Shown one piece after another: positions 1 through 64,000 of a stretch of 64,000 bases of DNA (positions within the stretch are counted from its first letter, which is position 1; every line of letters starts with the position of its first letter). The DNA comes from Candidatus Poribacteria bacterium (GTDB lineage Bacteria; Poribacteria; WGA-4E; WGA-3G), in contig OZ242029.1 in NCBI GenBank assembly GCA_965205015.1, forward strand, positions 1,056,001-1,120,000, written 5' to 3'. Both the position numbers and the translations under genes were made by a program. Under the pieces are notes generated by a model that saw only the letters and a program-made list of their open reading frames with translations, had not been told where the DNA came from and made no database searches.

Positions 1-2093
1 CCGTTGAACACGTCATAGTCGTAATTGTTGCGGATTTGCATCACCTTATCCCCGATGCGGAAACCGCCTGCGGTGCGAGATTGACCGGCGGGATCCGACA
101 TCGGTTTGTAAGTCCGAACGCCGAACCTCGATTTTTGTAAGGGCGAGGTGACCTCGCCCCTACGGGTCATATATTCAGGATTCAAGACCTCTTGGAGGCG
201 TTTGTTGAGACTTTCAGTGCCAAGCATCCCGCGTCGCATGGGGCATAAGAGTTGGATATCGTCTATTGGATGGTAATCATAGTGTTGTGGTAGCCGATCG
301 GCAATGAGGGAGCATACTAATTCAACAATTACCTCAGGGTCTTCCTCCTCCATGAAGAAAAAGTTCCGGTCTGTATCGCCCGTGAGTTCTGGAAAATCGC
401 CCTTATTAATGCGATGGGCATTGGTGACGATCATGCTCTCCTGCGCTTGACGGAATATTTTAGTGAGCTGGATGACGGGTATCTTATAGGAATCAATGAG
501 TTCTCTGAGAACATTGCCTGCACCGACAGAGGGCAGCTGATCGGTGTCCCCGATGAGAATGACAGTCGTTGTCGGACGGATTGCCTGCATCAAACGGTTC
601 ATCAGGACGAGGTCCACCATAGAGGTCTCATCCACAATGACGACATCTGTGTCTAAAGGGTTTTGTCGATTTCGTTTAAATCCGTTGTTTTGCGGAGAGA
701 ATTCAAGGAGCCGATGAATGGTTTTGGCTTCGCGACCGGTTGTCTCACTGAGCCGTTTCGCCGCGCGTCCGGTGGGTGCGGTCAGGGTGATGCGTCTGCC
801 TTCTGCTTCAAACAGGCGAATCATCCCCACAACAGTCGTGGTTTTGCCGGTGCCGGGTCCGCCGGTAAGGATCATGGCGGGTGTGGTCAGGGCGGTATAG
901 ATCGCCTCGCGCTGTTGCGCGGCGAAACGGATACGCATATCCGATTCCAATCGGATCAGTGCCTCGGTATCAGTCGCCTCGGTTTTTAACTTTCCGTGAT
1001 TGAGGTGTTGTCCACGACCAGATAGGAGTCTCAAAAACTGGTTTGCGACACCGAGTTCGGCGTAGTAAAAGGGGGCGAGATAGATGGCGGAGTGGTTCTC
1101 GGCTGTCGGCTCTTGGCTCTCGGTAAAGAGGTTTTCTGGTGAAGTTGAACCCTCGTGCTGATGGCTGACCGCTGATGGCTGACCGCTATCTTCCTGATTG
1201 CTGACGGCTGATGGCTGCGTGCGCATCTCGTAGTCGGTCTGCGTCTCGTCTATGCCACTCTGTTCGTCGGCATCCCGGAAATCTACAAAACTGGGATTAA
1301 TAATTTCCTCTTTTTCGACGAGGGTGGAGATCCCTTGCGCAATCGCTTCAGGCTCCTGCTCAAGCATGGTTTGGCATGCTTCAACAAGTTCGGCTCGGCG
1401 TTGGAAGACGTGCCCTTCATCTGCCTTCTGGCTGAGAACGTATTTAATCCCCGCTTGGACCCGCTGTGGGGCATCCTTATCCATGCCAAGTTTCTGTGCG
1501 ATGGTGTCTGCGGTTACAAAGCCGATACCGTAAATGTCGTCGGCGAGACGATACGGATCTTCTGTGATGATCGGAATTGCATCGCTTTCATAAGTCTTGT
1601 AAATCTTTGCGGCGTGTGCGGTGCTAACATCGTGTGATTGTAGGAAGATCATGACGTTTTTTATTTCGCGTTGCGCTTCCCACGCTTCCTTGATGATTTG
1701 CACCCGCTTCCGCCCGATACCGGGGACGCGTGCCAATTTTTCAGGCTCGTTTTCAATGACATCCATGGTATCCATACCGAACTTACGGACGATGAGGCCC
1801 GCCATCTTGGGACCAATGCCTTTGATGAGACCCGAGCCGAGATATTTTCTTAATCCGACTACGTTTGCGGGGAGGATGGTTTCATACTTCTCGATCTGGA
1901 ACTGTCTGCCGTATCTGGGGTTATCTACCCACTGCCCCTGTAGGAGCAAGCTCTCGCCTGGGTTGATAGATGCTAAATTGCCGACAACTGTGATGAGTTC
2001 GGCATGGTCGCGCGCAGAAAGTCTGCCGACTGTATAGCCGGTGTCAGGGCTTTCATAGACGATACGTTCAAGTATCCCCTGCAGCGTTTCCAT
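1..2093 (-). CDS. recD2: ATP-dependent RecD-like DNA helicase (RecD2), 3'-truncated by the window edge
   Basis: Not in the ORF track because it runs off the edge. Manual translation from ATG at 2093: METLQGILERIVYESPDTGYTV..., KYLGSGLIKGIGP (HhH), Walker A LTGGPGTGKTT, IVDETSMVD, FRIGDKVMQIRNNYDYDVFNG. Frame is consistent to position 3. Confidence 0.93.
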   Translation of the reverse strand, partial: METLQGILERIVYESPDTGYTVGRLSARDHAELITVVGNLASINPGESLLLQGQWVDNPRYGRQFQIEKYETILPANVVGLRKYLGSGLIKGIGPKMAGLIVRKFGMDTMDVIENEPEKLARVPGIGRKRVQIIKEAWEAQREIKNVMIFLQSHDVSTAHAAKIYKTYESDAIPIITEDPYRLADDIYGIGFVTADTIAQKLGMDKDAPQRVQAGIKYVLSQKADEGHVFQRRAELVEACQTMLEQEPEAIAQGISTLVEKEEIINPSFVDFRDADEQSGIDETQTDYEMRTQPSAVSNQEDSGQPSAVSHQHEGSTSPENLFTESQEPTAENHSAIYLAPFYYAELGVANQFLRLLSGRGQHLNHGKLKTEATDTEALIRLESDMRIRFAAQQREAIYTALTTPAMILTGGPGTGKTTTVVGMIRLFEAEGRRITLTAPTGRAAKRLSETTGREAKTIHRLLEFSPQNNGFKRNRQNPLDTDVVIVDETSMVDLVLMNRLMQAIRPTTTVILIGDTDQLPSVGAGNVLRELIDSYKIPVIQLTKIFRQAQESMIVTNAHRINKGDFPELTGDTDRNFFFMEEEDPEVIVELVCSLIADRLPQHYDYHPIDDIQLLCPMRRGMLGTESLNKRLQEVLNPEYMTRRGEVTSPLQKSRFGVRTYKPMSDPAGQSRTAGGFRIGDKVMQIRNNYDYDVFN
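136..163. repeat. REP-like GTAG-type palindrome translated in-frame inside recD2
   Basis: tgtaaGGGCGAGGTgACCTCGCCCctac; the minus strand reads GTAG-GGGCGAGGT..ACCTCGCCC and encodes RRGEVTSPLQ. Confidence 0.75.
1095..1220. repeat. Heptamer-type palindromic repeat element (tcagc/gctga arms) in-frame in recD2
   Basis: gctgatggctgacc x2 at 1157-1184 plus gctgacggctgatggctg, encoding QPSAVS twice. Same architecture as intergenic copies near 3441-3580, 18345-18420, 21160-21200, 62040-62135 and 62455-62565. Confidence 0.7.
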
Positions 2094-2172
2094 CTTTTAA
2101 CTTTACCTTTTAAGACAACAAACAGAGCGAACTACTCAAACAGATGCGCGACGGAGCAGGTAAACCCCACCC

Positions 2173-3408
2173 CTACACTTCAATTTCGTGCATCAACTTC
2201 CGAAAAGCGTTGAGTTGCGGGGCAATAATGTGTGAGGTATCCGTTTTGTTCTCAAGCGCTTCAACGGTTTTGAGTCCGTTCCCCGTGATGGCGAGAACCG
2301 TAGGTTCATCGGGTCGAATGTGTCCGCTCTCTATCAATTTTTTCGCGGCGGCGAGTGTAACCCCACCAGCCGTCTCCGTGAAGATACCTTCAGTGGAAGC
2401 GAGGAGCTTAATCGCGTCCACGATTTCAATATCGGTGGCGTGTTCACCGACACCGCCGGAGTTCCGGACTGTGTCAACGGCATAGATACCGTCTGCAGGG
2501 TTCCCGATAGCAAGCGATTTAGCGATTGTGTTGGGTCTGACGGGTTTTACAAAATCGCCATTCTCTTTGTATGTATTGACGATGGGTCCACACCCCTCGG
2601 CTTGGGCGACATGGATTTTAGTGTTCGGTTTATCTATTAACCCTAAAATATGGAATTCTTTTATAGCTTTGCCAATCTTTGTAATGAGAGAACCCCCGGC
2701 GGCAGGTGCGACGATATGCGCCGGTGCCTTCCAACCGAGTTGTTCGATCAATTCAAAGCAGAGGGTTTTCGAGCCTTCAGCGTAGAAAGGACGGATGTTG
2801 ATGTTAACAAATGCCCAAGGATAGACCCCACCAATTTCACTACAGAGTCGGTTGACATCGTCATAAGTGCCTGTGATACCGACAACCATCGGTCCATAAA
2901 CCAGGGAGGCGACGACCTTGCTAACTTCGAGATCCGCGGGGATGAAAATGAAGCAATTCAATTTCGCGATGGCAGCGTGTGCGGCGACAGCGTTCGCGAG
3001 GTTGCCAGTGGAGGCACAAGAAACAGTATCAAAATCGAATTCTTTTGCTTTGCTCAAAGCAACGGCTACGACTCGATCTTTGAAGGAAAAGGTCGGATGG
3101 CAGACAGTATCATCTTTGATATAGAGTTCTTTGATGCCGAGGGCGTCTCCGAGATTTTTCGCTCGGACGAGCGGTGTAAACCCGGTGTTGGTGCCATCTG
3201 TCGGTTCACCATCTACCGGCAGAAGATCGGCGTAACGCCACATACTTTCTGGACCGTTTTCTATTGAATGCCGTGAAATAGATTTTTGTATCTCTTCATA
3301 GTTATAGTCTACTTCCAGGGGCCCGAAACAGAACTCGCAAACGTGAAGAGGCTCCTTGGGATACTTCTGACCACATTCACGGCACTTGAGCCCTAATACT
3401 TTTTCCAT
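2173..3408 (-). CDS. thrC: Threonine synthase (PLP fold II, N-terminal Zn ribbon)
   Basis: CRECG..CEFC, PTFSFKDR (PLP Lys), CASTGNLA, EGIFTETAGG, ITGNGLK. Confidence 0.88.
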   Translation of the reverse strand: MEKVLGLKCRECGQKYPKEPLHVCEFCFGPLEVDYNYEEIQKSISRHSIENGPESMWRYADLLPVDGEPTDGTNTGFTPLVRAKNLGDALGIKELYIKDDTVCHPTFSFKDRVVAVALSKAKEFDFDTVSCASTGNLANAVAAHAAIAKLNCFIFIPADLEVSKVVASLVYGPMVVGITGTYDDVNRLCSEIGGVYPWAFVNINIRPFYAEGSKTLCFELIEQLGWKAPAHIVAPAAGGSLITKIGKAIKEFHILGLIDKPNTKIHVAQAEGCGPIVNTYKENGDFVKPVRPNTIAKSLAIGNPADGIYAVDTVRNSGGVGEHATDIEIVDAIKLLASTEGIFTETAGGVTLAAAKKLIESGHIRPDEPTVLAITGNGLKTVEALENKTDTSHIIAPQLNAFRKLMHEIEV

Positions 3409-3594
3409 TGTTTTTTTCCTTTTTCATTCTTTCATAATTATCGGTCTTCGGTTATCAGTTAAAGCGGGTGTTCGCTTGGGGTTTTTGCTTGGTGTCTTTG
3501 CTTGGGTATTTCTGCGGATTTCTGCGGATTTCCCCTGCAACGAAAATCTCTTCACCGACAACTGACGACTGGTAACCATCCCTCCGACAAATGA

Positions 3595-4926
3595 TTAGAT
3601 TGTCAGCTTAACGCTAAATTCGTTCTTCCCGGATTGTAAGGTAAGACGTATAAAAAGCGAACGTTCCCCTATCCATCTGACATCATCGGCGTTGGACTCG
3701 GTTAACCGTAAACCTTCGTGGTCGCCCCAGACGACTATCCCATAAGGCATTGCCCGCGTTGACTCTACTGCGATAGCGAGGTGTAGTTGGGTCCGGTGTC
3801 GCGTCGGTAAAAAGCCTATTAGGACAGGTTTATTCGCCTCGGATTGTAACACCCGTTCACCAGTATAGTTTTTGATTTCAACGGGATCCATAACACCCTC
3901 GACGAAGGTCAATTCACATGCCGCGTCGTAATAATACATTTTTAACGTAGACTTCGGTTCCGCAGTTTCCCCTTGAATCTCTGTACTTGCCCCTACAACA
4001 GCTGTCGGTTCGGTTTTCTGGCACTGTTTTATGTAATCGTCAACCATTTGAGAAAGGGGCAGCGGTTTTGTGTCTTCAATACTAACGACGTGTGCGAAAT
4101 ATGTATCCAGTCGCTCCAACCCCTCTTGTCCGAGGTGCGCAACGGTAAGCGGGTCAATATGTTCCACATACCCAAGCCAGGGACTCCACGCAGCGCTTTC
4201 TACATAGACATCATAATGCTGCTGTGCTGTTCCGTTTAAGAGTGCTGCGCGGAGATTATGTGCGTCTTCAGCAAGATGATCAGCAGTATGGTAGGGAATG
4301 CCAACAATCTTCTCAAATGATTGCGTAAGATCCGCATCAGCCGTCCCGCGTGCGACAACAGCATCAAGAGACGCTGAAGCCTCAAGCGGATAAAAACATC
4401 CAAACCCCCCGCGGTCGGAATCCCCAATTTCAGGAACATCAGAGGCGGTATCCTGAACATCTCGCTGCTTGTAGTGGTAACCCCAAAGCCCTTGGAACCC
4501 GGTCTGTTCAAGTGCCCGCAGAAAAGTATCATTCTTGAAGACTGCCCCAGCCATACTAAGTTCCGCCCAAGGCAGTATCCGTGTGAGTCTTTCCCGTTCC
4601 CTGGTTATATATGCCGGCAACTTCTCTCGCATCGTGACGAGATGCGATGCCATAACTTCTGTACTGGCACCCGGATTGGCGTTTCTTTCAGCCTCATAGT
4701 TCGTTTCCCAAATCGGTCTGATGTCGAGCATCAACAAAGGAGCGTCGCCGTTCTCTGTGTGGAATGTTGTGAGCAACTTCGCGATGACTGGCGCGGATTT
4801 GGTATCGACTGCCCATGTTATGGGTATGCGGTGCTTATGCGCAATTTCTGCTAACAGTCGGACACCCTCAAGTAGCCGCTCTCGGTCTTCCGCTATTGCT
4901 GTGCTTACCAATCCGTAACTCAGCAT
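3595..4926 (-). CDS. Hypothetical protein (possible deacetylase/glycoside-hydrolase-like barrel)
   Basis: 443-aa ORF coupled to the aldolase (2-nt gap); IPITWAVD is weakly reminiscent of NodB-like barrels. Confidence 0.6.
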   Translation of the reverse strand: MLSYGLVSTAIAEDRERLLEGVRLLAEIAHKHRIPITWAVDTKSAPVIAKLLTTFHTENGDAPLLMLDIRPIWETNYEAERNANPGASTEVMASHLVTMREKLPAYITRERERLTRILPWAELSMAGAVFKNDTFLRALEQTGFQGLWGYHYKQRDVQDTASDVPEIGDSDRGGFGCFYPLEASASLDAVVARGTADADLTQSFEKIVGIPYHTADHLAEDAHNLRAALLNGTAQQHYDVYVESAAWSPWLGYVEHIDPLTVAHLGQEGLERLDTYFAHVVSIEDTKPLPLSQMVDDYIKQCQKTEPTAVVGASTEIQGETAEPKSTLKMYYYDAACELTFVEGVMDPVEIKNYTGERVLQSEANKPVLIGFLPTRHRTQLHLAIAVESTRAMPYGIVVWGDHEGLRLTESNADDVRWIGERSLFIRLTLQSGKNEFSVKLTI

Positions 4927-4928
4927 TC

Positions 4929-5642
4929 CTATTCCAAAAAGACGGTAACGCCCAGGTCGGCATACTTTTGACGGGTGCTGGGGCTGCCGTTCCTAAAGCA
5001 GACAGCGGTTGTCGTTCCCTCTAAAGCCTTCGCGACGTATTCCACACACGCATCCACGGTCTGGAGTGCATGATTCGGGTGGCTCTCAATGCTGAATGTC
5101 AGATCCGCAGGACCAAAGGAGAGACAGTCAACACCCGGCTTCGCGAGCTGTCGCGCATGTGTGACGGCTTCTATGGACTCAATCTGCATCCAGAGGATGC
5201 CATTGGCATTCCACCAGTCGGCGTATTCAAGTCGTTCTTTGCCTTCGGAATTCACTCGGGGGGCACCGCCCCAACTCCGAAGCCCCTGCTGCGGGTAGTA
5301 GAAAGCAGCGACGGCTTCGTTTACGGTTTCGTCTAATTCGACCTGTGGCACCTCAATACCTGTGGGACCTAAATCAAGGTAGTTACCGATGAGATACGTG
5401 TTTCGGGTGTGCTTAATCCGAAAGTTGACTGGAATGCCGAGTTCATTCGCCATGTTACAGAAGGCAACAAGTCGGTCCTCGTTGTATGGAGAGTGTTGAC
5501 TATCCACGGCGACAAAATCGTAGCCGCCCTCCTCGACTTTGGCGACGAGTGCGTCGGCAGATGCTGCCATAGAGACGTTAGCGCCATAGACGAGTTCTCC
5601 GTTATGTATCCGCTGTTTCAAATTTGCTGCTGACATTGTCAT
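4929..5642 (-). CDS. HpcH/HpaI aldolase family protein
   Basis: GYDFVAVDSQHSP, LDLGPTGIEVPQV, MQIES, FGPADL. Confidence 0.85.
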   Translation of the reverse strand: MTMSAANLKQRIHNGELVYGANVSMAASADALVAKVEEGGYDFVAVDSQHSPYNEDRLVAFCNMANELGIPVNFRIKHTRNTYLIGNYLDLGPTGIEVPQVELDETVNEAVAAFYYPQQGLRSWGGAPRVNSEGKERLEYADWWNANGILWMQIESIEAVTHARQLAKPGVDCLSFGPADLTFSIESHPNHALQTVDACVEYVAKALEGTTTAVCFRNGSPSTRQKYADLGVTVFLE

Positions 5643-5790
5643 TCCTCATTTTTTAGCGCGTCTTGTAAATCAAAATCTGCTGTTAAATACTGTCCGCGGT
5701 GAAAGCCGGTTCAGTTCTACAATGGAAACGGCACAGCAGGGGCTATTCCGAAAGCAAGGCAGCGTTTCACGTCACGCCTAAACCTCTATA

Positions 5791-5819
5791 ATTATACCCC
5801 AAAAACCGTTTCCTGTCAA
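5791..5819 (-). promoter_or_regulatory. sigma70 promoter for the aldolase operon
   Basis: Minus strand TTGACA-17 bp-TATAAT, perfect consensus. Confidence 0.75.
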
Positions 5820-5861
5820 CGGATTTGTGTTTTGGATGTTTGAACGGAGGGATTCAGTACA

Positions 5862-5954
5862 GGTGCGGTTAGAAAACCGCGTCTACCAAGGAATAAGGAA
5901 AGCAATCGCGAGCACACAGAAAAATAGCAGTCGGGAATCGGAGTTCCCTCCTAC
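5862..5954. repeat. Cluster of REP-like palindromes
   Basis: ggtgcggttagaaaaccgcgtctac (near-copy at 23199-23222) and agtcgggaatcggagttccctcctac (identical 26-mer at 18311-18336). Confidence 0.8.
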
Positions 5955-6074
5955 CCGACCGGACCTGGGGAGGTGTGGCAAGAGTGAAGCTCAGGGAGGT
6001 ACACGCAATTCTCGGAATTGACAAGTTCGAATTTTCGAGGTATGATGCTGGGAAATGAGAAAATGGAGAATTGC

Positions 6075-6494
6075 ATGAAGCCTTACGAATACCTTGAACA
6101 TACAGCGGATATGGGACTGTTGGTTAGAGGAAAAAATCTGTCCGAACTTCTGAAAAACGCGGCGCAAGGCCTCTTTGAAACGATAGCGGTTGTGGATACT
6201 GTCGATGAGACAGATTCGGTCGAAATTCACCTCACGGCTGAATCTGTGGAAGACCTCTTTGTGAGATGGCTTGACGAACTCATTTTCCAACACGAAACAA
6301 AGGAAACTTTCTTTAAACGCGCCGACATCAAAGACTGTAGCGAAACGGAGGTATCAGCGACCGTTTACGGGGAACCCGCAAATTTCGATAAACACGAGGT
6401 TTATACCGAAATCAAGAGTGTCACATATCATCAGTTGCAAGTCGTGCGAAAGTGTGATGGAAGTTGGTTTGCTCAGGTTATTTTCGATCTTTGA
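6075..6494 (+). CDS. Archease
   Basis: YEYLEHTADMG N-terminus and EIKSVTYHQL...AQVIFDL C-terminus; GGAG RBS before ATG 6075. Confidence 0.92.
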   Translation: MKPYEYLEHTADMGLLVRGKNLSELLKNAAQGLFETIAVVDTVDETDSVEIHLTAESVEDLFVRWLDELIFQHETKETFFKRADIKDCSETEVSATVYGEPANFDKHEVYTEIKSVTYHQLQVVRKCDGSWFAQVIFDL

Positions 6495-6619
6495 TATAGC
6501 AATCAGTTGTCAGTAACGGGTGTAGACCGCAGTTTCAAATTGTCCCTACCGCATCTTACGGCAGCACAAGACAGGGCGAGATGACGCACAGGCGAACGGT
6601 CTCCTATGCCACAAAGCCC

Positions 6620-8542
6620 CTACGGATAAAACTGATACATCGTGGTGTTCAGAAGGATGTTCAGGAGGCTCCACGTGCTTCCCATGAGATAATCGCCGAG
6701 GACCAACCCCAGAAAGAAGGGGATGGCGCGTCGATAACTCTGGATACCGCCGTGTCGGAGGATAAGCCATTTCAATGTCAAAGCGATCAACAACGGAATC
6801 CAGAGGTCGGACATCTCTTGGTTGCTCGCCATAACATAACCGAGTGGATGCAGCGGTAGCCAAAAGAACTTGACCCGAAGGTATGTCAGCACCATCATCA
6901 CAGAAAATCCTATGCCTATGAAGATGACGCCGAGCCAGTCTGTGCTGAGCGGATACGTAATCCAGTTCGTCAACCGTCCAAAGTATTCCCTCCCGTAACC
7001 GAGTGCCCACGGTCCAAAGTATCCGGAATCCGCACCGAATTTGTAATAGAAATGTAACTGCACCCAGAGTGCGACAATCACACCGAAAATGGTGGCGATG
7101 ATAACTGTCAAGAGCATCCGGCGTTGGTTAATATTGGCGAGTTCGGCGATTTTAAAAGCCTCCAACTGATGGGGCATCTGTTGCGGACGGTAATCTCGGT
7201 TGAAAAAGCAGACGGAGAGCGCCGTTAAGTTCCGGGCACCGAGACGGTGTGTCCCCAAAATGGTGTTTAAGATGTATCGGGGGGCTTGCCAGTGGTAGGC
7301 GTGGACGAAAATGCCGGACTCAGCGCGGATGCGCGTCGTCACCAACGGCGTTATGAGGAACAGGACAGCGAAAGTGAGCGCGAGCCAGACCGCCATGCCC
7401 GCCTTGTAGAGGAGAAACGCAAATAACAGGACACCCACGACAAAACCCCAAACAGCCACTCGATACGACATCGGTTCATCGTGCTGCGCAACGGGTGGCT
7501 CTCGTCCGCGCGAGGGTAGCGCGCTTCTCAAAACGGCACTGAAATGTCGTTTGCCCGTCCACCCAAAAAAGAAACAGAGTCCTACGAATGCCCCAATCGT
7601 TTGTTCGTTGAGATACGGAAAGCGCGGAATGCTACTCCACCCGACCGCTTTTGCCAAAGCGACTTCGTTCCGATAGAGAAAATAGAAGAGGCTCGTCGAA
7701 AAGAGGACATCTAACGGCATGAGAAACATAATGCCAATGGCAAATGGGTAAAAGGCGGTGATGATGGTGCCGTAAAGACTCAAGGGTGCCTCCTGAAACG
7801 AGAAAAAACGGCGCGTCACCGGAATATGCGGGATCACTGGATAGAGATGGCTTAATCCATTGAAAAGACTGATGCCAGCAGCGATTGAAAAACCGATCCA
7901 CATCCGCTTGTTTCGGAAGAAACCGGACGTGGGATTTGTCATCGCAAGCGGGAGTTGGATAATCGGGAAGGTCAGACGTTCCCGCTGTGCCCACTGCCGA
8001 CGGAGGATCGTGTTGAGGCAGAGAAAGATGAACGCTATGACTGAAAACAGTAATACCCATGCCCCTATCACCGGTAGCCAGACCCGTAAGTGAAGTGGAC
8101 GATATAGGCTCGATTCCCCAAGGTAATAACCACGGAGGGTGTTTCTATCTGAAACCGTGAGCCATTCCGGGAGATGGTGCCAAAATAGAGTGCGCCACTC
8201 GTTCTCTTCCGTTGCAAACCAGAAACTATGTCCAAGGACAGAGAGGATCGCTTGAAAGACATCGCATCCAGCCAAGCTTGTGGCGAAACTGAGCGTTACA
8301 TACAAAAACAGCAATTCGCCCTGTCCAAGTGCAAGATTGCTTTTTAGAAGCCGGATGACACCGTTCATCAGCATCACTGCGGTGAGGATGAAAATGACAT
8401 TGGACAGCGGGACCACCCACGTCGGGAAGGTATAGCGCACGAGTTCCATCTGGATGAGGAAATAGCAGTTGATGGGTGCACTAATAGCGAAGATGGTGAT
8501 GACGCGCCATGTCAGAGCACGCTGTTGAGGGAAAGAAGTCAA
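6620..8542 (-). CDS. Polytopic membrane protein, DUF6785/DUF6784 (OPT-like putative peptide transporter)
   Basis: Many TM segments; RQW..RERLTFPIIQLP, WLPLHPLGY, PFFLGLVLGD. Confidence 0.75.
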   Translation of the reverse strand: MTSFPQQRALTWRVITIFAISAPINCYFLIQMELVRYTFPTWVVPLSNVIFILTAVMLMNGVIRLLKSNLALGQGELLFLYVTLSFATSLAGCDVFQAILSVLGHSFWFATEENEWRTLFWHHLPEWLTVSDRNTLRGYYLGESSLYRPLHLRVWLPVIGAWVLLFSVIAFIFLCLNTILRRQWAQRERLTFPIIQLPLAMTNPTSGFFRNKRMWIGFSIAAGISLFNGLSHLYPVIPHIPVTRRFFSFQEAPLSLYGTIITAFYPFAIGIMFLMPLDVLFSTSLFYFLYRNEVALAKAVGWSSIPRFPYLNEQTIGAFVGLCFFFGWTGKRHFSAVLRSALPSRGREPPVAQHDEPMSYRVAVWGFVVGVLLFAFLLYKAGMAVWLALTFAVLFLITPLVTTRIRAESGIFVHAYHWQAPRYILNTILGTHRLGARNLTALSVCFFNRDYRPQQMPHQLEAFKIAELANINQRRMLLTVIIATIFGVIVALWVQLHFYYKFGADSGYFGPWALGYGREYFGRLTNWITYPLSTDWLGVIFIGIGFSVMMVLTYLRVKFFWLPLHPLGYVMASNQEMSDLWIPLLIALTLKWLILRHGGIQSYRRAIPFFLGLVLGDYLMGSTWSLLNILLNTTMYQFYP

Positions 8543-8606
8543 TGTTAATTCGCCTCTGCGAAAAGCGTCAATCTCTGTTATCTGTCCCGGAAACAGAAAC
8601 GATTTG

Positions 8607-8888
8607 CTATAAGAAAGTTTTCACATCTTCAGGACTCGCCCCGACTGAGAGAGAAACGTGTCCCCATTCTTCGTTTGAAAGATGCTTTACTAATTCATCC
8701 CAGATAAGGCTATGTCTCTCTCTTGCCAACTTTCCATCAAACTTTCTGCTAATGATGACGATATGAATCAGGTCGTCAAAACCATCAGAGACATCGACCA
8801 GATCATTTTCGTCACAGAAGTACCCACCTTTGAGTTTATCGTAAATCTTCTGCTTTAATATTTCGCATGCCATGTATATATCCTTCAC
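8607..8888 (-). CDS. Small BolA-like / degenerate MNT-like protein, partner of the HEPN gene
   Basis: DLIHIVIISRKFDGK..ERHSLIWDEL; its start overlaps the stop of the HEPN gene. Confidence 0.55.
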   Translation of the reverse strand: MKDIYMACEILKQKIYDKLKGGYFCDENDLVDVSDGFDDLIHIVIISRKFDGKLARERHSLIWDELVKHLSNEEWGHVSLSVGASPEDVKTFL

Positions 8889-9327
8889 TAGATGTTATTG
8901 TTTATCCAGTGCATGACTTCTTCAACAGCTTCAATGAAAAAAGTTGCAGCATCACCAGTTGTTTGGCGGGTATAACGCCACTTTGGGGTCCAACGGTTGA
9001 CTAAATTAAATAAGGAAACCACATTTTGATTTTGCTGTAGACGATTATAGCCAGGGACAAGTTTAAACAGTTCTTCTAATTGATGGGTAAAAACTGTACT
9101 ACGTCCAGAGAGTATCGAACGCCGCTGGAGTTTTGCTTCTAACTCGCGCAAATTTTGGCATTCATAGATTTGCATCAACTTCGTCTTCAAGAGGCACTCC
9201 ACAGCGTAACCCGCAATGTACATTGAGCCCCGCCACCGAGAAGCCCGTAAAGAACCCTTGCATCCTCTAAGCGTTGTCGGCTAGCACTAGCCTGATCGCT
9301 TATACCATCATGCAAATCATGATTCAT
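8888..9327 (-). pseudogene. HEPN-domain protein with a 1-nt frameshift
   Basis: ATG at 9327 gives MNHDLHDGISDQASASRQRLEDARVL. One base is missing in the A-run at 9249-9251, after which RASRWRGSMYIAGYAVECLLK...THQLEEL...W.PKWRY continues in another frame. Confidence 0.75.
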
Positions 9328-9491
9328 TAACCAAACCTCATTAGGAAGTATACCACATTTTTCAACTCTGTTTCAAGGGGTATGAAACTTCACAGAGCCA
9401 CTCAGTTATCGGCTGTCAATCGTCACAGAGTTTGCAAATCTCGCCAGGAGAAAAAAAGAGAACCGTACTTACCTTTTGAAAGGATAAAGAC

Positions 9492-10763
9492 TTACCACTG
9501 TCCGTGCACAGGGGTCTCGCGTGCTTTCTCAAAGAGATCTGCCCATTCGTCAGTGCCGTCGTCGAAGGTTAACTCGAGACGCGCACCTTCCACCTGTGCC
9601 GCACCGTTGCCGGCATTGAAATAACTTAAACCATCACCGGACATGTGGATGCAACTGCCATCAGGATAAACAACCGTTTTGATGATACGCGGGACGGAAT
9701 GAATCGTGTAACCTTCAGCGTCTAACTGATCATCAGGCACGCGGAAACGTTCAATTGCGTCTTCATCGACTTCAACGCCTAACCCAGGGGCATCAGGGAC
9801 CTTGTGGCATCCCTCCGAGACCTGTATCGGTTGTGTGAGGAGATGGTCGCTGTAGAGATTAATACAGGTGATTGCGGGCCACGTCGCATGTGTGAGCACA
9901 CTGCCGAGATGCCCTGCCCACGTCGTTGTCAAGCCGTTTCCGACGATCTGGAGCCAAAACGGCATATCCGCTGCCGCACTGAGTTGTCCCTCACGCATGA
10001 CCTGCGATTTACCGCCACCGATGACGAATCCGGTGCATACGTCCTCACGGACGCAGGTGGTATAGGGCGGTGATCCGAAGTGCATGGCGACCTGACAGCC
10101 GACTTCTTGGCGAATTTGCTTGTTTCCGTCAACATCGCTCTGCGGAATAGGCGTCTCAAACATCGCTACGTTTGGGTGTGACGCGAGTTTTTGCAGGATC
10201 GGAATAGCCGTCTCTGCGTCGCGCCAAGAACCGTTGGGATCGAGATCGAGTTTGAAGTCCGACGGGACGCCTTCTGCGACCGCCTCTACCTGCGCGGCGA
10301 TATCCCACCACGGACGGGGTTTATTTTTGAAACTGGTATAACCGTTTTCCACGGCATCTGCGGCTTCCGCTGCCCAATTTTCAGGAGAGGCATCAATACA
10401 CCACCACGAAATTGGAACAGCCTCGCGATACTGGTTGTCAAGGAGTTGATAGACGGGTACCTCTAAAATTTTACCGACGACATCAAAAAGTGCCATCTGT
10501 AAGCCTGCACCGAGTGAATCGTCGTTCATGCGTTCGGCAGGGCTCTGCCCCAGTACACGTTCAACGCTGGCGTCGCTGACTCGGGAATAGGTATAGTGGA
10601 CGACAGTCTCCCCCCAACCGACATGCCCGGTATCCGTGGTAACCTTGCACAGTTCAAGGATCGACCAGTTGTAAACAGTGGACACGCTCTGGGTGGTAAT
10701 CTGTTGTTGTCGTGGAGTGAAGGGAACATCTACAAGCACACGTTCAACGTTCGTGACTTTCAT
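9492..10763 (-). CDS. Mandelate racemase/muconate lactonizing enzyme family protein
   Basis: GHVGWGE, ALFDVVGK, KNK, DLDPN, FETP, VPDAPGLGVEVD. Confidence 0.88.
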   Translation of the reverse strand: MKVTNVERVLVDVPFTPRQQQITTQSVSTVYNWSILELCKVTTDTGHVGWGETVVHYTYSRVSDASVERVLGQSPAERMNDDSLGAGLQMALFDVVGKILEVPVYQLLDNQYREAVPISWWCIDASPENWAAEAADAVENGYTSFKNKPRPWWDIAAQVEAVAEGVPSDFKLDLDPNGSWRDAETAIPILQKLASHPNVAMFETPIPQSDVDGNKQIRQEVGCQVAMHFGSPPYTTCVREDVCTGFVIGGGKSQVMREGQLSAAADMPFWLQIVGNGLTTTWAGHLGSVLTHATWPAITCINLYSDHLLTQPIQVSEGCHKVPDAPGLGVEVDEDAIERFRVPDDQLDAEGYTIHSVPRIIKTVVYPDGSCIHMSGDGLSYFNAGNGAAQVEGARLELTFDDGTDEWADLFEKARETPVHGQW

Positions 10764-10823
10764 GGAAGGACTCCTAAGGTTCAATGGAAGGATGCGATGT
10801 ATAGGGACCTTGGAATGTGTTTG

Positions 10824-10870
10824 GAAAAAGAAAAGAGGCGAGGGGATTTGATTGAAGTCATCCCCTCGCT
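10824..10870 (-). terminator. Rho-independent terminator
   Basis: GCGAGGGGAT...ATCCCCTCGC hairpin followed by a T-rich tract on the minus strand, just after the stop at 10881. Confidence 0.7.
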
Positions 10871-10880
10871 CTATACGCCA

Positions 10881-11708
10881 TTAATAAGAGGTTTTAACCG
10901 CCCCCCAGCTGGTAGTGAGTTTGCCTTTGGCATCAATATCAAAGCCGTTGGCATTCGTAACCAGAACACTATCAACTCTACCCATTCCCCAGCTTTCATG
11001 CCAGATACCGACGCTGCCAGCACTCGTGTAATTGGCATTTTTGTATTCAAGGATAGGCTTTCCGAGGTCTTCGGAGGGTGCGAATAGGTCTTTGACTTCT
11101 TCAAGTTTCATGTACCATATTTTGACGTTCTTGCCTTGGACATCGACGCGTGCGAAATAAGGGACAGCGTTGGTTTGGTCGAGCCCCCCGCCTAAGCCGT
11201 GCGGCACAGATTCTAATTCTTTTCCACCATTCTCACAACCGCACTGGTCGAGACATTGTCCGGAAGGACAGCACCCGTCTGCCAGGCTCATAATCATAAC
11301 AGTTGCGGTCTCATTATATCCAAGGTAGACGAGATAGCCGTTATCGTCTCCTTTTCTGCGGAATTGAAAACCCACACCATCATCATCACCAAACGAGAAA
11401 ACCATTTGGATGATACCGTCGGTAAAGTTTTTCACGCCAGGCAGTTCTGTGTTCCCGGAGATGCCACATCCCTCAGCGGTTTGCTTCATGGATCTTTTTC
11501 CACCGAGTTTGCCACCTTCAAAATCATCTTCACCCCAGATAGTGCCAGCGTTTTCGGGTTTATAATTCTTGACATTGTTCACACCGGCATCGGGGATTGC
11601 CTCCTTGGAGCCCGGCTCAAAATCGGCGTAAAACACAACTTGACCGCTGGCGTGAAATGAAACAAATAGACTCAAAACGAGAATCAAAAGAAAAAAACGT
11701 ATTTTCAT
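10881..11708 (-). CDS. Secreted Cys-rich beta-sandwich (ConA/DUF1080-like) protein with KLTTSWG tail, paralog 1
   Basis: Signal peptide, DDDGVGF, DGCCPSGQCLDQCGCENGG, GSVGIWHESW, C-terminal GKLTTSWGAVK. Confidence 0.7.
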   Translation of the reverse strand: MKIRFFLLILVLSLFVSFHASGQVVFYADFEPGSKEAIPDAGVNNVKNYKPENAGTIWGEDDFEGGKLGGKRSMKQTAEGCGISGNTELPGVKNFTDGIIQMVFSFGDDDGVGFQFRRKGDDNGYLVYLGYNETATVMIMSLADGCCPSGQCLDQCGCENGGKELESVPHGLGGGLDQTNAVPYFARVDVQGKNVKIWYMKLEEVKDLFAPSEDLGKPILEYKNANYTSAGSVGIWHESWGMGRVDSVLVTNANGFDIDAKGKLTTSWGAVKTSY

Positions 11709-11964
11709 GAGATGCCTCCTCTGTTCTCATAAAAGGTTGTGTTGCCGTTTATTCACAAGCAACAGTGTGGTGACGAGGCTATAGGGGTGCTTAGATACCC
11801 GTATCACCAAGGGCACCTCGTCGTAAAACGAAAGTGGTGTTGGGTGAGGCATTGACCTCACCCGACAAAGACGAATAGTGGGATGGCAGGGAGACTGAGG
11901 TAGGAAAACCTCGCCCTGCAACGCCAATTGATTTTACGGTATTAGTCTATATTAAGGAAGGAGA

Positions 11965-12789
11965 CTAATAGCTGCTTTTAACATCGCCCCACGTTGTGGA
12001 GAGTTTGGCGTGTGGATCAACTGCTGTGAGTTTACCTGGACCGGTAACAAGGACGCTACCGACTCTTCCGTTGCCCCAACTTTCGTGCCAGACACCGACG
12101 GTACCGGGTCCCAAATCATCTGCGCCGTCGTATTCAGCGACTGGATCGCCGAGTTCACTGGAATCCACAAAGAGACCGGGGGCATCGTCAAGTTCCATAT
12201 ACCAAGCTTGAATGAGGCTTCCGGTGACTTCAACGCGTGCCAAATAGGCAACGCTGTTGTCTTGGGAGAGGTCCGCGCCCAAGCCGTGGTCAACACCGAC
12301 GAGCTCATTTCCACCGTTTTCGCAGCTGCACTGGTCGAGACATTGCCCGGAAGGACAGCATCCGTCGGCGAGGCTACCGATGATAATTTGGGGGGTTTCG
12401 TTATAGCCGAATGCGATGAGATAGCCCTTATCGTCGCCGACGCGTCCGATTAGGAAACCAACGCCGTCATCGTCTTGCCATGAAAAAACGGCTTGGACGA
12501 TACCCTCGGAGAAATCCGTAACACCGGGCAGGGGCGTATCCCCGGAGATGCCGCACCCTTCGGCAGTTTGATGCAAGGCACCGCTGCCATCAGGGAACTC
12601 ATCTGATGCCGCCCAAATGGTTCCAGCGTTTTCTGGCACCCAATTTGCCGGATCGTTGACGCTGACATCCGGGACTGCTTTAGAGCCGCTCACTTCAAAA
12701 TCAGCATAAAAAATTACCTGGGCACTCGCGTGGCTAATCAGCATGATTGAAAAAAGCGCGATGAGCACCAGAAGGTAGGTTCTTCTCAT
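11965..12789 (-). CDS. Secreted Cys-rich beta-sandwich protein with KLSTTWG tail, paralog 2
   Basis: Colinear with 10881-11708; DGCCPSGQCLDQCSCENGG; C-terminal AKLSTTWGDVK. Confidence 0.7.
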   Translation of the reverse strand: MRRTYLLVLIALFSIMLISHASAQVIFYADFEVSGSKAVPDVSVNDPANWVPENAGTIWAASDEFPDGSGALHQTAEGCGISGDTPLPGVTDFSEGIVQAVFSWQDDDGVGFLIGRVGDDKGYLIAFGYNETPQIIIGSLADGCCPSGQCLDQCSCENGGNELVGVDHGLGADLSQDNSVAYLARVEVTGSLIQAWYMELDDAPGLFVDSSELGDPVAEYDGADDLGPGTVGVWHESWGNGRVGSVLVTGPGKLTAVDPHAKLSTTWGDVKSSY

Positions 12790-12908
12790 TTTTCACTCCT
12801 TTATTGATTGATCTTCCGCAAGTTAAGTCGTCTGTGTCAAATTCATTTTTATTTTCCAAAGACAGACTTTATATAAACAGGACGATTTCTGACGAAACCG
12901 TTGTCTAA

Positions 12909-12937
12909 AATATAGCAAAAAAGCAAATTTCTGTCAA
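12909..12937 (-). promoter_or_regulatory. sigma70 promoter upstream of the Cys-rich paralog pair
   Basis: Minus strand TTGACA-17 bp-TATATT with TGn extended -10. Confidence 0.6.
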
Positions 12938-13000
12938 GAAAAATTTTAATTTTTTGGCAAGTTTTGTCGTTGCAAGGGGAAGGTGCAAGGTATGGTATTA

Positions 13001-15085
13001 TCAGTTGTCGCGCTGAAAACGGAAGACGCCACTGTGTTTTGTACCGATGTATAGCGTATTGCCATCCACAGCAAGGGAAGTCGCCGCGTAGGGGGCTTCC
13101 GACGTAATTTGTTCCCATATATTCGTCCGATTATCTACCTCATAAACACCGCTATCACGCACCCCGTAAAGGGTTGAGCCGTTAGGTGCAATCCAATCTA
13201 CAAGGAACGCCTTTCCGTCAGTATCGGTGAGTGCCTGCCAACCCTCGCCATCGAGCGAACGCATGACTCCCATGTCCGTTGAGATGTAGACAGTTGAACC
13301 CGCAAATACGATCTCTTTGAAATATGTAAACGAAAAAACGAGGTTTTCGGTAATGTCGTTCCAAGTATCCCCACCGTCCACAGATCGGAAAAGGTCGCCT
13401 TCCCGTTTACCGGCATACACAATATTCTCTGAAGCGGCAAGTGTAAAACCTTTTGCGTCAATGGGCGGAAGTTCTCCGTGATCTTCTAAACCGGTGTGGT
13501 GCCACGCCGTTTCGCCGGGTCGCCATCTGAAGAGTTTCCGACGGTGTTCCATAAAGACGGTTTCACCGGCGAGGATAAACCCGCCATTTGTTATGTCCTC
13601 TTTCGCGATATCGAGTAAACTCTCTCGCCACAGTCGCTCGGTTTCACGAACATTGACGTTCGTTTCTCTGGCTTCTCTGAGCCTTTTTTTCCATTCAACA
13701 TATAAGTTGTCTTCGTCGAAATCCGGTATATCTTGAACAGGTGTCAAGGCATCGCCTGTGATAGGCAAGTGAAAAAGTTGCGTTCGATGCCCCGCGATGC
13801 TACTTACATAAAGGGTCTCATCGGTTGTCCCAATCCTGGGAATCAGAAGTTTACCTCCACCATACACGTTAACAGACTCCCACGATTCACCACCGTCCGC
13901 TGATTTAGCAATCTTGCCCCCGGTAACCGCGTAGAGAACGGTTTCGCCTGCAATCAGACGCTGGACCTCGGCACTTACGAGTCCTGTCATAAAGGGATGC
14001 CATGAGTGACCACCATCTGTTGAGCGAGTGACCCCGGAAAGTTCGGATTTGTAAAAATTATTTTCATCCACTGCGACAATAGGCAAGAAACCGCCAGTAA
14101 AAGCGTGCTGTAGGTCGCGCCCTGGATCTGTCCACGTCTCGCCACGATCATAAGAGAGGAGCACCCCACCGGGCCCTATTACCAGAAGCGTGTCGCCCAC
14201 TGGAACAACCCTCACAGTGCCTATTAATTTAAATGGATGTTTATCGGTGTTAGGGGTAATATCGTTCCATGAATCGCCGAAGTCGGTTGAATAGAAGAGT
14301 GCGCAATGCAGCGCGTCCGGTTGATCTGAAATTGTTGTGACATAGAGTCTGTTTTCGATAGCTGCCAAGGAATTGGCACCCTCTGGCGTCGGCAGGGTCA
14401 TTTTTTCCCAATCGTCGGCAAACCGGAAAAGTCCTCGACTCGTTCCGACAAAAAGGATTTGGTTTGTGCCTGCAAAGAGAATATTGTCAATGGCAACAGC
14501 GTCGTGGATTCTAAAATCAACACCATTTGCCTCCGGTGTAAGCTGGGTTTGCAAACCTTCCCCAATAGGTGCCCACTGCTTACCACCATCCTCGGAACGA
14601 AATACCTCTGTTCTGAGGATGAGGTACATCGTCACATTGGCATCCTGTGGATCGCGCGCTCGGAGTGCATCTGTGACCGCCAAGGCGATAGGGGGTCCTT
14701 TGGGACGCGCGCCGAGGACCTTCCACGTTTTACCCTCGTCAGTTGAGGTCAAGACATTATCGGACGTGAGGAGGTAGAGAGTATCGCGATGCTCCGCCAT
14801 AATTGGATCAAACTGCCGACTTGGACCGGCGGAATTAATAAGCCGCCATGTGTCTGCTGCCTCTGTAAGTCGGTAGAGACCTGTTTTTGCAACAAGATAG
14901 AGCGTTCGGTCGGATGCGACAAAGAGCCCTGGTCTCGAAACGCCACCCAGCCCCTTCATCTGGATCCACTGCGGTTCTGCTGCGGAAACACCGGCTTCGT
15001 CGGCATCTAACGTTGGTGTGCCAAATCCTATTGCCAGAATGATAAGAAGTACCGATAGGAAATCGTTCAGTGTTTTTTGAATCAT
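13001..15085 (-). CDS. Secreted BNR/Asp-box beta-propeller protein
   Basis: Signal peptide; repeated S.D.G.TW Asp-boxes; colinear with the C-terminal domain of the upstream sigma fusion. Confidence 0.85.
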   Translation of the reverse strand: MIQKTLNDFLSVLLIILAIGFGTPTLDADEAGVSAAEPQWIQMKGLGGVSRPGLFVASDRTLYLVAKTGLYRLTEAADTWRLINSAGPSRQFDPIMAEHRDTLYLLTSDNVLTSTDEGKTWKVLGARPKGPPIALAVTDALRARDPQDANVTMYLILRTEVFRSEDGGKQWAPIGEGLQTQLTPEANGVDFRIHDAVAIDNILFAGTNQILFVGTSRGLFRFADDWEKMTLPTPEGANSLAAIENRLYVTTISDQPDALHCALFYSTDFGDSWNDITPNTDKHPFKLIGTVRVVPVGDTLLVIGPGGVLLSYDRGETWTDPGRDLQHAFTGGFLPIVAVDENNFYKSELSGVTRSTDGGHSWHPFMTGLVSAEVQRLIAGETVLYAVTGGKIAKSADGGESWESVNVYGGGKLLIPRIGTTDETLYVSSIAGHRTQLFHLPITGDALTPVQDIPDFDEDNLYVEWKKRLREARETNVNVRETERLWRESLLDIAKEDITNGGFILAGETVFMEHRRKLFRWRPGETAWHHTGLEDHGELPPIDAKGFTLAASENIVYAGKREGDLFRSVDGGDTWNDITENLVFSFTYFKEIVFAGSTVYISTDMGVMRSLDGEGWQALTDTDGKAFLVDWIAPNGSTLYGVRDSGVYEVDNRTNIWEQITSEAPYAATSLAVDGNTLYIGTKHSGVFRFQRDN

Positions 15086-15273
15086 GGCTTTTCTCCTTAT
15101 TCGGGATTTGAATCCGGAAAACGTTGGGTTTCACTGGGTATCCTTACGATGGAGCGTATATGAGCAAAGGACGGTTTTCTGGATTGGCAAGCATCGGACT
15201 GCTCCCCGTTCAACCCAACCTACACTGAAGGGCTGCCCTTAAATTGATATATATGATGTGGGTGAAACCTAAC

Positions 15274-18213
15274 CTACAGCCTGTGTAAGGGTAAGCGGAG
15301 GATCCCGTGGTGTTCTGTGCCGATATAGAGGACGTTTCCGGCAACAGCGAGAGAAGTTACCCGTCCGGAGACTTCTGAGGCAACCTGTTCCCAGATGCCC
15401 GTCCCGTGGTCCAATCGGTAGGCACCCGCTTGGGAAACGCCGTAGAGGATTGTACCGTTGACGGTTAATTGACGCATGGGGATCGGGGCGTATCTCGAAT
15501 CGGTGAGCGTATGCCAGTTCTCACCATCGTTTGACATGACGACGCCGTCACTTGTTGAAACATAGACGGTGTCACGTACAAAGATTATCTCTTTGAAGTG
15601 TGGTAACTTCCTTAGGAGTTGGTCCTGGGACGCTGCCCTATTTAGCCGAAAGGGGAAATCTGCCGTAATATCTTTCCAAGTGTCTCCGCCATCCAGAGAT
15701 TGGAAGAGGCTGCCGTCGCTTTTTCCGAGATAGATAACCTTCCCTGAAACAGCGAATTGGAAACCGTCGGTGGCATAGAAGTCAGCGAATACGGGAGCAT
15801 CTGGCATGTCGATGTCGCGCCATTCGCGGTCGCCGCGGGTCCATCGGTAGAGTTTTCGTTCGTATTCGATGTAGAACGTCCCGTCGCTCACGGCGAACTC
15901 GCCTGTCGTTCTCACAACGGCTTCTTCGATACCGCGTTGATAGTGCGCCAGAACTGTTTGATCTCTTGCTTGAAGTCCAAGGGCAGCTGCAGTCCCGATT
16001 GTTTTCTCCAGCCATTCACCGTGGCCTGAATCTACATAAACCGGCATGCCCTGAATATGAAAGAACGTATCCGTACGCGGCGGTAAATGGAGCAGGCAGT
16101 TTGTGCTGCCCCCCTGATTTGTTCTGACGTAAAGTGAATTGTCCACGGCTGTCAGATTCGACAACTTCAAGTCCCCGAGCGATTTATTTGGCGGGAGTGG
16201 CAGATGCGTGTCAATCTGCATCCATCGGCTCCCACCATCAACGGATTTAGCGACACCTGTCTTGGTTACGGCGTAAAGGGTGTTGTTAGCGTGGACGAGA
16301 TCAAGGATATGGAGTTCTGACATGCCTGCTGTGAATAGATGCCAACTGCCACCCGCATCAATAGAACGTTTCACATCGCCCATTGTAGAAATGAAAAAAG
16401 TCTCCTCATCCAAAGCGGCGGCTGGGAGCATACTTAACATAAACGCTTCTTTCTGAAAACCGAGATACTCCCATGTGTCCCCTGTATCTCTTGAGCGTAA
16501 CACACCAACACCAAGGACCAAGACGGTTTCACCTACCGCCACAAGTTTGACGGATCCAACCGTTAGCGGCGATAGGCCTATGCGCAGATCTGTGGGGGTT
16601 ATGTCGGTCCACGACGCTCCGAAATCGCTTGAGGCAAAAATCGAACCCGATTCCTGACCTTTTTCTTTTCCAGCAGTGAGATAAATTCTATCGCCAGCGA
16701 CTGCTAACGCGTCAATAGATTGTGCCTGGGCGACGGGCAACTTCTCCCATACACCCGAATTGCGTCGATAGAGGCCCTGCTTTGTCCCTAAAAAGAGTAC
16801 GTTTTCAACAACAACGGCATTTTGTATTTTCGGTGCGTTCAAACCCTCGTTGCAAGCGTGCCATGTAGTGCCAACATCCGTTGAACGAAATACACCGTCT
16901 GCGAGGACGAGGTACATTTCAGTCTCGGCATTCTGTGACCAGCGTAACCTGCTGGGGATAAGGAGTGCGATGGCGCGTCCGGGTGGACGTGAACCGAGAG
17001 GCTGCCATGTCGTGCCGCGATCGGTTGACGTGAGCAGGTCGGTCTCCGTAACAATATAGAGGACATCCTTGCCTTCTGCCATGGGCATACCGTGATTCGT
17101 AAAAGGGAGGGCAGCGCTGACGAGTGTCCATTCCGTGCTATCTTTGTCTGCCAATCGGTAGAGTCGGGTACCTCCAAGCGCATAGACTTCCTTTTGCGAT
17201 GTAACAAAGAGGTTTCCGACCGTCGCGCCTCCGGGTCCCTTCGCCGGAACCCACTGCGGATCTTCTGTCTTTGGTACCTCCGTTGTATCTGCTTGTGCTG
17301 CTGCCAATAGTCCGGTATCGACCCTCGGCACAGTGCCTTTGCCGCGTCCCTCAACATCGGTATTGCCAAATCGATTCTTGACATCCGGCTTCCGGTTGAG
17401 GTCCAACACCACGGGTGTGTCAACGAGTTCAATTGTCATTTCGGATGTTGCGTTCAAGTTATAGGGCTGCTGGAAACGGGATAATGTACGGGGACCGAAC
17501 CCCATCATTAGGATGACCAGAAACGTTGCGGAGAAAGAGAGGGTCCACGGCACCCATGGTTTACTCACGGAAGGTGTCATGGGTCTGATGCGGGCGATCT
17601 CCTTGATGATGTTTTCAGTTAAGGTTGGCGGGAGTTGGAAGACGCCTGAGACTTCGTGGAGCAGGTGTTCTTGCTTTTCTAATCGCTTGCGGGCGCGGCG
17701 GAGTCGACTCCTAATCGTGTTGGGCGACACCCCCAAAAACGTGCTGATTTCGTCACTCGTCATCTCCGCGAGATAGTAAAGCGTTACGACAGTGCGTTCG
17801 CTCTCTGGCAGTCTTTGAAGCAAGCGTTTGACGAGTTCGCGCCGGTGTTCAAGAGATACTTCTTCGCCATACGCCGTCTCATATTGCGTATAGCATAACT
17901 CCTCTAACTCAGTCGTGGGCATCGCATCCAAGGAGGTCGTCGGTTGCCGCTTCTTTCGGAGCCACGTCATGCAGTGGCGCGTTGCGATGACATAGAGCCA
18001 CCCTGGAAAATTCTCTGGGGGTTTTAGGGTCGATAACTTTTTGTAAACCTTCAAGAAAACATCTTGCGTGATTTCCTCTGCGATGTGAAAATCCCCAATC
18101 TTCCGCCAGACAAGCGTGTGAACCCATTTCTGATATTTGTTCACGAGCGCGGTAAATGCGCGCTCGTCTCCCTCCAAAGTCAGTTGAATTAGGTCGATGT
18201 CATTCTCTTTCAT
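15274..18213 (-). CDS. ECF sigma-70 factor fused to a TM helix and a BNR beta-propeller
   Basis: Region 2 AEEITQDVFLKVY..F.GWLYVIA; region 4 LPESER..EISTFLGVSPNTIRSRLRRAR; TM WVPWTLSFSATFLVILMMGF; Asp-box repeats. Confidence 0.9.
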   Translation of the reverse strand: MKENDIDLIQLTLEGDERAFTALVNKYQKWVHTLVWRKIGDFHIAEEITQDVFLKVYKKLSTLKPPENFPGWLYVIATRHCMTWLRKKRQPTTSLDAMPTTELEELCYTQYETAYGEEVSLEHRRELVKRLLQRLPESERTVVTLYYLAEMTSDEISTFLGVSPNTIRSRLRRARKRLEKQEHLLHEVSGVFQLPPTLTENIIKEIARIRPMTPSVSKPWVPWTLSFSATFLVILMMGFGPRTLSRFQQPYNLNATSEMTIELVDTPVVLDLNRKPDVKNRFGNTDVEGRGKGTVPRVDTGLLAAAQADTTEVPKTEDPQWVPAKGPGGATVGNLFVTSQKEVYALGGTRLYRLADKDSTEWTLVSAALPFTNHGMPMAEGKDVLYIVTETDLLTSTDRGTTWQPLGSRPPGRAIALLIPSRLRWSQNAETEMYLVLADGVFRSTDVGTTWHACNEGLNAPKIQNAVVVENVLFLGTKQGLYRRNSGVWEKLPVAQAQSIDALAVAGDRIYLTAGKEKGQESGSIFASSDFGASWTDITPTDLRIGLSPLTVGSVKLVAVGETVLVLGVGVLRSRDTGDTWEYLGFQKEAFMLSMLPAAALDEETFFISTMGDVKRSIDAGGSWHLFTAGMSELHILDLVHANNTLYAVTKTGVAKSVDGGSRWMQIDTHLPLPPNKSLGDLKLSNLTAVDNSLYVRTNQGGSTNCLLHLPPRTDTFFHIQGMPVYVDSGHGEWLEKTIGTAAALGLQARDQTVLAHYQRGIEEAVVRTTGEFAVSDGTFYIEYERKLYRWTRGDREWRDIDMPDAPVFADFYATDGFQFAVSGKVIYLGKSDGSLFQSLDGGDTWKDITADFPFRLNRAASQDQLLRKLPHFKEIIFVRDTVYVSTSDGVVMSNDGENWHTLTDSRYAPIPMRQLTVNGTILYGVSQAGAYRLDHGTGIWEQVASEVSGRVTSLAVAGNVLYIGTEHHGILRLPLHRL

Positions 18214-18310
18214 CCGTCTCCCTCCAAAATGAAAAATCAGGCTTCATGATATAGTAACGCCTATTGGAGACCGAAATGGTGCATAAAATGCAATTTCCAG
18301 GGGAAATAAG

Positions 18311-18420
18311 AGTCGGGAATCGGAGTTCCCTCCTACAAGAATGGCAGTCGGTCCGTCGGAAACCGTCGGCGGTCAGCAAGAGGACATCCTTAAACGAAGA
18401 CCTCTTCGCCGATCGCCAAT
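18311..18420. repeat. REP-like palindrome plus heptamer-type element
   Basis: 26-mer identical to 5929-5954, followed by gtcgg/gtcagc-aagagg...cctctt-gccga. Confidence 0.7.
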
Positions 18421-18472
18421 ATTGTTTAGACTTGACAGAAGGGCGTAGAAATGCTATGCTACGGTAATACTA

Positions 18473-19000
18473 CTAATTATTCTGGGCACCTTCATCGATC
18501 CAATCAATGAACAGTTTGACCTGGGCAGCGTTTAAAGGTGGGGGGATGGGAGGCATACCGCCGCCATCAATGCGCCCGACAACAAGACTTCCTTTACCAT
18601 CGCCGGCGGCAAACGCGGGACCCCCGTTTCCGCCTTTTTTGAAGGTATCGTATGTGGTGAGATCAAGCCCTCTTGCTGCACCGGCTGCAGCGTGGCACCC
18701 TGGAATAGCACAGCGTTCAGCGAGTATCGGCTGAATGTCGTCCTTGAAGGAAATTCCTGCAACAACCGGCTCTTCAACGACGGGTTGTTCAACAACCCCA
18801 GGCTGTGGCGTTTGAGTTGCCGGAGGCGTTGTAGTGGGTTGGAGGACATCCGTCATACCGGGGGAGTCGTCGGTGATGTCGCCTTCGTCGCCGCAGCTGG
18901 CGATGAAGATGGAAGTGAGAAAGACGCTAAGAGCGAGGATAGGAATAGAAACGGAACGGACGTATTTTCTACGTGTATCTATAAAAGATGAAGTCATCAC
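18473..19000 (-). CDS. Lipoprotein with planctomycete-type cytochrome c domain
   Basis: Lipobox IASC, Pro/Thr linker, SFKDDIQPILAERCAIPGCH...GLDL...MPP...WIDEGA. Confidence 0.8.
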   Translation of the reverse strand: MMTSSFIDTRRKYVRSVSIPILALSVFLTSIFIASCGDEGDITDDSPGMTDVLQPTTTPPATQTPQPGVVEQPVVEEPVVAGISFKDDIQPILAERCAIPGCHAAAGAARGLDLTTYDTFKKGGNGGPAFAAGDGKGSLVVGRIDGGGMPPIPPPLNAAQVKLFIDWIDEGAQNN

Positions 19001-19125
19001 GACAGGATTCTCCTTTTTTGAGAAATGTGTTTTTTAGTGTAACTTGTAAGTTAAAGCCTGCTGTTAAATGCGCAGGAATCTCGTTATTTCGTATATAGAA
19101 TATCACGATCCAAGGGAGATGTCAA

Positions 19126-20070
19126 ATGAAAATTTTGATTAACACTGATATTACATCGGAACAGCAGCAGCAGATCGCATCGGTCTCTGATGACCTTTCG
19201 CTTGTGCTTCCGCAGAATTCAGAAGCGGCACTGCGCGAAATCGTAGACACCGATATTGTGCTGGGTGGTTTCAACCGCTCGCTTTTTGAGAATGCGGAAC
19301 AGTTGAAATGGGTGCAAGTGCTTTCGGCGGGCGTTGACGGGTTGCTGTTTCCAGCGTTTGTGGAAAGCGATGTTATCCTCACGAGTGCGAAAGGGTTTGT
19401 CGGTCCACATCTGGCAGATCAAGCGTGGGCTTTACTTCTCGGCTTGCTCCGAGGTGTCGGACGTTCGGTGCGCGAGCGGACGTGGGAGAATCGGATGTCG
19501 ATCCGCCTGGCGACGTGGGAATTGAGCGAACGGACGTTAGGGATTGTCGGACTCGGTGGCACGGGGATTGACGTCGCGCGTCGGGCACAAGGGTTTGATA
19601 TGCGCGTCATCGCTGTGGATCCAGAGGCGGTTGAGGCACCCTCGTTTGTTCATGAAGTCTGGAAGATGGACCGGTTCCATGATCTCCTTGCGGCATCAGA
19701 TGTCGTTGCTATCTGTGCACCCCTGACCCCGGAGACGGACGGTATGTTCGATGATGCGGCATTTGAACAGATGCAATCGCATGCACTGCTTATCAACGTC
19801 ACGCGCGGCAAGATTGTAGATGGACCGGCGCTCCTCCGGGCACTCACTTCAGGGAGTATCGGCGGCGCGGGGTTGGATGTTACGCCTGAGGAACCGCTGC
19901 CGACAGAGAGTCCGCTATGGGATCTGCCGAATGTGATTATTACGCCACACGTTGCCGGTGGCTCACCGATCCGCTTGGACCGGAGTGTTGGGCTCTTCTG
20001 TGATAATCTGGAACGGCTTCTCGTTGGGAAACCGCTCCTGAGTGTGATTGACAAAGAGAAAGGGTATTAA
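19126..20070 (+). CDS. D-2-hydroxyacid dehydrogenase family
   Basis: GIVGLGGTG, INVTRG, LDVTPEEP, ITPHVAG. Confidence 0.92.
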   Translation: MKILINTDITSEQQQQIASVSDDLSLVLPQNSEAALREIVDTDIVLGGFNRSLFENAEQLKWVQVLSAGVDGLLFPAFVESDVILTSAKGFVGPHLADQAWALLLGLLRGVGRSVRERTWENRMSIRLATWELSERTLGIVGLGGTGIDVARRAQGFDMRVIAVDPEAVEAPSFVHEVWKMDRFHDLLAASDVVAICAPLTPETDGMFDDAAFEQMQSHALLINVTRGKIVDGPALLRALTSGSIGGAGLDVTPEEPLPTESPLWDLPNVIITPHVAGGSPIRLDRSVGLFCDNLERLLVGKPLLSVIDKEKGY

Positions 20071-20080
20071 GATACCAAGG

Positions 20081-20113
20081 GTATGGGCGAGTTCTACGGA
20101 AACTCGCCCATAC
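20081..20113. terminator. Hairpin between convergent genes (probable bidirectional terminator)
   Basis: GTATGGGCGAGTT-ctacgga-AACTCGCCCATAC, a perfect 13-bp stem. Confidence 0.65.
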
Positions 20114-20125
20114 GTTCCTCTCATT

Positions 20126-21136
20126 TTAGTCCATATCAGCGATTTTAACGAGCTGCTTCCCGATATTGCCGCCTTTTAGCATACTAATGAACGCCGCTGG
20201 CGCGCTTTCGATACCGCCTTCCTCAATCGTCTCACGGTATTTCAATTTACCCTGTCGGAACCACCCCGACATCTCAACGAGTGCCGCCGCATGCCGATCG
20301 CCGAACTCGGAGACGAGGAAGCCTTCGATCCTCGCGCGCTTGGTGATCATATGCCAGAGGAAACGCGGTCCTGTCTCCGGTTTCTCTAAGTTATACTGTG
20401 AAATCTGTCCACAAATGACGACGCGCCCCTTGATTCTTAGATTAAGGAAAACGGCGTCCGTAATGGCGCCACCGACGTTGTCAAAATAGACATCAATGCC
20501 ATCAGGAAGGAGTTCCTGAAGTTTCTCGTGATAATCGTCAACCTCTTTATAATTAAAAGCATCATCAAAGCCGAGTTCATCAACAATGTAAGCGACTTTT
20601 TCATCAGTTCCCGCGGAACCGACAACTCGACACCCCTTGATTTTTGCGATCTGTCCGACGACGGAACCGACTGCACCAGCGGCGCCAGAGACAAACACCG
20701 TCTCCCGTTCTTGAAGTTTGCCAACCTCAAGCAAGCCGAAGTAGGCTGTTAGACCGGGCATACCGAGAAGCCCGGCACCCGTTGAGATAGGTCCGATTGT
20801 CGGATCAATCTTCCTTAAGCCATCACCGGCAGCAACGCCGTATTCCTGCCATCCGATCCCCGCGTTGACGATATCACCTGCCGCAAAATTTGGATGCTCT
20901 GATTCAATCACCTGAGCGATCACACTACCGACCATAATTTCATCAATCTCCACATTGGCGGCATAAGATTTCGCGGCATTAATCCGTCCCCGCATATAGG
21001 GATCAACCGAGAGGTAGAGGGTCTTAACCAATACCTCGCCCTCTCCAGGCGTTGGAATCGGCACCTCAACCAAGTTAAAGTCCGACGCCTTTGGATACCC
21101 TACCGGTCGAGAAGCGAGGGTAATTTGACGATTCAT
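20126..21136 (-). CDS. NADP-dependent oxidoreductase (MDR, CurA/PTGR-like)
   Basis: LSVDPYMRGR, GMPGLTAYFGL, SGAAGAVGS, DVYFDNVGG, GNIGKQLV. Confidence 0.92.
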   Translation of the reverse strand: MNRQITLASRPVGYPKASDFNLVEVPIPTPGEGEVLVKTLYLSVDPYMRGRINAAKSYAANVEIDEIMVGSVIAQVIESEHPNFAAGDIVNAGIGWQEYGVAAGDGLRKIDPTIGPISTGAGLLGMPGLTAYFGLLEVGKLQERETVFVSGAAGAVGSVVGQIAKIKGCRVVGSAGTDEKVAYIVDELGFDDAFNYKEVDDYHEKLQELLPDGIDVYFDNVGGAITDAVFLNLRIKGRVVICGQISQYNLEKPETGPRFLWHMITKRARIEGFLVSEFGDRHAAALVEMSGWFRQGKLKYRETIEEGGIESAPAAFISMLKGGNIGKQLVKIADMD

Positions 21137-21227
21137 TTAACGTTTCTCCTTTTTTCGTAACTGTCAGCCGTTGGCTTTCGGCTGTCAGCAAAGAGGTTTT
21201 TGATAGACAACCATCTATACGCGTTGT

Positions 21228-21953
21228 TTAGTCCCTGTTGTTAAATTGGACAGGATCTTCACCGTGAACGACGATAAGTTCGTGCTGTGGCGCGTCCCAA
21301 TCGAAAACTTTGACAATCGGCAGGATGACCCGGACGGCTAAACCGATACGCCGTTTATCAGAGCGATTCGCTTCCGAGTGATGCAAGGTGCGCTCATTAA
21401 AGAGGACAAATTCACCGGGTTGCATCTCAAGGTTGACAATAGTGCTGGTATCAATGAACCCAAGATCCCCCATCTGATTGAATGCCATATCCGAGGTCGC
21501 TTTCACGTGCGGCACGACTTTTCGGTGTGAGCCGGGAACGATTTGGAGACAACTATTTTCCAACGTTGCCGAATCGACAGCGATCCACGCAGAAATAATA
21601 ATAGGCGGTTCAAGGGGCCAATAGTTGAAGTCTTGATGCCACGGAATCTCTTTCGCGCCCGGTTCCTTGATGAAAAAGTTCGTCCGCCAGAGCAGAAGAT
21701 CGGGGCCGTAGAGGGATGCCATCCGCTTGATGATAGCCGGATGCGTGGCGAGATCGTGAATTAATACAGCGTCAAGATGGCGATTATGCTCGAGTTGGTT
21801 GTGATCCGGCGGTGGTGTCTCAAGTATCTTCTCGATTTCCGAATGCATGGTGAGCATTTCTTCAGAACTACAAAGTTCGTAAGGACCGAGGTAGCCCTGC
21901 CGCCAAAACTGTTCCTTTTCTTCGGCACTCAACGCCTGATTTCCGTTCTGCAT
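21228..21953 (-). CDS. Phytanoyl-CoA dioxygenase (PhyH) family
   Basis: WHQD, PGSH, LHHSEANRSDKRR. Confidence 0.9.
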   Translation of the reverse strand: MQNGNQALSAEEKEQFWRQGYLGPYELCSSEEMLTMHSEIEKILETPPPDHNQLEHNRHLDAVLIHDLATHPAIIKRMASLYGPDLLLWRTNFFIKEPGAKEIPWHQDFNYWPLEPPIIISAWIAVDSATLENSCLQIVPGSHRKVVPHVKATSDMAFNQMGDLGFIDTSTIVNLEMQPGEFVLFNERTLHHSEANRSDKRRIGLAVRVILPIVKVFDWDAPQHELIVVHGEDPVQFNNRD

Positions 21954-21987
21954 CTTGTATAAAATCCTTTTTTAAAAATTCGCCATA

Positions 21988-23025
21988 CTATTGCTGACAG
22001 ACATGCACTTTAACGGCACCGGAGGTCTTATCGGCAGACACTCGGAACGCTTCGACGATCTCCTCAAGTGGATAGGAGTGTGTCACCAATTTTGTCGCAT
22101 CGACCTTGCCGGAGTCAATCAACTCAATTGCCGCCTCAAAGTCGGTCTCCATTCCACTATAACCGTAGCAGTTAGACCCTGTAACGAATGCTTCTGACCA
22201 GACGATCTTGGAAAGATCCACTTCAAGCGGTTTGTAGTATCCTGCGACGAGGACAACAGCTCCCTGTTTCCGAACGATATTCATAGCGGTGTCAAAGTTT
22301 TCCCCACCGCCTACGGTTTCAACCACTGCGTCAAAACCGATGCCGTTTGTGGCATCCTTGACGTATTCTCGGACATCAGTGTCGCTGATGTTGACGACAT
22401 GATCTGCACCGAGGGCTTTTGCCAGTTCTGCTTGCTGCTCGTACTTGACGGTAATCAACGTCTCTTTCACACCCGCGGCGACTGCGTCCGCTAAAGCGAA
22501 TTGTCCGATCGTCCCGCCGCCGATAATTGCGACTGTATCTCTGGAATTGGCACCTGTCCGGGCGATAGCGCGATGTGAGACGGCGAGCGGTTCAACGAGT
22601 GCACCCTGCTCAAACGTCATGTCTTTCGGTAATTTAAACAATCCAGACTGGTGCGCCGAGGTGTATTCAGCAAACCCGCCGTGCATACTCGGTGAGACCC
22701 CGGTCCTATTGACGCAGAGATTATACTGTCCGGTCTCACAATACTTGCAGACGCCGCAGTGCGCAAAACATTCCACGGCGACCTTGTCGCCAAGGTCAAA
22801 TTTCGTTACACCCTCGCCGAGTGCCACGACTACACCACATGTCTCATGCCCTGCAGCGTATTCGTGCGATTGCCCCCAATTCCCGTAATAACTGTGCAGG
22901 TCACTTCCGCAGATACCCGTCTGTTTTGTATCAACGAGGACAAAGCCCGGAGGTGGTTCGTCCCGTTCAACTTCACGTATCTCAATTCCTTCAATGCCTG
23001 TGTAGATAGCAGCTTTCATTCTCAT
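21988..23025 (-). CDS. Zinc-binding alcohol/sugar dehydrogenase
   Basis: GICGSDLH, GHE, C..C..C.......C, GGGTIG. Confidence 0.92.
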   Translation of the reverse strand: MRMKAAIYTGIEGIEIREVERDEPPPGFVLVDTKQTGICGSDLHSYYGNWGQSHEYAAGHETCGVVVALGEGVTKFDLGDKVAVECFAHCGVCKYCETGQYNLCVNRTGVSPSMHGGFAEYTSAHQSGLFKLPKDMTFEQGALVEPLAVSHRAIARTGANSRDTVAIIGGGTIGQFALADAVAAGVKETLITVKYEQQAELAKALGADHVVNISDTDVREYVKDATNGIGFDAVVETVGGGENFDTAMNIVRKQGAVVLVAGYYKPLEVDLSKIVWSEAFVTGSNCYGYSGMETDFEAAIELIDSGKVDATKLVTHSYPLEEIVEAFRVSADKTSGAVKVHVCQQ

Positions 23026-24665
23026 GACAGTTTCTCCTTTGTTTCTGCACTTAGCAGTTGTTTACGGAGTGCTTGCTTATCAGATTTTCCGACGCTCGTT
23101 TTCGGGATTTCATCAACAACGATAAACCGATCAGGAATCCAGAATTTCGGAAATTCTGGGATGAGATGTTGTTTGAGGATGACCGCGATGTCCGTATCGG
23201 TGCGGTTAGAAACCGCACCTACCGGTGTAAGGACGACGACGGCGAGTGGACGTTCACCCCACTCCTCATCCGGCACACCGATAACTGCCGCTTCAAGAAC
23301 GGACGGGTGCTTTAGGAGTGAGGTTTCTAAGGCAACACTTGAAATAGACTCTCCACCACTTCGGATGAGCGCCTTCGCGCGGTCCACAATCTGCACGTAA
23401 CCCTCTACGTCAATAGTGGCGACATCTCCCGTGCGTAACCACCCGTCGGCGGTGAAATGTTCTGTCGTCGGCTCCGTATTGTAGTAACGACTCGCCGTCC
23501 ATGGACTCCGCACTTGTAGTTCCCCGACTCTCTCGCCATTCCAAGGAAGTTTCGCGAAACCGTTAGATGTTTCAGCGGCGAGGCGGAGTTCAACACCCGG
23601 TATCGGTCTGCCTTGCTTCGCTTTAATTCGCCATTTTTCAGCCTCCGACAAATTTTGATGTGCGCCACGCAGTTTCGAGAACGTACCCGTCGGTGACATC
23701 TCTGTCATTCCCCACGCGTGGCACACCTCAACACCGAGATTCTTTTCGTATGCCTCAATGAGTGTCGGAGGCATCGCCTCACCGCCGACGATCAACCGTC
23801 GCAACGTGAAGATGTCCTGTTTCCTTTTCAATAATTCGGGATACGCCTTTGCCCAGATCGTCGGGACCCCAGCAGCAACGGTGACACCTGTCTCGGCGAT
23901 GAGGTCCGCGAGGGAGCCGGGCTTGGCACCGGGGAGCACTATATCCGCACCGGCGAACATAGTGGCGTAGGGCAATCCCCACGCCATCGCATGGAACATC
24001 GGGACGAGCGGCATCACGACATCCGCCTCTGTTAATCCGAAGACATCGGCTTGATTCACGGCAAGCGTGTGAAGAAACATGGATCGATGGGTATAGAGGA
24101 CGCCTCTCGGTTCCCCTTGCGTCCCACTGGTGTAACAAAGCCCCATTGCCCAGTTTTCGTCACGGATATTCCACGAATAGACAGGCTCGGCTTCAGAGAG
24201 TAACCGCTCATAAGCAACACCCGGATGCGTGGAACCCGGATGAAAGTGGACAACTTGTTTACATCCAATCCTCTTTTGAAGTTCGTCAAACGACTCGGCA
24301 AATGCATCGTCCACAAATATAACTTTGTCCTCTGCCTGGCGCACGATCCGCGCCAATTGAACGGCAGTGAGCCGCACATTGAGCGGATGTAGCACAGCAC
24401 CGATGCATGGAACCGCATAGTAGAGTTCGAGATGCTGGTAGGTATTGGAAGCGTACGTCCCTACTCTGTCACCCGGCTTTATACGCCCTAATTGCGTGAG
24501 AGCGTTCGCCAACCGTTTTACGCGCTCGTATAACGCAGTATAGGTGTAACTATGAAACGTCTGATCGGGCAGCAGTGTGGTAACCCGTTTACTGCCGTGT
24601 ATATGACGCGCATGTTTCAAAATCTGCGCAAGCGTCAATGGATCATTCATCATCAAGCCGTGCAT
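23022..24665 (-). CDS. Fatty-acid--CoA ligase (AlkK/DmdB-like)
   Basis: YTSGTQGEPRG, AWGMTE, WLRTGD, PKTSVGK. Confidence 0.9.
   Translation of the reverse strand: MHGLMMNDPLTLAQILKHARHIHGSKRVTTLLPDQTFHSYTYTALYERVKRLANALTQLGRIKPGDRVGTYASNTYQHLELYYAVPCIGAVLHPLNVRLTAVQLARIVRQAEDKVIFVDDAFAESFDELQKRIGCKQVVHFHPGSTHPGVAYERLLSEAEPVYSWNIRDENWAMGLCYTSGTQGEPRGVLYTHRSMFLHTLAVNQADVFGLTEADVVMPLVPMFHAMAWGLPYATMFAGADIVLPGAKPGSLADLIAETGVTVAAGVPTIWAKAYPELLKRKQDIFTLRRLIVGGEAMPPTLIEAYEKNLGVEVCHAWGMTEMSPTGTFSKLRGAHQNLSEAEKWRIKAKQGRPIPGVELRLAAETSNGFAKLPWNGERVGELQVRSPWTASRYYNTEPTTEHFTADGWLRTGDVATIDVEGYVQIVDRAKALIRSGGESISSVALETSLLKHPSVLEAAVIGVPDEEWGERPLAVVVLTPVGAVSNRTDTDIAVILKQHLIPEFPKFWIPDRFIVVDEIPKTSVGKSDKQALRKQLLSAETKEKLS
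23199..23222. repeat. REP-like palindrome in-frame in the acyl-CoA ligase
   Basis: GGTGCGGTTagAAACCGCACCTAC encodes VGAVSNRT; near-identical intergenic copy at 5862-5886. Confidence 0.8.
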
Positions 24666-24942
24666 ATTTTTCCCCGACCCTCACACAAACAGAAGGTATT
24701 ATCCGAATTCCTAACAAAAAATTGTCCACGTTTTGTCATGATTTTAGCACAAAAGCAGAGTTTGTGGTTAAAAAAACTGATACGCTACATTTTCCCAGCT
24801 TTAATTCGCATTTAAAAAAAAACAACAGACAATTAAACTTCATTCAACCGCGCATTTTTTATTTTTCTTGCACGTATTTGTAGAATTTGCTAAATTGACG
24901 TGAGACTTGCCCAGAACCTGAAATCCAAAGGAGAACTCTTGA

Positions 24943-25506
24943 ATGCGCCGAAATTTCTTAATCTTTTGTGCGACGTTGCTCTTTATAGGTGCTATTATTG
25001 CGCTGAGTATCAATTCTGTTGAGAGTCAGAGTGATAAGGTGCAGCGCGGAAAATACCTCGTAGACACGGTGGGTGCGTGTGGGCATTGCCATACACCACG
25101 CGCCGGAGCTGAATACAATATGAACATGTATCTCGCCGGACATCCAGCGAACGCACCGTATCCACGCTACAATTTCAGTATGATGCAACAGGATATCTTT
25201 ATCCTGACATCAACGCAAATGACAGCATTCTCCGGTCCATTTGGAACGAGTTTCGCTTCAAACTTGACCCCGGACAATGAAACTGGATTGGGCGGATGGA
25301 CAGAGGAGATGTTCATACAAGCGATGCGGACTGGACTCCATCAAGGTGTGGAAGGCAACCGGAAGATCTTTCCACCGATGCCGACGAAGCATTACGCCCA
25401 AATGAACGATGAAGACCTGAAAGCGATCTGGGCGTATCTCCGGACGATTAAGCCTGTCAAAAACGAAGTGAGTCCACCCTTGAATTCACGAGGTCGACCG
25501 TACTAA
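24943..25506 (+). CDS. Periplasmic c-type cytochrome
   Basis: Signal peptide, RGKYLV...CGHCHTP, SNLTPD.ETGLG.W, PPMP. Confidence 0.88.
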   Translation: MRRNFLIFCATLLFIGAIIALSINSVESQSDKVQRGKYLVDTVGACGHCHTPRAGAEYNMNMYLAGHPANAPYPRYNFSMMQQDIFILTSTQMTAFSGPFGTSFASNLTPDNETGLGGWTEEMFIQAMRTGLHQGVEGNRKIFPPMPTKHYAQMNDEDLKAIWAYLRTIKPVKNEVSPPLNSRGRPY

Positions 25507-25614
25507 AAATGGTTATCAGTTATCATTAAACCGTAGGGATAGGTCTTGTGCCTATCCAGACCAGAAACCTGCTCGGAACGTAGCGGAGAGCAGACCAGGA
25601 GCAATAGTTTAAAA

Positions 25615-26673
25615 ATGGCATCAGAAAACAAATCAGTCCGAATCGCCGTCGTCGGTATGGGTATCGGCAGACCCAATGGAATGGCACTCGCCGAAAACCC
25701 GAGAGGCACTGTTGTCGCACTCTGCGATCTGCTTGAAGATCGGATGAAAGCCTTCGCCGAAGATCTACCGGACGAGGTCAAATTCTATACAGACTACAAA
25801 GAGATGTGCAAAGCGAAGGATATTGATGCTGTATTCGTTGGTACACCGAATCAGTGGCATGTCCCGATAGCACTGGAAGCCGTGCGGAACGGTAAGCACG
25901 TCATGGTCACGAAACCGCTCGCCGATTCTGAGGATGCAGCACAAAAACTCGTCACGGAAGCGGAAGCCGCAGGCGTTGTCAATATGATGTCGCTCTCCAC
26001 GCGTTTTGGGAATGACTGTCAATATCTCGGTAATATCGCACGCGATAACTACTTCGGCGAACTCTACTATGCCCGGGCACGGAGTGTCCGTCGTAACGGG
26101 ATCCCTGCGTGGAATCTCGGCTTCATCAAAAAGGGCGGCGGTGCCTTCCGCGATATGGGTGTCCATGTGCTTGACGCCGCGTGGTGGATACTCGGACTGC
26201 CGAAGCCGATCGCAGTGCTCGGCGCCGCGGGTGCGAAATTCGGACCACGAGGCCGCGGTTACTGGAACCGCAGCCAACCCCCAAAAGAAACCTACGAACA
26301 GTACGAATCAGACGACTACGCAGGCGGGTTCATTACCTTTGAAAATGGAGTCGGCTTACAGGTCGAAAGTTTCTGGGCATCACACCAACCCGATGAATTC
26401 CAAATTGAATTATTCGGAACGGAGGCAGGCGCGACGCTTAAGCCGTTGCGGCTCTATCGGACAGACGATACCGGCACCTCTGAGGATATAAACGTTAATC
26501 TCGCTCCGAGTAAATATGAGAAAACGTGGGATGCGATCGCTGATCATTTCATTACGTGCATCTTAGACGATGTAGCGTGCAAAGCACCGCTCCGCCACGG
26601 CTTGATTGTTCAGCAGATGATGGAAGGTTTGCTCAAAAGTGCTGAAACGGGACGTGAAGTTCGGATCGAATAA
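25615..26673 (+). CDS. Gfo/Idh/MocA oxidoreductase
   Basis: AVVGMGIG, TPNQWH, TKP, GGGAFRDMGVH. Confidence 0.9.
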   Translation: MASENKSVRIAVVGMGIGRPNGMALAENPRGTVVALCDLLEDRMKAFAEDLPDEVKFYTDYKEMCKAKDIDAVFVGTPNQWHVPIALEAVRNGKHVMVTKPLADSEDAAQKLVTEAEAAGVVNMMSLSTRFGNDCQYLGNIARDNYFGELYYARARSVRRNGIPAWNLGFIKKGGGAFRDMGVHVLDAAWWILGLPKPIAVLGAAGAKFGPRGRGYWNRSQPPKETYEQYESDDYAGGFITFENGVGLQVESFWASHQPDEFQIELFGTEAGATLKPLRLYRTDDTGTSEDINVNLAPSKYEKTWDAIADHFITCILDDVACKAPLRHGLIVQQMMEGLLKSAETGREVRIE

Positions 26674-26691
26674 ACTGAAGAGGCATCAAAA

Positions 26692-27402
26692 ATGACCCTT
26701 AATACGACGACACTTCGCGAAGATTTCTCAAGGGACGGTTTCGCTATCGCACCGAATCTGTTTGAACGCAGCGAAGTTCAACGTCTCAAATTAGAGTGTA
26801 TCGACATCCTGGAAACCGTTAGGGCAGAAACAGGGACAGTCGCTGGGCACGGTGTTTATGTCGGTTTAGCTGCGCGGAGTCCCGTCTTTCAAACCGCAGT
26901 CGGTGATGCACGGATACTCGATATTTTAGAAGGCATTCTCGCGCCGGATATTGAGTTCCTCAGCGATAAGGTGGTTTTCAAGAGCGAGACGACGACCTTC
27001 GCCAGCCCTTGGCACCAAGATTGGTCGTATTGGTACGGTGCACACAAACTCTCCATCTGGGTCGCGCTTGACGATGCGACCGTCGAAAACGGGTGTCTCA
27101 AACTCTTTCCGGGTTCCCATAAGTCCGCGATTGTCCACGACGGTGATGCCAGTGATGGCAATGGGTTTGGGAATCGCCTCCGTCCGGGGGCAGTCGATGA
27201 AAACCGTGCCGTTACCGCGGAGATTGAAGCAGGCGGTGCCGTCTTTTTCCACGATCTGACACTTCACGCCAGCCATCCTAATCAATCGGGGGAAGAACGC
27301 TGGGTCTGGATCCCCACGTATCGCGACGCAAACGCAGAGGACACCGATTATCCGTGGGCTGTTGCTGCAAAAGTTTTAAGGGGCGAGAAATTGATGGATT
27401 GA
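26692..27402 (+). CDS. Phytanoyl-CoA dioxygenase (PhyH) family
   Basis: PWHQD, NGCL..PGSH, LHASHPN. Confidence 0.9.
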   Translation: MTLNTTTLREDFSRDGFAIAPNLFERSEVQRLKLECIDILETVRAETGTVAGHGVYVGLAARSPVFQTAVGDARILDILEGILAPDIEFLSDKVVFKSETTTFASPWHQDWSYWYGAHKLSIWVALDDATVENGCLKLFPGSHKSAIVHDGDASDGNGFGNRLRPGAVDENRAVTAEIEAGGAVFFHDLTLHASHPNQSGEERWVWIPTYRDANAEDTDYPWAVAAKVLRGEKLMD

Positions 27403-27501
27403 TAAAGATGGAAGAATGGAAAGGTGGAAGCATGGAAGGCGTTCGCTTCTGATCTTCCAGTCTTCCCGCCTTCCGTGTAAGCAAAAAAGGAGTAATTATT
27501 T

Positions 27502-28356
27502 ATGTTCAAGAATCTGAGTACCGGTGCAATCGGCATCCGGGCAAATATGACAGAAGGCTTAGCATTAGCAAAAAATTCTGGTTTTGAAGGTCTCGACCTG
27601 AACATCGACGAAGCCAGTCAACTCGCACAGGAACACTCCGTCCAACACGTCAAAGACCTCTGGTCAGAGGCAGGGATCACCATGGGCGGATGGGGGTTCG
27701 GTGTAAATTGGCGGGGTCCGGAGGCTGACTACTATGCCGGTTTAGCGCAGCTCCCTGAACGCGCGGCACTCGCCGCAGAACTCGGCTGCTATCGCACAAC
27801 CACGGTTGTCGGACCCGCTTCAAATGACATGACTTTTCAGGAGAATTGGGATTTTTCTGTGAAACGGCTGCGTCCTATCGCTGAGATCCTCAAAGAACAC
27901 GGGCATTCCATCGGACTTGAGTTTATTGGACCGGCAACGAGTCGCCAAGGCTCCACGTACCTCTTCACCTATTCGATGGATGCGATGTTAGGACTTGCCG
28001 CCGCGGTCGGCACAGGTAACGTTGGACTCCTGTTCGACACATGGCACTGGTACACCTGTCGTTCCACGACTGACGATGTTCGCAAACTCTCCGTATCGGA
28101 TGTCGTTTACGTCCACATCAACGATGCCCCTGCTGGCATTGACCCTTATGACCAGATCGACAACATCAGGTGTCTTCCCGCCGAAACTGGGGTTATCCCC
28201 CTCACCGAACTGATGCACATCCTGACGGACATCGGCTATGAAGGACCCGTGACACCCGAACCGTTCAGCCAAAAAGTGAACGGCATGGAACCCGCCGATG
28301 CAGCGAAAGCCACTGCGGAATCGCTGGATCAGGTATGGGAAAACGCGGGTCTGTAG
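27502..28356 (+). CDS. Sugar phosphate isomerase/epimerase (TIM barrel)
   Basis: GLEF, FDTWH, VHINDA, R.LP..G, GYEGPVTPEPF. Confidence 0.88.
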   Translation: MFKNLSTGAIGIRANMTEGLALAKNSGFEGLDLNIDEASQLAQEHSVQHVKDLWSEAGITMGGWGFGVNWRGPEADYYAGLAQLPERAALAAELGCYRTTTVVGPASNDMTFQENWDFSVKRLRPIAEILKEHGHSIGLEFIGPATSRQGSTYLFTYSMDAMLGLAAAVGTGNVGLLFDTWHWYTCRSTTDDVRKLSVSDVVYVHINDAPAGIDPYDQIDNIRCLPAETGVIPLTELMHILTDIGYEGPVTPEPFSQKVNGMEPADAAKATAESLDQVWENAGL

Positions 28357-28405
28357 GTGAGCATCCCTTCAATCTCCATATCGCGAGGTTGTTTTATGAA
28401 AGGAA

Positions 28406-29218
28406 TTGAACATGCAACTCATCAATAAAGAGAGCATCCTCGCGATGACACATCTATGGGAAGGCGATCGGTTCCCTGACGGACGCCCTCGCGTCCCGGA
28501 CGATATCCTTCAGCGGATGAAAGCGATTAGCATCGAGCAGGCGTGGGGTGTCCTACACGGCAACGACTATAAGTTTCAATTTGCTGGCGATTGGATGAAC
28601 CTCCATCCCGATCGGATTCTTGTCGGTAGAGCGGTGACGTGCGCCTTTGTGCCGATCCGCCCTGACTTCAATGACGCCATCTCTACGCAAGGCGAAAAAG
28701 AGGGACGCGTCGGCGGTCAAAACTCGTGGGTGATTGATACGCTCGTCCGCGATGATGTCATCGTTGTCGACCTCTTCGGCAAAGTCAAGGACGGGACTTT
28801 TGCCGGTGACAATCTCGGCAATTCCATCTATGCGAAAACAGGCACCGGTATGGTCATTGACGGTGGCATCCGGGACCTGGATGGTATCTATGAATTGCCC
28901 GATTTTGCGACATTCGTGCGGGGTGTGGATCCGACGGGCATTGCGAACGTCACCCTTACGGGTATCAACATCCCGATCCGCATTGCGGAAGCGACAGTTT
29001 TACCGGGAGATGTGGTTTTAGGGAGACGTGGTGGGATCATCTTTATTCCGCCGCACTTCGCACAACAGGTCGTTGAGCAAGGCGAGGAGGTAGCTCTCCG
29101 CGATCGGTTCGGACATCAACGCCTCCGCGAAGGGGTCTATACGCCAGGGGAAATAGATAGAAAATGGTCGGAGGAGATCGAGGCGGACTTTGCGAAATGG
29201 CGCGAGGACCAAAAATAG
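28406..29218 (+). CDS. RraA/HMG-aldolase family protein
   Basis: VGRAVT, GDNL, VIDGGIRD, VLPGDVVLG. Confidence 0.85.
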   Translation: MNMQLINKESILAMTHLWEGDRFPDGRPRVPDDILQRMKAISIEQAWGVLHGNDYKFQFAGDWMNLHPDRILVGRAVTCAFVPIRPDFNDAISTQGEKEGRVGGQNSWVIDTLVRDDVIVVDLFGKVKDGTFAGDNLGNSIYAKTGTGMVIDGGIRDLDGIYELPDFATFVRGVDPTGIANVTLTGINIPIRIAEATVLPGDVVLGRRGGIIFIPPHFAQQVVEQGEEVALRDRFGHQRLREGVYTPGEIDRKWSEEIEADFAKWREDQK

Positions 29219-29328
29219 AAAAGTCTGAATCGAGGATTATCGCGGATTTTGGAGGACGCGGAGACCGATGTTCAATAGGGAACTCTTTCGCCAAATTGTT
29301 CTTATGTGACCCCCAAGGAGGATATAAA

Positions 29329-30198
29329 GTGGTAAAACGCCCAAATAAAGCTGTGCTGATCGAGGCACTTGATGAATTCCGAGATGCCATGCGTCTTTTC
29401 ATTGTCCGTGGCATGAGACGTATCAGAGGGAAACCCATCGAAAAAGTGATTTATGATTCATTGGCACCGAACCGGGCGAACCAGTTTCAAACAAACCTAC
29501 GAAATAATGACAGCACCCTTGGAAGTGCGATTGACATCGGAGATTTTCCGGATATTATCGGCACAAACTATCAGGGCGTTTTCAGTCCGCAGTTTCGTGG
29601 TGATATGCCCATAGAAAGCCTGCTCCATATTATCAGACACGCCCGGAACCAAGTCTCACATCCATCCGATACGGATTTAGATACTGAATATACGCGTGTT
29701 GTCCTGTACCATATTATAGAGGTCCTCGACAAAATCGACGCGCTTGAAGCAAAAGCGAGCGTTGAAAGGCGGCGCGACACACTTTGCAGGGAGCAGGTCT
29801 TAGCATCTCTGAAGAATCCAAGCAGTGCCCCGGAACACAGACGCTCTCAGACCGATGTTCCACCCCCACGTCCCTCCAGAAGACCCTCTATATCTCCGAG
29901 ATTCATTGTAACGCTGCCGGATGGTGAAAGGATCGAGCGGGATACGATATCGGCGACCTTCGTTGCCGTCATTGAAAAGTTAGGGATAGAACGCGTGAAA
30001 ACTTGTAATATTGAGCGTTTTTATGTCCCGATCGTTGATACAATGAAACACTCGAAGCATACACAAGTCCAATCGGGTCCCTATTACATCCTGACAGCAC
30101 AAGATAGGCAAGACAAAAGACGGGATCTCCTGAAAATTGCCGATGCATTGGGGATCGACCTGAAAGTAGAGATGCCTCCGAGAAACGAGGTTGTCTAA
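29329..30198 (+). CDS. Swt1-like HEPN protein with an uncharacterised C-terminal domain
   Basis: GTG after AGGAGG; HEPN Rx4H motif ARNQVSH; Pro-rich linker; C-domain VTLPDGERI..TFVAVIEKLG. Confidence 0.7.
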   Translation: MVKRPNKAVLIEALDEFRDAMRLFIVRGMRRIRGKPIEKVIYDSLAPNRANQFQTNLRNNDSTLGSAIDIGDFPDIIGTNYQGVFSPQFRGDMPIESLLHIIRHARNQVSHPSDTDLDTEYTRVVLYHIIEVLDKIDALEAKASVERRRDTLCREQVLASLKNPSSAPEHRRSQTDVPPPRPSRRPSISPRFIVTLPDGERIERDTISATFVAVIEKLGIERVKTCNIERFYVPIVDTMKHSKHTQVQSGPYYILTAQDRQDKRRDLLKIADALGIDLKVEMPPRNEVV

Positions 30199-30243
30199 GA
30201 TGGCGAATTTAAAAAGTGAAAAATGGGATGTCCTCTTTTTCGT

Positions 30244-30271
30244 TTGACAAATTTCTTTTTTTGGGTATAAT
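30244..30271 (+). promoter_or_regulatory. sigma70 promoter upstream of the GIY-YIG/ZorAB operon
   Basis: TTGACA-16 bp-TATAAT. Confidence 0.65.
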
Positions 30272-30763
30272 CCACCATAGTTATTTTTTGGGTTAGGACT
30301 ATGGTATATTTTTCTAAATATTGTTGTCTGAATCGAGGATTATCTCGGATGACACGGATTTCGCAGATTTTTAAGCGTTGTCAGTCGTCCGTAACAGGAT
30401 TTAGAGAAGGTAGTGTTTTGTAACACAAACTGTTCACTTGTGGTTCGTTGGTTGTCACTTGTCTGCATCAGGATTTGCAGGATAAAAACCTATGCGCCCT
30501 CTAAACCCATAGACTTCTCTGGCGGGGATCCCCAGGCTATAGAACTTTTCGACTCTCCCAACAAAATATTTACACACCCATACCGCACTACTATCCCATC
30601 ATGATTTAACAGAAAACCCGCTATCCATGCTTTGCAGGCTGTGCTTGGTGCAAAAACAATCTGCTTTTGTGAAATACAGTCAACAACTATCAAAAACAGA
30701 GATGGAGAAGCATCGTCACCAGCATTCTGGATCTGTAATAACCTTGGAAGCAAAGGAGTTGCT

Positions 30764-31135
30764 ATGGGTTATGTCTATATCTTGACGAATAAAGCGATGC
30801 CGGGTTTGATAAAAATTGGACAAACTGCTCGAACCGTCCAAGAACGAGTAGACGAACTCTATACAACCGGCGTTCCAATAGCATTTGATATTGCTCACGA
30901 GTTTGAGTGTGAGAATCATGAGCAACTTGAAAGTCAAATACATAGGGAACTTGAGAGACATCGTTTTAATAAAAATCGAGAGTTTTTTGAATATTCAGCG
31001 GATGAGGCTTTTCAAGTGCTACAAAGACTTGTTAACTCCAGCTGGCGAAAGCATACATCACATTTTTTGACGCGTTTCAGGAAAAAAGCTGATTCGGTAG
31101 TAAGTAGAATAGGGCGTAAATCATCACCTGAATGA
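30764..31135 (+). CDS. GIY-YIG nuclease family, T5orf172 type
   Basis: MGYVYILTNKAMPGLIKIGQT..ERV.EL..TGVP...E..IH..L...R....REFF; AAGGAG RBS. Confidence 0.9.
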   Translation: MGYVYILTNKAMPGLIKIGQTARTVQERVDELYTTGVPIAFDIAHEFECENHEQLESQIHRELERHRFNKNREFFEYSADEAFQVLQRLVNSSWRKHTSHFLTRFRKKADSVVSRIGRKSSPE

Positions 31136-32640
31136 AAGGAATATCCATGAATAATGGGACTTACCATAGTACTGACCACGGATTCGCTTGTGCAGCAGCA
31201 GGTAGAGGTATCACAGAAGCATTGCAGGAGCATCTCAACGTCATTGTCCGTAATGAAGAACTGGAAATTGAGGCAAATAACGCGCATATCCAAGCAGAAA
31301 TAAGTGACCTGGCTGCAGATATAGATCAACTTGAACAACAAAAGGTTGATCGTCAGCGCAGCATCAATGAGATGACAGAATCACTTGCCGAGAAGAATGT
31401 GAAATCAGCTGAACTCAACGCAGAATTGGAAGGTTCTATCAATGGAAATATGCCTCAACTACAAGATAATCGTATTGAGGACTTGAAAAATAGGATTGAT
31501 GAGAAAACTTCAGAATTGGAGGAAAAGCGAGTAGAATGTGCTGCAATAGAAACCGATTTGGAAAACCCTACAGAGGTAGAATTAAACCCAGCTCACGTTA
31601 GTGGAAAGGCTCAGGCTTCTTCCAAACAACAGTTTTCTTGGCTTCATTTTACTTTTGCTATTTTCACGACCTTTATGCTTGTTGGATTGATTATCTACAT
31701 ATTCTACTTTTATGCTTCAGTAGCTGATAAAGCTTTCAAAGCAGCAAAAGATACCAACGTTATTAATTATGAGGCTTTGTCGACAGCGTGGGAAAGAATG
31801 GATGGATTTGTTCTTCTACTCCCCGTTGTTTTTGTATTTTTTGCAATAGTGAGTTATTTTTATTGGGAAAGAGACAAAAGGGTATTTCTCGGTGCCGTTG
31901 CCATCACTCTGCTTTTCGATGTTCTAATTGCATGGCGAATCGCAGTAAGTATAGACCTCTATATCTATGAAAAAGGATTGGATCAAACTTCACCAGCAAT
32001 ATGGTGGTTAAATCTTGGGGGAATTATATTTTTAGGGTTTGTAGTTTCGCTTTTGCTAAGTTTTGGCTTTCACTGCTTTATAGAATTATGGAAGCGAGTG
32101 AAGCCTTCCCGAGACGAAACCAATCAAGTAGAGAAGCAGATAAGAGCCGAGAAGAACGACCGGTTGGTTCGATTAAACGCTTTGACTACTGAGATTCAGC
32201 ACTTGGAGGGCAACATTAGCGCGCTTAATCGGGAAAAGCAAGACTGTGAAAATCAGAATAAGGAAGCTGCTAAGCAACAGTTGGATGCTGACATCGCGGA
32301 TCACAAGCATCCCATTGAAGTGGAAATCGCCCGTTTGAATGCCGAAAAAGAAAACCAACAAAGTCAAATTGAGGAACTCAATGAGCAGGTTGAGAGTCTT
32401 CAAAAGGAAATTAACCAATGTGAATCAGAGATTAAGGTTTTATCAGACCAAGCATCTAAACAGATTATAAATGTAAAGAAATTGGAGGCGCAAGCATACG
32501 AATTCGTGAGCGGATGGTGTCGATATGTGGCACAGAGTAAAACCGAGTTGCCTGATGATGTTTCGACCCAAATTAGGCATATTCAGAACCTTAGAGACGA
32601 AACACTTGAAAAATTCAAAGCGTCTCTTTCAGAAATTTAA
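31132..32640 (+). CDS. Membrane protein: coiled coil - 4 TM - coiled coil
   Basis: ATGA overlap with the GIY-YIG gene (alternative start 31147); heptad-rich N and C regions flank four hydrophobic segments; C-terminal EFVSGW. Confidence 0.75.
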   Translation: MKGISMNNGTYHSTDHGFACAAAGRGITEALQEHLNVIVRNEELEIEANNAHIQAEISDLAADIDQLEQQKVDRQRSINEMTESLAEKNVKSAELNAELEGSINGNMPQLQDNRIEDLKNRIDEKTSELEEKRVECAAIETDLENPTEVELNPAHVSGKAQASSKQQFSWLHFTFAIFTTFMLVGLIIYIFYFYASVADKAFKAAKDTNVINYEALSTAWERMDGFVLLLPVVFVFFAIVSYFYWERDKRVFLGAVAITLLFDVLIAWRIAVSIDLYIYEKGLDQTSPAIWWLNLGGIIFLGFVVSLLLSFGFHCFIELWKRVKPSRDETNQVEKQIRAEKNDRLVRLNALTTEIQHLEGNISALNREKQDCENQNKEAAKQQLDADIADHKHPIEVEIARLNAEKENQQSQIEELNEQVESLQKEINQCESEIKVLSDQASKQIINVKKLEAQAYEFVSGWCRYVAQSKTELPDDVSTQIRHIQNLRDETLEKFKASLSEI

Positions 32641-32651
32641 GGAGTTTCTAT

Positions 32652-33533
32652 ATGAGGAAAATAAGAGTTTTTGTAACAGTATGTGCGATATTTTTTATGT
32701 TTCTACCTATTTGTAAATTGGATGGGCAAGAGTCAGAATCCTCCTCGGTAACTCCGATAAATATCATTGTAATCCTTGATACATCCAATAGGGTTTCTAA
32801 GGAGAAACATCTGGGACAAGCACAAAGAGACAAGAAACTTGTGACAGAGATCATTAACCTGTTTGAAATGAAGGCAAAGAAGTTTATTCAGGAGACTGAA
32901 GACCAGAAGTATCCATACACACTCACTTTCGTTGTGCCTCCTGAATATGGGGCAGACTCAAAAATTCCATCAGAGATTACGGATAACCTTACAATTGGGC
33001 CTGAGGAAATTTATCCTAAACTTAAAAAACAGAAAGAGGCGTTGCTTCAATCTATTGAAGCATTGTATCGAATTGTTGAAAGTCGGAATCTGGCGCAGTT
33101 CCCTGGGTCCGATATTTGGTATTGGTTCAAGTATCAAGCAGAACTCAAAAAAGGCACAAACAATCGTATCCTTTGTCTTTCAGATGGTTACCTTAACTTC
33201 GATGATGATATTCAAGCGGATCTGGGCAAGGGTAGATACATGCAAGTCGGTAAGTTGCGCAGCGACCCGAATTGGGTAAAAACGATCCAAGATGAAGGTT
33301 TGTTGAAAACTGGAAAAGATTTCGGCAATTACAATGTAAAGTTCATGATGGTTGAAATTGCTCTTGCAAAAGCGGAGTCTGGGGTGCTCTATGAGAAAGA
33401 CTTCGACATCATCACAACATATTGGAACACATGGTTGAAATCTATGGGAATCACCGATTCTCAATTTACTCAGTCGAATTTGGGTATCCCTCAACTGAAA
33501 AATCAGATTCAATCGTTCATTTTCCCAGAGTAA
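32652..33533 (+). CDS. Exported vWA-like protein
   Basis: Signal/anchor, NIIVILDTSNRV (MIDAS-like DxS), GSDIW, ILCLSDGY. Confidence 0.65.
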   Translation: MRKIRVFVTVCAIFFMFLPICKLDGQESESSSVTPINIIVILDTSNRVSKEKHLGQAQRDKKLVTEIINLFEMKAKKFIQETEDQKYPYTLTFVVPPEYGADSKIPSEITDNLTIGPEEIYPKLKKQKEALLQSIEALYRIVESRNLAQFPGSDIWYWFKYQAELKKGTNNRILCLSDGYLNFDDDIQADLGKGRYMQVGKLRSDPNWVKTIQDEGLLKTGKDFGNYNVKFMMVEIALAKAESGVLYEKDFDIITTYWNTWLKSMGITDSQFTQSNLGIPQLKNQIQSFIFPE

Positions 33534-33572
33534 CCTACTTTTGAGTTGCGGCATATCTATGGTGAATTCTTC

Positions 33573-34793
33573 ATGAACTCTTTTACAACGACTTTTATTT
33601 TCTTTCAGATTATTGTTTTGTCTTTATTGTCCTCTTATCTATGGCTAAATAAAACCTGGTATACGCATACCAACACTGCGGCTTCAATTGTAACCATCTT
33701 CGGTGTTTTCGGCACTTTTCTGGGTATTGTCATAGGGCTTGACGGTTTCCAAGCGGCTCCTGATAAAATTCAAGAGAGTATTAAGGAGTTGTTAAAAGGT
33801 CTCAGACTTGCCTTTTGGACATCCCTTGTCGGTATTGGATCAGCGTTGGGTTTAAAGATAATTGCACTGGTCTATCAGACATTGAAACCTGATGAAGATC
33901 CAGGCGAAAAAGCAATATCCAAGACCGATGAACTTCTCAACAGTATAAGGGTTTCGCTCAGTGGAGCAAATGGGGGAACCCTATTCACGGAACTACAGGC
34001 TTTACAAAAGACAGTTGAAAATAATAATCGTCAATGGATAAAAGAATTCAGTGCATTTTCAGAAAGAGTTGTTGAAGACTGTACGGGCCTATTAGTTGAA
34101 GCACTCGAAGCAGTTGTCCAAGATTACAATGCGAAAATCAACGAGCAATTTGGCGAAAACTTTGTAAAACTAAATGAGGCTGTTCTCGAAATTAATAGAT
34201 GGCAGGAACAATACCGCCAACAAATGGATGAACTTGCCACTGAATTTCGTATTGCGGCAGAAAGTGTTGAACAGTCTCGTGAATCATTGGAATCGGCAGC
34301 TGAATCACTCACCCTCATTGGAGGTCAAAGCAAAAATATCGTTTCTATTACTGAAGTATTAGATCCGATCCTTCAGAACTTAAACGATCGATTAGAGGAT
34401 TTCCGCCTGTTGCGCCAGCAAGCCCTTGATGCTTTCCCACAGATAAACAAAGGGCTAGATGACCTCACAAGCACATTTTCAAGTTCCGTTGAGAAATCGA
34501 TTGCCGATTCTGAGCAAAGTCTGCTCAATCAACGCAGCGCAATGGCCGAACATGTTAGACAAATTCGGAGTGCCTTAGAAACGACGACTCAACAATTGAC
34601 CAAAGTCACGAAACCTTTTTCGGAGACCACCGAAAAGATAAAAAACCTCTGGGACACTGACCTTAAGAGAAGCACTGATCTTGACAATATCATACAAGTA
34701 CTCGCCCGTAGTGCGGAAAGACTTGAGGGACATCTGAATCACTTGGATACGTTATCAGAAAGGCTAAATAAAAGAAGATGGTTTGGCTCATGA
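33573..34793 (+). CDS. zorA: ZorA-like MotA/TolQ/ExbB proton-channel protein with helical tail
   Basis: 3 TM; GVFGTFLGIVIGL..F...IQESIKELLKGLRLAFWTSLVG; tail YNAKINEQFGENFVKLNEAV...WQEQYRQQM. Confidence 0.82.
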   Translation: MNSFTTTFIFFQIIVLSLLSSYLWLNKTWYTHTNTAASIVTIFGVFGTFLGIVIGLDGFQAAPDKIQESIKELLKGLRLAFWTSLVGIGSALGLKIIALVYQTLKPDEDPGEKAISKTDELLNSIRVSLSGANGGTLFTELQALQKTVENNNRQWIKEFSAFSERVVEDCTGLLVEALEAVVQDYNAKINEQFGENFVKLNEAVLEINRWQEQYRQQMDELATEFRIAAESVEQSRESLESAAESLTLIGGQSKNIVSITEVLDPILQNLNDRLEDFRLLRQQALDAFPQINKGLDDLTSTFSSSVEKSIADSEQSLLNQRSAMAEHVRQIRSALETTTQQLTKVTKPFSETTEKIKNLWDTDLKRSTDLDNIIQVLARSAERLEGHLNHLDTLSERLNKRRWFGS

Positions 34794-34856
34794 GAAATAC
34801 GATTCATTCCATGCCAGCATTTTGTATTCGTTGCGAGTTAGATCGGGTTTGAGAAT

Positions 34857-35849
34857 ATGATAGAAAAACACTTTAATCGGTACGGGCAAGAATCGGAAGA
34901 GCACTGGGTTTCGATCTCCGACGTGATGGCGGGGTTGATGGTTATCTTTCTCTTCGTTGCGATCAGTTACATGTTGAACGCCCACCACACAACAAAGCAA
35001 ATTATTGAACATGAGAAAAATATAGAGACCCTCCTTGACGATTACAAGAATTTGAAGGACAAATTAGCGAAAGCTTTACAAACTGAGTTTCAAGGCAATC
35101 CGAATAAAAAGAAGCAATTTGAATCAAAGTGGAAAGGGTATCTGAATATGGATACACTGACCATCGGCTTCAAACAGCCCTTCCAGGTGGGTAGCAAAAT
35201 CGTTCCAGATGAATTTAAAATTTACTTAGCGGATTTCTTCCCACGATATATTGAGATCCTAACGGAAGCTGATTATAGAGAGGAAATTGAGGAAGTCCGT
35301 ATCGAAGGGCATACCTCCAGCGAGTGGCAGGATCAAGTGCCTATTGATGTCGCTTTTATGAATAATATGGAGTTATCGCAAAATCGTGCGAGAAATGTCC
35401 TTGACTATGTGCTGGCAATAGACAATCCCAAAATATCTCAGAATAAGATATGGCTGAAGAAAAAAGTGACAGCAAATGGATTATCTTCGAGTCATCTCAT
35501 CCGGGATTTAGTTGAGAAAGATTCACTGGAACCCACCAATCCTTACGCCATCATCTCAGAGGAAACAGAAATTGAGGAATTCATCGTGAAGTCTGTGCAT
35601 AAGCGACTGCTCCGTGAAATTCCGAACTGGCAAAGGAAGCCAGACATTGATAAAATGGATATAATAAAGAGCGTTAGTGATTTTTTTAAAATAAAACCGA
35701 AACCAGAAGCCATTGAAAGAGTGATTAGTCTTCTTTTGGAGGACAGAGAAGCCTCTCGGCGTGTTGAATTTCGAGTTGTCACAAAATCTGAAAAGGTTAT
35801 TGAGCGCGTAAAACAACTTATGGAGGAATTTAACACGTCGACGGAATAA
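34857..35849 (+). CDS. zorB: ZorB-like OmpA/MotB protein
   Basis: EEHWVSISDVMAGLMVIFLF (conserved TM Asp), FFPRY, IEGHTSS.W, NMELSQNRA, SRRVEFRV. Confidence 0.88.
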   Translation: MIEKHFNRYGQESEEHWVSISDVMAGLMVIFLFVAISYMLNAHHTTKQIIEHEKNIETLLDDYKNLKDKLAKALQTEFQGNPNKKKQFESKWKGYLNMDTLTIGFKQPFQVGSKIVPDEFKIYLADFFPRYIEILTEADYREEIEEVRIEGHTSSEWQDQVPIDVAFMNNMELSQNRARNVLDYVLAIDNPKISQNKIWLKKKVTANGLSSSHLIRDLVEKDSLEPTNPYAIISEETEIEEFIVKSVHKRLLREIPNWQRKPDIDKMDIIKSVSDFFKIKPKPEAIERVISLLLEDREASRRVEFRVVTKSEKVIERVKQLMEEFNTSTE

Positions 35850-36020
35850 AGTCTATTTGTTTGGAGCATTTTCCCTTGACATTGAGCAAATGTATAAGGA
35901 GAGTTTTAGTGATTTTAAATATAATACCTGTTTTCTTATTTGCTGTCATTTTGGTGCTATAGAGTCAATACCCTTCGCACGGAAGTAAATCTATTATATG
36001 GAGATGAAAAGGAAATTTTG

Positions 36021-37769
36021 ATGAACAAACAGGCAGTTCTCTGTTCTTTAGTTTTCGCAATGTGCGTCTTTTGCGGTTTAGTGCCGATCCCTGCTTCCGC
36101 GCAAGGCATCCTTCTCGCCCAACAGGTGTTTCGGAAACACAACAAGACGCTCCAACGCGCGGATGTCCAAGAAGTCTTGCCACAGGTGCTGGAAGGATTA
36201 AAATCACCAGACACGCAAGCTCTTTTAAATCCGCAAACTATCAATATCGTCATCAATGACCCGGATCTCTTGCCGATATTTATTCCGGAGATAGAACCGA
36301 GGTTTGTGGCACTGCTGCAGCGGGATCAGGAACTCAAGAATTTCCTGAGGGATCCGCCGGTGCAAAGATTGCTTCAGAGTCCAGCGGCAATTGATGCCCT
36401 TGCCGAGCTGTTAGGGGTCAGTGCCCAGCGACCGCCAGACTTGCCTGCACAACAAATCTACAATCAAGCAATTCATTCCGTCGTATGGATAGCAACACTC
36501 GGGGATAACTGGTTCGGTAAGGGAAGTGGCGTTGTGATTGACAAGACACGTCGACTTGTCGTTACCAACGAACATGTCGTCCGTAACACTGAATTGATAT
36601 CTGTGTTTTTTCCGTTTAGACAGAACGGACGCTTGGTAGGAGATGAAGGGTTCTATTATGAGAATTGGGAATGGCTTGATCAGCGCGGTTTTCATGCTGA
36701 CGGTCGGATCGTCGCGAGAAGTATGAGGAATGACCTCGCAATCATCCAACTTGATCATCTCCCAGCAGCAACCCACGAAATTAAGCACGACTTTAGCAAA
36801 AACGTTGAAGATGGCATGCAGGAACGTGATAAGGTCCATATCTTGGGGAATCCGGGGAAGCAGTTGTGGCATTGGATGCCGGGCACTTTTGTAGGCGATG
36901 GGCGAAATTGTTTACCGAGCAAAGGCGATTGCTTCATCATGGAAGCTGGGGCAAGGGGTGGCAATAGCGGAGGTCCCGTCCTCAACGGGCAAGGGACACT
37001 CATTGGAATCCTGACTGCCGGGGACCGTGAAACCCGGTCATTGGCATCTCCTGCAAGGAACATAAAAGCGCTGCTGAAGACGGTTCCCGCGCATTTGGTC
37101 ACTGTCCCACCCCAACGGACGCATCCTAAACGGGTCTTCAAAATTAGAAACCACACCGGGGTTACTATCCCTTACCAAATCAGGTGGTCACATAACAACG
37201 ATTGGCAACGTTATTCCCTTGAGACGGGTTTTATCAGGACGCACAGGTCAGATGGACAGCAGGTTCCCTCAAATTACCCGAAAATCCAGTTTGATCACAT
37301 CGCCGGGGATCAATGGTTTACAGGGAAAACTTATAGATTGGAAACCGCCCTATTATTGGGTGAGAACAACGGTGGTGCCCCCACGTATATTTTTAGATAC
37401 AACCGTCGGGGAGACAGACTGGATCTGTTCCGTGATGTAAATGCAGCCCCCGCCCTCTCAAAAGTCGTTCCAAAAGAGAATTCCCTGTTCGCCAACTATC
37501 CGAACCCGTTCAACCCCGAAACGTGGATCCCCTATGAACTCGCCGAACCTGCAGAGGTGAACATCGCTATCTATACCACCGATGGGACGCTGGTTCGGAC
37601 GTTGCGGCTTGGACATCAACCCGCGGGTATGTATCAGAGCAAAGATCGTGCGGCGTATTGGAACGGCACAAACGCACTTGGTGAATCTGTGGCGAGTGGT
37701 GTGTATTTTTATACACTCAAAGTTTCCGGCGAATTTACAGCGACGCGGAAGATGCTAATACGGAAGTAA
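36021..37769 (+). CDS. Secreted trypsin-like serine protease with C-terminal FlgD-Ig domain
   Basis: Signal peptide; TNEHVV, NDLAII, GNSGGP triad; NYPNPFNPETWIPY...VASGVYFY. Confidence 0.88.
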   Translation: MNKQAVLCSLVFAMCVFCGLVPIPASAQGILLAQQVFRKHNKTLQRADVQEVLPQVLEGLKSPDTQALLNPQTINIVINDPDLLPIFIPEIEPRFVALLQRDQELKNFLRDPPVQRLLQSPAAIDALAELLGVSAQRPPDLPAQQIYNQAIHSVVWIATLGDNWFGKGSGVVIDKTRRLVVTNEHVVRNTELISVFFPFRQNGRLVGDEGFYYENWEWLDQRGFHADGRIVARSMRNDLAIIQLDHLPAATHEIKHDFSKNVEDGMQERDKVHILGNPGKQLWHWMPGTFVGDGRNCLPSKGDCFIMEAGARGGNSGGPVLNGQGTLIGILTAGDRETRSLASPARNIKALLKTVPAHLVTVPPQRTHPKRVFKIRNHTGVTIPYQIRWSHNNDWQRYSLETGFIRTHRSDGQQVPSNYPKIQFDHIAGDQWFTGKTYRLETALLLGENNGGAPTYIFRYNRRGDRLDLFRDVNAAPALSKVVPKENSLFANYPNPFNPETWIPYELAEPAEVNIAIYTTDGTLVRTLRLGHQPAGMYQSKDRAAYWNGTNALGESVASGVYFYTLKVSGEFTATRKMLIRK

Positions 37770-37807
37770 AGCTACAACACTCCACATTCACAGAGTTTCA
37801 AAAAGAA

Positions 37808-38076
37808 ATGAGTGTCCACACGCTACAAGACGACATCCAAAAGGCTAACAACCTGCGGAGACAGGGAGGGGACACCTCACAAACCGTTCCACTTGATAGT
37901 CGTCATAGAGATGCTTGAAAGCGGGAACTTTGCGAAAACCGTATCCCTTTCAGAGAAATTAAAAAGAAGAACCCTTTTTTCCAGAGTTGATAACGGTTTT
38001 CAATAGCGGGAACGCATCAAACCGGCAACCGAGTCTCCACGATCCGTTTTTCCATCTGAAAACCGACGGCTTTTGA
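37808..38076 (+). pseudogene. Remnant of an SBD (sulfur-binding domain)-type restriction endonuclease N-terminus
   Basis: Frameshifted pieces MSVHTLQDDIQKANNLRRQGG / TPHKPFHLIVVIEMLESG / PFFHLKTDGF* resemble the PHKP..L and PF..L..DGFW motifs. Confidence 0.6.
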
Positions 38077-38269
38077 TGCAAGATTATTTTCTTTGAACGA
38101 AACATATCACGTCATTGTTCCGCCAAGTTCACACGAACATGAACCAACAGAGAGAATGTTAAGTGAGTTACGTGATAAACATATATGAACACCTCCTGAT
38201 GAACAACACCGTCCTCGTCAAGAGGCCTTGGCATGGCACCGGAAGACAGCGATGCGGCAGTCAGTCCCG

Positions 38270-38674
38270 CTGCGTAGGAATGACATGCGCGTTACAATCC
38301 ATTCACACGACTGGCAAGTCTCTGGTCATTCCGACGCAAGAACAGAACGTCTCCGACAATCAGTGGCATCATATTGCGTATGTCTTGTTTGCAGATACGT
38401 ACACTCTCTTTATTGACGGAGAGGCTGTGCTATCGCAACCCGCGGTGGTGCATCCTGGTTTTTTGGGGATATCGTCTTACTGACGATAGTGACGAGCGCT
38501 GAAAACAATCAGAACACACTCGTGGATGAAGTCGGATTCTTTGAAACCGGGTTCAGTGCTTATGAAATCAAAGGACTTTACGAGGATGGGCTTGAGACAT
38601 TCCTGGAAGTCACGCCTGTCGAGTCTCACGGGAAACTCGCCACGACGTGGGGCGAACTGAAGTCCCGACAATAG
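38270..38674 (+). pseudogene. LamG-like jellyroll protein remnant with KLATTWG tail
   Basis: DNQWHHIAYV..YTLFIDG, then after a break VDEVGFF...GKLATTWGELK; no intact 5' end. Confidence 0.7.
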
Positions 38675-38855
38675 TTTAAGGAAAAACTATGAAAAGAGAA
38701 GATGACCCCATTAGTGTGAATTTGCCATGGGGTTAGAAATCTGAATTGGGTTGATGATGAGAAGGCATGAGACAGGTTTTCTCTACGGTTGGATCGAACT
38801 AACCGCGATATGTATAGAAATTGCGAAAAACTATACAGATTAAAGGACAGACACA

Positions 38856-39389
38856 ATGGAAATGAGGCTATGTTTTAGCGAATCTGACATCAATGATTTA
38901 GCGAACGGCTACACGGAATACCAGGGTGCGTACTATCATGAGAGAGAACAGCAGGTCATAGAACTTCGGGATGACATTCAGCGGCGAGGTTACCTGACGA
39001 AAGACGACTTGCATACGGTCGCATATTGGAAATCGCACAGAAGAGCCACCCTGACATTAGAGAACTCCGACGCTTTCATAGAAGAAATCACCACACAGGC
39101 ATTCACATCCACAGACGACTGGGAAAAATTGTTAGTTTTGACGAAGTTACGCGGCATCGGACAGCCAACCGCTTCTGCCATCCTACATCTCTATGACGAA
39201 GGGCAGTATCCGATCCTTGATGTTCGCGCGCTCTGGTCTGTGGGACTTGAAGGGGAAACGGGACCCTCGTATCCCTTCTGGCTGGAATATATTGCGTTTT
39301 GTCGGGACATTGCGAACCGAAACGGGGTAGACATGCGAACGCTGGATAGAGCGTTATGGTTTTATTCGTATGACAGTGGAGAGGCCTAA
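38856..39389 (+). CDS. Helix-hairpin-helix DNA glycosylase-like protein
   Basis: YWKS, LTKLRGIGQPTASAIL (HhH), YPILDVRA, RTLDRALW. Confidence 0.7.
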   Translation: MEMRLCFSESDINDLANGYTEYQGAYYHEREQQVIELRDDIQRRGYLTKDDLHTVAYWKSHRRATLTLENSDAFIEEITTQAFTSTDDWEKLLVLTKLRGIGQPTASAILHLYDEGQYPILDVRALWSVGLEGETGPSYPFWLEYIAFCRDIANRNGVDMRTLDRALWFYSYDSGEA

Positions 39390-39610
39390 ATAGGAATAAT
39401 AGATACAATGCTGGATTGGATGCGCACACCGTTATCTGGTGGATCCATCAGTATAAATAGTTTACCGCTAAATTGGAACGATTCAACCAAGTTTTCCGAC
39501 CGCGTATCCAAGCACTCAATGCTGCTGACTGGGTGGCAGTGGATGGCGCCCCATAATTTCTATAGGTTTTTCAATAATCCAGGTATCTTAAAATCAAGGA
39601 GTCAACTGTT

Positions 39611-40057
39611 ATGATGAGTGTTGAGAAATTGCTGAAGCTTCTAAGACCAATAATCCCACATTTACCCAGGGCTGTCCAAAGATTTATGCCGGGGGTATTA
39701 GCATTTTTGCCATTAGCGTTCGAGATTGCTAACCTGTTATACAAGCATCGTGAAAAAATAAGGGAGATTATTGGGAATCTGGCTGAAAGCGTTTCAACCC
39801 AGTCGAAAAAAGAAACTGATGGGATCGCAGAGGCTATTCCTCGTCTACCCAGAAGAAGGGCTCGATGGTTAACTCGTCGGTTGGCGTATTTACCATTAGC
39901 ACTTGAAATTGCTAAGGCATCAAATCGAAAGAATATGAAGAGATTTCGTAATTTAACGGCACCACTTCCAGGCAATGTTAAAAGGAAAATAGGTAGGATA
40001 TTACAACGGGATAGTCGTCCTTCTCGTTGGAACTTTTCCCGTAGGTTCCGGCGTTGA
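39611..40057 (+). CDS. Hypothetical basic protein with internal duplication
   Basis: AAGGAG RBS; IPHLPR..LAFLPLAFEIA / IPRLPR..LAYLPLALEIA. Confidence 0.55.
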   Translation: MMSVEKLLKLLRPIIPHLPRAVQRFMPGVLAFLPLAFEIANLLYKHREKIREIIGNLAESVSTQSKKETDGIAEAIPRLPRRRARWLTRRLAYLPLALEIAKASNRKNMKRFRNLTAPLPGNVKRKIGRILQRDSRPSRWNFSRRFRR

Positions 40058-40134
40058 GCGGATTAAATATCTGTCAATCCTTCTGGGACTGGACTACTCT
40101 GTGTATTGCTGGCAGTACAACTGGATGAGTTCTA

Positions 40135-41209
40135 ACGCCTTGTGCTAATTAGATTTTTCATGCGAGGACGAGATTTTTCAGTTCCATAAGGGGTCTGCCG
40201 AGTATATGATTGATGAAATACCCGAGTAAACACGCCCTGAACTTATTACTCATTCGGGTCCGGACGCCCCACTGCCCCATCTACGCACCTGGGAGACACA
40301 AAACTGATCCATCAACTGCCCGATTGTGGTCTCCACACGTCGGTGCAACCGCACTTGAAGTTTCCGAAACGTCTCGGGATATTGTCGTTTCTGGTTGCGC
40401 CGAAGCGTCGGGAGTAAACAGGTGTTTTCGGTCGCTAACACCTCCTCTTGGAGGCTTTCAGAGATATATCCTTTGTCGCCTAAAAGGATCGGATAGCGTC
40501 CGCACTTCACGAGCAGAGGCAATACCTTTCGGTCATCTATATTCGCAGAAGCGATTGCAAAATCAACAGGCACGCCATCAACGATGGTGATCAGATGTCC
40601 ATGAAACCCAAAGAACGTTCCGAGACCTTTCGTGGCACAGGGTCCATAAGTCGCAAGACACCCCGAAGCATCTGCCCACCGTAAGTCAGATGTTAAAGTT
40701 TTCACACGTTTGACATCACAAATCGGTATCGGGAAAGAATCAACAATGAACACGTCTGTTTGAGGCAAGCAGGTCCGCAAGGTCTCTCGGACGACTTCAC
40801 TCGCTGCCATGAGATTTCGCCGTCGTCGATTGAAACGAGATCGCTCCAGCAGAGACGGGAAAAGCCCGCGCAGTTGCTCTTTCAACCGTGGATACCCAGC
40901 ATTTTCGCTATCCGCACCGATATATTCAAGCAGGTAGGCGATCGTGAGAATATCAGCATCTGGGCAATCGGGATTCCGTCCGGGTCTGTGGCATTTGGAA
41001 AATGGGCATCATAAACTGTTTTGATGATCTTCTGAACCACACCTGCGACAGTGAGGCGCGTGTGAGGTTGATTTTTCAGTTGCAACGCATAGCGTTCTAA
41101 AGTAGACTGTAACTCCATCCTTATGCCTCCTTTGGAGTCTGTGTTTACCCCATCAGGATTGCATAAGGATGGACTTATTCAAATACCAAAACTAATTAGC
41201 ACAAGTCGT
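40135..41209 (-). mobile_element. IS982-family insertion sequence with a disrupted transposase
   Basis: TIRs ACGCCTTGTGCTAATTAGATTT (40135) and ACGACTTGTGCTAATTAGTTTT (41209, reverse), 1075 bp; transposase pieces ERSRFNRRRRNL, IVDSFPIP, LLGDKGY, RRVETTIGQL split over 40882-41118 and 40250-40885. Confidence 0.88.
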
Positions 41210-41227
41210 AATGAGAACGAAATTAAG

Positions 41228-44200
41228 ATGTCAAAATTTTTAGAAGGACTGAATCCATCACAACGAGAAGCTGTTACACATACAATAGGTCCCCTCTTAA
41301 TTATCGCCGGCCCTGGCTCAGGTAAAACGCGAACGGTTGTTCATTCTATCGCTTATGCTATAGAAAACGGTGTGATGCCTGAACAGATTTTGGCATTTAG
41401 TTTCACTGTGAAAGCGAGTGAAGAGTTGCGAGATCGGGTGAAAGAGAATGTAGGAGAGGAAAAAGGATCTCTCGTTAACATATCTACATTCCATAGTTTC
41501 TGCCGACAGGTTTTGAGAGAAGATATTGATAAACTTGGTAGAGGCTACGCACGGAATTTTAGAGCATTAGAGGAAAATAATCAGAGAAAAATTGTTAAAA
41601 ATTTAGCGCGCATTAATGAACAGCGGGTCCGCGCCGAGATTGAACATATACAATCTTATAAATTTCCTAACCCTGAAGAGGTTCTTAATTTTATTAAAAA
41701 GTGCAAAGCGAGAGAAATCAGTCCATCTGATGCTGGACCTCACGCCCACGAGTTCCACAGGTCAGAGGACTATATAAAGATTTATGAAAGTTATGAGCAA
41801 TTTCTTAAAACTAAGGGGTGGATTGATTACGAAAACCAGCAGCTTTTTACCGAGGAACTTTTTAGAAGTGTCCCTGAAGTTAAAACCAAATGGCAAAATA
41901 GGTTTGCGCTTATTTTCGTTGATGAATACCAAGACACCGATCCTATTCAATATCGGATTGTAAAAGCTCTGGCAGAATCTCATCAGAATTTGCGTGTTGT
42001 TGGGGATGATGACCAGGGAATTTACGGTTGGCGGGGAGCTGATATCCAGAACATATTAAACTTTGAGAAAAACTATCCAAACGCCAAGGTAATTTCGCTC
42101 GGGCAAAATTATCGTTCAACACAAAAGATAGTTGAGATATCTCATGCTTTGGCAGAATTTAATCCAGATCGGCGAGATAAGGACCTGTTCACGCGGAACT
42201 TTGAAGGCGAGAAAGTAAAATATCTCCACTGTGACAATGATGAGGAAGAGGCTGCTACTATCGCCTCTTTTATCCAGCGGTCTATTGATCAAGGCAATTG
42301 GCGGCCAAGCGATTTTGCAGTGCTGTACCGTACGAATAAACAAGCATACGCTTTGAAAACAGCACTTAGTGATTTAGATATCTCCATCATGACAATTCAT
42401 AAATCTAAAGGGTTAGAATTTCCGAATGTATTTGTTACAGGAATATGCCGAGACTTGTTACCACATTATCACAATCGCGACGAAAAGAACTGGGGTGAGG
42501 AATTGCGGCTCCTTTACGTCGCAATGACTCGCGCGAAAAATTGGTTATGTCTATCTTCCTATGAAGAAGAAGGGAAATTCCAGCATAAGCGTGGACGGTC
42601 TCCTTTTTTGGAACGTGGTTATATTCCTTCCCGTCTCCTTGAATCTGTAGAGACACTTGAAAGCGTGATGATTCCTCCGAGTCCTCCCGAAATGACTGTT
42701 CCGGTAACTACCAGAGAAACAGCAGAATATATTGAACCTCTCCCTGAGAAACTACTTGGGGATGGTATGACTGTCCTGGGGATAGATCCTGGTATCCAAA
42801 ATGTGGGTTGGTCAATCACTAAAAAATCACCAGTTGGCTACACTGTTCTTAGATCTGGCACCCAGATTACCACTGGATGGCAAAATACCCTTGTACAAAC
42901 AGAACGCACAATCAATAAACTGATAACTTTATATCATCCCGATGCAATTGCAGTTGAAAAACTTGAGGGGGCTACAGAGGAGTGGTTCCGTTACGTCGCA
43001 GGATGTGTAGCCACCATAAGAAATATTTCCGATCAACACAAAATTGAATGCCAACTCTATACGCCGCAGCATGTTAAATACATCGCTACGAACAACAGAA
43101 ACGCATGTAAGTTGGATGTCCAGAAGGGGGTCATGCGAATATGTAACCTCCAGCAAATTCCAGAACCGCACCATTCTGCGGATGCAATTGCGACAAGCCT
43201 CTGTTACCTCAGGAATTACCTGAACTCTTCCCGTTTTGAAGGCAACAAACGAAAACAGGAACACTATGAGGTGGGTTGTGGTTACTTGGATAAGAAGCAC
43301 TATGAAGCAGCGATTGATACATTCAAGGAGACAATAAACATAGATCCTGTTTATACGCAGGCATACTATGGATTGGGGCGAGCGTACCTTGCACAAAATG
43401 ATTTGGATGGAGCGGAAACTTCAGCTGCAACAGCCCTAAGGCTTGCGGAAAATAATCATCCTGATTCGCAAAAACTTTTGGACGCTATAGAACGGTACCA
43501 CTCTGGTTGCAATTTCTTGAACAATAGCGAATGGAACATGGCGATTGATAAATTCCAAGAATCTATAAACTTAGGACCCACTTTTACTGAAGCACACTGT
43601 GGACTTAGTAGGGCATACTTGGAGGTAGGTAATCTTGAAGCAGCCAAAAACGCAACCGAAGAAGCCTTAAGACTCAGAGATGATTATCTACCTGCTCGGG
43701 AACTTTTGAATGATGTAAAAATGAGATCCTACTACAAAGGCAGAACTTACTTTCACAGTGAGGAATACAATCAAGCAATTCCTGAATTTCAAAGGGCAGT
43801 GAAAATTGGACCAGACTTTAAAGAGGCACATCGCTATCTTGGTGAGGTTTACCTTAAACTAGGAGATCTTGAAACCGCAGAAAAAGAAGCAAGAGAGGCT
43901 TTGAGAGTTGACGCTACCTATGAACGCGCCAGTGTACTGTTAAGAGAAATAAAGCAAAAACATAAAGAGCACGGCGATGACTATAGGAAGAAAAAAATGT
44001 TCACCCAAGCACTAAAATCCTACCAACAAGCACTACGTATTGACAATAAATACAAAGAAGCCTATCACAATCTCGGCATCCTTTATCGAAGGATGAAAAA
44101 ATACGACAAAGCAATAGAGGCTTACCAGAAGGCAATAGACATCGATGAAAGATCTCACGTAACCTATAGCGATTTCAGTTTCGTTTACCGCGAAATTGGT

Positions 44201-45199
44201 GAGCCCGCGAAGGCAGTGGACTTACTAAAGCGTGCAATCGCAACCAAACCAGATTACCAAAGGGCATACTACAACCTTGCTGAAACTTACTTTGAAATGA
44301 AAAATTTACAAGCCGCAAGTGAAACACTTCTTGAGTCTTTAAGGCTTGATGCCGACGACCAAGACACTCTTAAACTACTAAAGAATATACAGAATGTCTA
44401 TTTAAAACAAGGACGCAATTACTTTAGACAGAATAACCTTGAGGCAGCAGAAATTTCTGTGAAGGCAGCCTTAAGGCTTGGTTCTGACTATCAACGCGTG
44501 CGTAGACTTTGGAATGATATAAAATCAGGTTACTACAAACAAGGTCTCGCTTGCATAGAAAACGGCATGTATGCTGCAGCCATAGGCCTTCTCCAGAAAG
44601 CAGTAAAAATGGATCCGAGGTTTAAAGAAGCACACTACTCACTTAGTGAAACTTACTTTAAGATGGGAGATTTTGAAACTGCCGAAGAAAAAGTAAGACA
44701 GACATTATGGATTGATCCAAACTATGAACTGGCATCCTGCCTTTTGATATCTATAAAAGAAGAATATTACAAGCGTGGTTTGACATCCCTTGAACAGAAT
44801 GAATGGAAGGCAGCAGAAAAATTCGCGAAAGAAATATTGAGAATTGATCCAAACTATGAACCAGCATATAGACTCTTAAAGCAAGCGTGTTACGAACTGG
44901 GCCTCGCCCATTTACAAAAGGGAGCACATTCCAAAGCTATAAGTCCACTTCGGAAAGCAAAGGATATTGATCCAAATTGTGAAAGAACGCGCTACTCCCT
45001 TGGATTTGCCTACTTCAAATTGGACAGGTTAGAAGAGGCAAAACTGGAGATCAAAGGCGCATTATCCATTCAACCCAATTATTCTAAAGCCCGTGAACTT
45101 CTGTCAGAGATAAATGATCCCCGTAATTGGTTGAAATTAGGCAGGGCGAAGGTGCAACGATGGACGCGTCGGATAATAAACCATATCGGGTTCAGTTAA
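41228..45199 (+). CDS. UvrD/PcrA-like helicase - RuvC nuclease - TPR array fusion
   Basis: LNPSQ, AGPGSGKT, VDEYQD, VGDDDQGIYGWRGA, QNYRS, TIHKSKGLEF, LYVAMTRA; RuvC VLGIDPG/AIAVE/YTPQHVK/HSADAIA; many TPRs. The ORF-track start at 41123 lies inside IS982. Confidence 0.9.
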   Translation: MSKFLEGLNPSQREAVTHTIGPLLIIAGPGSGKTRTVVHSIAYAIENGVMPEQILAFSFTVKASEELRDRVKENVGEEKGSLVNISTFHSFCRQVLREDIDKLGRGYARNFRALEENNQRKIVKNLARINEQRVRAEIEHIQSYKFPNPEEVLNFIKKCKAREISPSDAGPHAHEFHRSEDYIKIYESYEQFLKTKGWIDYENQQLFTEELFRSVPEVKTKWQNRFALIFVDEYQDTDPIQYRIVKALAESHQNLRVVGDDDQGIYGWRGADIQNILNFEKNYPNAKVISLGQNYRSTQKIVEISHALAEFNPDRRDKDLFTRNFEGEKVKYLHCDNDEEEAATIASFIQRSIDQGNWRPSDFAVLYRTNKQAYALKTALSDLDISIMTIHKSKGLEFPNVFVTGICRDLLPHYHNRDEKNWGEELRLLYVAMTRAKNWLCLSSYEEEGKFQHKRGRSPFLERGYIPSRLLESVETLESVMIPPSPPEMTVPVTTRETAEYIEPLPEKLLGDGMTVLGIDPGIQNVGWSITKKSPVGYTVLRSGTQITTGWQNTLVQTERTINKLITLYHPDAIAVEKLEGATEEWFRYVAGCVATIRNISDQHKIECQLYTPQHVKYIATNNRNACKLDVQKGVMRICNLQQIPEPHHSADAIATSLCYLRNYLNSSRFEGNKRKQEHYEVGCGYLDKKHYEAAIDTFKETINIDPVYTQAYYGLGRAYLAQNDLDGAETSAATALRLAENNHPDSQKLLDAIERYHSGCNFLNNSEWNMAIDKFQESINLGPTFTEAHCGLSRAYLEVGNLEAAKNATEEALRLRDDYLPARELLNDVKMRSYYKGRTYFHSEEYNQAIPEFQRAVKIGPDFKEAHRYLGEVYLKLGDLETAEKEAREALRVDATYERASVLLREIKQKHKEHGDDYRKKKMFTQALKSYQQALRIDNKYKEAYHNLGILYRRMKKYDKAIEAYQKAIDIDERSHVTYSDFSFVYREIGEPAKAVDLLKRAIATKPDYQRAYYNLAETYFEMKNLQAASETLLESLRLDADDQDTLKLLKNIQNVYLKQGRNYFRQNNLEAAEISVKAALRLGSDYQRVRRLWNDIKSGYYKQGLACIENGMYAAAIGLLQKAVKMDPRFKEAHYSLSETYFKMGDFETAEEKVRQTLWIDPNYELASCLLISIKEEYYKRGLTSLEQNEWKAAEKFAKEILRIDPNYEPAYRLLKQACYELGLAHLQKGAHSKAISPLRKAKDIDPNCERTRYSLGFAYFKLDRLEEAKLEIKGALSIQPNYSKARELLSEINDPRNWLKLGRAKVQRWTRRIINHIGFS

Positions 45200-45425
45200 T
45201 CCTTTGGAACTTGCGAATCAACTTCCCCGCACGCTGATTCAGCAGACAGCAGCAGTTTCTCACAATTGGGATGCTAATTCGCAATCCAACCATAAAGGAA
45301 TAGTTGTGCATAAAAGTCCGTTTAGGTATTTTCATGATGAGGCAGAATTGTTTGACTACGTAAGAGATCATACCTCTACTATTTTTGGTGAGGAAAATGA
45401 CCACAGGGGCGTGATTTTGAAGGGG

Positions 45426-45490
45426 TGTACTGCCTACGGTTTTTTAGACCACTCCCTAAAACAAGATTGTGCTACAATACAATCTCACTG
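45426..45490 (+). mobile_element. Isolated IS3-family left end
   Basis: TGTACTGCC..TTAGACCACTC..AAGATTGTG.TA.AAT..CTCA.TG closely matches 59418-59482, which precedes an IS3 orfA fragment. Confidence 0.65.
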
Positions 45491-46214
45491 GTGCGTTTCA
45501 ACGAATAATGATGGAATGTAAGTTCAATTCTTACTCGGTAAACCCAACATCCGTATATCTCACTCTAATGGCGTTGCTGGAAACGCTAACGTGGGAATCA
45601 AGAGGAAATGGCGCACTCCCAAGAACATAGGCAAAACTAAAGAGAGCAATCCCTTTAGTGTTCGGAATTGGAGCGTCCGACAGAACTCACATGGGTAAGC
45701 GAAAGTCGAATGCCTGAAAAATCCCGTCATGTCGAATACAATAGTCTTGAGCGGAAACGCAACAGTTGTAGTGCTATAAGGTGTAGCCACAAGTTACTAC
45801 ATCAATTGTGGAAATGCGGAGCATTCCCCCACAAACTGGAATAAATAGCACAAGGCACAATCTGTGTCCATCGGGACATAGGGTAACCCTAAATGAGTTG
45901 CGAAGTCTCTATACAGGAAGTTAGACAGAACCTAAACGGACTCAAGTAGTCCGATAGGTTGAGGAGATTAGGTAGTCTCGTGTGAGACGAGCATAATCAG
46001 GTTTACTGCTTTGAAATACTTACAGACCTCGTATCTCAATGGAGAAAATCACGCTTGCGTGTCTCCTTTGGATGTCATAAGTAAAGAAAAGTGGTCTATA
46101 TGACCTAACGTGTATAACACCACAGTAAACTGGAAGGTTTCATGTGCGGTGAAAGTCGCACGCACGGTTTGGAAGGGGAACCGTAGAGGGGCGACCCTCT
46201 ACGGCTACCTTAAC
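45491..46214 (+). ncRNA. ORF-less group II intron (probably degenerate)
   Basis: 5' GTGCG; domain V-like TGTGCGGTGAAAGTCGCACGCACGGTTT (~46137-46170); domain VI hairpin CCGTAGAGGG-gcga-CCCTCTACGG then CTACCTTAAC 3' end; no RT ORF. Confidence 0.8.
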
Positions 46215-46304
46215 TTTGCTAATTTTGTGTCCAAATTAATATTGGCACTTCAGTTGCGTGGATATGCAAACGGAGACTCAGGTCTCAGAAATTCCAATCA
46301 TAAA

Positions 46305-46919
46305 ATGAATAACCAACTTTTTCCAGAAGATCGATATGAAATAGAAGATATTCCAATACGAGACGGAATGTTATGTCTCTACCCATACCTTTTCTCGCCG
46401 GAAGAACGAGAAACCTTTTTTGCCCAACTCAGAGATCAGGTGGATTGGCAGCAAGAGGAAATCAAATTGTATGGCAGATCCATTCCGTTACCTCGTTTAA
46501 CCGCATGGTTTGGCGATGAAGGGAAAACCTATATGTATTCAGGCATAAACGTTGTGCCTGAACCGTGGACTCCAACTTTGTTAAAAATCAAAGACAGAAT
46601 AGAGGAGGTTTCAGAAATAACATTCAACAGCGTCTTACTTAACTACTACCGAAATGAACGTGACAGTGTGTCTTGGCACAGCGATGACGAACCCGAACTG
46701 GGCAAAAACCCGACGATTGGCTCGGTAAGTTTCGGGGATGTCAGGACCTTTCAACTCAAACACAAAACGGACACATCGCTAAAGATCAGCAGAGACCTGC
46801 CGGATGGCAGTTATCTCCAAATGGCTGGGAGTACCCAACACCATTGGCTACACCAGATACCAAAGCGGACCCGAAAAATAGGTTCGAGGATCAATTTAAC
46901 GTTCAGAGTCATATTATAG
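46305..46919 (+). CDS. AlkB-family 2OG-Fe(II) dioxygenase (ALKBH2/3-like)
   Basis: PRLTAWFGD, FNSVLLNYYRN, WHSDDE, W.HQIPK, RINLTFR. Confidence 0.92.
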   Translation: MNNQLFPEDRYEIEDIPIRDGMLCLYPYLFSPEERETFFAQLRDQVDWQQEEIKLYGRSIPLPRLTAWFGDEGKTYMYSGINVVPEPWTPTLLKIKDRIEEVSEITFNSVLLNYYRNERDSVSWHSDDEPELGKNPTIGSVSFGDVRTFQLKHKTDTSLKISRDLPDGSYLQMAGSTQHHWLHQIPKRTRKIGSRINLTFRVIL

Positions 46920-46951
46920 ACGCGCGGATGTTCCTTAAGGAAATCTAAAGT

Positions 46952-48388
46952 ATGATAGACCCAATTGTGATTGTCTATAGCAGCATTGTCGCTCTTATTA
47001 TCGGAGGACTTATAGGTGGGTTTCTCTATAAATCCATGTCTCGTCAACAGGACATAATATATACTACCCTTGAATTAGAAGAAGAACGCCACCGTCGCAA
47101 GGAACTTGAAAGTGCTTTATTGCAGGCCCGGCAGGAAGTCGCACAGCTCTCTCGCGAAAACAAACACATTTCCGGCACATTGACGCAAACCTCGCAACGA
47201 AACGAGCAATTCTCTAATACGTTGACACAAGAGAACCACGCCATTGCTTTAGAAAAAGAACGCGAGAATCGCGATAAAGTGGAAAACGCCCTACAGCAGA
47301 CACAGCAAGAAATCAAAAAAGAACGCGAGAACCGCGAGAGACTGGAACGTGCCGTTCGCCAGACACAACAGAAAGTAGAACAGCTCTCTCGCGAAAAAGA
47401 ACAACTCTTCGGTGCATTGACACAAGAGAGCCGGTATCGCGAGACCGTTGAAAGAAAATTGGCATTTTCCGGTACCTCTGGCTATCCTATCCTTCTCAAC
47501 GAGTTGTATGCCGCAAAACATCTAAAAACCGACATCCAAAAACGCGACTATCTTCAAGAGTTGCAAGGGGCTGCCGGGGCGTTATGGCATGAGTATCAAG
47601 GCACAGATATTTCGCCAGACTACTCAAGAATGGACTATCAAGAAGCATATCTGCTCTGCTACTTTTTGCCATATTCTCAACCTGTCCCTTACCTGCTCAA
47701 CCAGTTGGTTCTCAGGAAAGAGTTCCCCTATCAACTTCCCGAAACAGGCGTATTAACTGCCACCTTCTTTGGATGCGGGCCGGGGCCAGAGCTACTGGGT
47801 CTCATGCGTTATCTGCGATCCTTTCAAGCGTCCCTGTGTATTTCCGCTGCCTTGTTGGACAGGGAGACTTGGGCACATAGCAGACGTATTGTGTTTCAGC
47901 ATTTATTAGATCGCGCGTGGGATCCAGAGAACTACGATATCCAGGAATTCAAGACAGACATCGCAGGAAGCTCAGAAGTTTTTTTACCTGCCGATTCAGA
48001 AGAATGGGTAAAAAGGTCGGAGTTAATCGTCATTCAAAACTGCCTTAATGAAAGACGGAATGCCACGTCCGAACGGTCAATAGAGAACCTGAAGTGCCTT
48101 GTAGAGAAAATGAAAACTGGAGCGGTGATGCTAATCATTGAGCGTGGTACGTATGTTAGAAAATTACTGGGCGAATTCCGCTACATATTGCAAGAAGAAT
48201 TCAGGGGTCGCATACACGTTAGCAGCAAAATAGAGGGTGTTGAAAAAATTACACCAATCCTTGAGGTGATTCCTGAAGAACTGGAAGTTAATTTCTTGAG
48301 GGAATTGCAGGCCAACGCCATCAACTCCGTGGAATTTACGTGGATCGCCATCTCCAAGATGCCGTCAGGAACTGAGTCCCCTGTCTAA
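46952..48388 (+). CDS. N-terminal TM + repeated coiled coil + SAM-dependent methyltransferase-like domain
   Basis: TM IVYSSIVALIIGGLIGGFL; ER..R..LE.A..Q.QQ repeats; AYLLCYFLP, FFGCGPGPELLG, IQNCLNE, LIIER. Confidence 0.7.
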   Translation: MIDPIVIVYSSIVALIIGGLIGGFLYKSMSRQQDIIYTTLELEEERHRRKELESALLQARQEVAQLSRENKHISGTLTQTSQRNEQFSNTLTQENHAIALEKERENRDKVENALQQTQQEIKKERENRERLERAVRQTQQKVEQLSREKEQLFGALTQESRYRETVERKLAFSGTSGYPILLNELYAAKHLKTDIQKRDYLQELQGAAGALWHEYQGTDISPDYSRMDYQEAYLLCYFLPYSQPVPYLLNQLVLRKEFPYQLPETGVLTATFFGCGPGPELLGLMRYLRSFQASLCISAALLDRETWAHSRRIVFQHLLDRAWDPENYDIQEFKTDIAGSSEVFLPADSEEWVKRSELIVIQNCLNERRNATSERSIENLKCLVEKMKTGAVMLIIERGTYVRKLLGEFRYILQEEFRGRIHVSSKIEGVEKITPILEVIPEELEVNFLRELQANAINSVEFTWIAISKMPSGTESPV

Positions 48389-48500
48389 ATCAAGAGTGCG
48401 ATATAATACGCAGTATTTGGGGAGAGGACCTCTGTTGAATTTAAACAATATTACTTGTCTGAACTTTACCGATGTTGACGATACAAACGAAAAAGGAAAT

Positions 48501-51500
48501 ATGAATATGCACCAGAATCCTTTGTCAGAGTTTGAGCTAGGTCAGATTGTTTTCTTGAAAGCCGATCCCTCTACTCGGGGGGCTGTTGTAGCGATCCTGC
48601 CGGGTACCCCTGAGAACCGAATTAACGTTTTTGTTGATGGAAATGTTCATACTTTTTATCCATCTCAGTTGCAACTTGAGGTTCAAGATAGTTCTCGTGT
48701 CTTTTCATGTGATGACTTTCATGCTTACCTAACGGCACTCCAAATTCGGTACCCCGGTTTATCAACCTTATATTCGCTCAATGCAGCGCGGGTTGACTTT
48801 ATCCCCTATCAATACCGACCCGTTCTGAAATTCATCAAAGCGGACTTACCAAGGCTGCTCATTGCCGATAGTGTTGGTGTTGGTAAAACGATTGAGGCTG
48901 GTCTGATCTTACGCGAACTACAAGCACGTAGCAATATTGAATCTGTTCTCATTATATGCCCGCGTCCCTTGGTGGCTGAGCAAAAGTGGCAGCGGGAGAT
49001 GAAACGATTTGACGAAAATTTTGAACATTTGGACGGAGATAAGTTGCGATATTGTATCAATGAGATGCACCTTGACGGTGAGTGGCCAGAACAATACCAG
49101 AAGGTGATTCTCCCGTATTCATTATTGAATAACACACTCCTTTTCGGTCCAGGAGGGGGTCGTAAACGAAAGCGTGGCAAAGGGCTTTTAGACCTGGACC
49201 CACCGCCGCGCTTTGATCTGGTCATCGTTGACGAAGCGCACCATATCCGAAATCAGGGGACAGCCAACCACGAAGCAGTCCGGTTTTTCTGTGAAAATGC
49301 GGAAGCAGCGATATTTCTTACAGCAACCCCTATTCAGCTCGGCAGCCACGACCTATTTGTCCTGCTTAATGTTCTCCGCCCAGATCTGATTCTGGATGAG
49401 GAGAGTTTCAATCACATGGCGGAGCCAAATCACTTCATTAATCAAGCGGTTAACGCTGCACGGGCACAAGAGAGCGATTGGAAGCAGATCGCAAAGGAAG
49501 CTTTTGACCAAGCAGGTGCAACCGACTGGGGGCAATCAATTCTCAAGGCTAATCCTGAATTCAAGCGAATTAGAAATCAGCTTGCTGGGAGGCGTATTAC
49601 CCCTGAAGATCGCGTCCAACTCATCACCGATATAGAGGCACTCCACACATTTTCAGGAATAATCAATAGAACCCGCCGTCGCGATATCGGTGAGTTTACT
49701 ATTCGCAAATCACAGACCGTACCGGTGAAATTGACGACAGAGCAGGATGAACTTCATGAAGCACTCCTTGAAACGCAAGCGGAAATATTCCGCAGCTTAC
49801 ACGGCAATCAGAGTGTTAACTTTATGATGACAACGCTCCGTCGACAGTTGGCAAGTTGTTTGCATGGGCTCGAACCCCTCCTTGAGGATATTTTGAACCG
49901 CCGCCTTGACGAACTTGAATGGACGGAAGCTGATGCGATTGAGGCAATTCCCTCATCGGAATTAGTTACACATATCCGAGAACATGTGCAAGTGCTTCTT
50001 GAGAGAGCGAAGAATCTTGATTCAGAAGACTTGAAACTGGAAGCACTTCGGACAATTGTTCGTGATCGGCAAAACCTTCCGAATAACAAGGTTATGATTT
50101 TCAGCAGCTTCCGTCACACACTTTTCTATCTGCACGCACACCTAATGCGCGACGGATTTCGCGTTGGATTGATTCATGGGGGCACCCCGGACGAGGAACG
50201 CCTTGACCTCCGGAATCGGTTTGAAAAACCCCGTTCAGACCCCGACAGTCTTGACTTGATGCTCTTTTCGGAGGTCGGCTGTGAAGGGTTGGACTACCAG
50301 TTCTGTGACTGCATCGTTAACTACGATCTGCCGTGGAACCCAATGAAGGTTGAACAACGTATTGGTCGTATTGATAGGAGGGGACAAAAGAGCGAGAGCG
50401 TTAGCATTATCAACCTGATTACACCCGGAACCGTTGATGCAGATATTTATGAACGGTGTCTCCTTCGTATCGGGGTGTTTGAGAGCGCGTTAGGTGGAAA
50501 CGAGGAAATCCTGAGTGAAATCACAACGGAATTACAAGACATCGTCCAGAATCACGGGTTGACTCCAGCACAACGGAGAACCCAATTGGAAGTGTTAGCT
50601 GATAGCAAAATCGGATTGGTGTTGGAACAGGAAAAACTTGAGGCACAGCAATTAGACCTGTTTGGACTGCGCTTTCCTGAGGATAAGATGGAGAGAGAGG
50701 TCGAGGAAGCGTCGAGTTTCTGGTTATCTTCGGACTCAATACAGCGGCTCGTCACGCGTTATCTTCACCAAAAAATCGGGACAGCGCAAGAATTCATCCT
50801 CGGTGAAAAACCCCTTAAAACCCTTCGACTTTCTGAGGAAGCGCGGAATACCTTATTGGGTGATTTTCAGCAGTTCCCTCGGGAAAGGACACGTGTCTAT
50901 CGTGACTGGGAAAAATGGTTAAAAGGATCGGAGCAGCATTTATCTATAACCTTTGAGGCTGACTGTGCCACAGGGAATCCTGACGTTGTATTTATCATGC
51001 CGACCCACCCATTCGTGAAACAGGCAGCAGCGGTGTTAAACACAGACCAAGAAGTCGTTACAGCACTGAAGGTCAGAACCAACAAGGTGCCTCCGGGACG
51101 TTATGAGTTTGCTATTTACCAATGGCGCTTTCTTGGGATTCGGGAACATTTAGTCCTAAAACCGATTGCTTTATCAGAGGCGTTGGGGCCGCATCTTAAC
51201 GACCTACTTGAAAGGGCAGAAGATGGTGATACACAGGGAAGCCAAACCCCAATCCAGAAAGAAGCGTTAGAAAAAACGCACCAGCACCTATGGGCTGAAG
51301 CACGGGACAAACATCAGGAACGCATACAGGCGTTAGCAGATTACCGTAAAGAGAGTTTGTCAACTAGTCATCAAAAACGGGTAATGCTACTTGAAGATAA
51401 GATTGCACAAGCAACCGATCCAAGAATTCAACTGATGCGACAGAGCGAACTTGACAACGCTGAGTCTGATTACCGGCGGCGTATCCAAGTGTTTAACGAG

Positions 51501-51563
51501 GCAATGGCAAAAGCAGATGTTACCGCGGAACCGGTGGCGTATGGGATTCTGGAAGTGGAGTAG
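48501..51563 (+). CDS. SNF2-family helicase (RapA/DrmD-like)
   Basis: PYQ, LLIADSVGVGKTIEAG, IVDEAHH, LTATP, SEVGCEGLD, NYDLPWNPMKVEQRIGRIDRRGQ. Confidence 0.92.
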   Translation: MNMHQNPLSEFELGQIVFLKADPSTRGAVVAILPGTPENRINVFVDGNVHTFYPSQLQLEVQDSSRVFSCDDFHAYLTALQIRYPGLSTLYSLNAARVDFIPYQYRPVLKFIKADLPRLLIADSVGVGKTIEAGLILRELQARSNIESVLIICPRPLVAEQKWQREMKRFDENFEHLDGDKLRYCINEMHLDGEWPEQYQKVILPYSLLNNTLLFGPGGGRKRKRGKGLLDLDPPPRFDLVIVDEAHHIRNQGTANHEAVRFFCENAEAAIFLTATPIQLGSHDLFVLLNVLRPDLILDEESFNHMAEPNHFINQAVNAARAQESDWKQIAKEAFDQAGATDWGQSILKANPEFKRIRNQLAGRRITPEDRVQLITDIEALHTFSGIINRTRRRDIGEFTIRKSQTVPVKLTTEQDELHEALLETQAEIFRSLHGNQSVNFMMTTLRRQLASCLHGLEPLLEDILNRRLDELEWTEADAIEAIPSSELVTHIREHVQVLLERAKNLDSEDLKLEALRTIVRDRQNLPNNKVMIFSSFRHTLFYLHAHLMRDGFRVGLIHGGTPDEERLDLRNRFEKPRSDPDSLDLMLFSEVGCEGLDYQFCDCIVNYDLPWNPMKVEQRIGRIDRRGQKSESVSIINLITPGTVDADIYERCLLRIGVFESALGGNEEILSEITTELQDIVQNHGLTPAQRRTQLEVLADSKIGLVLEQEKLEAQQLDLFGLRFPEDKMEREVEEASSFWLSSDSIQRLVTRYLHQKIGTAQEFILGEKPLKTLRLSEEARNTLLGDFQQFPRERTRVYRDWEKWLKGSEQHLSITFEADCATGNPDVVFIMPTHPFVKQAAAVLNTDQEVVTALKVRTNKVPPGRYEFAIYQWRFLGIREHLVLKPIALSEALGPHLNDLLERAEDGDTQGSQTPIQKEALEKTHQHLWAEARDKHQERIQALADYRKESLSTSHQKRVMLLEDKIAQATDPRIQLMRQSELDNAESDYRRRIQVFNEAMAKADVTAEPVAYGILEVE

Positions 51564-51615
51564 CGTGCATAAAGATTTATATATTGTTTTCCTGTAGGTT
51601 AAGGAGGGATTTATT

Positions 51616-54600
51616 GTGTCAAGTGCGCAATTTGAACATATTCGGAGCATTAGACAGGATTTTCATCAAGGGAGTAAGCGGCTTAAAGAGAGTTCAAACA
51701 ATTCAATCAAGACGCTCGCTGATGATCTTTACAACAAGCATACGCATTTTATCTTTGAATTGATTCAGAACGCTGAAGACAACACATACGAAAAACAAGG
51801 GACTTATCCGCCTTATATCTCCTTTCAGTTAACAAAAACCGATCCGACTTGCACCCCTGGATCTAAGGGCGCGTTGATTATCCAAAATAACGAGATTGGC
51901 TTTCAACGCGATAATGTGGACGCTATTTGTGCAGTTGGTGCGACTACAAAAGAACAGGGACAAGGATATATTGGTGAGAAAGGCATAGGTTTCAAGTCTG
52001 TTTTTCGTGTAACAGGAAATCCTCATATTTTTTCTAATGGTTACCATTTCTGTTTACCCGAGTATGATGCGGAAACTGGGCTTGGATACATTGTACCACA
52101 ATGGATTGATAGCCCGCCAGAAGACCTATATCTCTCTGAAACTCATATTATTCTGCCGTTAACGAAGCCGGATTTTGGATATGAGACGATTGAGCAGATG
52201 CTACAAGATATTGAGCCAGAGACTCTTCTTTTTCTCTCAAAACTTGAAGAAATTCGAATTGGAACCGATACTGGAGATAATCTGACTATTTTGAAAGATA
52301 GTACAGCAATACCAGAGGTTGCAGTCATAGTTGAAGGTAATAAGCAGGGGAAAGTTTTCTCTAAGTCGGATAGTTTCTTGGTGTGCACCAAACGTTTTGA
52401 TAGACCTGTAGAGATTCGTCATGAGAAACGAAACGGAATAGAAAATCGAGATATCTCAGTTGCATTTCCATTGGATGAAAAATCAACTGCGATTGGAAAA
52501 ATTTTTGCCTATCTTCCTGTCCGATCGGATACCGGATTCCCATTTTTAATTAACGCCGATTTCATTCTACCCAGTTCGCGTGAAGATATTCAGGATGTAC
52601 CTTGGAATTACTGGTTGATGGACTGTGTGGCAAATTTGGTTACATCTGAATTATTACCGCTTCTAAAAGAAAAGCGACTTTTAGGCGTTAACTTTCTTGA
52701 AGCACTTGCCAACCGACTGAATAATCTTGTGTATGATGGAGATAGTTTGTTCTATTCTATTTTTAGGGGAGTTTGTAAAGCCCTGAAAAACGAGGCGTTA
52801 CTCCCTACCAGCGATGGCGAGTTTGTATCTGCGCGAAACGCCGCACTCACGCGTTCCGATGCAGTTAGAAACCTGATCACCCCCGCTCAATTACGCATAC
52901 TTTTGCGTTCTAACGCTGATCGTAATGTTCCACGCAAATGGCTATCTGCTGAAATCACGCTAGACCGAACTCCATATCTCCGTAGCTACCTCATGGAGAT
53001 TCTTGGAATTGAAGAAGTCACACCTGATATGTTTGCCCGTAGGCTCACCAAAGAATTCCTTTCCGCACAGACTGACGAATGGTTTGTCAAATTCTACAAA
53101 TTTTTATCCGAACAGCCCGCATTGTGGCGTTCCAACGGTGCCGTTCTAAGAACCAAACCGATCTTGCGTCTCCAAGATGGAAGGCATGTGAATCCACCTC
53201 AAGAAGATTCCGTTCCTACGGCCTATTTGTCACTTGATAAGACTCCTGACACTTCATTGCCGATTGTGAAATGGGAAATTACCCAAGATAAAAGTGCCTA
53301 TCGGTTTCTAAGAACGTTAGGCGTTCAAGAATGCGACATCGTTGCGGAAGTCATTGAAAAGGTGCTCCCAAGATACAAGAACAAGATGTCGCCAGTTCCC
53401 ATTAACGAGCATCTACAGGATTTTGACAAAATTCAACGGGCATATAACACAGATTCAATAGAGAAAAAAGAGCAGCTTAAAACAATGCTGCGAGAGACCC
53501 CTTTCATTCGGGCAGAGGAATCGGACAAAGATGGAAATGTCTACTTTGAACCCGAGTGTCTCTATTTTGGCGATAATACTTTGCGTTCATATTTCGCTAA
53601 CAACCCTTCATGTGCCTTTGTTGATCTTGATATTTATCCGCCTTCTGCCAAATCGTTGTTCGGCGATTTAGGGATTTTGGGTTCTGTACGAATTCACAGG
53701 GAACCGGAGGATTCGCAAGGGTACGTTACGATTGTGAATGAGCGTGGAAACCACCAGAGAGGATGCTTCGGGTTTGATTATGGTATCACCGTTGATGGAT
53801 TAGAACACGCTCTCAACACCCCAACTCTTGAGAAAAGTTCTTTCATTTGGAATCACATCGCTATTCCTAATGCAGATTGCATTAAAGGGTTTGTGGAAAA
53901 GTCCAGTACCCAAACTTATAGTAAGAGTTCGTTTGAGGAGATTGAATCCTATTATTTTGGACGTTTGTTAATTGATACTGTATGGCTTCCTGATTCCGAT
54001 GGAAACATGCACAGACCGAGTGAAATTACTCTTGATGATCTTCCCGCTTCATTCAAGAAGGATGAAGAATTGGCAAAACAACTTGGTATGCCAATTAGCA
54101 AAACTCGGATAGTTGACAAGGTTGCCCCAGAAATTGGTGTATCTTCGGAGATTCTCAATGGGATCGTTAATGCCTCACCGGAAATGCTTCAGCAAATTGA
54201 ATCACTGTTACAGTTAGGACCTGACTTTGGTCATTTGCCACCCTCTCCGTCCCCCCTTTTCGATGGCTTGTCGTCCTCTCAAACTACCGCTTTCCCAGTG
54301 CGTTCTGTATCGAACCCGGCGCGACGAAAAAAAATGATTCTCGCAGAACTTAAAGAGTCACCGGACCAGGAATATGTTGAAAAAAGAAGGAGTGTTCGGA
54401 CGACGCGGAGTAAGATCGATCCTAAAACGTGGCTCAGTGCTGAATATATGAATGATGACAGTCAAATTATATGCCAAATCTGCCAAGAGGTGATGCCGTT
54501 TAAATATAAGGGCGAAAATTACTATTTTGATGCGGTGGAGATGCTGAAAGGGTACTTCACGAAAGAGTACGAGGCACAATTCTTAGCACTTTGTCCAGAG

Positions 54601-55347
54601 TGCTCTCCGAAGTATAGAACATTTATGAAGCAAGTGCCTGAAGCCATGGATGCCTTGAGAAAACAACTCATGGATTCGGATGATGCGAGTGGTTTTGAAG
54701 TTCCGTTGAAACTCGGTGACACGAATACAAGCCTCCGTTTTGTGGAGAGGCATTGGCTTGATATAAAATCAATTTTGAGTTTTTACGAAGATCAGTCAAA
54801 GCAGTCTATTGAAACATCTGATTCAGGTGAAAATCAGGTAGAACCGAAGGAGTCGCTACCTGTACAACCGGACGAAAAAAAGGAGAATTGGAATGCGGAT
54901 CAAATGCTATCCCAATTTTTCGCGCAACCCGTCCGTTTTATTACTTATACAGGTATAAAGGATTTGGCAGAAGTCGAAGCGAGTCAATATGATATAAAAG
55001 GCACTGATACCAAGGGTGCTAAAATTAAGTTCACGAAACTGGACATCCTATTTGCTTTTCCCAAAGAGAAGATGCCAGTCTTAAAACCTCATGTAAAGGT
55101 AAGGAGACCGTTAAAAAACAAGAATCTCCAACCCGTTGAAATTTATGAAAATCAATTTCGAGTTTCAGACAAACGTCTCACGCAAGTGAAAGAGAACAGA
55201 TCCAAAGTGGAGGTTGTCGCTCGAACTGGACATGTCTTGAGCGGCTGGATCCAACATTTCGACAAACACGTTCTCTATATGCGAGTCGGAGAAAAGGTCG
55301 TAATCGTCTATCGACACGGCTTGTTTGGATTTACAATTGGGAAATAA
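51616..55347 (+). CDS. Sacsin/NOV-like GHKL ATPase with degenerate HNH-like Zn domain and C-terminal Hfq/Sm-like domain
   Basis: HFIFELIQNAED, IGEKGIGFKSVF, FPFLINADF; CQIC...LCPEC; tail VEVVARTGHVLSGWIQHFDKHVL...IVYRHGL. Confidence 0.82.
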   Translation: MSSAQFEHIRSIRQDFHQGSKRLKESSNNSIKTLADDLYNKHTHFIFELIQNAEDNTYEKQGTYPPYISFQLTKTDPTCTPGSKGALIIQNNEIGFQRDNVDAICAVGATTKEQGQGYIGEKGIGFKSVFRVTGNPHIFSNGYHFCLPEYDAETGLGYIVPQWIDSPPEDLYLSETHIILPLTKPDFGYETIEQMLQDIEPETLLFLSKLEEIRIGTDTGDNLTILKDSTAIPEVAVIVEGNKQGKVFSKSDSFLVCTKRFDRPVEIRHEKRNGIENRDISVAFPLDEKSTAIGKIFAYLPVRSDTGFPFLINADFILPSSREDIQDVPWNYWLMDCVANLVTSELLPLLKEKRLLGVNFLEALANRLNNLVYDGDSLFYSIFRGVCKALKNEALLPTSDGEFVSARNAALTRSDAVRNLITPAQLRILLRSNADRNVPRKWLSAEITLDRTPYLRSYLMEILGIEEVTPDMFARRLTKEFLSAQTDEWFVKFYKFLSEQPALWRSNGAVLRTKPILRLQDGRHVNPPQEDSVPTAYLSLDKTPDTSLPIVKWEITQDKSAYRFLRTLGVQECDIVAEVIEKVLPRYKNKMSPVPINEHLQDFDKIQRAYNTDSIEKKEQLKTMLRETPFIRAEESDKDGNVYFEPECLYFGDNTLRSYFANNPSCAFVDLDIYPPSAKSLFGDLGILGSVRIHREPEDSQGYVTIVNERGNHQRGCFGFDYGITVDGLEHALNTPTLEKSSFIWNHIAIPNADCIKGFVEKSSTQTYSKSSFEEIESYYFGRLLIDTVWLPDSDGNMHRPSEITLDDLPASFKKDEELAKQLGMPISKTRIVDKVAPEIGVSSEILNGIVNASPEMLQQIESLLQLGPDFGHLPPSPSPLFDGLSSSQTTAFPVRSVSNPARRKKMILAELKESPDQEYVEKRRSVRTTRSKIDPKTWLSAEYMNDDSQIICQICQEVMPFKYKGENYYFDAVEMLKGYFTKEYEAQFLALCPECSPKYRTFMKQVPEAMDALRKQLMDSDDASGFEVPLKLGDTNTSLRFVERHWLDIKSILSFYEDQSKQSIETSDSGENQVEPKESLPVQPDEKKENWNADQMLSQFFAQPVRFITYTGIKDLAEVEASQYDIKGTDTKGAKIKFTKLDILFAFPKEKMPVLKPHVKVRRPLKNKNLQPVEIYENQFRVSDKRLTQVKENRSKVEVVARTGHVLSGWIQHFDKHVLYMRVGEKVVIVYRHGLFGFTIGK

Positions 55348-55456
55348 TAAAGGCGACCTACAAATCACAGGTATCGATGCAACTTGAAAAAAGTGTATAG
55401 AAAGTTTTTTGTTTTACAATTAGGATAGACTATAGAGATGGAAGGGAGCACATTAC

Positions 55457-58400
55457 ATGCCAAGCGATTACAAAGCAATAACAGAATATAACGAAGATCA
55501 ACTGGGCAAGGATACGTCGTCTCGCAAGACTCAAGTTTCTATGTACTCGGACCCTACACACTTTGTATACGAGATTCTGCAGAACGCCGATGACCATGGC
55601 GCAACCGAAGTGCTTTTCAAACTCTCAAAAAATGAGATTGTAATTGAGCACAACGGTGAACCTTTCGAGGAGGAAAACGTCAGAGCAATTACATACTTCG
55701 GCAAGAGTACAAGCCGCGAAGACCTTGTAAAGACAGGGCGTTTCGGTATAGGCTTTAAATCTGTCTTTGCTTTCACAACGACACCGATTATCATTTCGGG
55801 GCCCGAGCATTTTCAGATATATGGGTTATATCGCGTCAGAGAATATCCATATCCAGAAGGTTTTTCTCCGTCCCGAACTCGCATTATTCTTCCATTCAAC
55901 CATGAATCCGAGCAACCGGACTTCGTGGAAGAACCTATGTTTCAGGAAGAGGCATATCAACAAATATCAGAATGTTTAATTGACTTAGATATGAATACAC
56001 TACTATTCACGCGAAACATTCAAGAGATTCGTTGGGAGATAGATAATCAATATGAGTGCTACTCGCGTGAAGATGAGATAGCAGGTAACGCCCGATTGAC
56101 AACAATTAAAGACGGTAAAAATGAGAATACGTATCTGGTTTTCTCAAAGATTCCAACTTGGGAAAATGAGGAGCATAAAGAAGTAGAGATTGCCTTCTCT
56201 GTAGATGAACAACATCAACTTTCGCCGATACATGGCGAATTTCTCCACGTTCTCTTTCCAACAACAGAAAAAACAGGTTTAAGGTTTATACTTAATGGAC
56301 CTTATCGTACGAATCCGGCTCGAGAAACCATATCAAAAACTGATGCTTTCAATCGCCATCTTATGCAGGTAACTTGCGAATTAATGAGAGAATTACTCCC
56401 GATACTCAGAAATATAAAACTTCTAACGCTTCAATTTTTGTCGATTCTTCCAAATGAAGAGGATTCCCTATCGATTTTCTATGCCCCACTCAGTGATATT
56501 GTCGTTAATGAATTTCGGAATACAAAATTGACCCCGACAAAACGGGGAGACCACGCTGCTGCATCGGAACTTTATCGAGTGAGCACGGAATTATCGGATT
56601 TGATTAGCGATGGAGATCTGGCGATACTTCTTGGAAAAGATTGTTCTCTACCTTTCAAAGTTGACGAAATTTCACAACAGCGTGACGAAAGAGGTCGATT
56701 TGTCCAAGATCCCAATGCCAAGTTTATAGATAATTTCCTAAATACATTGCGCATTCCTGATTGGAACACGTCCCAACTTGTAAGCAAACTACTTGCTCAG
56801 CCTGAAATAGTAAAGGTTTGGTTAAGGGAAAAGAGCATTGAGGACCACCAGATTCTTTATGCATTGCTTTATGATTTTCTGCGGCTCAGACAAAGTGGCA
56901 CCTACTGGTATTCATCTAATAGCAACCTGAAAAATAAGTTATCCGATCTTCCCCTCATCCCTTGTAGTGATAGTATCTACAGAGCGGGAGATAAATGCTT
57001 CTTTCCAAGTGATGATGTAGAACGCGACGAGCGTTTCCCTCGCGTTCTTAAGGGGGTTTATTCATCTGGAGGAGACGATGATCAAAGGTCGAAGGCTCGA
57101 GACTTCCTTGAAGCTATCAACGTCCGCCCAGTTGATGAAGTTGTAGAGATTGAGGCAATTTTGCAACAGCGATATGTAAGTGGGACGATTGCACTTCGTA
57201 AACCTCATCACAAAAGAGATATAGAAAGGTTCATTGAATTTGTAGAAAAGGAACCTGATAAGGCCATTTTGTTCAAAGACTACCATATATTTCAGCTAGA
57301 CAAAAGCGATTCAAAAACATGGTCGTTCCCTCGCAAAGCTTTCCTGGATACTCCTTATTGCAATACGGGTTTGAGAACTTACCACGCGATCCTTGATCTT
57401 AAAGATTCAGAGGGGCGGCGGTTGGCTATTTCACCAAAGTATGAAAAATTCGGCATAAACTTAGAGAAATTGGTAAAATTTGCCGAGGCGATAGGTGTCC
57501 AAACAAAGCTGGAGGCCATCATGCAACAGATTCCGCGCGACCATCCGGAATACAATTATCTTGTCACTGATGCCCCAGGTGAACGCATTACATACACATC
57601 GAAAAATGAAGATTACACCATCGATAAGTTTGATATTTTTTCCCGTATACCTGCAGAATTTTTTGCAAAATTTGGCGATATTGATAGAGCATTAGATACA
57701 GCAAAATTGATATGGCAAACGATGTGTTCCCAACCTCACAATCGTCTGGAAGCCAGATTTCGTAAGAATTCATCTTACTCTGATCGTGTTGGTACCTCTA
57801 GCCTTGTCCATGCTTTAAAGCAAGGTCGATGGGTTCCACAGAAAGATGGTGACTCTGTGTCCTTTGTGTGTCCTCGTGATGCCTTCCGCGAACATCTTCC
57901 TGAAAAAGATGGTTTTCCATGGCCTAAAGGTTACCCACACGATGCTGGTGACACTTGGCTCAAGGCGATTGAGTTTGGTAAGATTATTGATAAACAAAAA
58001 GAGGAAAACGCCCAGCAAAATCAAAAGGCAAAAGAGTTTGGATTTGATTCCGTGGATGAAGCCAACACAATGGCAGAGATAGCAAACACTTGGAAAGAGC
58101 AGGGGAAATCACCGGAGGAATCGCTCAAAAAACTTGTTGCCCAAGAGCGTCGTAAGGAATTGCTTATTATAGAACTTGACGACGCTGGGGAAAAAATCTA
58201 TAAAATCGTGCCAAGGAGTACTAAGGTCACCAGTAACACAATTGATCCGAGAACTGCTCTTAGAGCACAATATACGATGGATGAAAACAGCATGCACTGT
58301 CAGATGTGTTCAAAGGATATGCCCTTCAAAAAGCGGAATAGCGATGAAGATTACTTTGAGGCAGTGGAAGCATTAGGAAAGGGATACTTCTTCAAAGAAC

Positions 58401-58642
58401 ATGAAGCACAGTATCTGGCATTGTGTCCAGAATGTGCAGCAGAGTACAAAGAATACGTGAAGCGAGATCCAAAAGCACGTGAAACTTTCCATGACGCCCT
58501 GAAGAATTCGGATAGCCCCCAAATCCACTTGGCATCGAACGGGCGAACCATACGTATTTGGTTTGAAAACAAGCATTGGCAGGACCTGAAAACAATTTTA
58601 TACTATTACGAACACATATACGACTCTGATGATGCGGATTAA
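55457..58642 (+). CDS. Second sacsin/NOV-like GHKL ATPase with degenerate HNH-like Zn domain
   Basis: HFVYEILQNADD, GRFGIGFKSVF, LNGPYRTNPARE; CQMC..MPFK..YFEAVE..LALCPEC. Confidence 0.82.
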   Translation: MPSDYKAITEYNEDQLGKDTSSRKTQVSMYSDPTHFVYEILQNADDHGATEVLFKLSKNEIVIEHNGEPFEEENVRAITYFGKSTSREDLVKTGRFGIGFKSVFAFTTTPIIISGPEHFQIYGLYRVREYPYPEGFSPSRTRIILPFNHESEQPDFVEEPMFQEEAYQQISECLIDLDMNTLLFTRNIQEIRWEIDNQYECYSREDEIAGNARLTTIKDGKNENTYLVFSKIPTWENEEHKEVEIAFSVDEQHQLSPIHGEFLHVLFPTTEKTGLRFILNGPYRTNPARETISKTDAFNRHLMQVTCELMRELLPILRNIKLLTLQFLSILPNEEDSLSIFYAPLSDIVVNEFRNTKLTPTKRGDHAAASELYRVSTELSDLISDGDLAILLGKDCSLPFKVDEISQQRDERGRFVQDPNAKFIDNFLNTLRIPDWNTSQLVSKLLAQPEIVKVWLREKSIEDHQILYALLYDFLRLRQSGTYWYSSNSNLKNKLSDLPLIPCSDSIYRAGDKCFFPSDDVERDERFPRVLKGVYSSGGDDDQRSKARDFLEAINVRPVDEVVEIEAILQQRYVSGTIALRKPHHKRDIERFIEFVEKEPDKAILFKDYHIFQLDKSDSKTWSFPRKAFLDTPYCNTGLRTYHAILDLKDSEGRRLAISPKYEKFGINLEKLVKFAEAIGVQTKLEAIMQQIPRDHPEYNYLVTDAPGERITYTSKNEDYTIDKFDIFSRIPAEFFAKFGDIDRALDTAKLIWQTMCSQPHNRLEARFRKNSSYSDRVGTSSLVHALKQGRWVPQKDGDSVSFVCPRDAFREHLPEKDGFPWPKGYPHDAGDTWLKAIEFGKIIDKQKEENAQQNQKAKEFGFDSVDEANTMAEIANTWKEQGKSPEESLKKLVAQERRKELLIIELDDAGEKIYKIVPRSTKVTSNTIDPRTALRAQYTMDENSMHCQMCSKDMPFKKRNSDEDYFEAVEALGKGYFFKEHEAQYLALCPECAAEYKEYVKRDPKARETFHDALKNSDSPQIHLASNGRTIRIWFENKHWQDLKTILYYYEHIYDSDDAD

Positions 58643-58661
58643 TCGTTGCCAAAAACATGTT

Positions 58662-59027
58662 ATGTCAGAAGAAACAGCGGAATATCAGGTGAAGGCGAAA
58701 AGCGGGATTATGCATAACAACACACGAAACGAGTTTGCATCTTACGGTTTAGACATACTCAAGCGGTCAGTGCTACTGGTGTTATATGAAGGGACGGATA
58801 GCGTATATGAAAAATCACCATATCCACGATATCCAAATGGACGGATCCTCAAAGCAGGGCAGATTCGTGAAAAACTGAACATACTGCAACCGCGGCTCGT
58901 ATGTGCTAACACTAACTCTCTGATTCATGGCATCCTTGATCACCTACGGCATGATGGACATGCGTATCATTATGTTGGTGCCGGATGGGGAATCACAGAG
59001 AACGGAGTATCGGTCCTTGAAGGTTAA
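58662..59027 (+). CDS. Hypothetical protein, possible winged helix
   Basis: IREKLNI...LIHGILDHLRHDG...GWGITENG. Confidence 0.5.
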   Translation: MSEETAEYQVKAKSGIMHNNTRNEFASYGLDILKRSVLLVLYEGTDSVYEKSPYPRYPNGRILKAGQIREKLNILQPRLVCANTNSLIHGILDHLRHDGHAYHYVGAGWGITENGVSVLEG

Positions 59028-59072
59028 ATTTTTTGTTGCATTTGGCGAGATATCTATAGGTGTGGATAACAA

Positions 59073-59399
59073 GTGAAACATCGCGTGAAATATTCTGATA
59101 TTACAAGCCAATGGGGCATTGGTATAATTACGAAAATAATGGATGATATATGGATAGCCGATATAATATTCTGTGGAGAATTCTTTGAAGATATTAATAT
59201 CCAGATATTGGATCGGGAACAGGCTGATTTAAATTTCGTAAGAGATGATATTTTTATATACGATGTTTGGAAAAAAGATGTACCACCGCCAGAAATAATG
59301 CCTGAAGCTCATTTTATCTTATGTGTACATAGTGTACGTCATTTGTCTGATGATATAGTGGATTTTCTAAAAAATGTTGATTTTCTCCAGCGAATATAA
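59073..59399 (+). CDS. Hypothetical protein (AT-rich, uncertain)
   Basis: 108-aa ORF with no recognisable motif. Confidence 0.35.
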   Translation: MKHRVKYSDITSQWGIGIITKIMDDIWIADIIFCGEFFEDINIQILDREQADLNFVRDDIFIYDVWKKDVPPPEIMPEAHFILCVHSVRHLSDDIVDFLKNVDFLQRI

Positions 59400-59417
59400 G
59401 ATGGTTCTCCAAAGGGT

Positions 59418-59665
59418 TGTACTGCCACCGGAAATTTAGACCACTCTCCAATATAAGATTGTGGTATAATGACACTCTCATTGAAAGGAACATCTGATAG
59501 CGAAACGAAAACGAAGAAGCTTCACTCCTGAGTTTAAAGCCTCAGTTGTTCTTGAAGTAGTCAGGGGTGAAAGTTCACAATCGGACATTTATCATACGGG
59601 TGTATCACCAGAAACGTCCTCACTCGGTGTTAGGGTATCCGACATTTCTTGAATTTGAACGACAC
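59418..59665 (+). mobile_element. Internally deleted IS3-family remnant
   Basis: Left IR TGTACTGCC; orfA start KRKRRSFTPEFKASVVLEVVRGE joined almost directly to the orfB end YHQKRPHSVLGYPTFLEFE. Confidence 0.75.
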
Positions 59666-59799
59666 AAAAAGTTTCGATTATTCCGTATGGTCATCAAGCG
59701 GATCTGGAAGGAATAGGACGCCGCTAAGTTCCCTCATCGAGCTCATGGTAGAATATATCTACATATCAATATGTTATATTTACTTCAACAAAACAATAC

Positions 59800-60017
59800 T
59801 TTCACAGTAAACCCAAAAAGCACTAATTTTCCATACAGGCGATAAACCCACACCACGACTGAGTTCTCAAGGGATCGGAGTGATGTCCCAATTCTAAAAT
59901 TTCACAGTAAACCCGAAAAAATGAGAGGGTCTTCAAATGGCTCTAAACCCATACCATATCTATGTTTTCAAAGGGTTATAAAAACCGTTTCTCAAACGCT
60001 TACTGTGAAATTTTGAG
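59800..60017. repeat. TTTCACAGTAA direct/direct/inverted repeats at 100-bp spacing (MITE-like)
   Basis: tttcacagtaaaccc at 59800 and 59900; inverted ttactgtgaaa at 60000. Confidence 0.65.
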
Positions 60018-60146
60018 GACTTCCGCAATTTTCTGAGAGAATACCCATGTCCCGTAGGTTTTCGCCAACGAAGTTTGATGAAGTGTAAGGAAGTAAATCG
60101 GTAAATTCGACAATTGAATGCCCCAGCACCCATCCCTGTGAAAAAT

Positions 60147-60175
60147 TTGACTTTTTGTAGTGTATATGTTATACT
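60147..60175 (+). promoter_or_regulatory. sigma70 promoter of the cysK operon
   Basis: TTGACT-17 bp-TATACT with TG extension. Confidence 0.65.
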
Positions 60176-60244
60176 TTAAAGTGGAATTTTTAACTTAAGA
60201 TAGGGTTGTAGAAGCGGTGTCGTGCGTTGTTATCTGGATGAAAA

Positions 60245-61195
60245 ATGAAAATCGCCAAAAATCTGACAGACCTCATCGGGAATACACCAACGATCCGCCT
60301 GAATGCCTTGCCCGGTAAGGACGATGCAACCATCTTCGCGAAATTGGAGGCTTACAACCCGGGTGGCAGTATCAAGGACCGGATTAGTTATGCGATGGTC
60401 GTCGATGCCGAAGAACGCGGTATCCTGAGAAAAGGAGATACCATCGTTGAACCGACAGCGGGAAACACGGGTTTAGGACTCTCCATCGTTGGAATCGCAA
60501 GGGGTTATCCTGTCACTTTGACAATGCCAGAAAACGTCAGTCGTGAGAAATACGAACTCCTCTCCGCCTTTGGCGCGAAAATTGTGCTAACACCCGAACA
60601 CGGTGGCATGGCAAGTGCTATCTGGGAAGCAGAAGAGATCATCAGACGACACTCACGACACTATATGCCGAACCAGTTCACAAATCCTGCGAACCCGGAG
60701 ATCCATCGGCGCACGACTGCAGTCGAAATTCTCAAAGCCATCGGTAGCGACATCGATTTTTTTGTTACGGGAGTCGGGACAGGCGGTACATTGACAGGCG
60801 TTGGGGAAGTGCTGAAGACGGAATGCCCTGATGTGAAAGTTGTCGCAGTGGAACCGCGGGTCTCAGCCGTACTTTCCGGGGGTCTCCCGAATCCGACGCG
60901 AATTGATGGTCTCGGCGCGGGAATGATCCCCGAAGTGCTCAATGTAGATGTCATTGATGAAGTCATCACAGTCTCCGAAGAAGAAGCATATCAAACGATG
61001 AAATCAATTTCAACAAGCGAGGGTCTGTTAGTCGGTATGTCGTCGGGCGCGAATGTCTACGCTGCCTTACAGGTTGCAAAAGACCAAGGACCGGATAAAA
61101 CCGTCGTTACAATTCTCCCCGACACAGGGGAACGGTATTTCAGTTTGAGTCGTTACTTTGAAATCGAATCGGACATCATGGAGGCACTCCCTTAA
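60245..61195 (+). CDS. cysK: Cysteine synthase A
   Basis: IGNTP, NPGGSIKDR, EPTAGNTG, NQF.NPAN, GVGTGGT, PDTGERY. Confidence 0.93.
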   Translation: MKIAKNLTDLIGNTPTIRLNALPGKDDATIFAKLEAYNPGGSIKDRISYAMVVDAEERGILRKGDTIVEPTAGNTGLGLSIVGIARGYPVTLTMPENVSREKYELLSAFGAKIVLTPEHGGMASAIWEAEEIIRRHSRHYMPNQFTNPANPEIHRRTTAVEILKAIGSDIDFFVTGVGTGGTLTGVGEVLKTECPDVKVVAVEPRVSAVLSGGLPNPTRIDGLGAGMIPEVLNVDVIDEVITVSEEEAYQTMKSISTSEGLLVGMSSGANVYAALQVAKDQGPDKTVVTILPDTGERYFSLSRYFEIESDIMEALP

Positions 61196-61271
61196 CCTAT
61201 CCTGTATGGAAACTAAGTGGAGTCTGCCTACTACTATGTTGTGGACGGCAGAACGGAGTCTGCCTACTACT

Positions 61272-62039
61272 ATGAAACCAATTGATGAAGAATTGAACTA
61301 TTCAGTAGACCACGCCCTCTGTCAAGAAATTGCCTTGACGGAGGCTCCTCAAGAAATTCTTTTCTCTCTGTTTAAGCGATTCAAAGAACGCGCCGCAATT
61401 GTCACAAGCGGACAACTTTCGGGCATGGTGCTGCTGCATCTGGCGGCAGAAAACCAATTGCCGTTCCGAGTCTGTACACTTGACACACTTCGACTCTTCC
61501 CCGAGACGTACACCTTCCTTGAACAGGTGGAAGCGCGTTACGGTATCCAGATTGAACAGATTCAGCCTGATCCGCAAGAAGTACAACAGATGGTGACAGA
61601 GCATGGGGAGTACCTGTTTTTTGACAGTAAAGCGAAGCAGGAATACTGTTGTAATATCCGAAAAGTTCGACCGATGCAACGGCTCTTGGAAACGCTGGAT
61701 GTCTGGATCACCGGCTTACGGCACGATCAGTCGGATGCGAGACAACAACTCCGAAAGGCAGAAATTATATCCTCAACGGAACATCCGGTGCTCAAGGTCA
61801 ATCCGCTCCTTCAGTGGACAAGCGAACAGGTATGGCAGTTTGTCCGTGAAAACGAAATTCCCGTGAATCCGTTGCTTGAAGCAGATACCCAAGGTCATTA
61901 TTATGAATCGCTTGGGTGTATCATTTGCACAACACCCATAAAACCAGGAGAACCGAAACGCGCCGGACGGTGGCGTTGGCAGAACGCGCCGTCTTCAGAA
62001 GAAAATACTAAAGAGTGTGGACTCCATTACTCGATTTAA
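61272..62039 (+). CDS. cysH: APS/PAPS reductase (Fe-S type)
   Basis: LDT..LFPETY, CCNIRKV, WITGLR..QS, SLGCIICT, GRW, KECGLH. Confidence 0.9.
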   Translation: MKPIDEELNYSVDHALCQEIALTEAPQEILFSLFKRFKERAAIVTSGQLSGMVLLHLAAENQLPFRVCTLDTLRLFPETYTFLEQVEARYGIQIEQIQPDPQEVQQMVTEHGEYLFFDSKAKQEYCCNIRKVRPMQRLLETLDVWITGLRHDQSDARQQLRKAEIISSTEHPVLKVNPLLQWTSEQVWQFVRENEIPVNPLLEADTQGHYYESLGCIICTTPIKPGEPKRAGRWRWQNAPSSEENTKECGLHYSI

Positions 62040-62160
62040 TGGCTGTCAGCAAGATGGCTGTCGACTGTCAGTAAAGAGGTTTCCTGATAAATTAGAGTCT
62101 TCTTTCTGACCGCTGATGACTAACGGCTGACGGCTAATAAAAAAGGAGAAAATATATTTC

Positions 62161-62442
62161 ATGGCTGTAACAGTTCGTATTCCAACCCCGCTGAGACGCT
62201 TGACACAAAACTTGGCAGAGGTTGAAGCAGAAGGTGCCAATATTGAAGGTATCATTGATAACCTTGAAGTAAACTATCCAGGGATGAAAGAACGTCTCTG
62301 TGATGACGGCGGAAACATCCGTCGGTTTGTAAATATCTATCTCAACGATGAAGACATCCGTTTCCTCGATGGAAAAGCGACGGCTGTCGAAGATGATGCC
62401 GAAATCTCAATTATTCCAGCGATCGCTGGCGGACTTTTTTAA
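62161..62442 (+). CDS. MoaD/ThiS/CysO-type sulfur carrier protein
   Basis: VRIPTPLR..., RRFVNIYLN.EDIRF, PAIAGG-LF. Confidence 0.92.
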   Translation: MAVTVRIPTPLRRLTQNLAEVEAEGANIEGIIDNLEVNYPGMKERLCDDGGNIRRFVNIYLNDEDIRFLDGKATAVEDDAEISIIPAIAGGLF

Positions 62443-62570
62443 GGATTGCTGAAGGATAGTCGTCAGTTTTCGGTTGTCGGTTAAGCACGCTTGTGGCAGT
62501 AACAGAAAATATACCTGCTACAAGCAATACTACCGAAAACTGTTAACCGATAACCGATAACCCATAACTA

Positions 62571-63032
62571 ATGACTGTAAAACCGGAAACCCTCAGCGAG
62601 ATTTGTGAGCACGCGAAATCGGAGTTTCCCGATGAATGCTGCGGTGTTATTCTGGGAACCGAAGCACAAGAATTCGTCCGGAAATGCCGGAACATACAGA
62701 ATGAACTGCATCAGGAAAACCCGGACACATACCCGCGCGATGCCCGCACAGCGTACGTCATACACCCTGATGATTTAATCGCCGTTCACAAAGAGGCTGA
62801 CACACAGCAACGGCAGATTAAGGCGTTTTACCACTCACACCCAAATCACGAGGCGTACTTCTCCGAAAAAGACAAAGCAGACGCAACCGTATGGGGTGAA
62901 CCCGCCTACCCGGGTGCCACATATCTGGTTATCTCCATTTACGATACCGAAATACGCGCAGTGAAGGCTTTCGCATGGGACGAAACAGCGAAAGATTTTA
63001 CTGAGGTTGACGGACCGCTTGAAGAACCCTAA
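62571..63032 (+). CDS. M67/JAB (Mec+-like) metallopeptidase
   Basis: P.ECCG, YHSHPNHEAYFSEKD JAMM motif. Confidence 0.92.
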   Translation: MTVKPETLSEICEHAKSEFPDECCGVILGTEAQEFVRKCRNIQNELHQENPDTYPRDARTAYVIHPDDLIAVHKEADTQQRQIKAFYHSHPNHEAYFSEKDKADATVWGEPAYPGATYLVISIYDTEIRAVKAFAWDETAKDFTEVDGPLEEP

Positions 63033-63080
63033 TACGGTAGAAGCGACTTCCCAATCACGCCCTTCTTCGAGGCAAGAACC

Positions 63081-64000
63081 ATGCAACGCTTGCGAGTTTT
63101 CTTGGTACAGCTTGCAAACAAAAGTCAGCAATTGATGCCGGACATGCGCGTTGTCAAAGCCCCTGCCTTCAAGTCCTACGTTGGACTTCTCACATTCTCC
63201 GCTGCCTCCCTTGCCATTGCCTTAGGAATAACCCTCAGTAAGATTCTCGTTTTTGAATACCATTCAAATTCCGGTGTCGTCGGCTGGCTCAGTGTGAATG
63301 CGTATCCGAAACAACAGGAATACTTTTTCTATCTGTTGGCACTGCTTGGAATCCCAGGAATAATATATCTGTACTGGCTCGGGTGGTGTATCTATTCGCG
63401 CTGGTGTGCAGAACGAACCGCCCAACCGATACAGCGTGTCCTGAAAGCAAACGCGCTGGCATCCATTCCGTTATGGCTCTGTTGGCTACAGGTCTACCAT
63501 ACCGGTCAGAGCATCCTAACAGGCTTACTCCTACCGATGAGTTTATCCATTCTGATTAAATTGGTGTTACTGTATCAGCGGTATTTCCCTACGCTGTGGA
63601 ATTCAGATGTTTCCGATGACAGAGACACCCGTAACGCAGCCTGCAACAACGGCGCAAGCGGATCAATAGAAAGGCAGCCGAATCCTGAACCTCACTTTAT
63701 AACTCTGCAAGGTATAATTAAAAAGCGGAGTGGACTTGAATACATCATCCTCCCGATTTTCATCTATCTCCTTACCTACTCTGGAGGCATCCACGGCAAA
63801 ATAGATTTATTCCACGAAGGTGAACGGCTTGCACCTCTCAATGAAATGCTGCACGGCGCGGTGCCGTTCCGGGATATCTACATCCAGCACGGACTCTTCC
63901 AAAACGCTTACCTGGCATGGTTTGGTAGCCAACTCTTTGAACCGACCCTGTTCGGTGTGCGTTCAATGGAGGACATATTGGACCCACTCGGCTATGTTGC
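63081..64000 (+). CDS. Polytopic membrane protein, possible GT-C glycosyltransferase (3'-truncated)
   Basis: Manual translation stays open to the window end; several TM segments, then DLFHEGE..G.VPFRD..IQHG. Confidence 0.6.
   Translation, partial: MQRLRVFLVQLANKSQQLMPDMRVVKAPAFKSYVGLLTFSAASLAIALGITLSKILVFEYHSNSGVVGWLSVNAYPKQQEYFFYLLALLGIPGIIYLYWLGWCIYSRWCAERTAQPIQRVLKANALASIPLWLCWLQVYHTGQSILTGLLLPMSLSILIKLVLLYQRYFPTLWNSDVSDDRDTRNAACNNGASGSIERQPNPEPHFITLQGIIKKRSGLEYIILPIFIYLLTYSGGIHGKIDLFHEGERLAPLNEMLHGAVPFRDIYIQHGLFQNAYLAWFGSQLFEPTLFGVRSMEDILDPLGYV

Follow-up and report, generated by a model that had tools for sequence, protein, structure and literature searches.

A UvrD-type motor without a 2B subdomain is fused to a RuvC domain and a TPR array in Candidatus Poribacteria

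We analyzed a 64,000-nucleotide stretch of Candidatus Poribacteria DNA (hereafter, the window) and found that a single gene encodes an SF1A helicase motor devoid of a 2B subdomain, followed by a RuvC-type nuclease domain and a long TPR array. Helicase-nuclease fusions are a known kind of protein, of which this one is an undescribed variant: supplements aside, the literature searched yielded neither an account of a UvrD-type motor with RuvC as its fused nuclease nor a publication mentioning both 'Poribacteria' and 'RuvC'. In our favored reading, which we hold at about even odds, the protein is a junction nuclease that translocates under the control of a sensor and acts on foreign DNA from phages or plasmids.

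Results

The coding sequence of the fusion was assigned to 41228..45199 on the plus strand (1,323 aa plus stop). The open frame itself reads from 41123 to 45199 (+; 1,358 codons), and the 35 codons 5' of Met 41228 overlap the right-hand inverted repeat (41188-41209) of an IS element. Met 41228 was the first residue in all homologues compared in the family alignment, in agreement with the start chosen by the first-pass annotation. Residue numbers of Pfam and motif matches are nevertheless counted here from 41123, i.e., 35 codons before that Met. The Pfam and motif matches gave the order SF1A motor, Pro-rich linker, RuvC domain, ~630 aa of TPR helices and basic tail, confirming the one-frame helicase-linker-RuvC-TPR fusion read by the same annotation, which had put the TPR part at ~600 aa.

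The motor (41228..42661, +) comprises subdomains 1A, 1B and 2A of the UvrD/PcrA type, as judged by Pfam, motifs and fold. UvrD-helicase was matched at residues 43-319 (Pfam, E = 9.9e-81), and UvrD_C in two stretches (Pfam, E = 6e-39). The SF1A motifs were complete, as had been claimed: the Walker A sequence AGPGSGKT of motif I (residues 62-69; 41306..41329, +, by motif and alignment), DEYQD (267-271), GDDDQ (294-298), QNYRS (328-332), TIHKSKG (424-430) and VAMTRA (466-471). Walker A, DExQD and motifs III, IV, V and VI were invariant in 42 of 42 aligned family members, and the helicase motifs together with the RuvC D/E/H/D residues were also invariant in 13 of 13 loci. The best match by both sequence and fold was to PcrA/UvrD/Rep (1pjr; E = 5e-95 by sequence, Foldseek E = 3e-28), with which the fusion shares all of motifs I-VI. 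However, the motor does not have the four-subdomain layout 1A-1B-2A-2B of UvrD, PcrA and Rep. The 2B subdomain, ~180 aa in PcrA, was wholly absent at 42377..42382 (+), where the PcrA alignment skips from chain residue 376 to 558; the usual C-terminal tail of UvrD/PcrA was lost as well, and RuvC and TPR parts are attached in their place. 2B was absent in all 42 aligned members, which keep a stub of roughly 0-25 residues in the alignment printout. This loss is a feature that the first-pass annotation did not contain. The PcrA equivalog cut-off was not reached (NCBIfam TIGR01073, 410 bits versus 911), and TIGR01075 gave 315 bits versus 1144. A protein-atlas search with residues 36-760 returned generic UvrD clusters only, all below 0.9.

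The flexible linker that follows (residues 514-548; 42662..42766, +) is poorly conserved and modelled with low confidence; with 7 Pro in 35 aa it deserves its earlier description as Pro-rich. The RuvC-type RNase H-fold endonuclease domain was then located at 42773..43204 (+) by Pfam, alignment and model, and the Pfam match covered residues 551-694 (E = 6.1e-17; 62.3 bits versus a cut-off of 22.2). Its motifs are GIDPG (553-557), AVEK (610-613) and HHSADA (683-688), and the catalytic codons were placed by alignment at 42785-42787 (D), 42956-42958 (E), 43172-43174 (H) and 43181-43183 (D), all on the plus strand. These D-E-H-D residues align one by one with D7, E70, H143 and D146 of T. thermophilus RuvC and were invariant in 42 of 42 aligned members. 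The modelled domain resembled solved RuvC structures (6lw3, TM 0.87, rmsd 1.9 Å; 7xhj, 0.85; 4ep4, 0.83), such that the catalytic-type residues reported earlier make up a full tetrad within a predicted RuvC fold. The AlphaFold model of residues 36-745 had a pTM of 0.44, with low confidence at 261-271, 292-327 and 488-507.

In its RNase H fold (TM 0.83-0.87) and its tetrad, the fused domain matches the RuvC resolvase, but it differs from it in several respects. The resolvase is a ~170-aa dimer encoded with ruvAB, whereas here the domain lies within a 1,323-aa protein. Cellular RuvCs were its closest relatives at 30-36% identity, with no standalone RuvC exceeding 36%, and it departs from the T. 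thermophilus sequence after the catalytic Glu. The RuvC equivalog cut-off was not reached (NCBIfam NF000711, 75.7 bits versus 163). The two-copy complex prediction for the RuvC domain (residues 505-668, alignment A1), at a score of 0.18 against a mark of 0.42, was taken as evidence neither for nor against dimerization.

A near-invariant connector, SLCYLR.YLNSSRFEGNKRKQE (43190..43270, +; alignment), links the final helix of RuvC to the helix that opens the TPR part, and in the model the two parts are predicted to be rigidly joined. The all-alpha TPR solenoid (43241..45133, +; Pfam and model) matched many TPR families across residues ~730-1340 and was modelled as ~33 helices, mostly with pLDDT >90, in which a long helix comes after every two or four short ones. 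It is followed by a basic C-terminal helix (45143..45187, +; model and alignment); 7 of the last 29 residues are K/R, and window-type members keep RNWL...GF almost without change. Mean column identity of the window-type TPR arrays was 72% (39 members), about as high as in the enzymatic core, and these arrays are not hypervariable.

Among family members, identity was decoupled between domains: one member, P0010, shared 92% in the helicase and 87% in the RuvC domain but 27-37% in the TPR part. When the TPR type was mapped on a 42-row tree of the enzymatic core, eight changes were counted, seven of which were forced by well-supported branches. On this tree, the C-terminal module has been swapped at least 7-8 times. 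PF03781 (FGE-sulfatase) formed the C-terminal end in all six non-window-type members scanned, and the swaps include those between TPR-only and TPR plus FGE-sulfatase forms. In the same collection, the FGE-sulfatase module was found also with caspase and trypsin domains. In these bacteria it also occurs with dockerin, cohesin and TonB_C, which look extracellular, so the module is not specific to immunity.

The helicase-RuvC-TPR architecture was present in 187 protein clusters, with the UvrD and RuvC families both found in ~110 of the 120 listed, and every family member with a named record belongs to Candidatus Poribacteria. The host lineage consists of sponge-associated Poribacteria. Across 120 sampled Poribacteria genomes, a standalone ruvC was detected in 118 and the fusion also in only 15; 105 genomes are without the fusion, and all but two keep ruvC. 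All five fusion carriers checked also possess ruvB and a pcrA/uvrD of 727-751 aa. The fusion family is dispensable and coexists with normal ruvC-ruvB and pcrA/uvrD. Several other UvrD-nuclease or UvrD-TPR combinations were seen in these genomes. A genome-contig scan with the single protein gave 2 true relatives and 9 other loci that matched the TPR part only, and a metagenome-contig scan with the RuvC-region alignment gave 1 relative and 2 weak RuvC-like matches. None of the 80 loci kept from viral contigs held a relative matching beyond residue 499.

At 11 of 13 relatives' loci, the fusion gene sits between AMP-ligase-like and FAD-oxidoreductase genes in metabolic surroundings. In 8 of 8 non-carriers examined, this site was empty, with both flanking genes adjacent, and one fusion copy was interrupted by two 426-aa ORFs (insertions). 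No partner or immunity gene was conserved beside the fusion at relatives' loci, and neither Pfam nor NCBIfam gave a family for the gene pair of 163 aa and 70 aa upstream of it at the usual site. The window copy lies in a low-GC stretch (0.40-0.46) among ZorA2/ZorB2-like, T5orf172, DrmD-like SNF2 and two TmtA-like genes, a defence-island context found at 1 of 14 loci, that of the window only. It has been relocated into this island of genes that, by sequence, are of defence type (Zorya-, DrmD- and Tiamat-like). For the other displaced copy (L021), three neighbors gave 0 PADLOC matches. The PADLOC scan of neighbors in the window covered 46110-58642 and 45204-45521, and upstream ORFs were analyzed by Pfam; for the 105-aa ORF at 45204-45521, PADLOC gave nothing at E<=1. 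We also considered this ORF and a 2OG-Fe(II) oxygenase ORF as exons split by a group II intron, but in-frame joins arose at many boundaries and the idea was dropped.

Discussion

The known systems nearest to the fusion each share only part of its make-up. PADLOC models matched the helicase part alone (residues 36-421), with GajB-type UvrD models and the RTasHel (DRT) helicase model on top, and none covered more of the protein. RecBCD, AddAB and AdnAB similarly link a UvrD-like motor covalently to a nuclease, with weaker fold and sequence matches to the fusion. They use a RecB-type PD-(D/E)XK nuclease. They are multi-subunit end-processing machines without TPR or FGE, whereas the nuclease of the fusion is RuvC, and no PD-(D/E)XK family occurred among the best 25 of its 38 Pfam families. 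DarH of the anti-phage DarHTG system is described as a UvrD-like helicase without 2B (PMC13069673), as is the fusion motor. In contrast, GajB of Gabija is described as retaining 2B (PMC10781630), and its nuclease partner, GajA, is a protein of its own. No GajA-like or DarT/DarG-like families were found in the neighboring ORFs scanned (Pfam upstream; PADLOC at 46110-58642 and 45204-45521). Cas12a2-linked gene sets (PMC10910872) contain the same ingredients, i.e., a UvrD helicase, an RNase H-fold nuclease and TPR; however, the nuclease is DUF3800 rather than RuvC, and TPR-DUF3800, UvrD and TPR are separate proteins instead of one chain.

STAND/Avs proteins likewise combine a C-terminal TPR or FGE-sulfatase module with a nuclease effector in a single chain and show module shuffling (PMC13581612). 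FGE-sulfatase and TPR are named as sensors of defence-associated STAND proteins (PMC13581612, PMC10907252), and FGS domains as C-terminal ligand binders of conflict systems (PMC7159879). The fusion has the exchangeable C-terminal repeat/lectin-fold module of a STAND receptor, here a putative sensor, but not a STAND-type NTPase core: its NTPase is an SF1 helicase, the only NTPase families among the best 25 of 38 Pfam families being UvrD-helicase and AAA_19, and its order is NTPase-effector-sensor.

The natural loss of 2B bears on the current debate over what turns UvrD-type motors on. When 2B was deleted by engineering, a 2026 study reports, helicase activity was unmasked and cells were harmed in vivo (PMC13646824), so that some other brake would plausibly be needed by a motor lacking 2B naturally. 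Here such a motor has arisen and persisted in nature, tied to a nuclease and an exchangeable putative binding module. If the fusion is a sensor-helicase-nuclease acting in defence against foreign DNA, as the first-pass annotation proposed, the C-terminal repeat or lectin-like module would bind a protein ligand, thereby targeting the enzyme or lifting self-inhibition. The 2B-less motor, intrinsically 'unbridled', would engage the single-stranded DNA of forks, gaps or D-loops, then translocate 3'->5', and the tethered RuvC would cut the branched or unwound DNA encountered, such that replication or recombination intermediates are wrecked. We counted for a defence role the architecture and the invariant active sites of motor and RuvC, the patchy accessory distribution with empty sites and an interrupted copy, the exchange of C-terminal modules and the variants with FGE-sulfatase, the published sensor or ligand-binding roles of such modules, the effect of 2B deletion, the 2B-less DarH, and the island of defence genes in which the window copy lies. 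Counted against it were the single site amid metabolic genes at 11 of 13 relatives' loci, an island context confined to the window copy (1 of 14 loci), the three neighbors of L021 without a PADLOC match, the conserved window-type TPR arrays (72% mean column identity), PADLOC matches confined to the helicase part, the result of 0 of 80 for the viral-contig loci beyond residue 499, and an FGE-sulfatase module that is not immunity-specific. As a defence protein, the fusion would carry over to a helicase scaffold the 'sensor-NTPase-effector' logic by which bacterial pattern-recognition receptors work. More tentatively, it may be a single-protein immune receptor-effector of a new class without a STAND ATPase, in which an exchangeable TPR/FGE-sulfatase sensor replaces the lost 2B brake and binding of a phage protein frees a processive motor that drags RuvC along replicating foreign DNA.

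Somewhat unlikely, in our view, is the main rival reading, that the fusion serves the host as an accessory DNA-repair or recombination enzyme. Its motor would strip proteins or unwind nascent strands where forks stall or reverse, RuvC would cleave the resulting junction, and the TPR part would dock to host partners such as the replisome, RNA polymerase or SSB; archaeal Hef offers a functional parallel. Such an enzyme would do in one chain what helicase-plus-resolvase teams do together. The usual chromosomal position (11 of 13 relatives' loci), the active sites and window-type TPR array, all under strong purifying selection, a RuvC domain nearest to cellular RuvCs (30-36% identity), the lineage's recurrent UvrD-nuclease and UvrD-TPR combinations and the absence of a conserved neighboring partner or immunity gene all argue for repair. 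However, 105 of 120 genomes do without the fusion while all but two keep ruvC, every one of the 8 non-carriers examined has a clean empty site, an IS splits one copy, repeated module exchange including a lectin-fold FGE-sulfatase is hard to square with a fixed host partner, and the window copy has moved into an island of defence-type genes.

We give little credence to the fusion being cargo or a maintenance gene of a mobile element, serving the spread, homing or stabilization of that element rather than the host. An IS element (40135..41209, -; 22-nt inverted repeats; DDE transposase ORFs 40250-40885 and 40882-41118) does end 18 bp upstream of the start codon, the window copy is off the family's usual site in low-GC DNA, and what looks like the remnant of a group II intron follows directly downstream. 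A contig of run X4 also joins 40102 to 45456, omitting the IS and the fusion; its shorter side is 30 letters at a repeated element, and it was not counted as evidence. Against cargo stand the lack of integrase, relaxase or phage genes beside the fusion among the neighboring ORFs scanned, the fixed, IS-free chromosomal site of 11 of 13 relatives, and the 0 of 80 viral-contig loci with a RuvC-carrying relative.

That the fusion is the lineage's housekeeping RuvC (or UvrD), joined by chance, is scarcely credible. The NCBI pipeline labels several members 'crossover junction endodeoxyribonuclease RuvC', but 118 of 120 genomes carry a separate and far better-scoring RuvC (E = 1e-35 to 6e-54 versus 5e-24 to 9e-17 for the fused domain), whose frame of 159-308 aa adjoins ruvB in relatives. 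Moreover, PcrA/UvrD of 727-751 aa accompanied the fusion in 5 of 5 carriers, and the fusion stays under both equivalog cut-offs (RuvC, 75.7/163 bits; PcrA, 410/911 bits). The search for separate ruvC and uvrD genes proposed in the first-pass annotation, run in relatives, thus found both. Public labels such as 'RuvC' or 'TPR protein' mask the true make-up of these members.

An assembly chimera or dead gene is next to inconceivable, and nothing was found in its favor. The window copy has a 22-residue deletion at the 2B stub, common only to its closest relatives. The frame is open over 1,358 codons, the catalytic residues are invariant, independent assemblies show the identical architecture, full-length homologues fill 187 clusters, and the domain junctions, for which the first-pass annotation had proposed a check of read support, are bridged by contigs of separate studies (run X4, where the overlapping contigs show 0 differences; for relatives, single contigs across helicase, RuvC and TPR start in X5 (DNA) and X17 (RNA library)). 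RNA-library contigs of runs X15 and X17 covered parts of the fusion gene or of its relatives and, DNA carry-over being possible, hint weakly at expression.

Gene organization, domains and predicted structure

The fusion of a UvrD-type helicase, a RuvC nuclease and a TPR array lies in a single open frame of 1,358 codons (41123-45199, + strand). All 41 aligned homologues start at the Met at 41228 (MSK..GLNPSQ), and the 35 codons 5′ of it extend into an IS at its right inverted repeat (41188-41209), indicating that the real CDS is 41228-45199, the same as in the first-pass annotation. Pfam analysis, with residues counted from 41123, placed UvrD-helicase at residues 43-319 (E 9.9e-81) and UvrD_C in two separate segments (E 6e-39). 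It also detected RuvC at residues 551-694, scoring 62.3 bits where the cut-off is 22.2 (E 6.1e-17), and many TPR families across residues ~730-1340. Every one of the complete SF1A and RuvC catalytic-type motifs named in that annotation was located, as was its Pro-rich linker, which has seven prolines within residues 514-548. The RuvC tetrad aligned to D7/E70/H143/D146 of T. thermophilus RuvC. The Walker A Lys codon is at 41324-41326 and the RuvC Asp codon at 42785-42787.

The AlphaFold model of residues 36-745 (mean pLDDT 72.7, pTM 0.44) resembled PcrA/UvrD structures (1pjr, E 3e-28), and its RuvC part superposed on solved RuvCs with TM 0.80-0.87 and rmsd 1.9-2.5 Å. The model of residues 500-1358 (mean pLDDT 86.8) showed ~33 helices beyond RuvC, in which every two or four short helices are followed by a long one, and the chain ends in a basic helix. 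The catalytic centres of helicase and nuclease are each conserved and intact. The RuvC-TPR connector is rigid and near-invariant, and the helicase-RuvC linker is flexible.

The helicase lacks the 2B subdomain

Alignment with PcrA skipped from chain residue 376 to 558 at one query point. The fusion therefore lacks the entire 2B subdomain (~180 residues), and it also lacks the C-terminal tail, a point overlooked in the first-pass annotation. In all 42 aligned family members the 2B position is occupied by a short stub only, and even the stub is gone in the window's copy and its closest relatives. 2B is described as the regulatory domain of this helicase family (PMC13238157). An engineered 2B deletion in mycobacterial UvrD1 is reported to result in a gain of helicase activity, failure of excision repair and slowed growth (PMC13646824). 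DarH, a UvrD-like helicase without 2B, is part of an anti-phage system (PMC13069673), and GajB of Gabija retains 2B (PMC10781630).

The C-terminus is exchangeable

Next, identity to the window's protein was compared domain by domain and found to be uncoupled between domains. The homologous protein P0010 reached 92% identity across the helicase and 87% across RuvC, falling to 27-37% over the TPRs, whereas P0101 showed 55% and 59% in the core and 65-76% over TPR segments one and two; the genome loci showed the same pattern. A quick maximum-likelihood core tree was calculated from 42 rows and 694 columns, with no row omitted and SH-aLRT support only. On this tree, the label "window-type TPR" (≥50% identity across residues 901-1100) required eight changes, seven of them forced by starred branches. 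The "other" class was mixed: an FGE-sulfatase (PF03781) end was present in 6/6 members scanned and at least 8/19 overall, and the rest were divergent TPR-only arrays. The C-terminus of the fusion is thus modular.

PF03781 occurred in at least 21 of the 120 listed fusion-family proteins. A separate search with the FGE module gave, among 120 proteins listed, 31 additional fusions and ~38 proteins with a caspase domain; other listed partners were trypsin plus TPR, and dockerin, cohesin or TonB_C. In conflict systems, FGE-sulfatase (C-type-lectin fold) and TPR modules are treated as parts that sense or bind ligands (PMC13581612, PMC10907252 and PMC7159879). Window-type arrays were conserved like the core (mean column identity 72%, 39 members), which disfavours the classic arms-race picture, and their C-terminal RNWL...GF tail was nearly invariant.

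Proposed function and comparison with known systems

We propose that the 2B-less motor would possess intrinsic 3′→5′ ssDNA translocase or helicase activity, that the RuvC domain would cleave branched or unwound DNA reached by this motor, and that the C-terminal module may bind a protein ligand, thereby providing targeting or the missing brake. We give an even chance to the fusion acting against foreign DNA. An accessory role at forks or in recombination repair is a possible but more doubtful reading, and service to a mobile element is improbable; a remainder of the probability is given to no particular reading.

In action, the fusion can be likened to the helicase-nuclease kind, namely RecB/AddA, Hef and Gabija (a two-protein version), and its layout is that of a sensor-NTPase-effector receptor. 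Nevertheless, it falls outside the definitions of UvrD/PcrA, RuvC, Gabija, STAND and RecB/AddA alike: it departs from UvrD/PcrA in 2B layout and equivalog scores, it is not a stand-alone RuvC, no GajA partner was found in the neighbouring ORFs scanned, and it has neither a STAND core nor, among the best 25 of its 38 Pfam families, the PD-(D/E)XK nuclease of RecB/AddA. No PADLOC v2.0.0 model reached beyond the helicase part, and our literature searches found no description of such a fusion. The closest published idea (PMC10910872) was the linkage of separate TPR-DUF3800, UvrD and TPR genes to some Cas12a2 loci.

Presence and absence at a conserved site

The fusion occupied one shared site, between an AMP-ligase-like gene and an FAD-oxidoreductase gene, in 11 of 13 relatives' loci (10/12 genome loci and the metagenome locus L116). 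Farther out lay Fe-ADH, PQQ-propeller, radical-SAM, NMT1-type binding protein, TPR protein and DsbD genes. The flanking FAD gene is core (113/120 genomes). In all eight non-carriers fetched, the AMP-ligase-like and FAD-oxidoreductase genes were adjacent with no fusion between them, and carriers were scattered across core-gene identity classes (roughly 5/25, 9/~50 and 1/~30). These results show that the fusion is dispensable and has been gained or lost many times.

Small genes also vary at this site. An overlapping pair of ~163 aa and 70 aa lay directly upstream of the fusion in L016 (6716-7409) and at the same site in L020, L022, L023 and L030. It was also found in some empty sites, where the gap sometimes holds the 70-aa gene, either alone or beside the 163-aa gene. 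Neither gene had a match in Pfam or NCBIfam. L018 carried a different small pair at the same spot (a clan AA aspartic-protease-like 172 aa and an 89 aa), and the spot upstream of the fusion behaves as a small variable islet. Separately, the fusion of genome G019 (L019:5914-12797) was in three pieces of 284, 799 and 221 aa, with two 426-aa ORFs between them on the opposite strand; it is probably a pseudogene from two insertions. This copy was on another contig than the usual flanking FAD gene.

The fusion is distinct from housekeeping RuvC and UvrD

The first-pass annotation had suggested looking for a separate ruvC or uvrD, and both were found in relatives' genomes. In a 120-genome sample of the phylum to which G001 (the genome with locus L001) belongs, 118 had a RuvC match, the best matches being standalone RuvC frames 159-308 aa in length (E from 1e-35 to 6e-54), and two had no RuvC match. 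A RuvC domain within a frame of 800-1,668 aa was additionally present in 15 genomes, and seven further ones had short extra RuvC-like fragments. All five carriers checked kept a 727-751 aa PcrA/UvrD and RuvB; in four of them, ruvB and the standalone ruvC were ~1 kb apart. Furthermore, the fusion scored below the NCBIfam equivalog cut-offs for both RuvC and PcrA. In relatives the fusion is thus not the housekeeping RuvC, and a housekeeping role is extremely improbable; for the window's copy we infer this from its relatives.

Other UvrD combinations were observed in the phylum. A UvrD-family frame of 1,047-1,079 aa was present in all five Poribacteria genomes checked. The only one of the five frames scanned (L115:505-3648, − strand) had a DEDD RNase_T-type exonuclease inside its UvrD_C region, at the usual place of 2B; the phylum would then have a second UvrD-nuclease combination, apparently a core one. 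G049 encoded a 1,613-aa protein (L114:813-5654, + strand) with a complete UvrD including the 2B region, followed by a TPR stretch of ~900 aa but lacking RuvC, making UvrD-TPR fusion a recurring theme of the lineage.

Authenticity and range of the family

The linker-RuvC region was searched against proteins of 746-2,377 aa (E≤0.001), and 187 clusters matched among 844 candidates. In the 120 clusters listed, the RuvC family was always present and UvrD-helicase was also present in ~110; many full-length homologues exist. The remaining ten (767-1,133 aa), which may be truncated or split proteins, had RuvC and TPR, accompanied in some by UvrD_C. Contigs of X4, a sequencing run from a study other than that of the best holders, overlapped the window with 0 differences over 40060-43685, 43874-44408 and 44771-45453. 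In X5 (DNA, 3,559 nt) and X17 (RNA library, 3,224 nt), individual contigs from relatives ran from helicase through RuvC to the TPR part. Because the architecture recurs across 187 clusters and contigs from X4, X5 and X17 bridge the domain junctions, an assembly chimera was ruled out and the chance of any artefact is negligible.

Exhaustive phmmer of the linker-RuvC region against 1.84 billion representatives gave 19 proteins at E≤1e-30 (49-80% identical), all long or fragments of long proteins; after a gap, the next matches were standalone RuvCs (E ~1e-13, identity ≤36%). All named members (5 of the 120 listed, two through the FGE-module search, and loci L001 and L002) were Candidatus Poribacteria, which is the range of the family as far as members are named. 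In viral contigs, 0 of 80 kept loci matched the fusion beyond residue 499, the matches being to the helicase part only.

Neighbourhood of the window's copy

None of the usual flanking genes was found within the window, and the window's copy is in a defence-island setting, one locus of 14. GC was 0.40-0.46 around the fusion compared to 0.50-0.53 in the first 30 kb. A low-GC (0.40) block at 29164-37769 contained ZorA2-like (33546-34793) and ZorB2-like (34857-35849) genes, a weak HEPN_Swt1-like ORF, a T5orf172/PDC-S57-like ORF, two ORFs of no assigned family and a trypsin-like protease; the block resembles a Zorya type II-like system accompanied by unusual genes. Downstream, a run of same-strand genes (46110-58642) comprised a 2OG-Fe(II) oxygenase whose match to the PADLOC CARF_2OG model was confined to that model's C-terminal half, a coiled-coil-like 478-aa ORF of no assigned family, a DrmD-like SNF2 helicase (48396-51563) and a tandem pair of TmtA (Tiamat)-like GHKL ATPases (51616-58642), the first of which ends in an Hfq-like stretch. 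A ~3% divergent version in the same setting was present in X5.

The ~1.07-kb IS (40135-41209; 22-nt inverted repeats, 91% complementary) ended 18 bp before the fusion's start codon, and its DDE transposase was in two minus-strand pieces (78 and 211 aa). A relative in X5 was without 424 nt of the IS region (40087-40510). Just upstream of the IS, a 148-aa ORF (39611-40057) matched no known family; a 45% identical homologue lay at L002:17641-18141, 3.4 kb downstream of the L002 fusion, and this proximity in 2/14 loci could be chance.

On the other side, 45491-46214 may be the remains of a group II intron without an ORF, with GTGCG at 45491 and an Rfam Intron_gpII match at 46139-46214 that was below threshold (28.4 bits against 40, E 0.003). 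Very deep short contigs from DNA and RNA libraries stacked up there, indicating that the element is multi-copy in these communities. A repeated element of ~70 nt (45420-45490 and 59412-59483; copies 79% identical) had a TACAAT/TATAAT-like box and was followed by AAAGGAG and ATG in other contigs of the runs X4, X15 and X17, an arrangement suggestive of a strong promoter-leader in common use. One X4 contig linked 40102 to 45456, omitting the IS and the fusion (5,353 nt), with a shorter side of 30 letters at a repeated element; this could be a gene-less population variant or an assembly join at a repeat.

Follow-up and report, generated by a model that had tools for sequence, protein, structure and literature searches.

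A candidate mobile defence cassette combining an SNF2-family gene with two Tiamat-like ATPase genes in Candidatus Poribacteria

Tiamat (TmtA) is reportedly a single-gene anti-phage GHL ATPase-nuclease with a prototype in B. cereus, and in Hma (helicase-methylase-ATPase) the helicase HmaA is accompanied by a DNA methylase and a partner ATPase. In the accessible text of a preprint by Yuan et al. (October 2026; 10.64898/2026.09.30.754977), Tiamat has ATPase and DNase activities, and the canonical form works as a single gene, the B. cereus single-gene Tiamat being the only one tested. The same text describes nuclease-less Tiamat-like proteins, including an 'HNH-like' Type IV, and reports that Tiamat-like proteins adjoin SF2 helicases, including Swi/Snf, that are often fused to nucleases, which goes with the idea of a helicase partner. 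It further states that DNA methyltransferases accompany Tiamat only in the presence of a helicase and that about 14% of Tiamat-like proteins lie in non-defence neighbourhoods, and in its tree MORC and paraMORC group separately from Tiamat and sacsin. According to two other papers, operons resembling restriction-modification loci encode MORC and paraMORC GHKL ATPases along with SWI2/SNF2 helicases and HNH nucleases (Iyer et al. 2008, PMC2292703), and eukaryotic sacsin carries a HEPN domain (PMC3710099).

The window analysed here is a 64,000-nt stretch of a Candidatus Poribacteria genome, and all coordinates are positions within it (Table 1). An earlier note on this DNA had proposed a six-gene defence module, and the six co-oriented genes with short gaps are where it placed them (46305-59027, all on the plus strand, with successive gaps of 32, 7, 52, 109 and -14 nt). 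However, only an SNF2 gene followed by one sacsin-like ATPase gene proved to be conserved; the AlkB-type, methyltransferase-like and winged-helix genes were not. We consider it probable, although well short of certain, that the segment 48396-58642, with the SNF2 gene and two Tiamat-like ATPase genes, forms a horizontally mobile cassette for defence against phages and plasmids, of a 'Tiamat-like plus helicase' kind. Judging from sequence comparison, this core is very probably a variant of the recently recognised Tiamat-type anti-phage defence family.

Table 1. Features of the locus and its borders (positions within the 64,000-nt window)
Feature	Positions	Strand	Evidence	Place in the locus
IS-like terminal sequence, copy 1	45420..45478	+	direct repeat	left border, outside the candidate defence cassette
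AlkB-type 2OG-Fe(II) dioxygenase, 204 aa	46305..46919	+	PF13532 E 2.7e-37	neighbour, not conserved part
Membrane-anchored coiled-coil protein with predicted class I SAM-methyltransferase fold, 478 aa	46952..48388	+	AF2/Foldseek	neighbour, not conserved part
SNF2-family ATPase/translocase, 1055 aa	48396..51563	+	PF00176, PF00271	core part 1
Tiamat-like ATPase A, 1243 aa	51616..55347	+	TmtA, PF25794, NF047352	core part 2
Putative Zn-ribbon/HNH-like C-terminal domain of ATPase A	54310..54801	+	profile match 3.2e-68	
Hfq/Sm-like tail of ATPase A	55168..55320	+	PF17209 Hfq E 1.5e-6	
Tiamat-like ATPase B, 1061 aa	55457..58642	+	TmtA 5e-61, PF25794	core part 3 in Poribacteria
Small winged-helix-like protein, 132 aa	58629..59027	+	Mrr_N matches in family	neighbour, not conserved part
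108-aa ORF of unknown status	59073..59399	+	no family match	neighbour
IS-like terminal sequence, copy 2, with truncated IS3-type OrfA remnant	59412..59649	+	repeat and HTH_Tnp_1	right border

The description of the two ATPases as sacsin-like twins holds for both genes, which match the Sacsin domain PF25794 (2e-13 for A and 1.4e-18 for B) and NF047352 (P_loop_sacsin); the sacsin entries 5v44-47 of the PDB were matched at E 0.006. A PADLOC search, one of the checks proposed in the earlier note, recovered a described system in part, the TmtA (Tiamat) models matching ATPase A at 1.3e-105 (PDLC03972, aa 7-807) and ATPase B at 5e-61. The two proteins are paralogues, with 30% identity in the ATPase region and 40% in the C-terminal domain. 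In ATPase A, ExxxNxxD and GxxGxG are invariant in 21 homologues (E48, N52, D55, G120/G123/G125), and the ATPase motifs are kept in all three core proteins. Pfam searches with whole proteins and pieces gave no DUF3883/PD-(D/E)xK nuclease match in the ATPases, and DUF3684, the domain type of the central core in canonical Tiamat, was not matched in ATPase A at E <= 0.01, nor at E <= 5 on pieces.

The C-terminal domain of ATPase A, which recurs in ATPase B (58142-58621, 2.3e-58), was modelled by AF2 with pLDDT >90 through most of model residues 10-190, and CQxC...LxLC, a His and an Asp are invariant or nearly so across 36 sequences. Foldseek returned no match to this domain at E <= 0.001 and gave weak leads only, to the HNH enzymes McrA (E 0.097, prob 0.80) and TagI (E 1.0, prob 0.44). 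The CxxC...C pattern is present and the His is absent at the HNH position. The McrA lead (E 0.097) and the motif pattern together suggest a Zn-ribbon, HNH-like domain that lacks the catalytic His. Beyond this domain, the tail of ATPase A matches Hfq in PF17209 (28.2 bits, cut-off 27) and in the PDB (1kq1, E 0.0017), and Foldseek likewise gives Hfq (prob 0.90-0.92 across 41 columns) in a part of the model that is of low confidence; an Hfq-like tail is found in 25 of the 120 listed ATPase A homologues.

The SNF2 protein of the window appears to be of DrmD/RapA-like type, in a short form that has no HEPN domain at its N-terminus. It aligns end to end with the PADLOC DrmD model PDLC02623 (2.8e-109, 364 bits) and scores 314 bits against the NCBIfam DISARM_DrmD equivalog, below the cut-off of 610; its best solved relative is RapA (1e-30), and a match to the DrmA model (1.3e-44) reflects similarity of the helicase core. 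Walker A (GVGKT), DEA and motif VI are invariant across 39 homologues. A domain search found neither HEPN nor any nuclease domain in this protein; a Swt1-like HEPN domain is present at the N-terminus of SNF2 in 21 of the 53 SNF2-linked loci described below.

We surveyed 65 related loci on one-genome-per-species contigs, retrieved by ATPase A-specific patterns, so that ATPase B-family neighbourhoods are essentially unsampled. Of the 56 loci that extend 3.3 kb or more upstream, 53 have SNF2 as the immediate upstream neighbour of the ATPase gene, in the same orientation (52 loci and, in addition, L015, where the ATPase gene is split). Within the 52, the SNF2 ORF is full-length in 47 and fragmented in L011, L017, L025, L027 and L035, and the gap between the partners is -394 to +137 nt in 41. 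Extra genes are inserted between the partners in L018 and L026. The bacterial loci come from phyla that include Poribacteria, Latescibacterota, Chloroflexota, Nitrospirota, Thermodesulfobacteriota, Bacteroidota, Cloacimonadota, Acidobacteriota, Planctomycetota and Pseudomonadota, and one archaeon, Methanoculleus, is also represented. Clustering of the roughly 900 genes of the survey loci yielded no further family in more than nine loci, and homologues of the AlkB-type, methyltransferase-like and winged-helix genes and of the 108-aa ORF were absent from all 65. The conserved unit is an SNF2 gene followed directly by a sacsin-like ATPase gene, and nothing more; no single conserved system comprises all six genes. 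The synteny of SNF2 with two sacsin-like genes, which the earlier note had proposed to check, is general for one ATPase, and the order SNF2-A-B was seen in L012. Independent occurrence of the genes in relatives and a match to a described system had been named there as grounds for rejecting the module, and each was found in part: the four accessory ORFs are independent of the pair in the 65 loci, and the ATPases match Tiamat. The profile of the C-terminal domain matches 51 of the 53 SNF2-linked loci, the other two (L041 and L062) having an incomplete ATPase ORF, and none of the three SNF2-less loci (L032, L049 and L053). Among these related sequences, and with three counter-examples only, the domain appears to track SNF2 linkage.

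Within Poribacteria, ATPase B recurs with ATPase A, as indicated by L012, where the start of B overlaps the stop of A, and by eight further pairs of listed A and B homologues on contigs of identical size (compared by eye), which suggests a shared contig; NCBI locus tags OXI61_14060 and OXI61_14050 are among these pairs. In the tree, the sister pair P0006 and P0007 among the A partners is mirrored by P0213 and P0238 among the B partners, and L059, a Terriglobia MAG, independently has two ATPase genes surrounding a single SNF2 gene. These data bear on the alternative that two systems are stacked here, SNF2 acting with ATPase A and ATPase B being an independent, single-gene Tiamat-like defence alongside. 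Such stacking would account for the deep, separate clade of B (99% SH-aLRT), with the SNF2-less L049 and L053 among its nearest sampled relatives, for the low fraction of other listed B homologues that agree with a listed A homologue in contig size (only 8 of 119) and for the 109-nt gap between A and B, and the preprint text (10.64898/2026.09.30.754977) has canonical Tiamat acting as one gene on its own. Nevertheless, B retains the C-terminal Zn domain, which in our sample is confined to SNF2-linked genes and is missing from L049 and L053, and the A-B adjacency recurs with partial co-phylogeny, including the overlap in L012 and the gene pair of L059. We regard stacking as unlikely and favour a single cassette with both ATPases.

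The other genes look like accretion next to this cassette rather than parts of it. The AlkB gene, with its ATG at 46305 inside a larger ORF (46110-46919), encodes a protein that also matches phrog_21963 ('alkylated DNA repair', 3.3e-31) and contains the HxD...H and RxxxxxR motifs. The 478-aa product, which the earlier note called membrane MTase-like, lives up to this name at the level of the predicted fold: the AF2 model (mean pLDDT 80.5) shows a TM helix (residues 5-22) followed by a coiled coil (42-173) and then, at 177-470, a class I SAM-methyltransferase fold, and Foldseek against the PDB gave at least 500 matches at E <= 0.001, with methyltransferases making up all 50 of those listed (best BpumL, 3.3e-8). 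Its Atlas score to Methyltransf_34-bearing clusters is 0.97. For the 132-aa protein, the majority of the 89 family representatives align starting at query residue 28 and the gene therefore probably starts at 58710; the wHTH label is moderately supported by Mrr_N winged-helix matches in 5 of 43 family members (best E 2.6e-5). The Atlas search gave only leads of 0.85-0.89 for this protein. The 108-aa ORF has no match in Pfam, NCBIfam, PADLOC or PHROGs. It lies in a region of 0.375-0.39 GC.

It is quite improbable that all six genes make up one system, in which a self mark would be written by the methyltransferase-like protein and erased by AlkB, with the winged-helix protein as regulator and with SNF2 and the ATPases carrying out restriction. 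The co-orientation and the short gaps fit such a system, the AlkB-MTase-SNF2 spacing (32 and 7 nt) would permit co-transcription here, the methyltransferase fold is borne out by AF2 and Foldseek, and DNA methyltransferases accompany Tiamat only beside a helicase, as the text of preprint 10.64898/2026.09.30.754977 has it. However, apart from the lack of accessory homologues in the 65 loci, the methyltransferase-like family of 75 has no member on the contig of a listed ATPase A homologue (74 other members against 119 other listed homologues, contig sizes matched by eye), and among the listed matches the closest ATPase A relatives, on contigs of 20-25 kb, have B but not the methyltransferase-like gene. 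Moreover, the fold resembles small-molecule, peptide and rRNA methyltransferases (BpumL, Rsm22/METTL17), not DNA N6A/N4C/C5 enzymes, and no DNA-methyltransferase model of Pfam or PADLOC matches the gene.

Across phyla, and on plasmids as well, SNF2 and the ATPase are passed on together as neighbours in one orientation. The window SNF2 shares 67% identity across 1017 aligned positions with that of a Thermodesulfobacteriota MAG, related Poribacteria have the pair in two other chromosomal contexts, and it is also found on two plasmids, a conjugative one of Ensifer and one of Methanomethylovorans, as well as on an unverified phage scaffold. A PADLOC-model match (E <= 1e-12) lies at most two genes away in 24 of 52 loci, or 21 of 52 after removal of four generic matches, as a raw count; 32 of 195 flanking genes fall in clusters with a representative that matched PADLOC models, and examples include Type ISP/IIG and Type I restriction, Mrr, OLD/AriA-like, DarT and PDC candidates. 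The region around the cassette in the window is itself rich in defence-like and mobile-element genes, with ZorA/ZorB-like and T5orf172 genes upstream. A UvrD-RuvC fusion gene also lies near the locus. It is quite improbable that the SNF2-GHL pair has a housekeeping role in chromatin, transcription or repair, akin to RapA-RNA polymerase or MutL-UvrD. RapA is the best solved relative of SNF2, AlkB and the UvrD-RuvC fusion are nearby, and some 14% of Tiamat-like proteins are in non-defence neighbourhoods (text of 10.64898/2026.09.30.754977), but the pair has a patchy, horizontally transferred distribution, changes chromosomal site between related genomes, has plasmid copies, decays frequently (the five fragmented SNF2 genes and two insertions noted above) and adjoins restriction and toxin genes in the 21-24 of 52 loci of that raw count.

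The borders are marked by two sequences (45420-45478 and 59412-59470) with 80% identity across 59 nt in direct orientation; their 29-nt core has exactly two copies in the window, both on the plus strand, and was matched in none of 100 shuffles. The minus strand of the window holds neither a match to this core nor an inverted partner end. An OrfA-like remnant of 55 codons (59485-59649) matches HTH_Tnp_1 at E 0.0057 and 17.3 bits, below the cut-off of 24.1, and no intact transposase is present. The two similar IS3-like left ends that had been reported are present as repeats, their IS3-like character deriving from the below-cut-off OrfA remnant. A composite IS3 transposon was rejected, given two direct left-end-like sequences, only an OrfA remnant and no inverted outer ends.

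Under the preferred reading, a mobile cassette of SNF2 and two ATPases, each ATPase would dimerise via its N-terminal GHL domain as an ATP-gated clamp, while the middle region and the variable tail (Hfq/Sm-like in A, none in B) might recognise invader-derived nucleic acid or protein. The C-terminal Zn domain would couple the ATPase to the SNF2 motor, which could translocate on DNA and expose, strip or immobilise the invader genome, with A and B as alternative sensor/effector subunits of one shared motor. Since domain searches recognised no canonical nuclease in the three core proteins of the window, the killing step might be either a non-canonical activity of the HNH-like domain, with its invariant His and Asp, or nuclease-free interference.

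The earlier note had envisaged an undescribed ATP-driven system. A conserved ATP-driven SNF2/GHL module in defence-island surroundings is indeed present, but the family is already described: because the TmtA models match and the text of preprint 10.64898/2026.09.30.754977 reports Tiamat-like/helicase neighbours, what is undescribed is this variant only, namely SNF2 without HEPN, two divergent Tiamat-like genes and the Hfq-like tail. The accessible preprint text makes no mention of Hfq, AlkB, paralog or 'two Tiamat'.

The view that the locus fits neither DISARM nor BREX, with no DrmA/B, Brx or DNA adenine/cytosine methyltransferase genes, was confirmed: in a scan of 46 ORFs of the window, 11 of them at E <= 0.01 and 35 at E <= 1e-10, none proved to be a DrmA/B/C, Brx or DNA methyltransferase gene, helicase-core similarity of SNF2 aside. 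BREX is rejected for want of BrxC and PglZ/PglX, the only similarities being of BrxH type on SNF2 and a BrxP-like match on the PAPS reductase cysH. Hma is rejected as well, HmaA matching SNF2 at only 134 bits, below the DrmD score, and no Hma model matching the methyltransferase-like gene or the ATPases. With DISARM, the locus shares the end-to-end DrmD alignment of SNF2, but that protein falls below the DISARM_DrmD cut-off and no gene for DrmA, DrmB, DrmC or DrmM was found by model matches in the window, the methyltransferase-like neighbour being of another type than DrmMI/DrmMII.

Like the MORC/paraMORC loci as presented in the available text, the window combines a GHKL-superfamily ATPase, an SNF2 helicase and a putative HNH-type module in a mobile conflict locus; however, its ATPases belong to another GHL branch, and the HNH-like module forms part of the ATPase protein itself, apparently without the catalytic His. 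Sacsin and NO VEIN share the sacsin-type ATPase domain PF25794 with the window ATPases, and the HEPN domain that sacsin itself carries (available text of PMC3710099) has a counterpart on the operon partner in 21 of 53 relatives, but that HEPN is Swt1-like, sits on the partner protein and is absent in the window, whose system is bacterial, operon-encoded and SNF2-linked. Compared from the preprint text, the Tiamat-like Type IV-A proteins and the Type IV-B neighbourhood resemble our locus in a conserved adjacent helicase (SNF2 in 53 of 56 loci), whereas the window SNF2 has no nuclease domain and HEPN-SNF2 occurs in 21 of 53 relatives. The likeness to Tiamat itself extends to the Hsp90/sacsin-like N-terminal ATPase with intact Bergerat motifs, to apparent homology through the core (TmtA PDLC03972, aa 7-807) and to the defence-island setting; in contrast to Tiamat, the window ATPases have, in place of the C-terminal PD-(D/E)xK (DUF3883/NOV_C) domain, the putative Zn-ribbon/HNH-like domain, and the system is distinguished by its obligatory SNF2 neighbour, its two paralogues and its Hfq-like tail.

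The six genes at 46305-59027, which the earlier note took for a single undescribed ATP-driven defence module, do form a run of six plus-strand ORFs in one orientation, spaced by 32, 7, 52, 109 and −14 nt, but what stands of the module is a three-gene cassette (48396-58642) that comprises an SNF2 gene and the genes of two Tiamat-like ATPases of the sacsin type, A and B. The AlkB, methyltransferase-like (MTase-like) and 132-aa genes are unrelated neighbours; neither they nor the 108-aa ORF have a homologue in 65 loci from relatives (phmmer, E <= 1e-5). These loci were collected by scanning one genome per species with an alignment of 21 homologues of ATPase A; 301 stretches encode a relative, the best 80 were kept and yielded the 65 loci, and every ORF in them was searched with ten window proteins at the same threshold. 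The loci were fetched by A-specific patterns, so the counts concern A-bearing loci.

Features of the cassette and its surroundings (window coordinates)
Feature	Position	Strand	Evidence
T5orf172/MUG113 (GIY-YIG-like) gene	30605-31132		PADLOC PDC-S57, 115 bits; two unannotated genes next
ZorA2-like and ZorB2-like genes, then 614-aa trypsin-like protease with FlgD_ig domain	33534-37766		193 bits (ZorA2-like), 229 bits (ZorB2-like)
DDE transposase gene	40253-41008	-	DDE_Tnp_1_3 7.7e-16
1358-aa fusion gene	41123-45199		UvrD/PcrA-type helicase, RuvC-like nuclease domain (PF02075, 6e-17), long TPR array
Possible group II intron remnant	45491-46214		Begins GTGCG; domain V/VI match at 46139-46214 (RF00029, 28.4 bits, E 0.0026)
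AlkB-type 2OG-Fe(II) oxygenase	46305-46919	+	PF13532 E 2.7e-37; phrog 'alkylated DNA repair' 3.3e-31
MTase-like gene	46952-48388	+	AF2 fold and Foldseek
Three diverged direct repeats in MTase-like gene	47079-47370		55 nt, 65-78% identity
SNF2 (1055 aa)	48396-51563	+	PF00176, PF00271
ATPase A (1243 aa)	51616-55347	+	PF25794, NF047352; PADLOC TmtA PDLC03972 1.3e-105
C-terminal domain of A	54310-54801
ATPase B (1061 aa)	55457-58642	+	PF25794, NF047352; PADLOC TmtA PDLC03972 5e-61
C-terminal domain of B	58142-58621
132-aa gene	58629-59027	+	Family of ~95-aa proteins, 89 representatives
108-aa ORF	59073-59399	+	Seventh ORF

The adjacency of SNF2 and the ATPase is conserved. Of the 56 loci with at least 3.3 kb of upstream sequence, 52 have a co-oriented SNF2 orthologue immediately upstream of the ATPase gene, and the count rises to 53 when a locus with a split ATPase gene (L015) is added; the SNF2 ORF is full-length in 47 of the 52 linked loci. 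Three loci (L032, L049 and L053) have no SNF2 despite the upstream room, and among the nine loci without such room, its 3' end is visible at the contig edge in three. Clustering of about 900 genes from the loci revealed no other family in more than nine of them. The synteny check that the earlier note proposed for SNF2 with two sacsin-like genes retrieves the SNF2-ATPase pair in 53 of 56 loci, and the A-B adjacency recurs in one relative's locus (L012). The 65 loci represent Poribacteria, Latescibacterota, Chloroflexota, Nitrospirota, Thermodesulfobacteriota, Bacteroidota, Cloacimonadota, Acidobacteriota, Planctomycetota, Pseudomonadota, Tectimicrobiota and one Methanoculleus, and a Thermodesulfobacteriota MAG encodes an SNF2 that shares 67% identity with the window's. 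In related Poribacteria the pair occupies two other chromosomal sites, and it is also present on a conjugative Ensifer plasmid (L066; SNF2 46% identical, with a RecB-like nuclease gene next), a Methanomethylovorans plasmid and an unverified phage scaffold.

Several additional genes accompany the pair in subsets of the loci. A large SF1-helicase/RecB-like nuclease gene follows it in the Ensifer plasmid (10000-13389; annotated as TM0106 family) and in L055 (14545-17988; RNase_H_2 and AAA_11/12), and may be a third component that supplies the nuclease. In nine loci from four phyla (L013, L014, L015, L016, L019, L020, L024, L033 and L036; about 9255-9970), a gene for a ~210-aa protein with no Pfam or PADLOC match is interposed between SNF2 and the ATPase; its profile weakly matches the ATPase ORFs of L003 (6e-7) and L004 (6e-6) and matches the window ORF 29161-30195 at 4.3e-11. 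Elsewhere, the same slot is filled by a DUF3223/HamC-like protein (L009 9224-9832) or by an AAA_15/AAA_21 OLD/AriA-like ATPase (L018 7828-9585 and L026 7649-9667). Fragments of Tiamat-like genes upstream of SNF2 (L009 5044-5883 and L012 3361-3966) suggest past cassette replacement at these sites.

The ATPase motifs are intact in all three cassette proteins: GVGKT, DEA and motif VI of SNF2 are invariant in 39 homologues, ExxxNxxD and GxxGxG of ATPase A are invariant in the alignment of 21 homologues, and B also shows them. SNF2 aligns end to end with the PADLOC DrmD model PDLC02623 (2.8e-109) but, with 314 bits, does not reach the NCBIfam DrmD cut-off of 610; its top solved relative is RapA. 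In 21 of the 53 linked loci, SNF2 is a longer protein (~1190 aa) with an N-terminal Swt1-like HEPN domain (PF18731 in all five long forms tested, in agreement with a local profile). The window SNF2 has no HEPN domain, and a profile of 20 HEPN-SNF2 N-termini detected no separate HEPN at E <= 10 in either the window or the short-form loci; the 132-aa gene, which this profile does not match, was accordingly rejected as a standalone HEPN.

Profile searches found the PD-(D/E)xK domain of Tiamat in neither ATPase. Instead, both end in a C-terminal domain of ~160 aa in which CQxC, LxLC, a His and an Asp are invariant or nearly so. Its AF2 model has pLDDT > 90 over most of its length and no Foldseek match in PDB or BFVD at E <= 0.001; the best leads, none of them significant, point to two HNH enzymes, McrA (E 0.097, prob 0.80) and TagI. 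In our reading of the alignment, the window proteins have no His at what we take to be the HNH catalytic-His position. The profile of this Zn domain matches in 51 of the 53 SNF2-linked loci, the ATPase ORF being incomplete in the other two, and in none of the three SNF2-less loci; this association comes from a phylogenetically structured sample with three counter-examples. Because it tracks SNF2 linkage, the domain is the best candidate for a functional or physical link to the motor. A control-less complex prediction for SNF2 residues 40-140 and 500-1055 with the C-terminal domain of A (score 0.00, mark 0.32) is informative neither way. The domain of B weakly matches two phage families of unknown function, phrog_17873 (3.9e-4, 69-position profile) and phrog_15103 (1.8e-3), and such phage proteins could be mimics of it. 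The tail behind the Zn domain varies: that of the window's A is Hfq/Sm-like (PF17209, 28.2 bits; PDB Hfq, E 0.0017), a feature common to 25 of the 120 homologues listed (the best 120 of 2349), four others have DUF7669, and elsewhere there is no tail.

Between the two ATPases, identity is 30% in the ATPase region and 40% in the C-terminal domain. In a quick IQ-TREE analysis of the N-terminal 460-520 residues (79 rows), B falls into a separate clade (99% SH-aLRT) whose sister group contains the L052, L049 and L053 proteins, with a program warning of long branches meeting; B is not a recent copy of A. The order SNF2-A-B recurs in L012, where the start of B overlaps the stop of A, and eight further apparent A/B pairs share a contig, as judged by eye from coinciding contig sizes among the best 120 of 2349 A and the best 120 of 1017 B homologues; one of these has the NCBI locus tags OXI61_14060 and OXI61_14050. 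In the tree, the sister pair P0006 and P0007 among the A partners is mirrored by P0213 and P0238 among the B partners. In a Terriglobia MAG (L059), two ATPase genes flank one HEPN-SNF2 gene and belong to different clades; the twin theme therefore arose more than once. A third Tiamat-like type, without SNF2 and without the Zn domain, occurs in other Poribacteria (L049 9854-13609 and L053 9926-13630) just upstream of cysK-cysH, which is also the chromosomal neighbourhood of the window's cassette, so this site looks like a hotspot.

Among the neighbours, the MTase-like protein has no significant family match in Pfam, NCBIfam or PADLOC, its PDB sequence search gave nothing below E 0.07, and the earlier observation that the region has no DNA methyltransferase holds, as no DNA-methyltransferase model matches this gene. 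Its AF2 model (mean pLDDT 80.5) contains a TM helix (5-22), a coiled coil (42-173) and a Rossmann-type domain (177-470). In PDB, Foldseek returned 500 or more matches at E <= 0.001, and every one of the 50 listed is a methyltransferase, with BpumL at the top of those listed (3.3e-8) and Rsm22/METTL17 at TM 0.40, and the Atlas feature search gave 0.97 to clusters with Methyltransf_34. The model thus places the protein in the predicted class of small-molecule, peptide or rRNA methyltransferases. The direct repeats within its coiled-coil part suggest internal duplication. The family has 75 members in a large protein collection, and none, the window's own genome aside, appears by eye on the same contig as an ATPase A homologue among the best 120 of 2349. 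The 132-aa gene probably starts at 58710 because most family members align from residue 28; the family has the winged-helix-like sequence pattern that had been proposed, with Mrr_N matched by 5 of 43 members, and its PDB sequence search gave nothing below E 0.66.

The cassette resides in a mobile defence-island setting. The IS3-like left ends described as bracketing the genes are real repeats (59 nt, 80% identity, with a 29-nt core present twice in the window and matched in 0 of 100 shuffles), but they are two ends in like orientation without a transposase, and the 55-codon OrfA-like remnant after the second is under the cut-off (HTH_Tnp_1, E 0.0057). A functional composite transposon is rejected, as an intact IS is absent; blastn of the right-border region against plasmids gave no match. 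Just inside the first end lies a possible ORF-less group II intron remnant, whose domain V/VI match is under the gathering score of 40 and for which no D1-D4 family matched. Because the longer AlkB ORF (GTG 46110) overlaps this RNA motif, ATG 46305 is the likelier start. Rfam at gathering thresholds gave 0 matches in the entire window, and promoter and terminator scans gave counts not above those of shuffled sequence.

Upstream of the cassette, the window contains ZorA2/ZorB2-like genes, which may represent a Zorya type II-like system whose third gene is unusual, the T5orf172 gene, the DDE transposase gene, a further mobile-element trace at the island edge, and the UvrD-RuvC-TPR fusion, which adjoins the first IS-like end on the left and whose helicase part matches GajB and DRT-associated helicase models. 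Across the loci, PADLOC models were run on representatives of the genes that lie up to two positions from the pair (148 of 149, one LRR protein being omitted), as HMM matching alone, without system rules. A match at E <= 1e-12 was obtained in 24 of 52 loci, or 21 of 52 after removal of four generic ones, as raw counts with an unmeasured background rate; the matches include Type ISP/IIG and Type I restriction, Mrr, OLD/AriA-like ATPases, DarT, SoFic and several PDC candidates.

By analogy with other GHL proteins, the ATPases would act as ATP-gated dimeric clamps. Their variable parts may sense the invader, the Zn domain would couple them to the SNF2 translocase, and A and B could be alternative subunits of a single motor. 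For the execution step, the window's version has no canonical nuclease. A bolder reading, which we consider improbable, is that the pair by itself constitutes a widespread, mobile defence system that operates without a DNA nuclease and is keyed to RNA or transcription. It draws on the RNA-polymerase association of RapA, the motor's nearest solved relative, on the motor's fusion, in 21 of the 53 sampled loci, with a Swt1-type HEPN RNase, and on the Poribacteria version having, instead of HEPN, an Hfq/Sm tail of RNA-binding type on one of its two ATPases. Under the RNA reading, the clamp would sense invader transcripts or R-loops, and SNF2 would then stall or strip transcription and replication on invader DNA; if so, the pairing of HEPN and a sacsin-type ATPase within an operon would represent the prokaryotic antecedent of the sacsin architecture.

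Few bacterial defence proteins have close relatives in eukaryotes; Tiamat is one that does (NO VEIN and sacsin), and, to our knowledge, only its single-gene nuclease form has been studied. The present locus cleanly illustrates a different branch: the nuclease is gone, SNF2 is obligatory and the C-terminal Zn domain tracks the partnership. This SNF2-linked branch appears more widespread in these samples. The locus offers a specific hypothesis of how a motor of the chromatin-remodeller type could act together with a GHL clamp against invaders, the same question being posed by eukaryotic MORC and SNF2. With its two divergent ATPases on a single motor and its Hfq tail, the Poribacteria variant is a natural experiment on subunit exchange and tail function.

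With respect to known systems, membership in BREX and Hma was dropped after membership tests, and DISARM, which the earlier note had already set aside, is rejected because DrmA, DrmB and DrmM were not found beside the window's SNF2; DrmD and TmtA matches together should not be annotated as DISARM or canonical Tiamat. According to earlier comparative genomics, MORC/paraMORC ATPases are encoded in shared operons alongside HNH nucleases and SWI2/SNF2 helicases (PMC2292703), and HEPN-SWI2/SNF2 fusions arose independently (PMC3710099). Tiamat itself, in a recent preprint, combines a GHL ATPase and a DUF3684 core with a PD-(D/E)xK nuclease, ATPase and DNase activities having been shown for the B. 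cereus protein (10.64898/2026.09.30.754977); the window's ATPases differ from it in the nuclease. The same preprint describes Tiamat-like types with another module in place of the nuclease, one of them an HNH-like fold that lacks catalytic residues (Type IV-A), and conserved helicase neighbours including Swi/Snf, often nuclease-fused, in IV-B among others (10.64898/2026.09.30.754977); Type IV-B may be exactly this SNF2-ATPase pair. This preprint was the only literature found on Tiamat with SNF2, or DUF3684 with a helicase, in defence, and its accessible text contains 0 occurrences of AlkB, Hfq, paralog or 'two Tiamat' (10.64898/2026.09.30.754977). The system is therefore not undescribed at its core, which belongs to a kind described recently, but the window's version is new in its SNF2 without HEPN, its two divergent ATPases and its Hfq-like tail.
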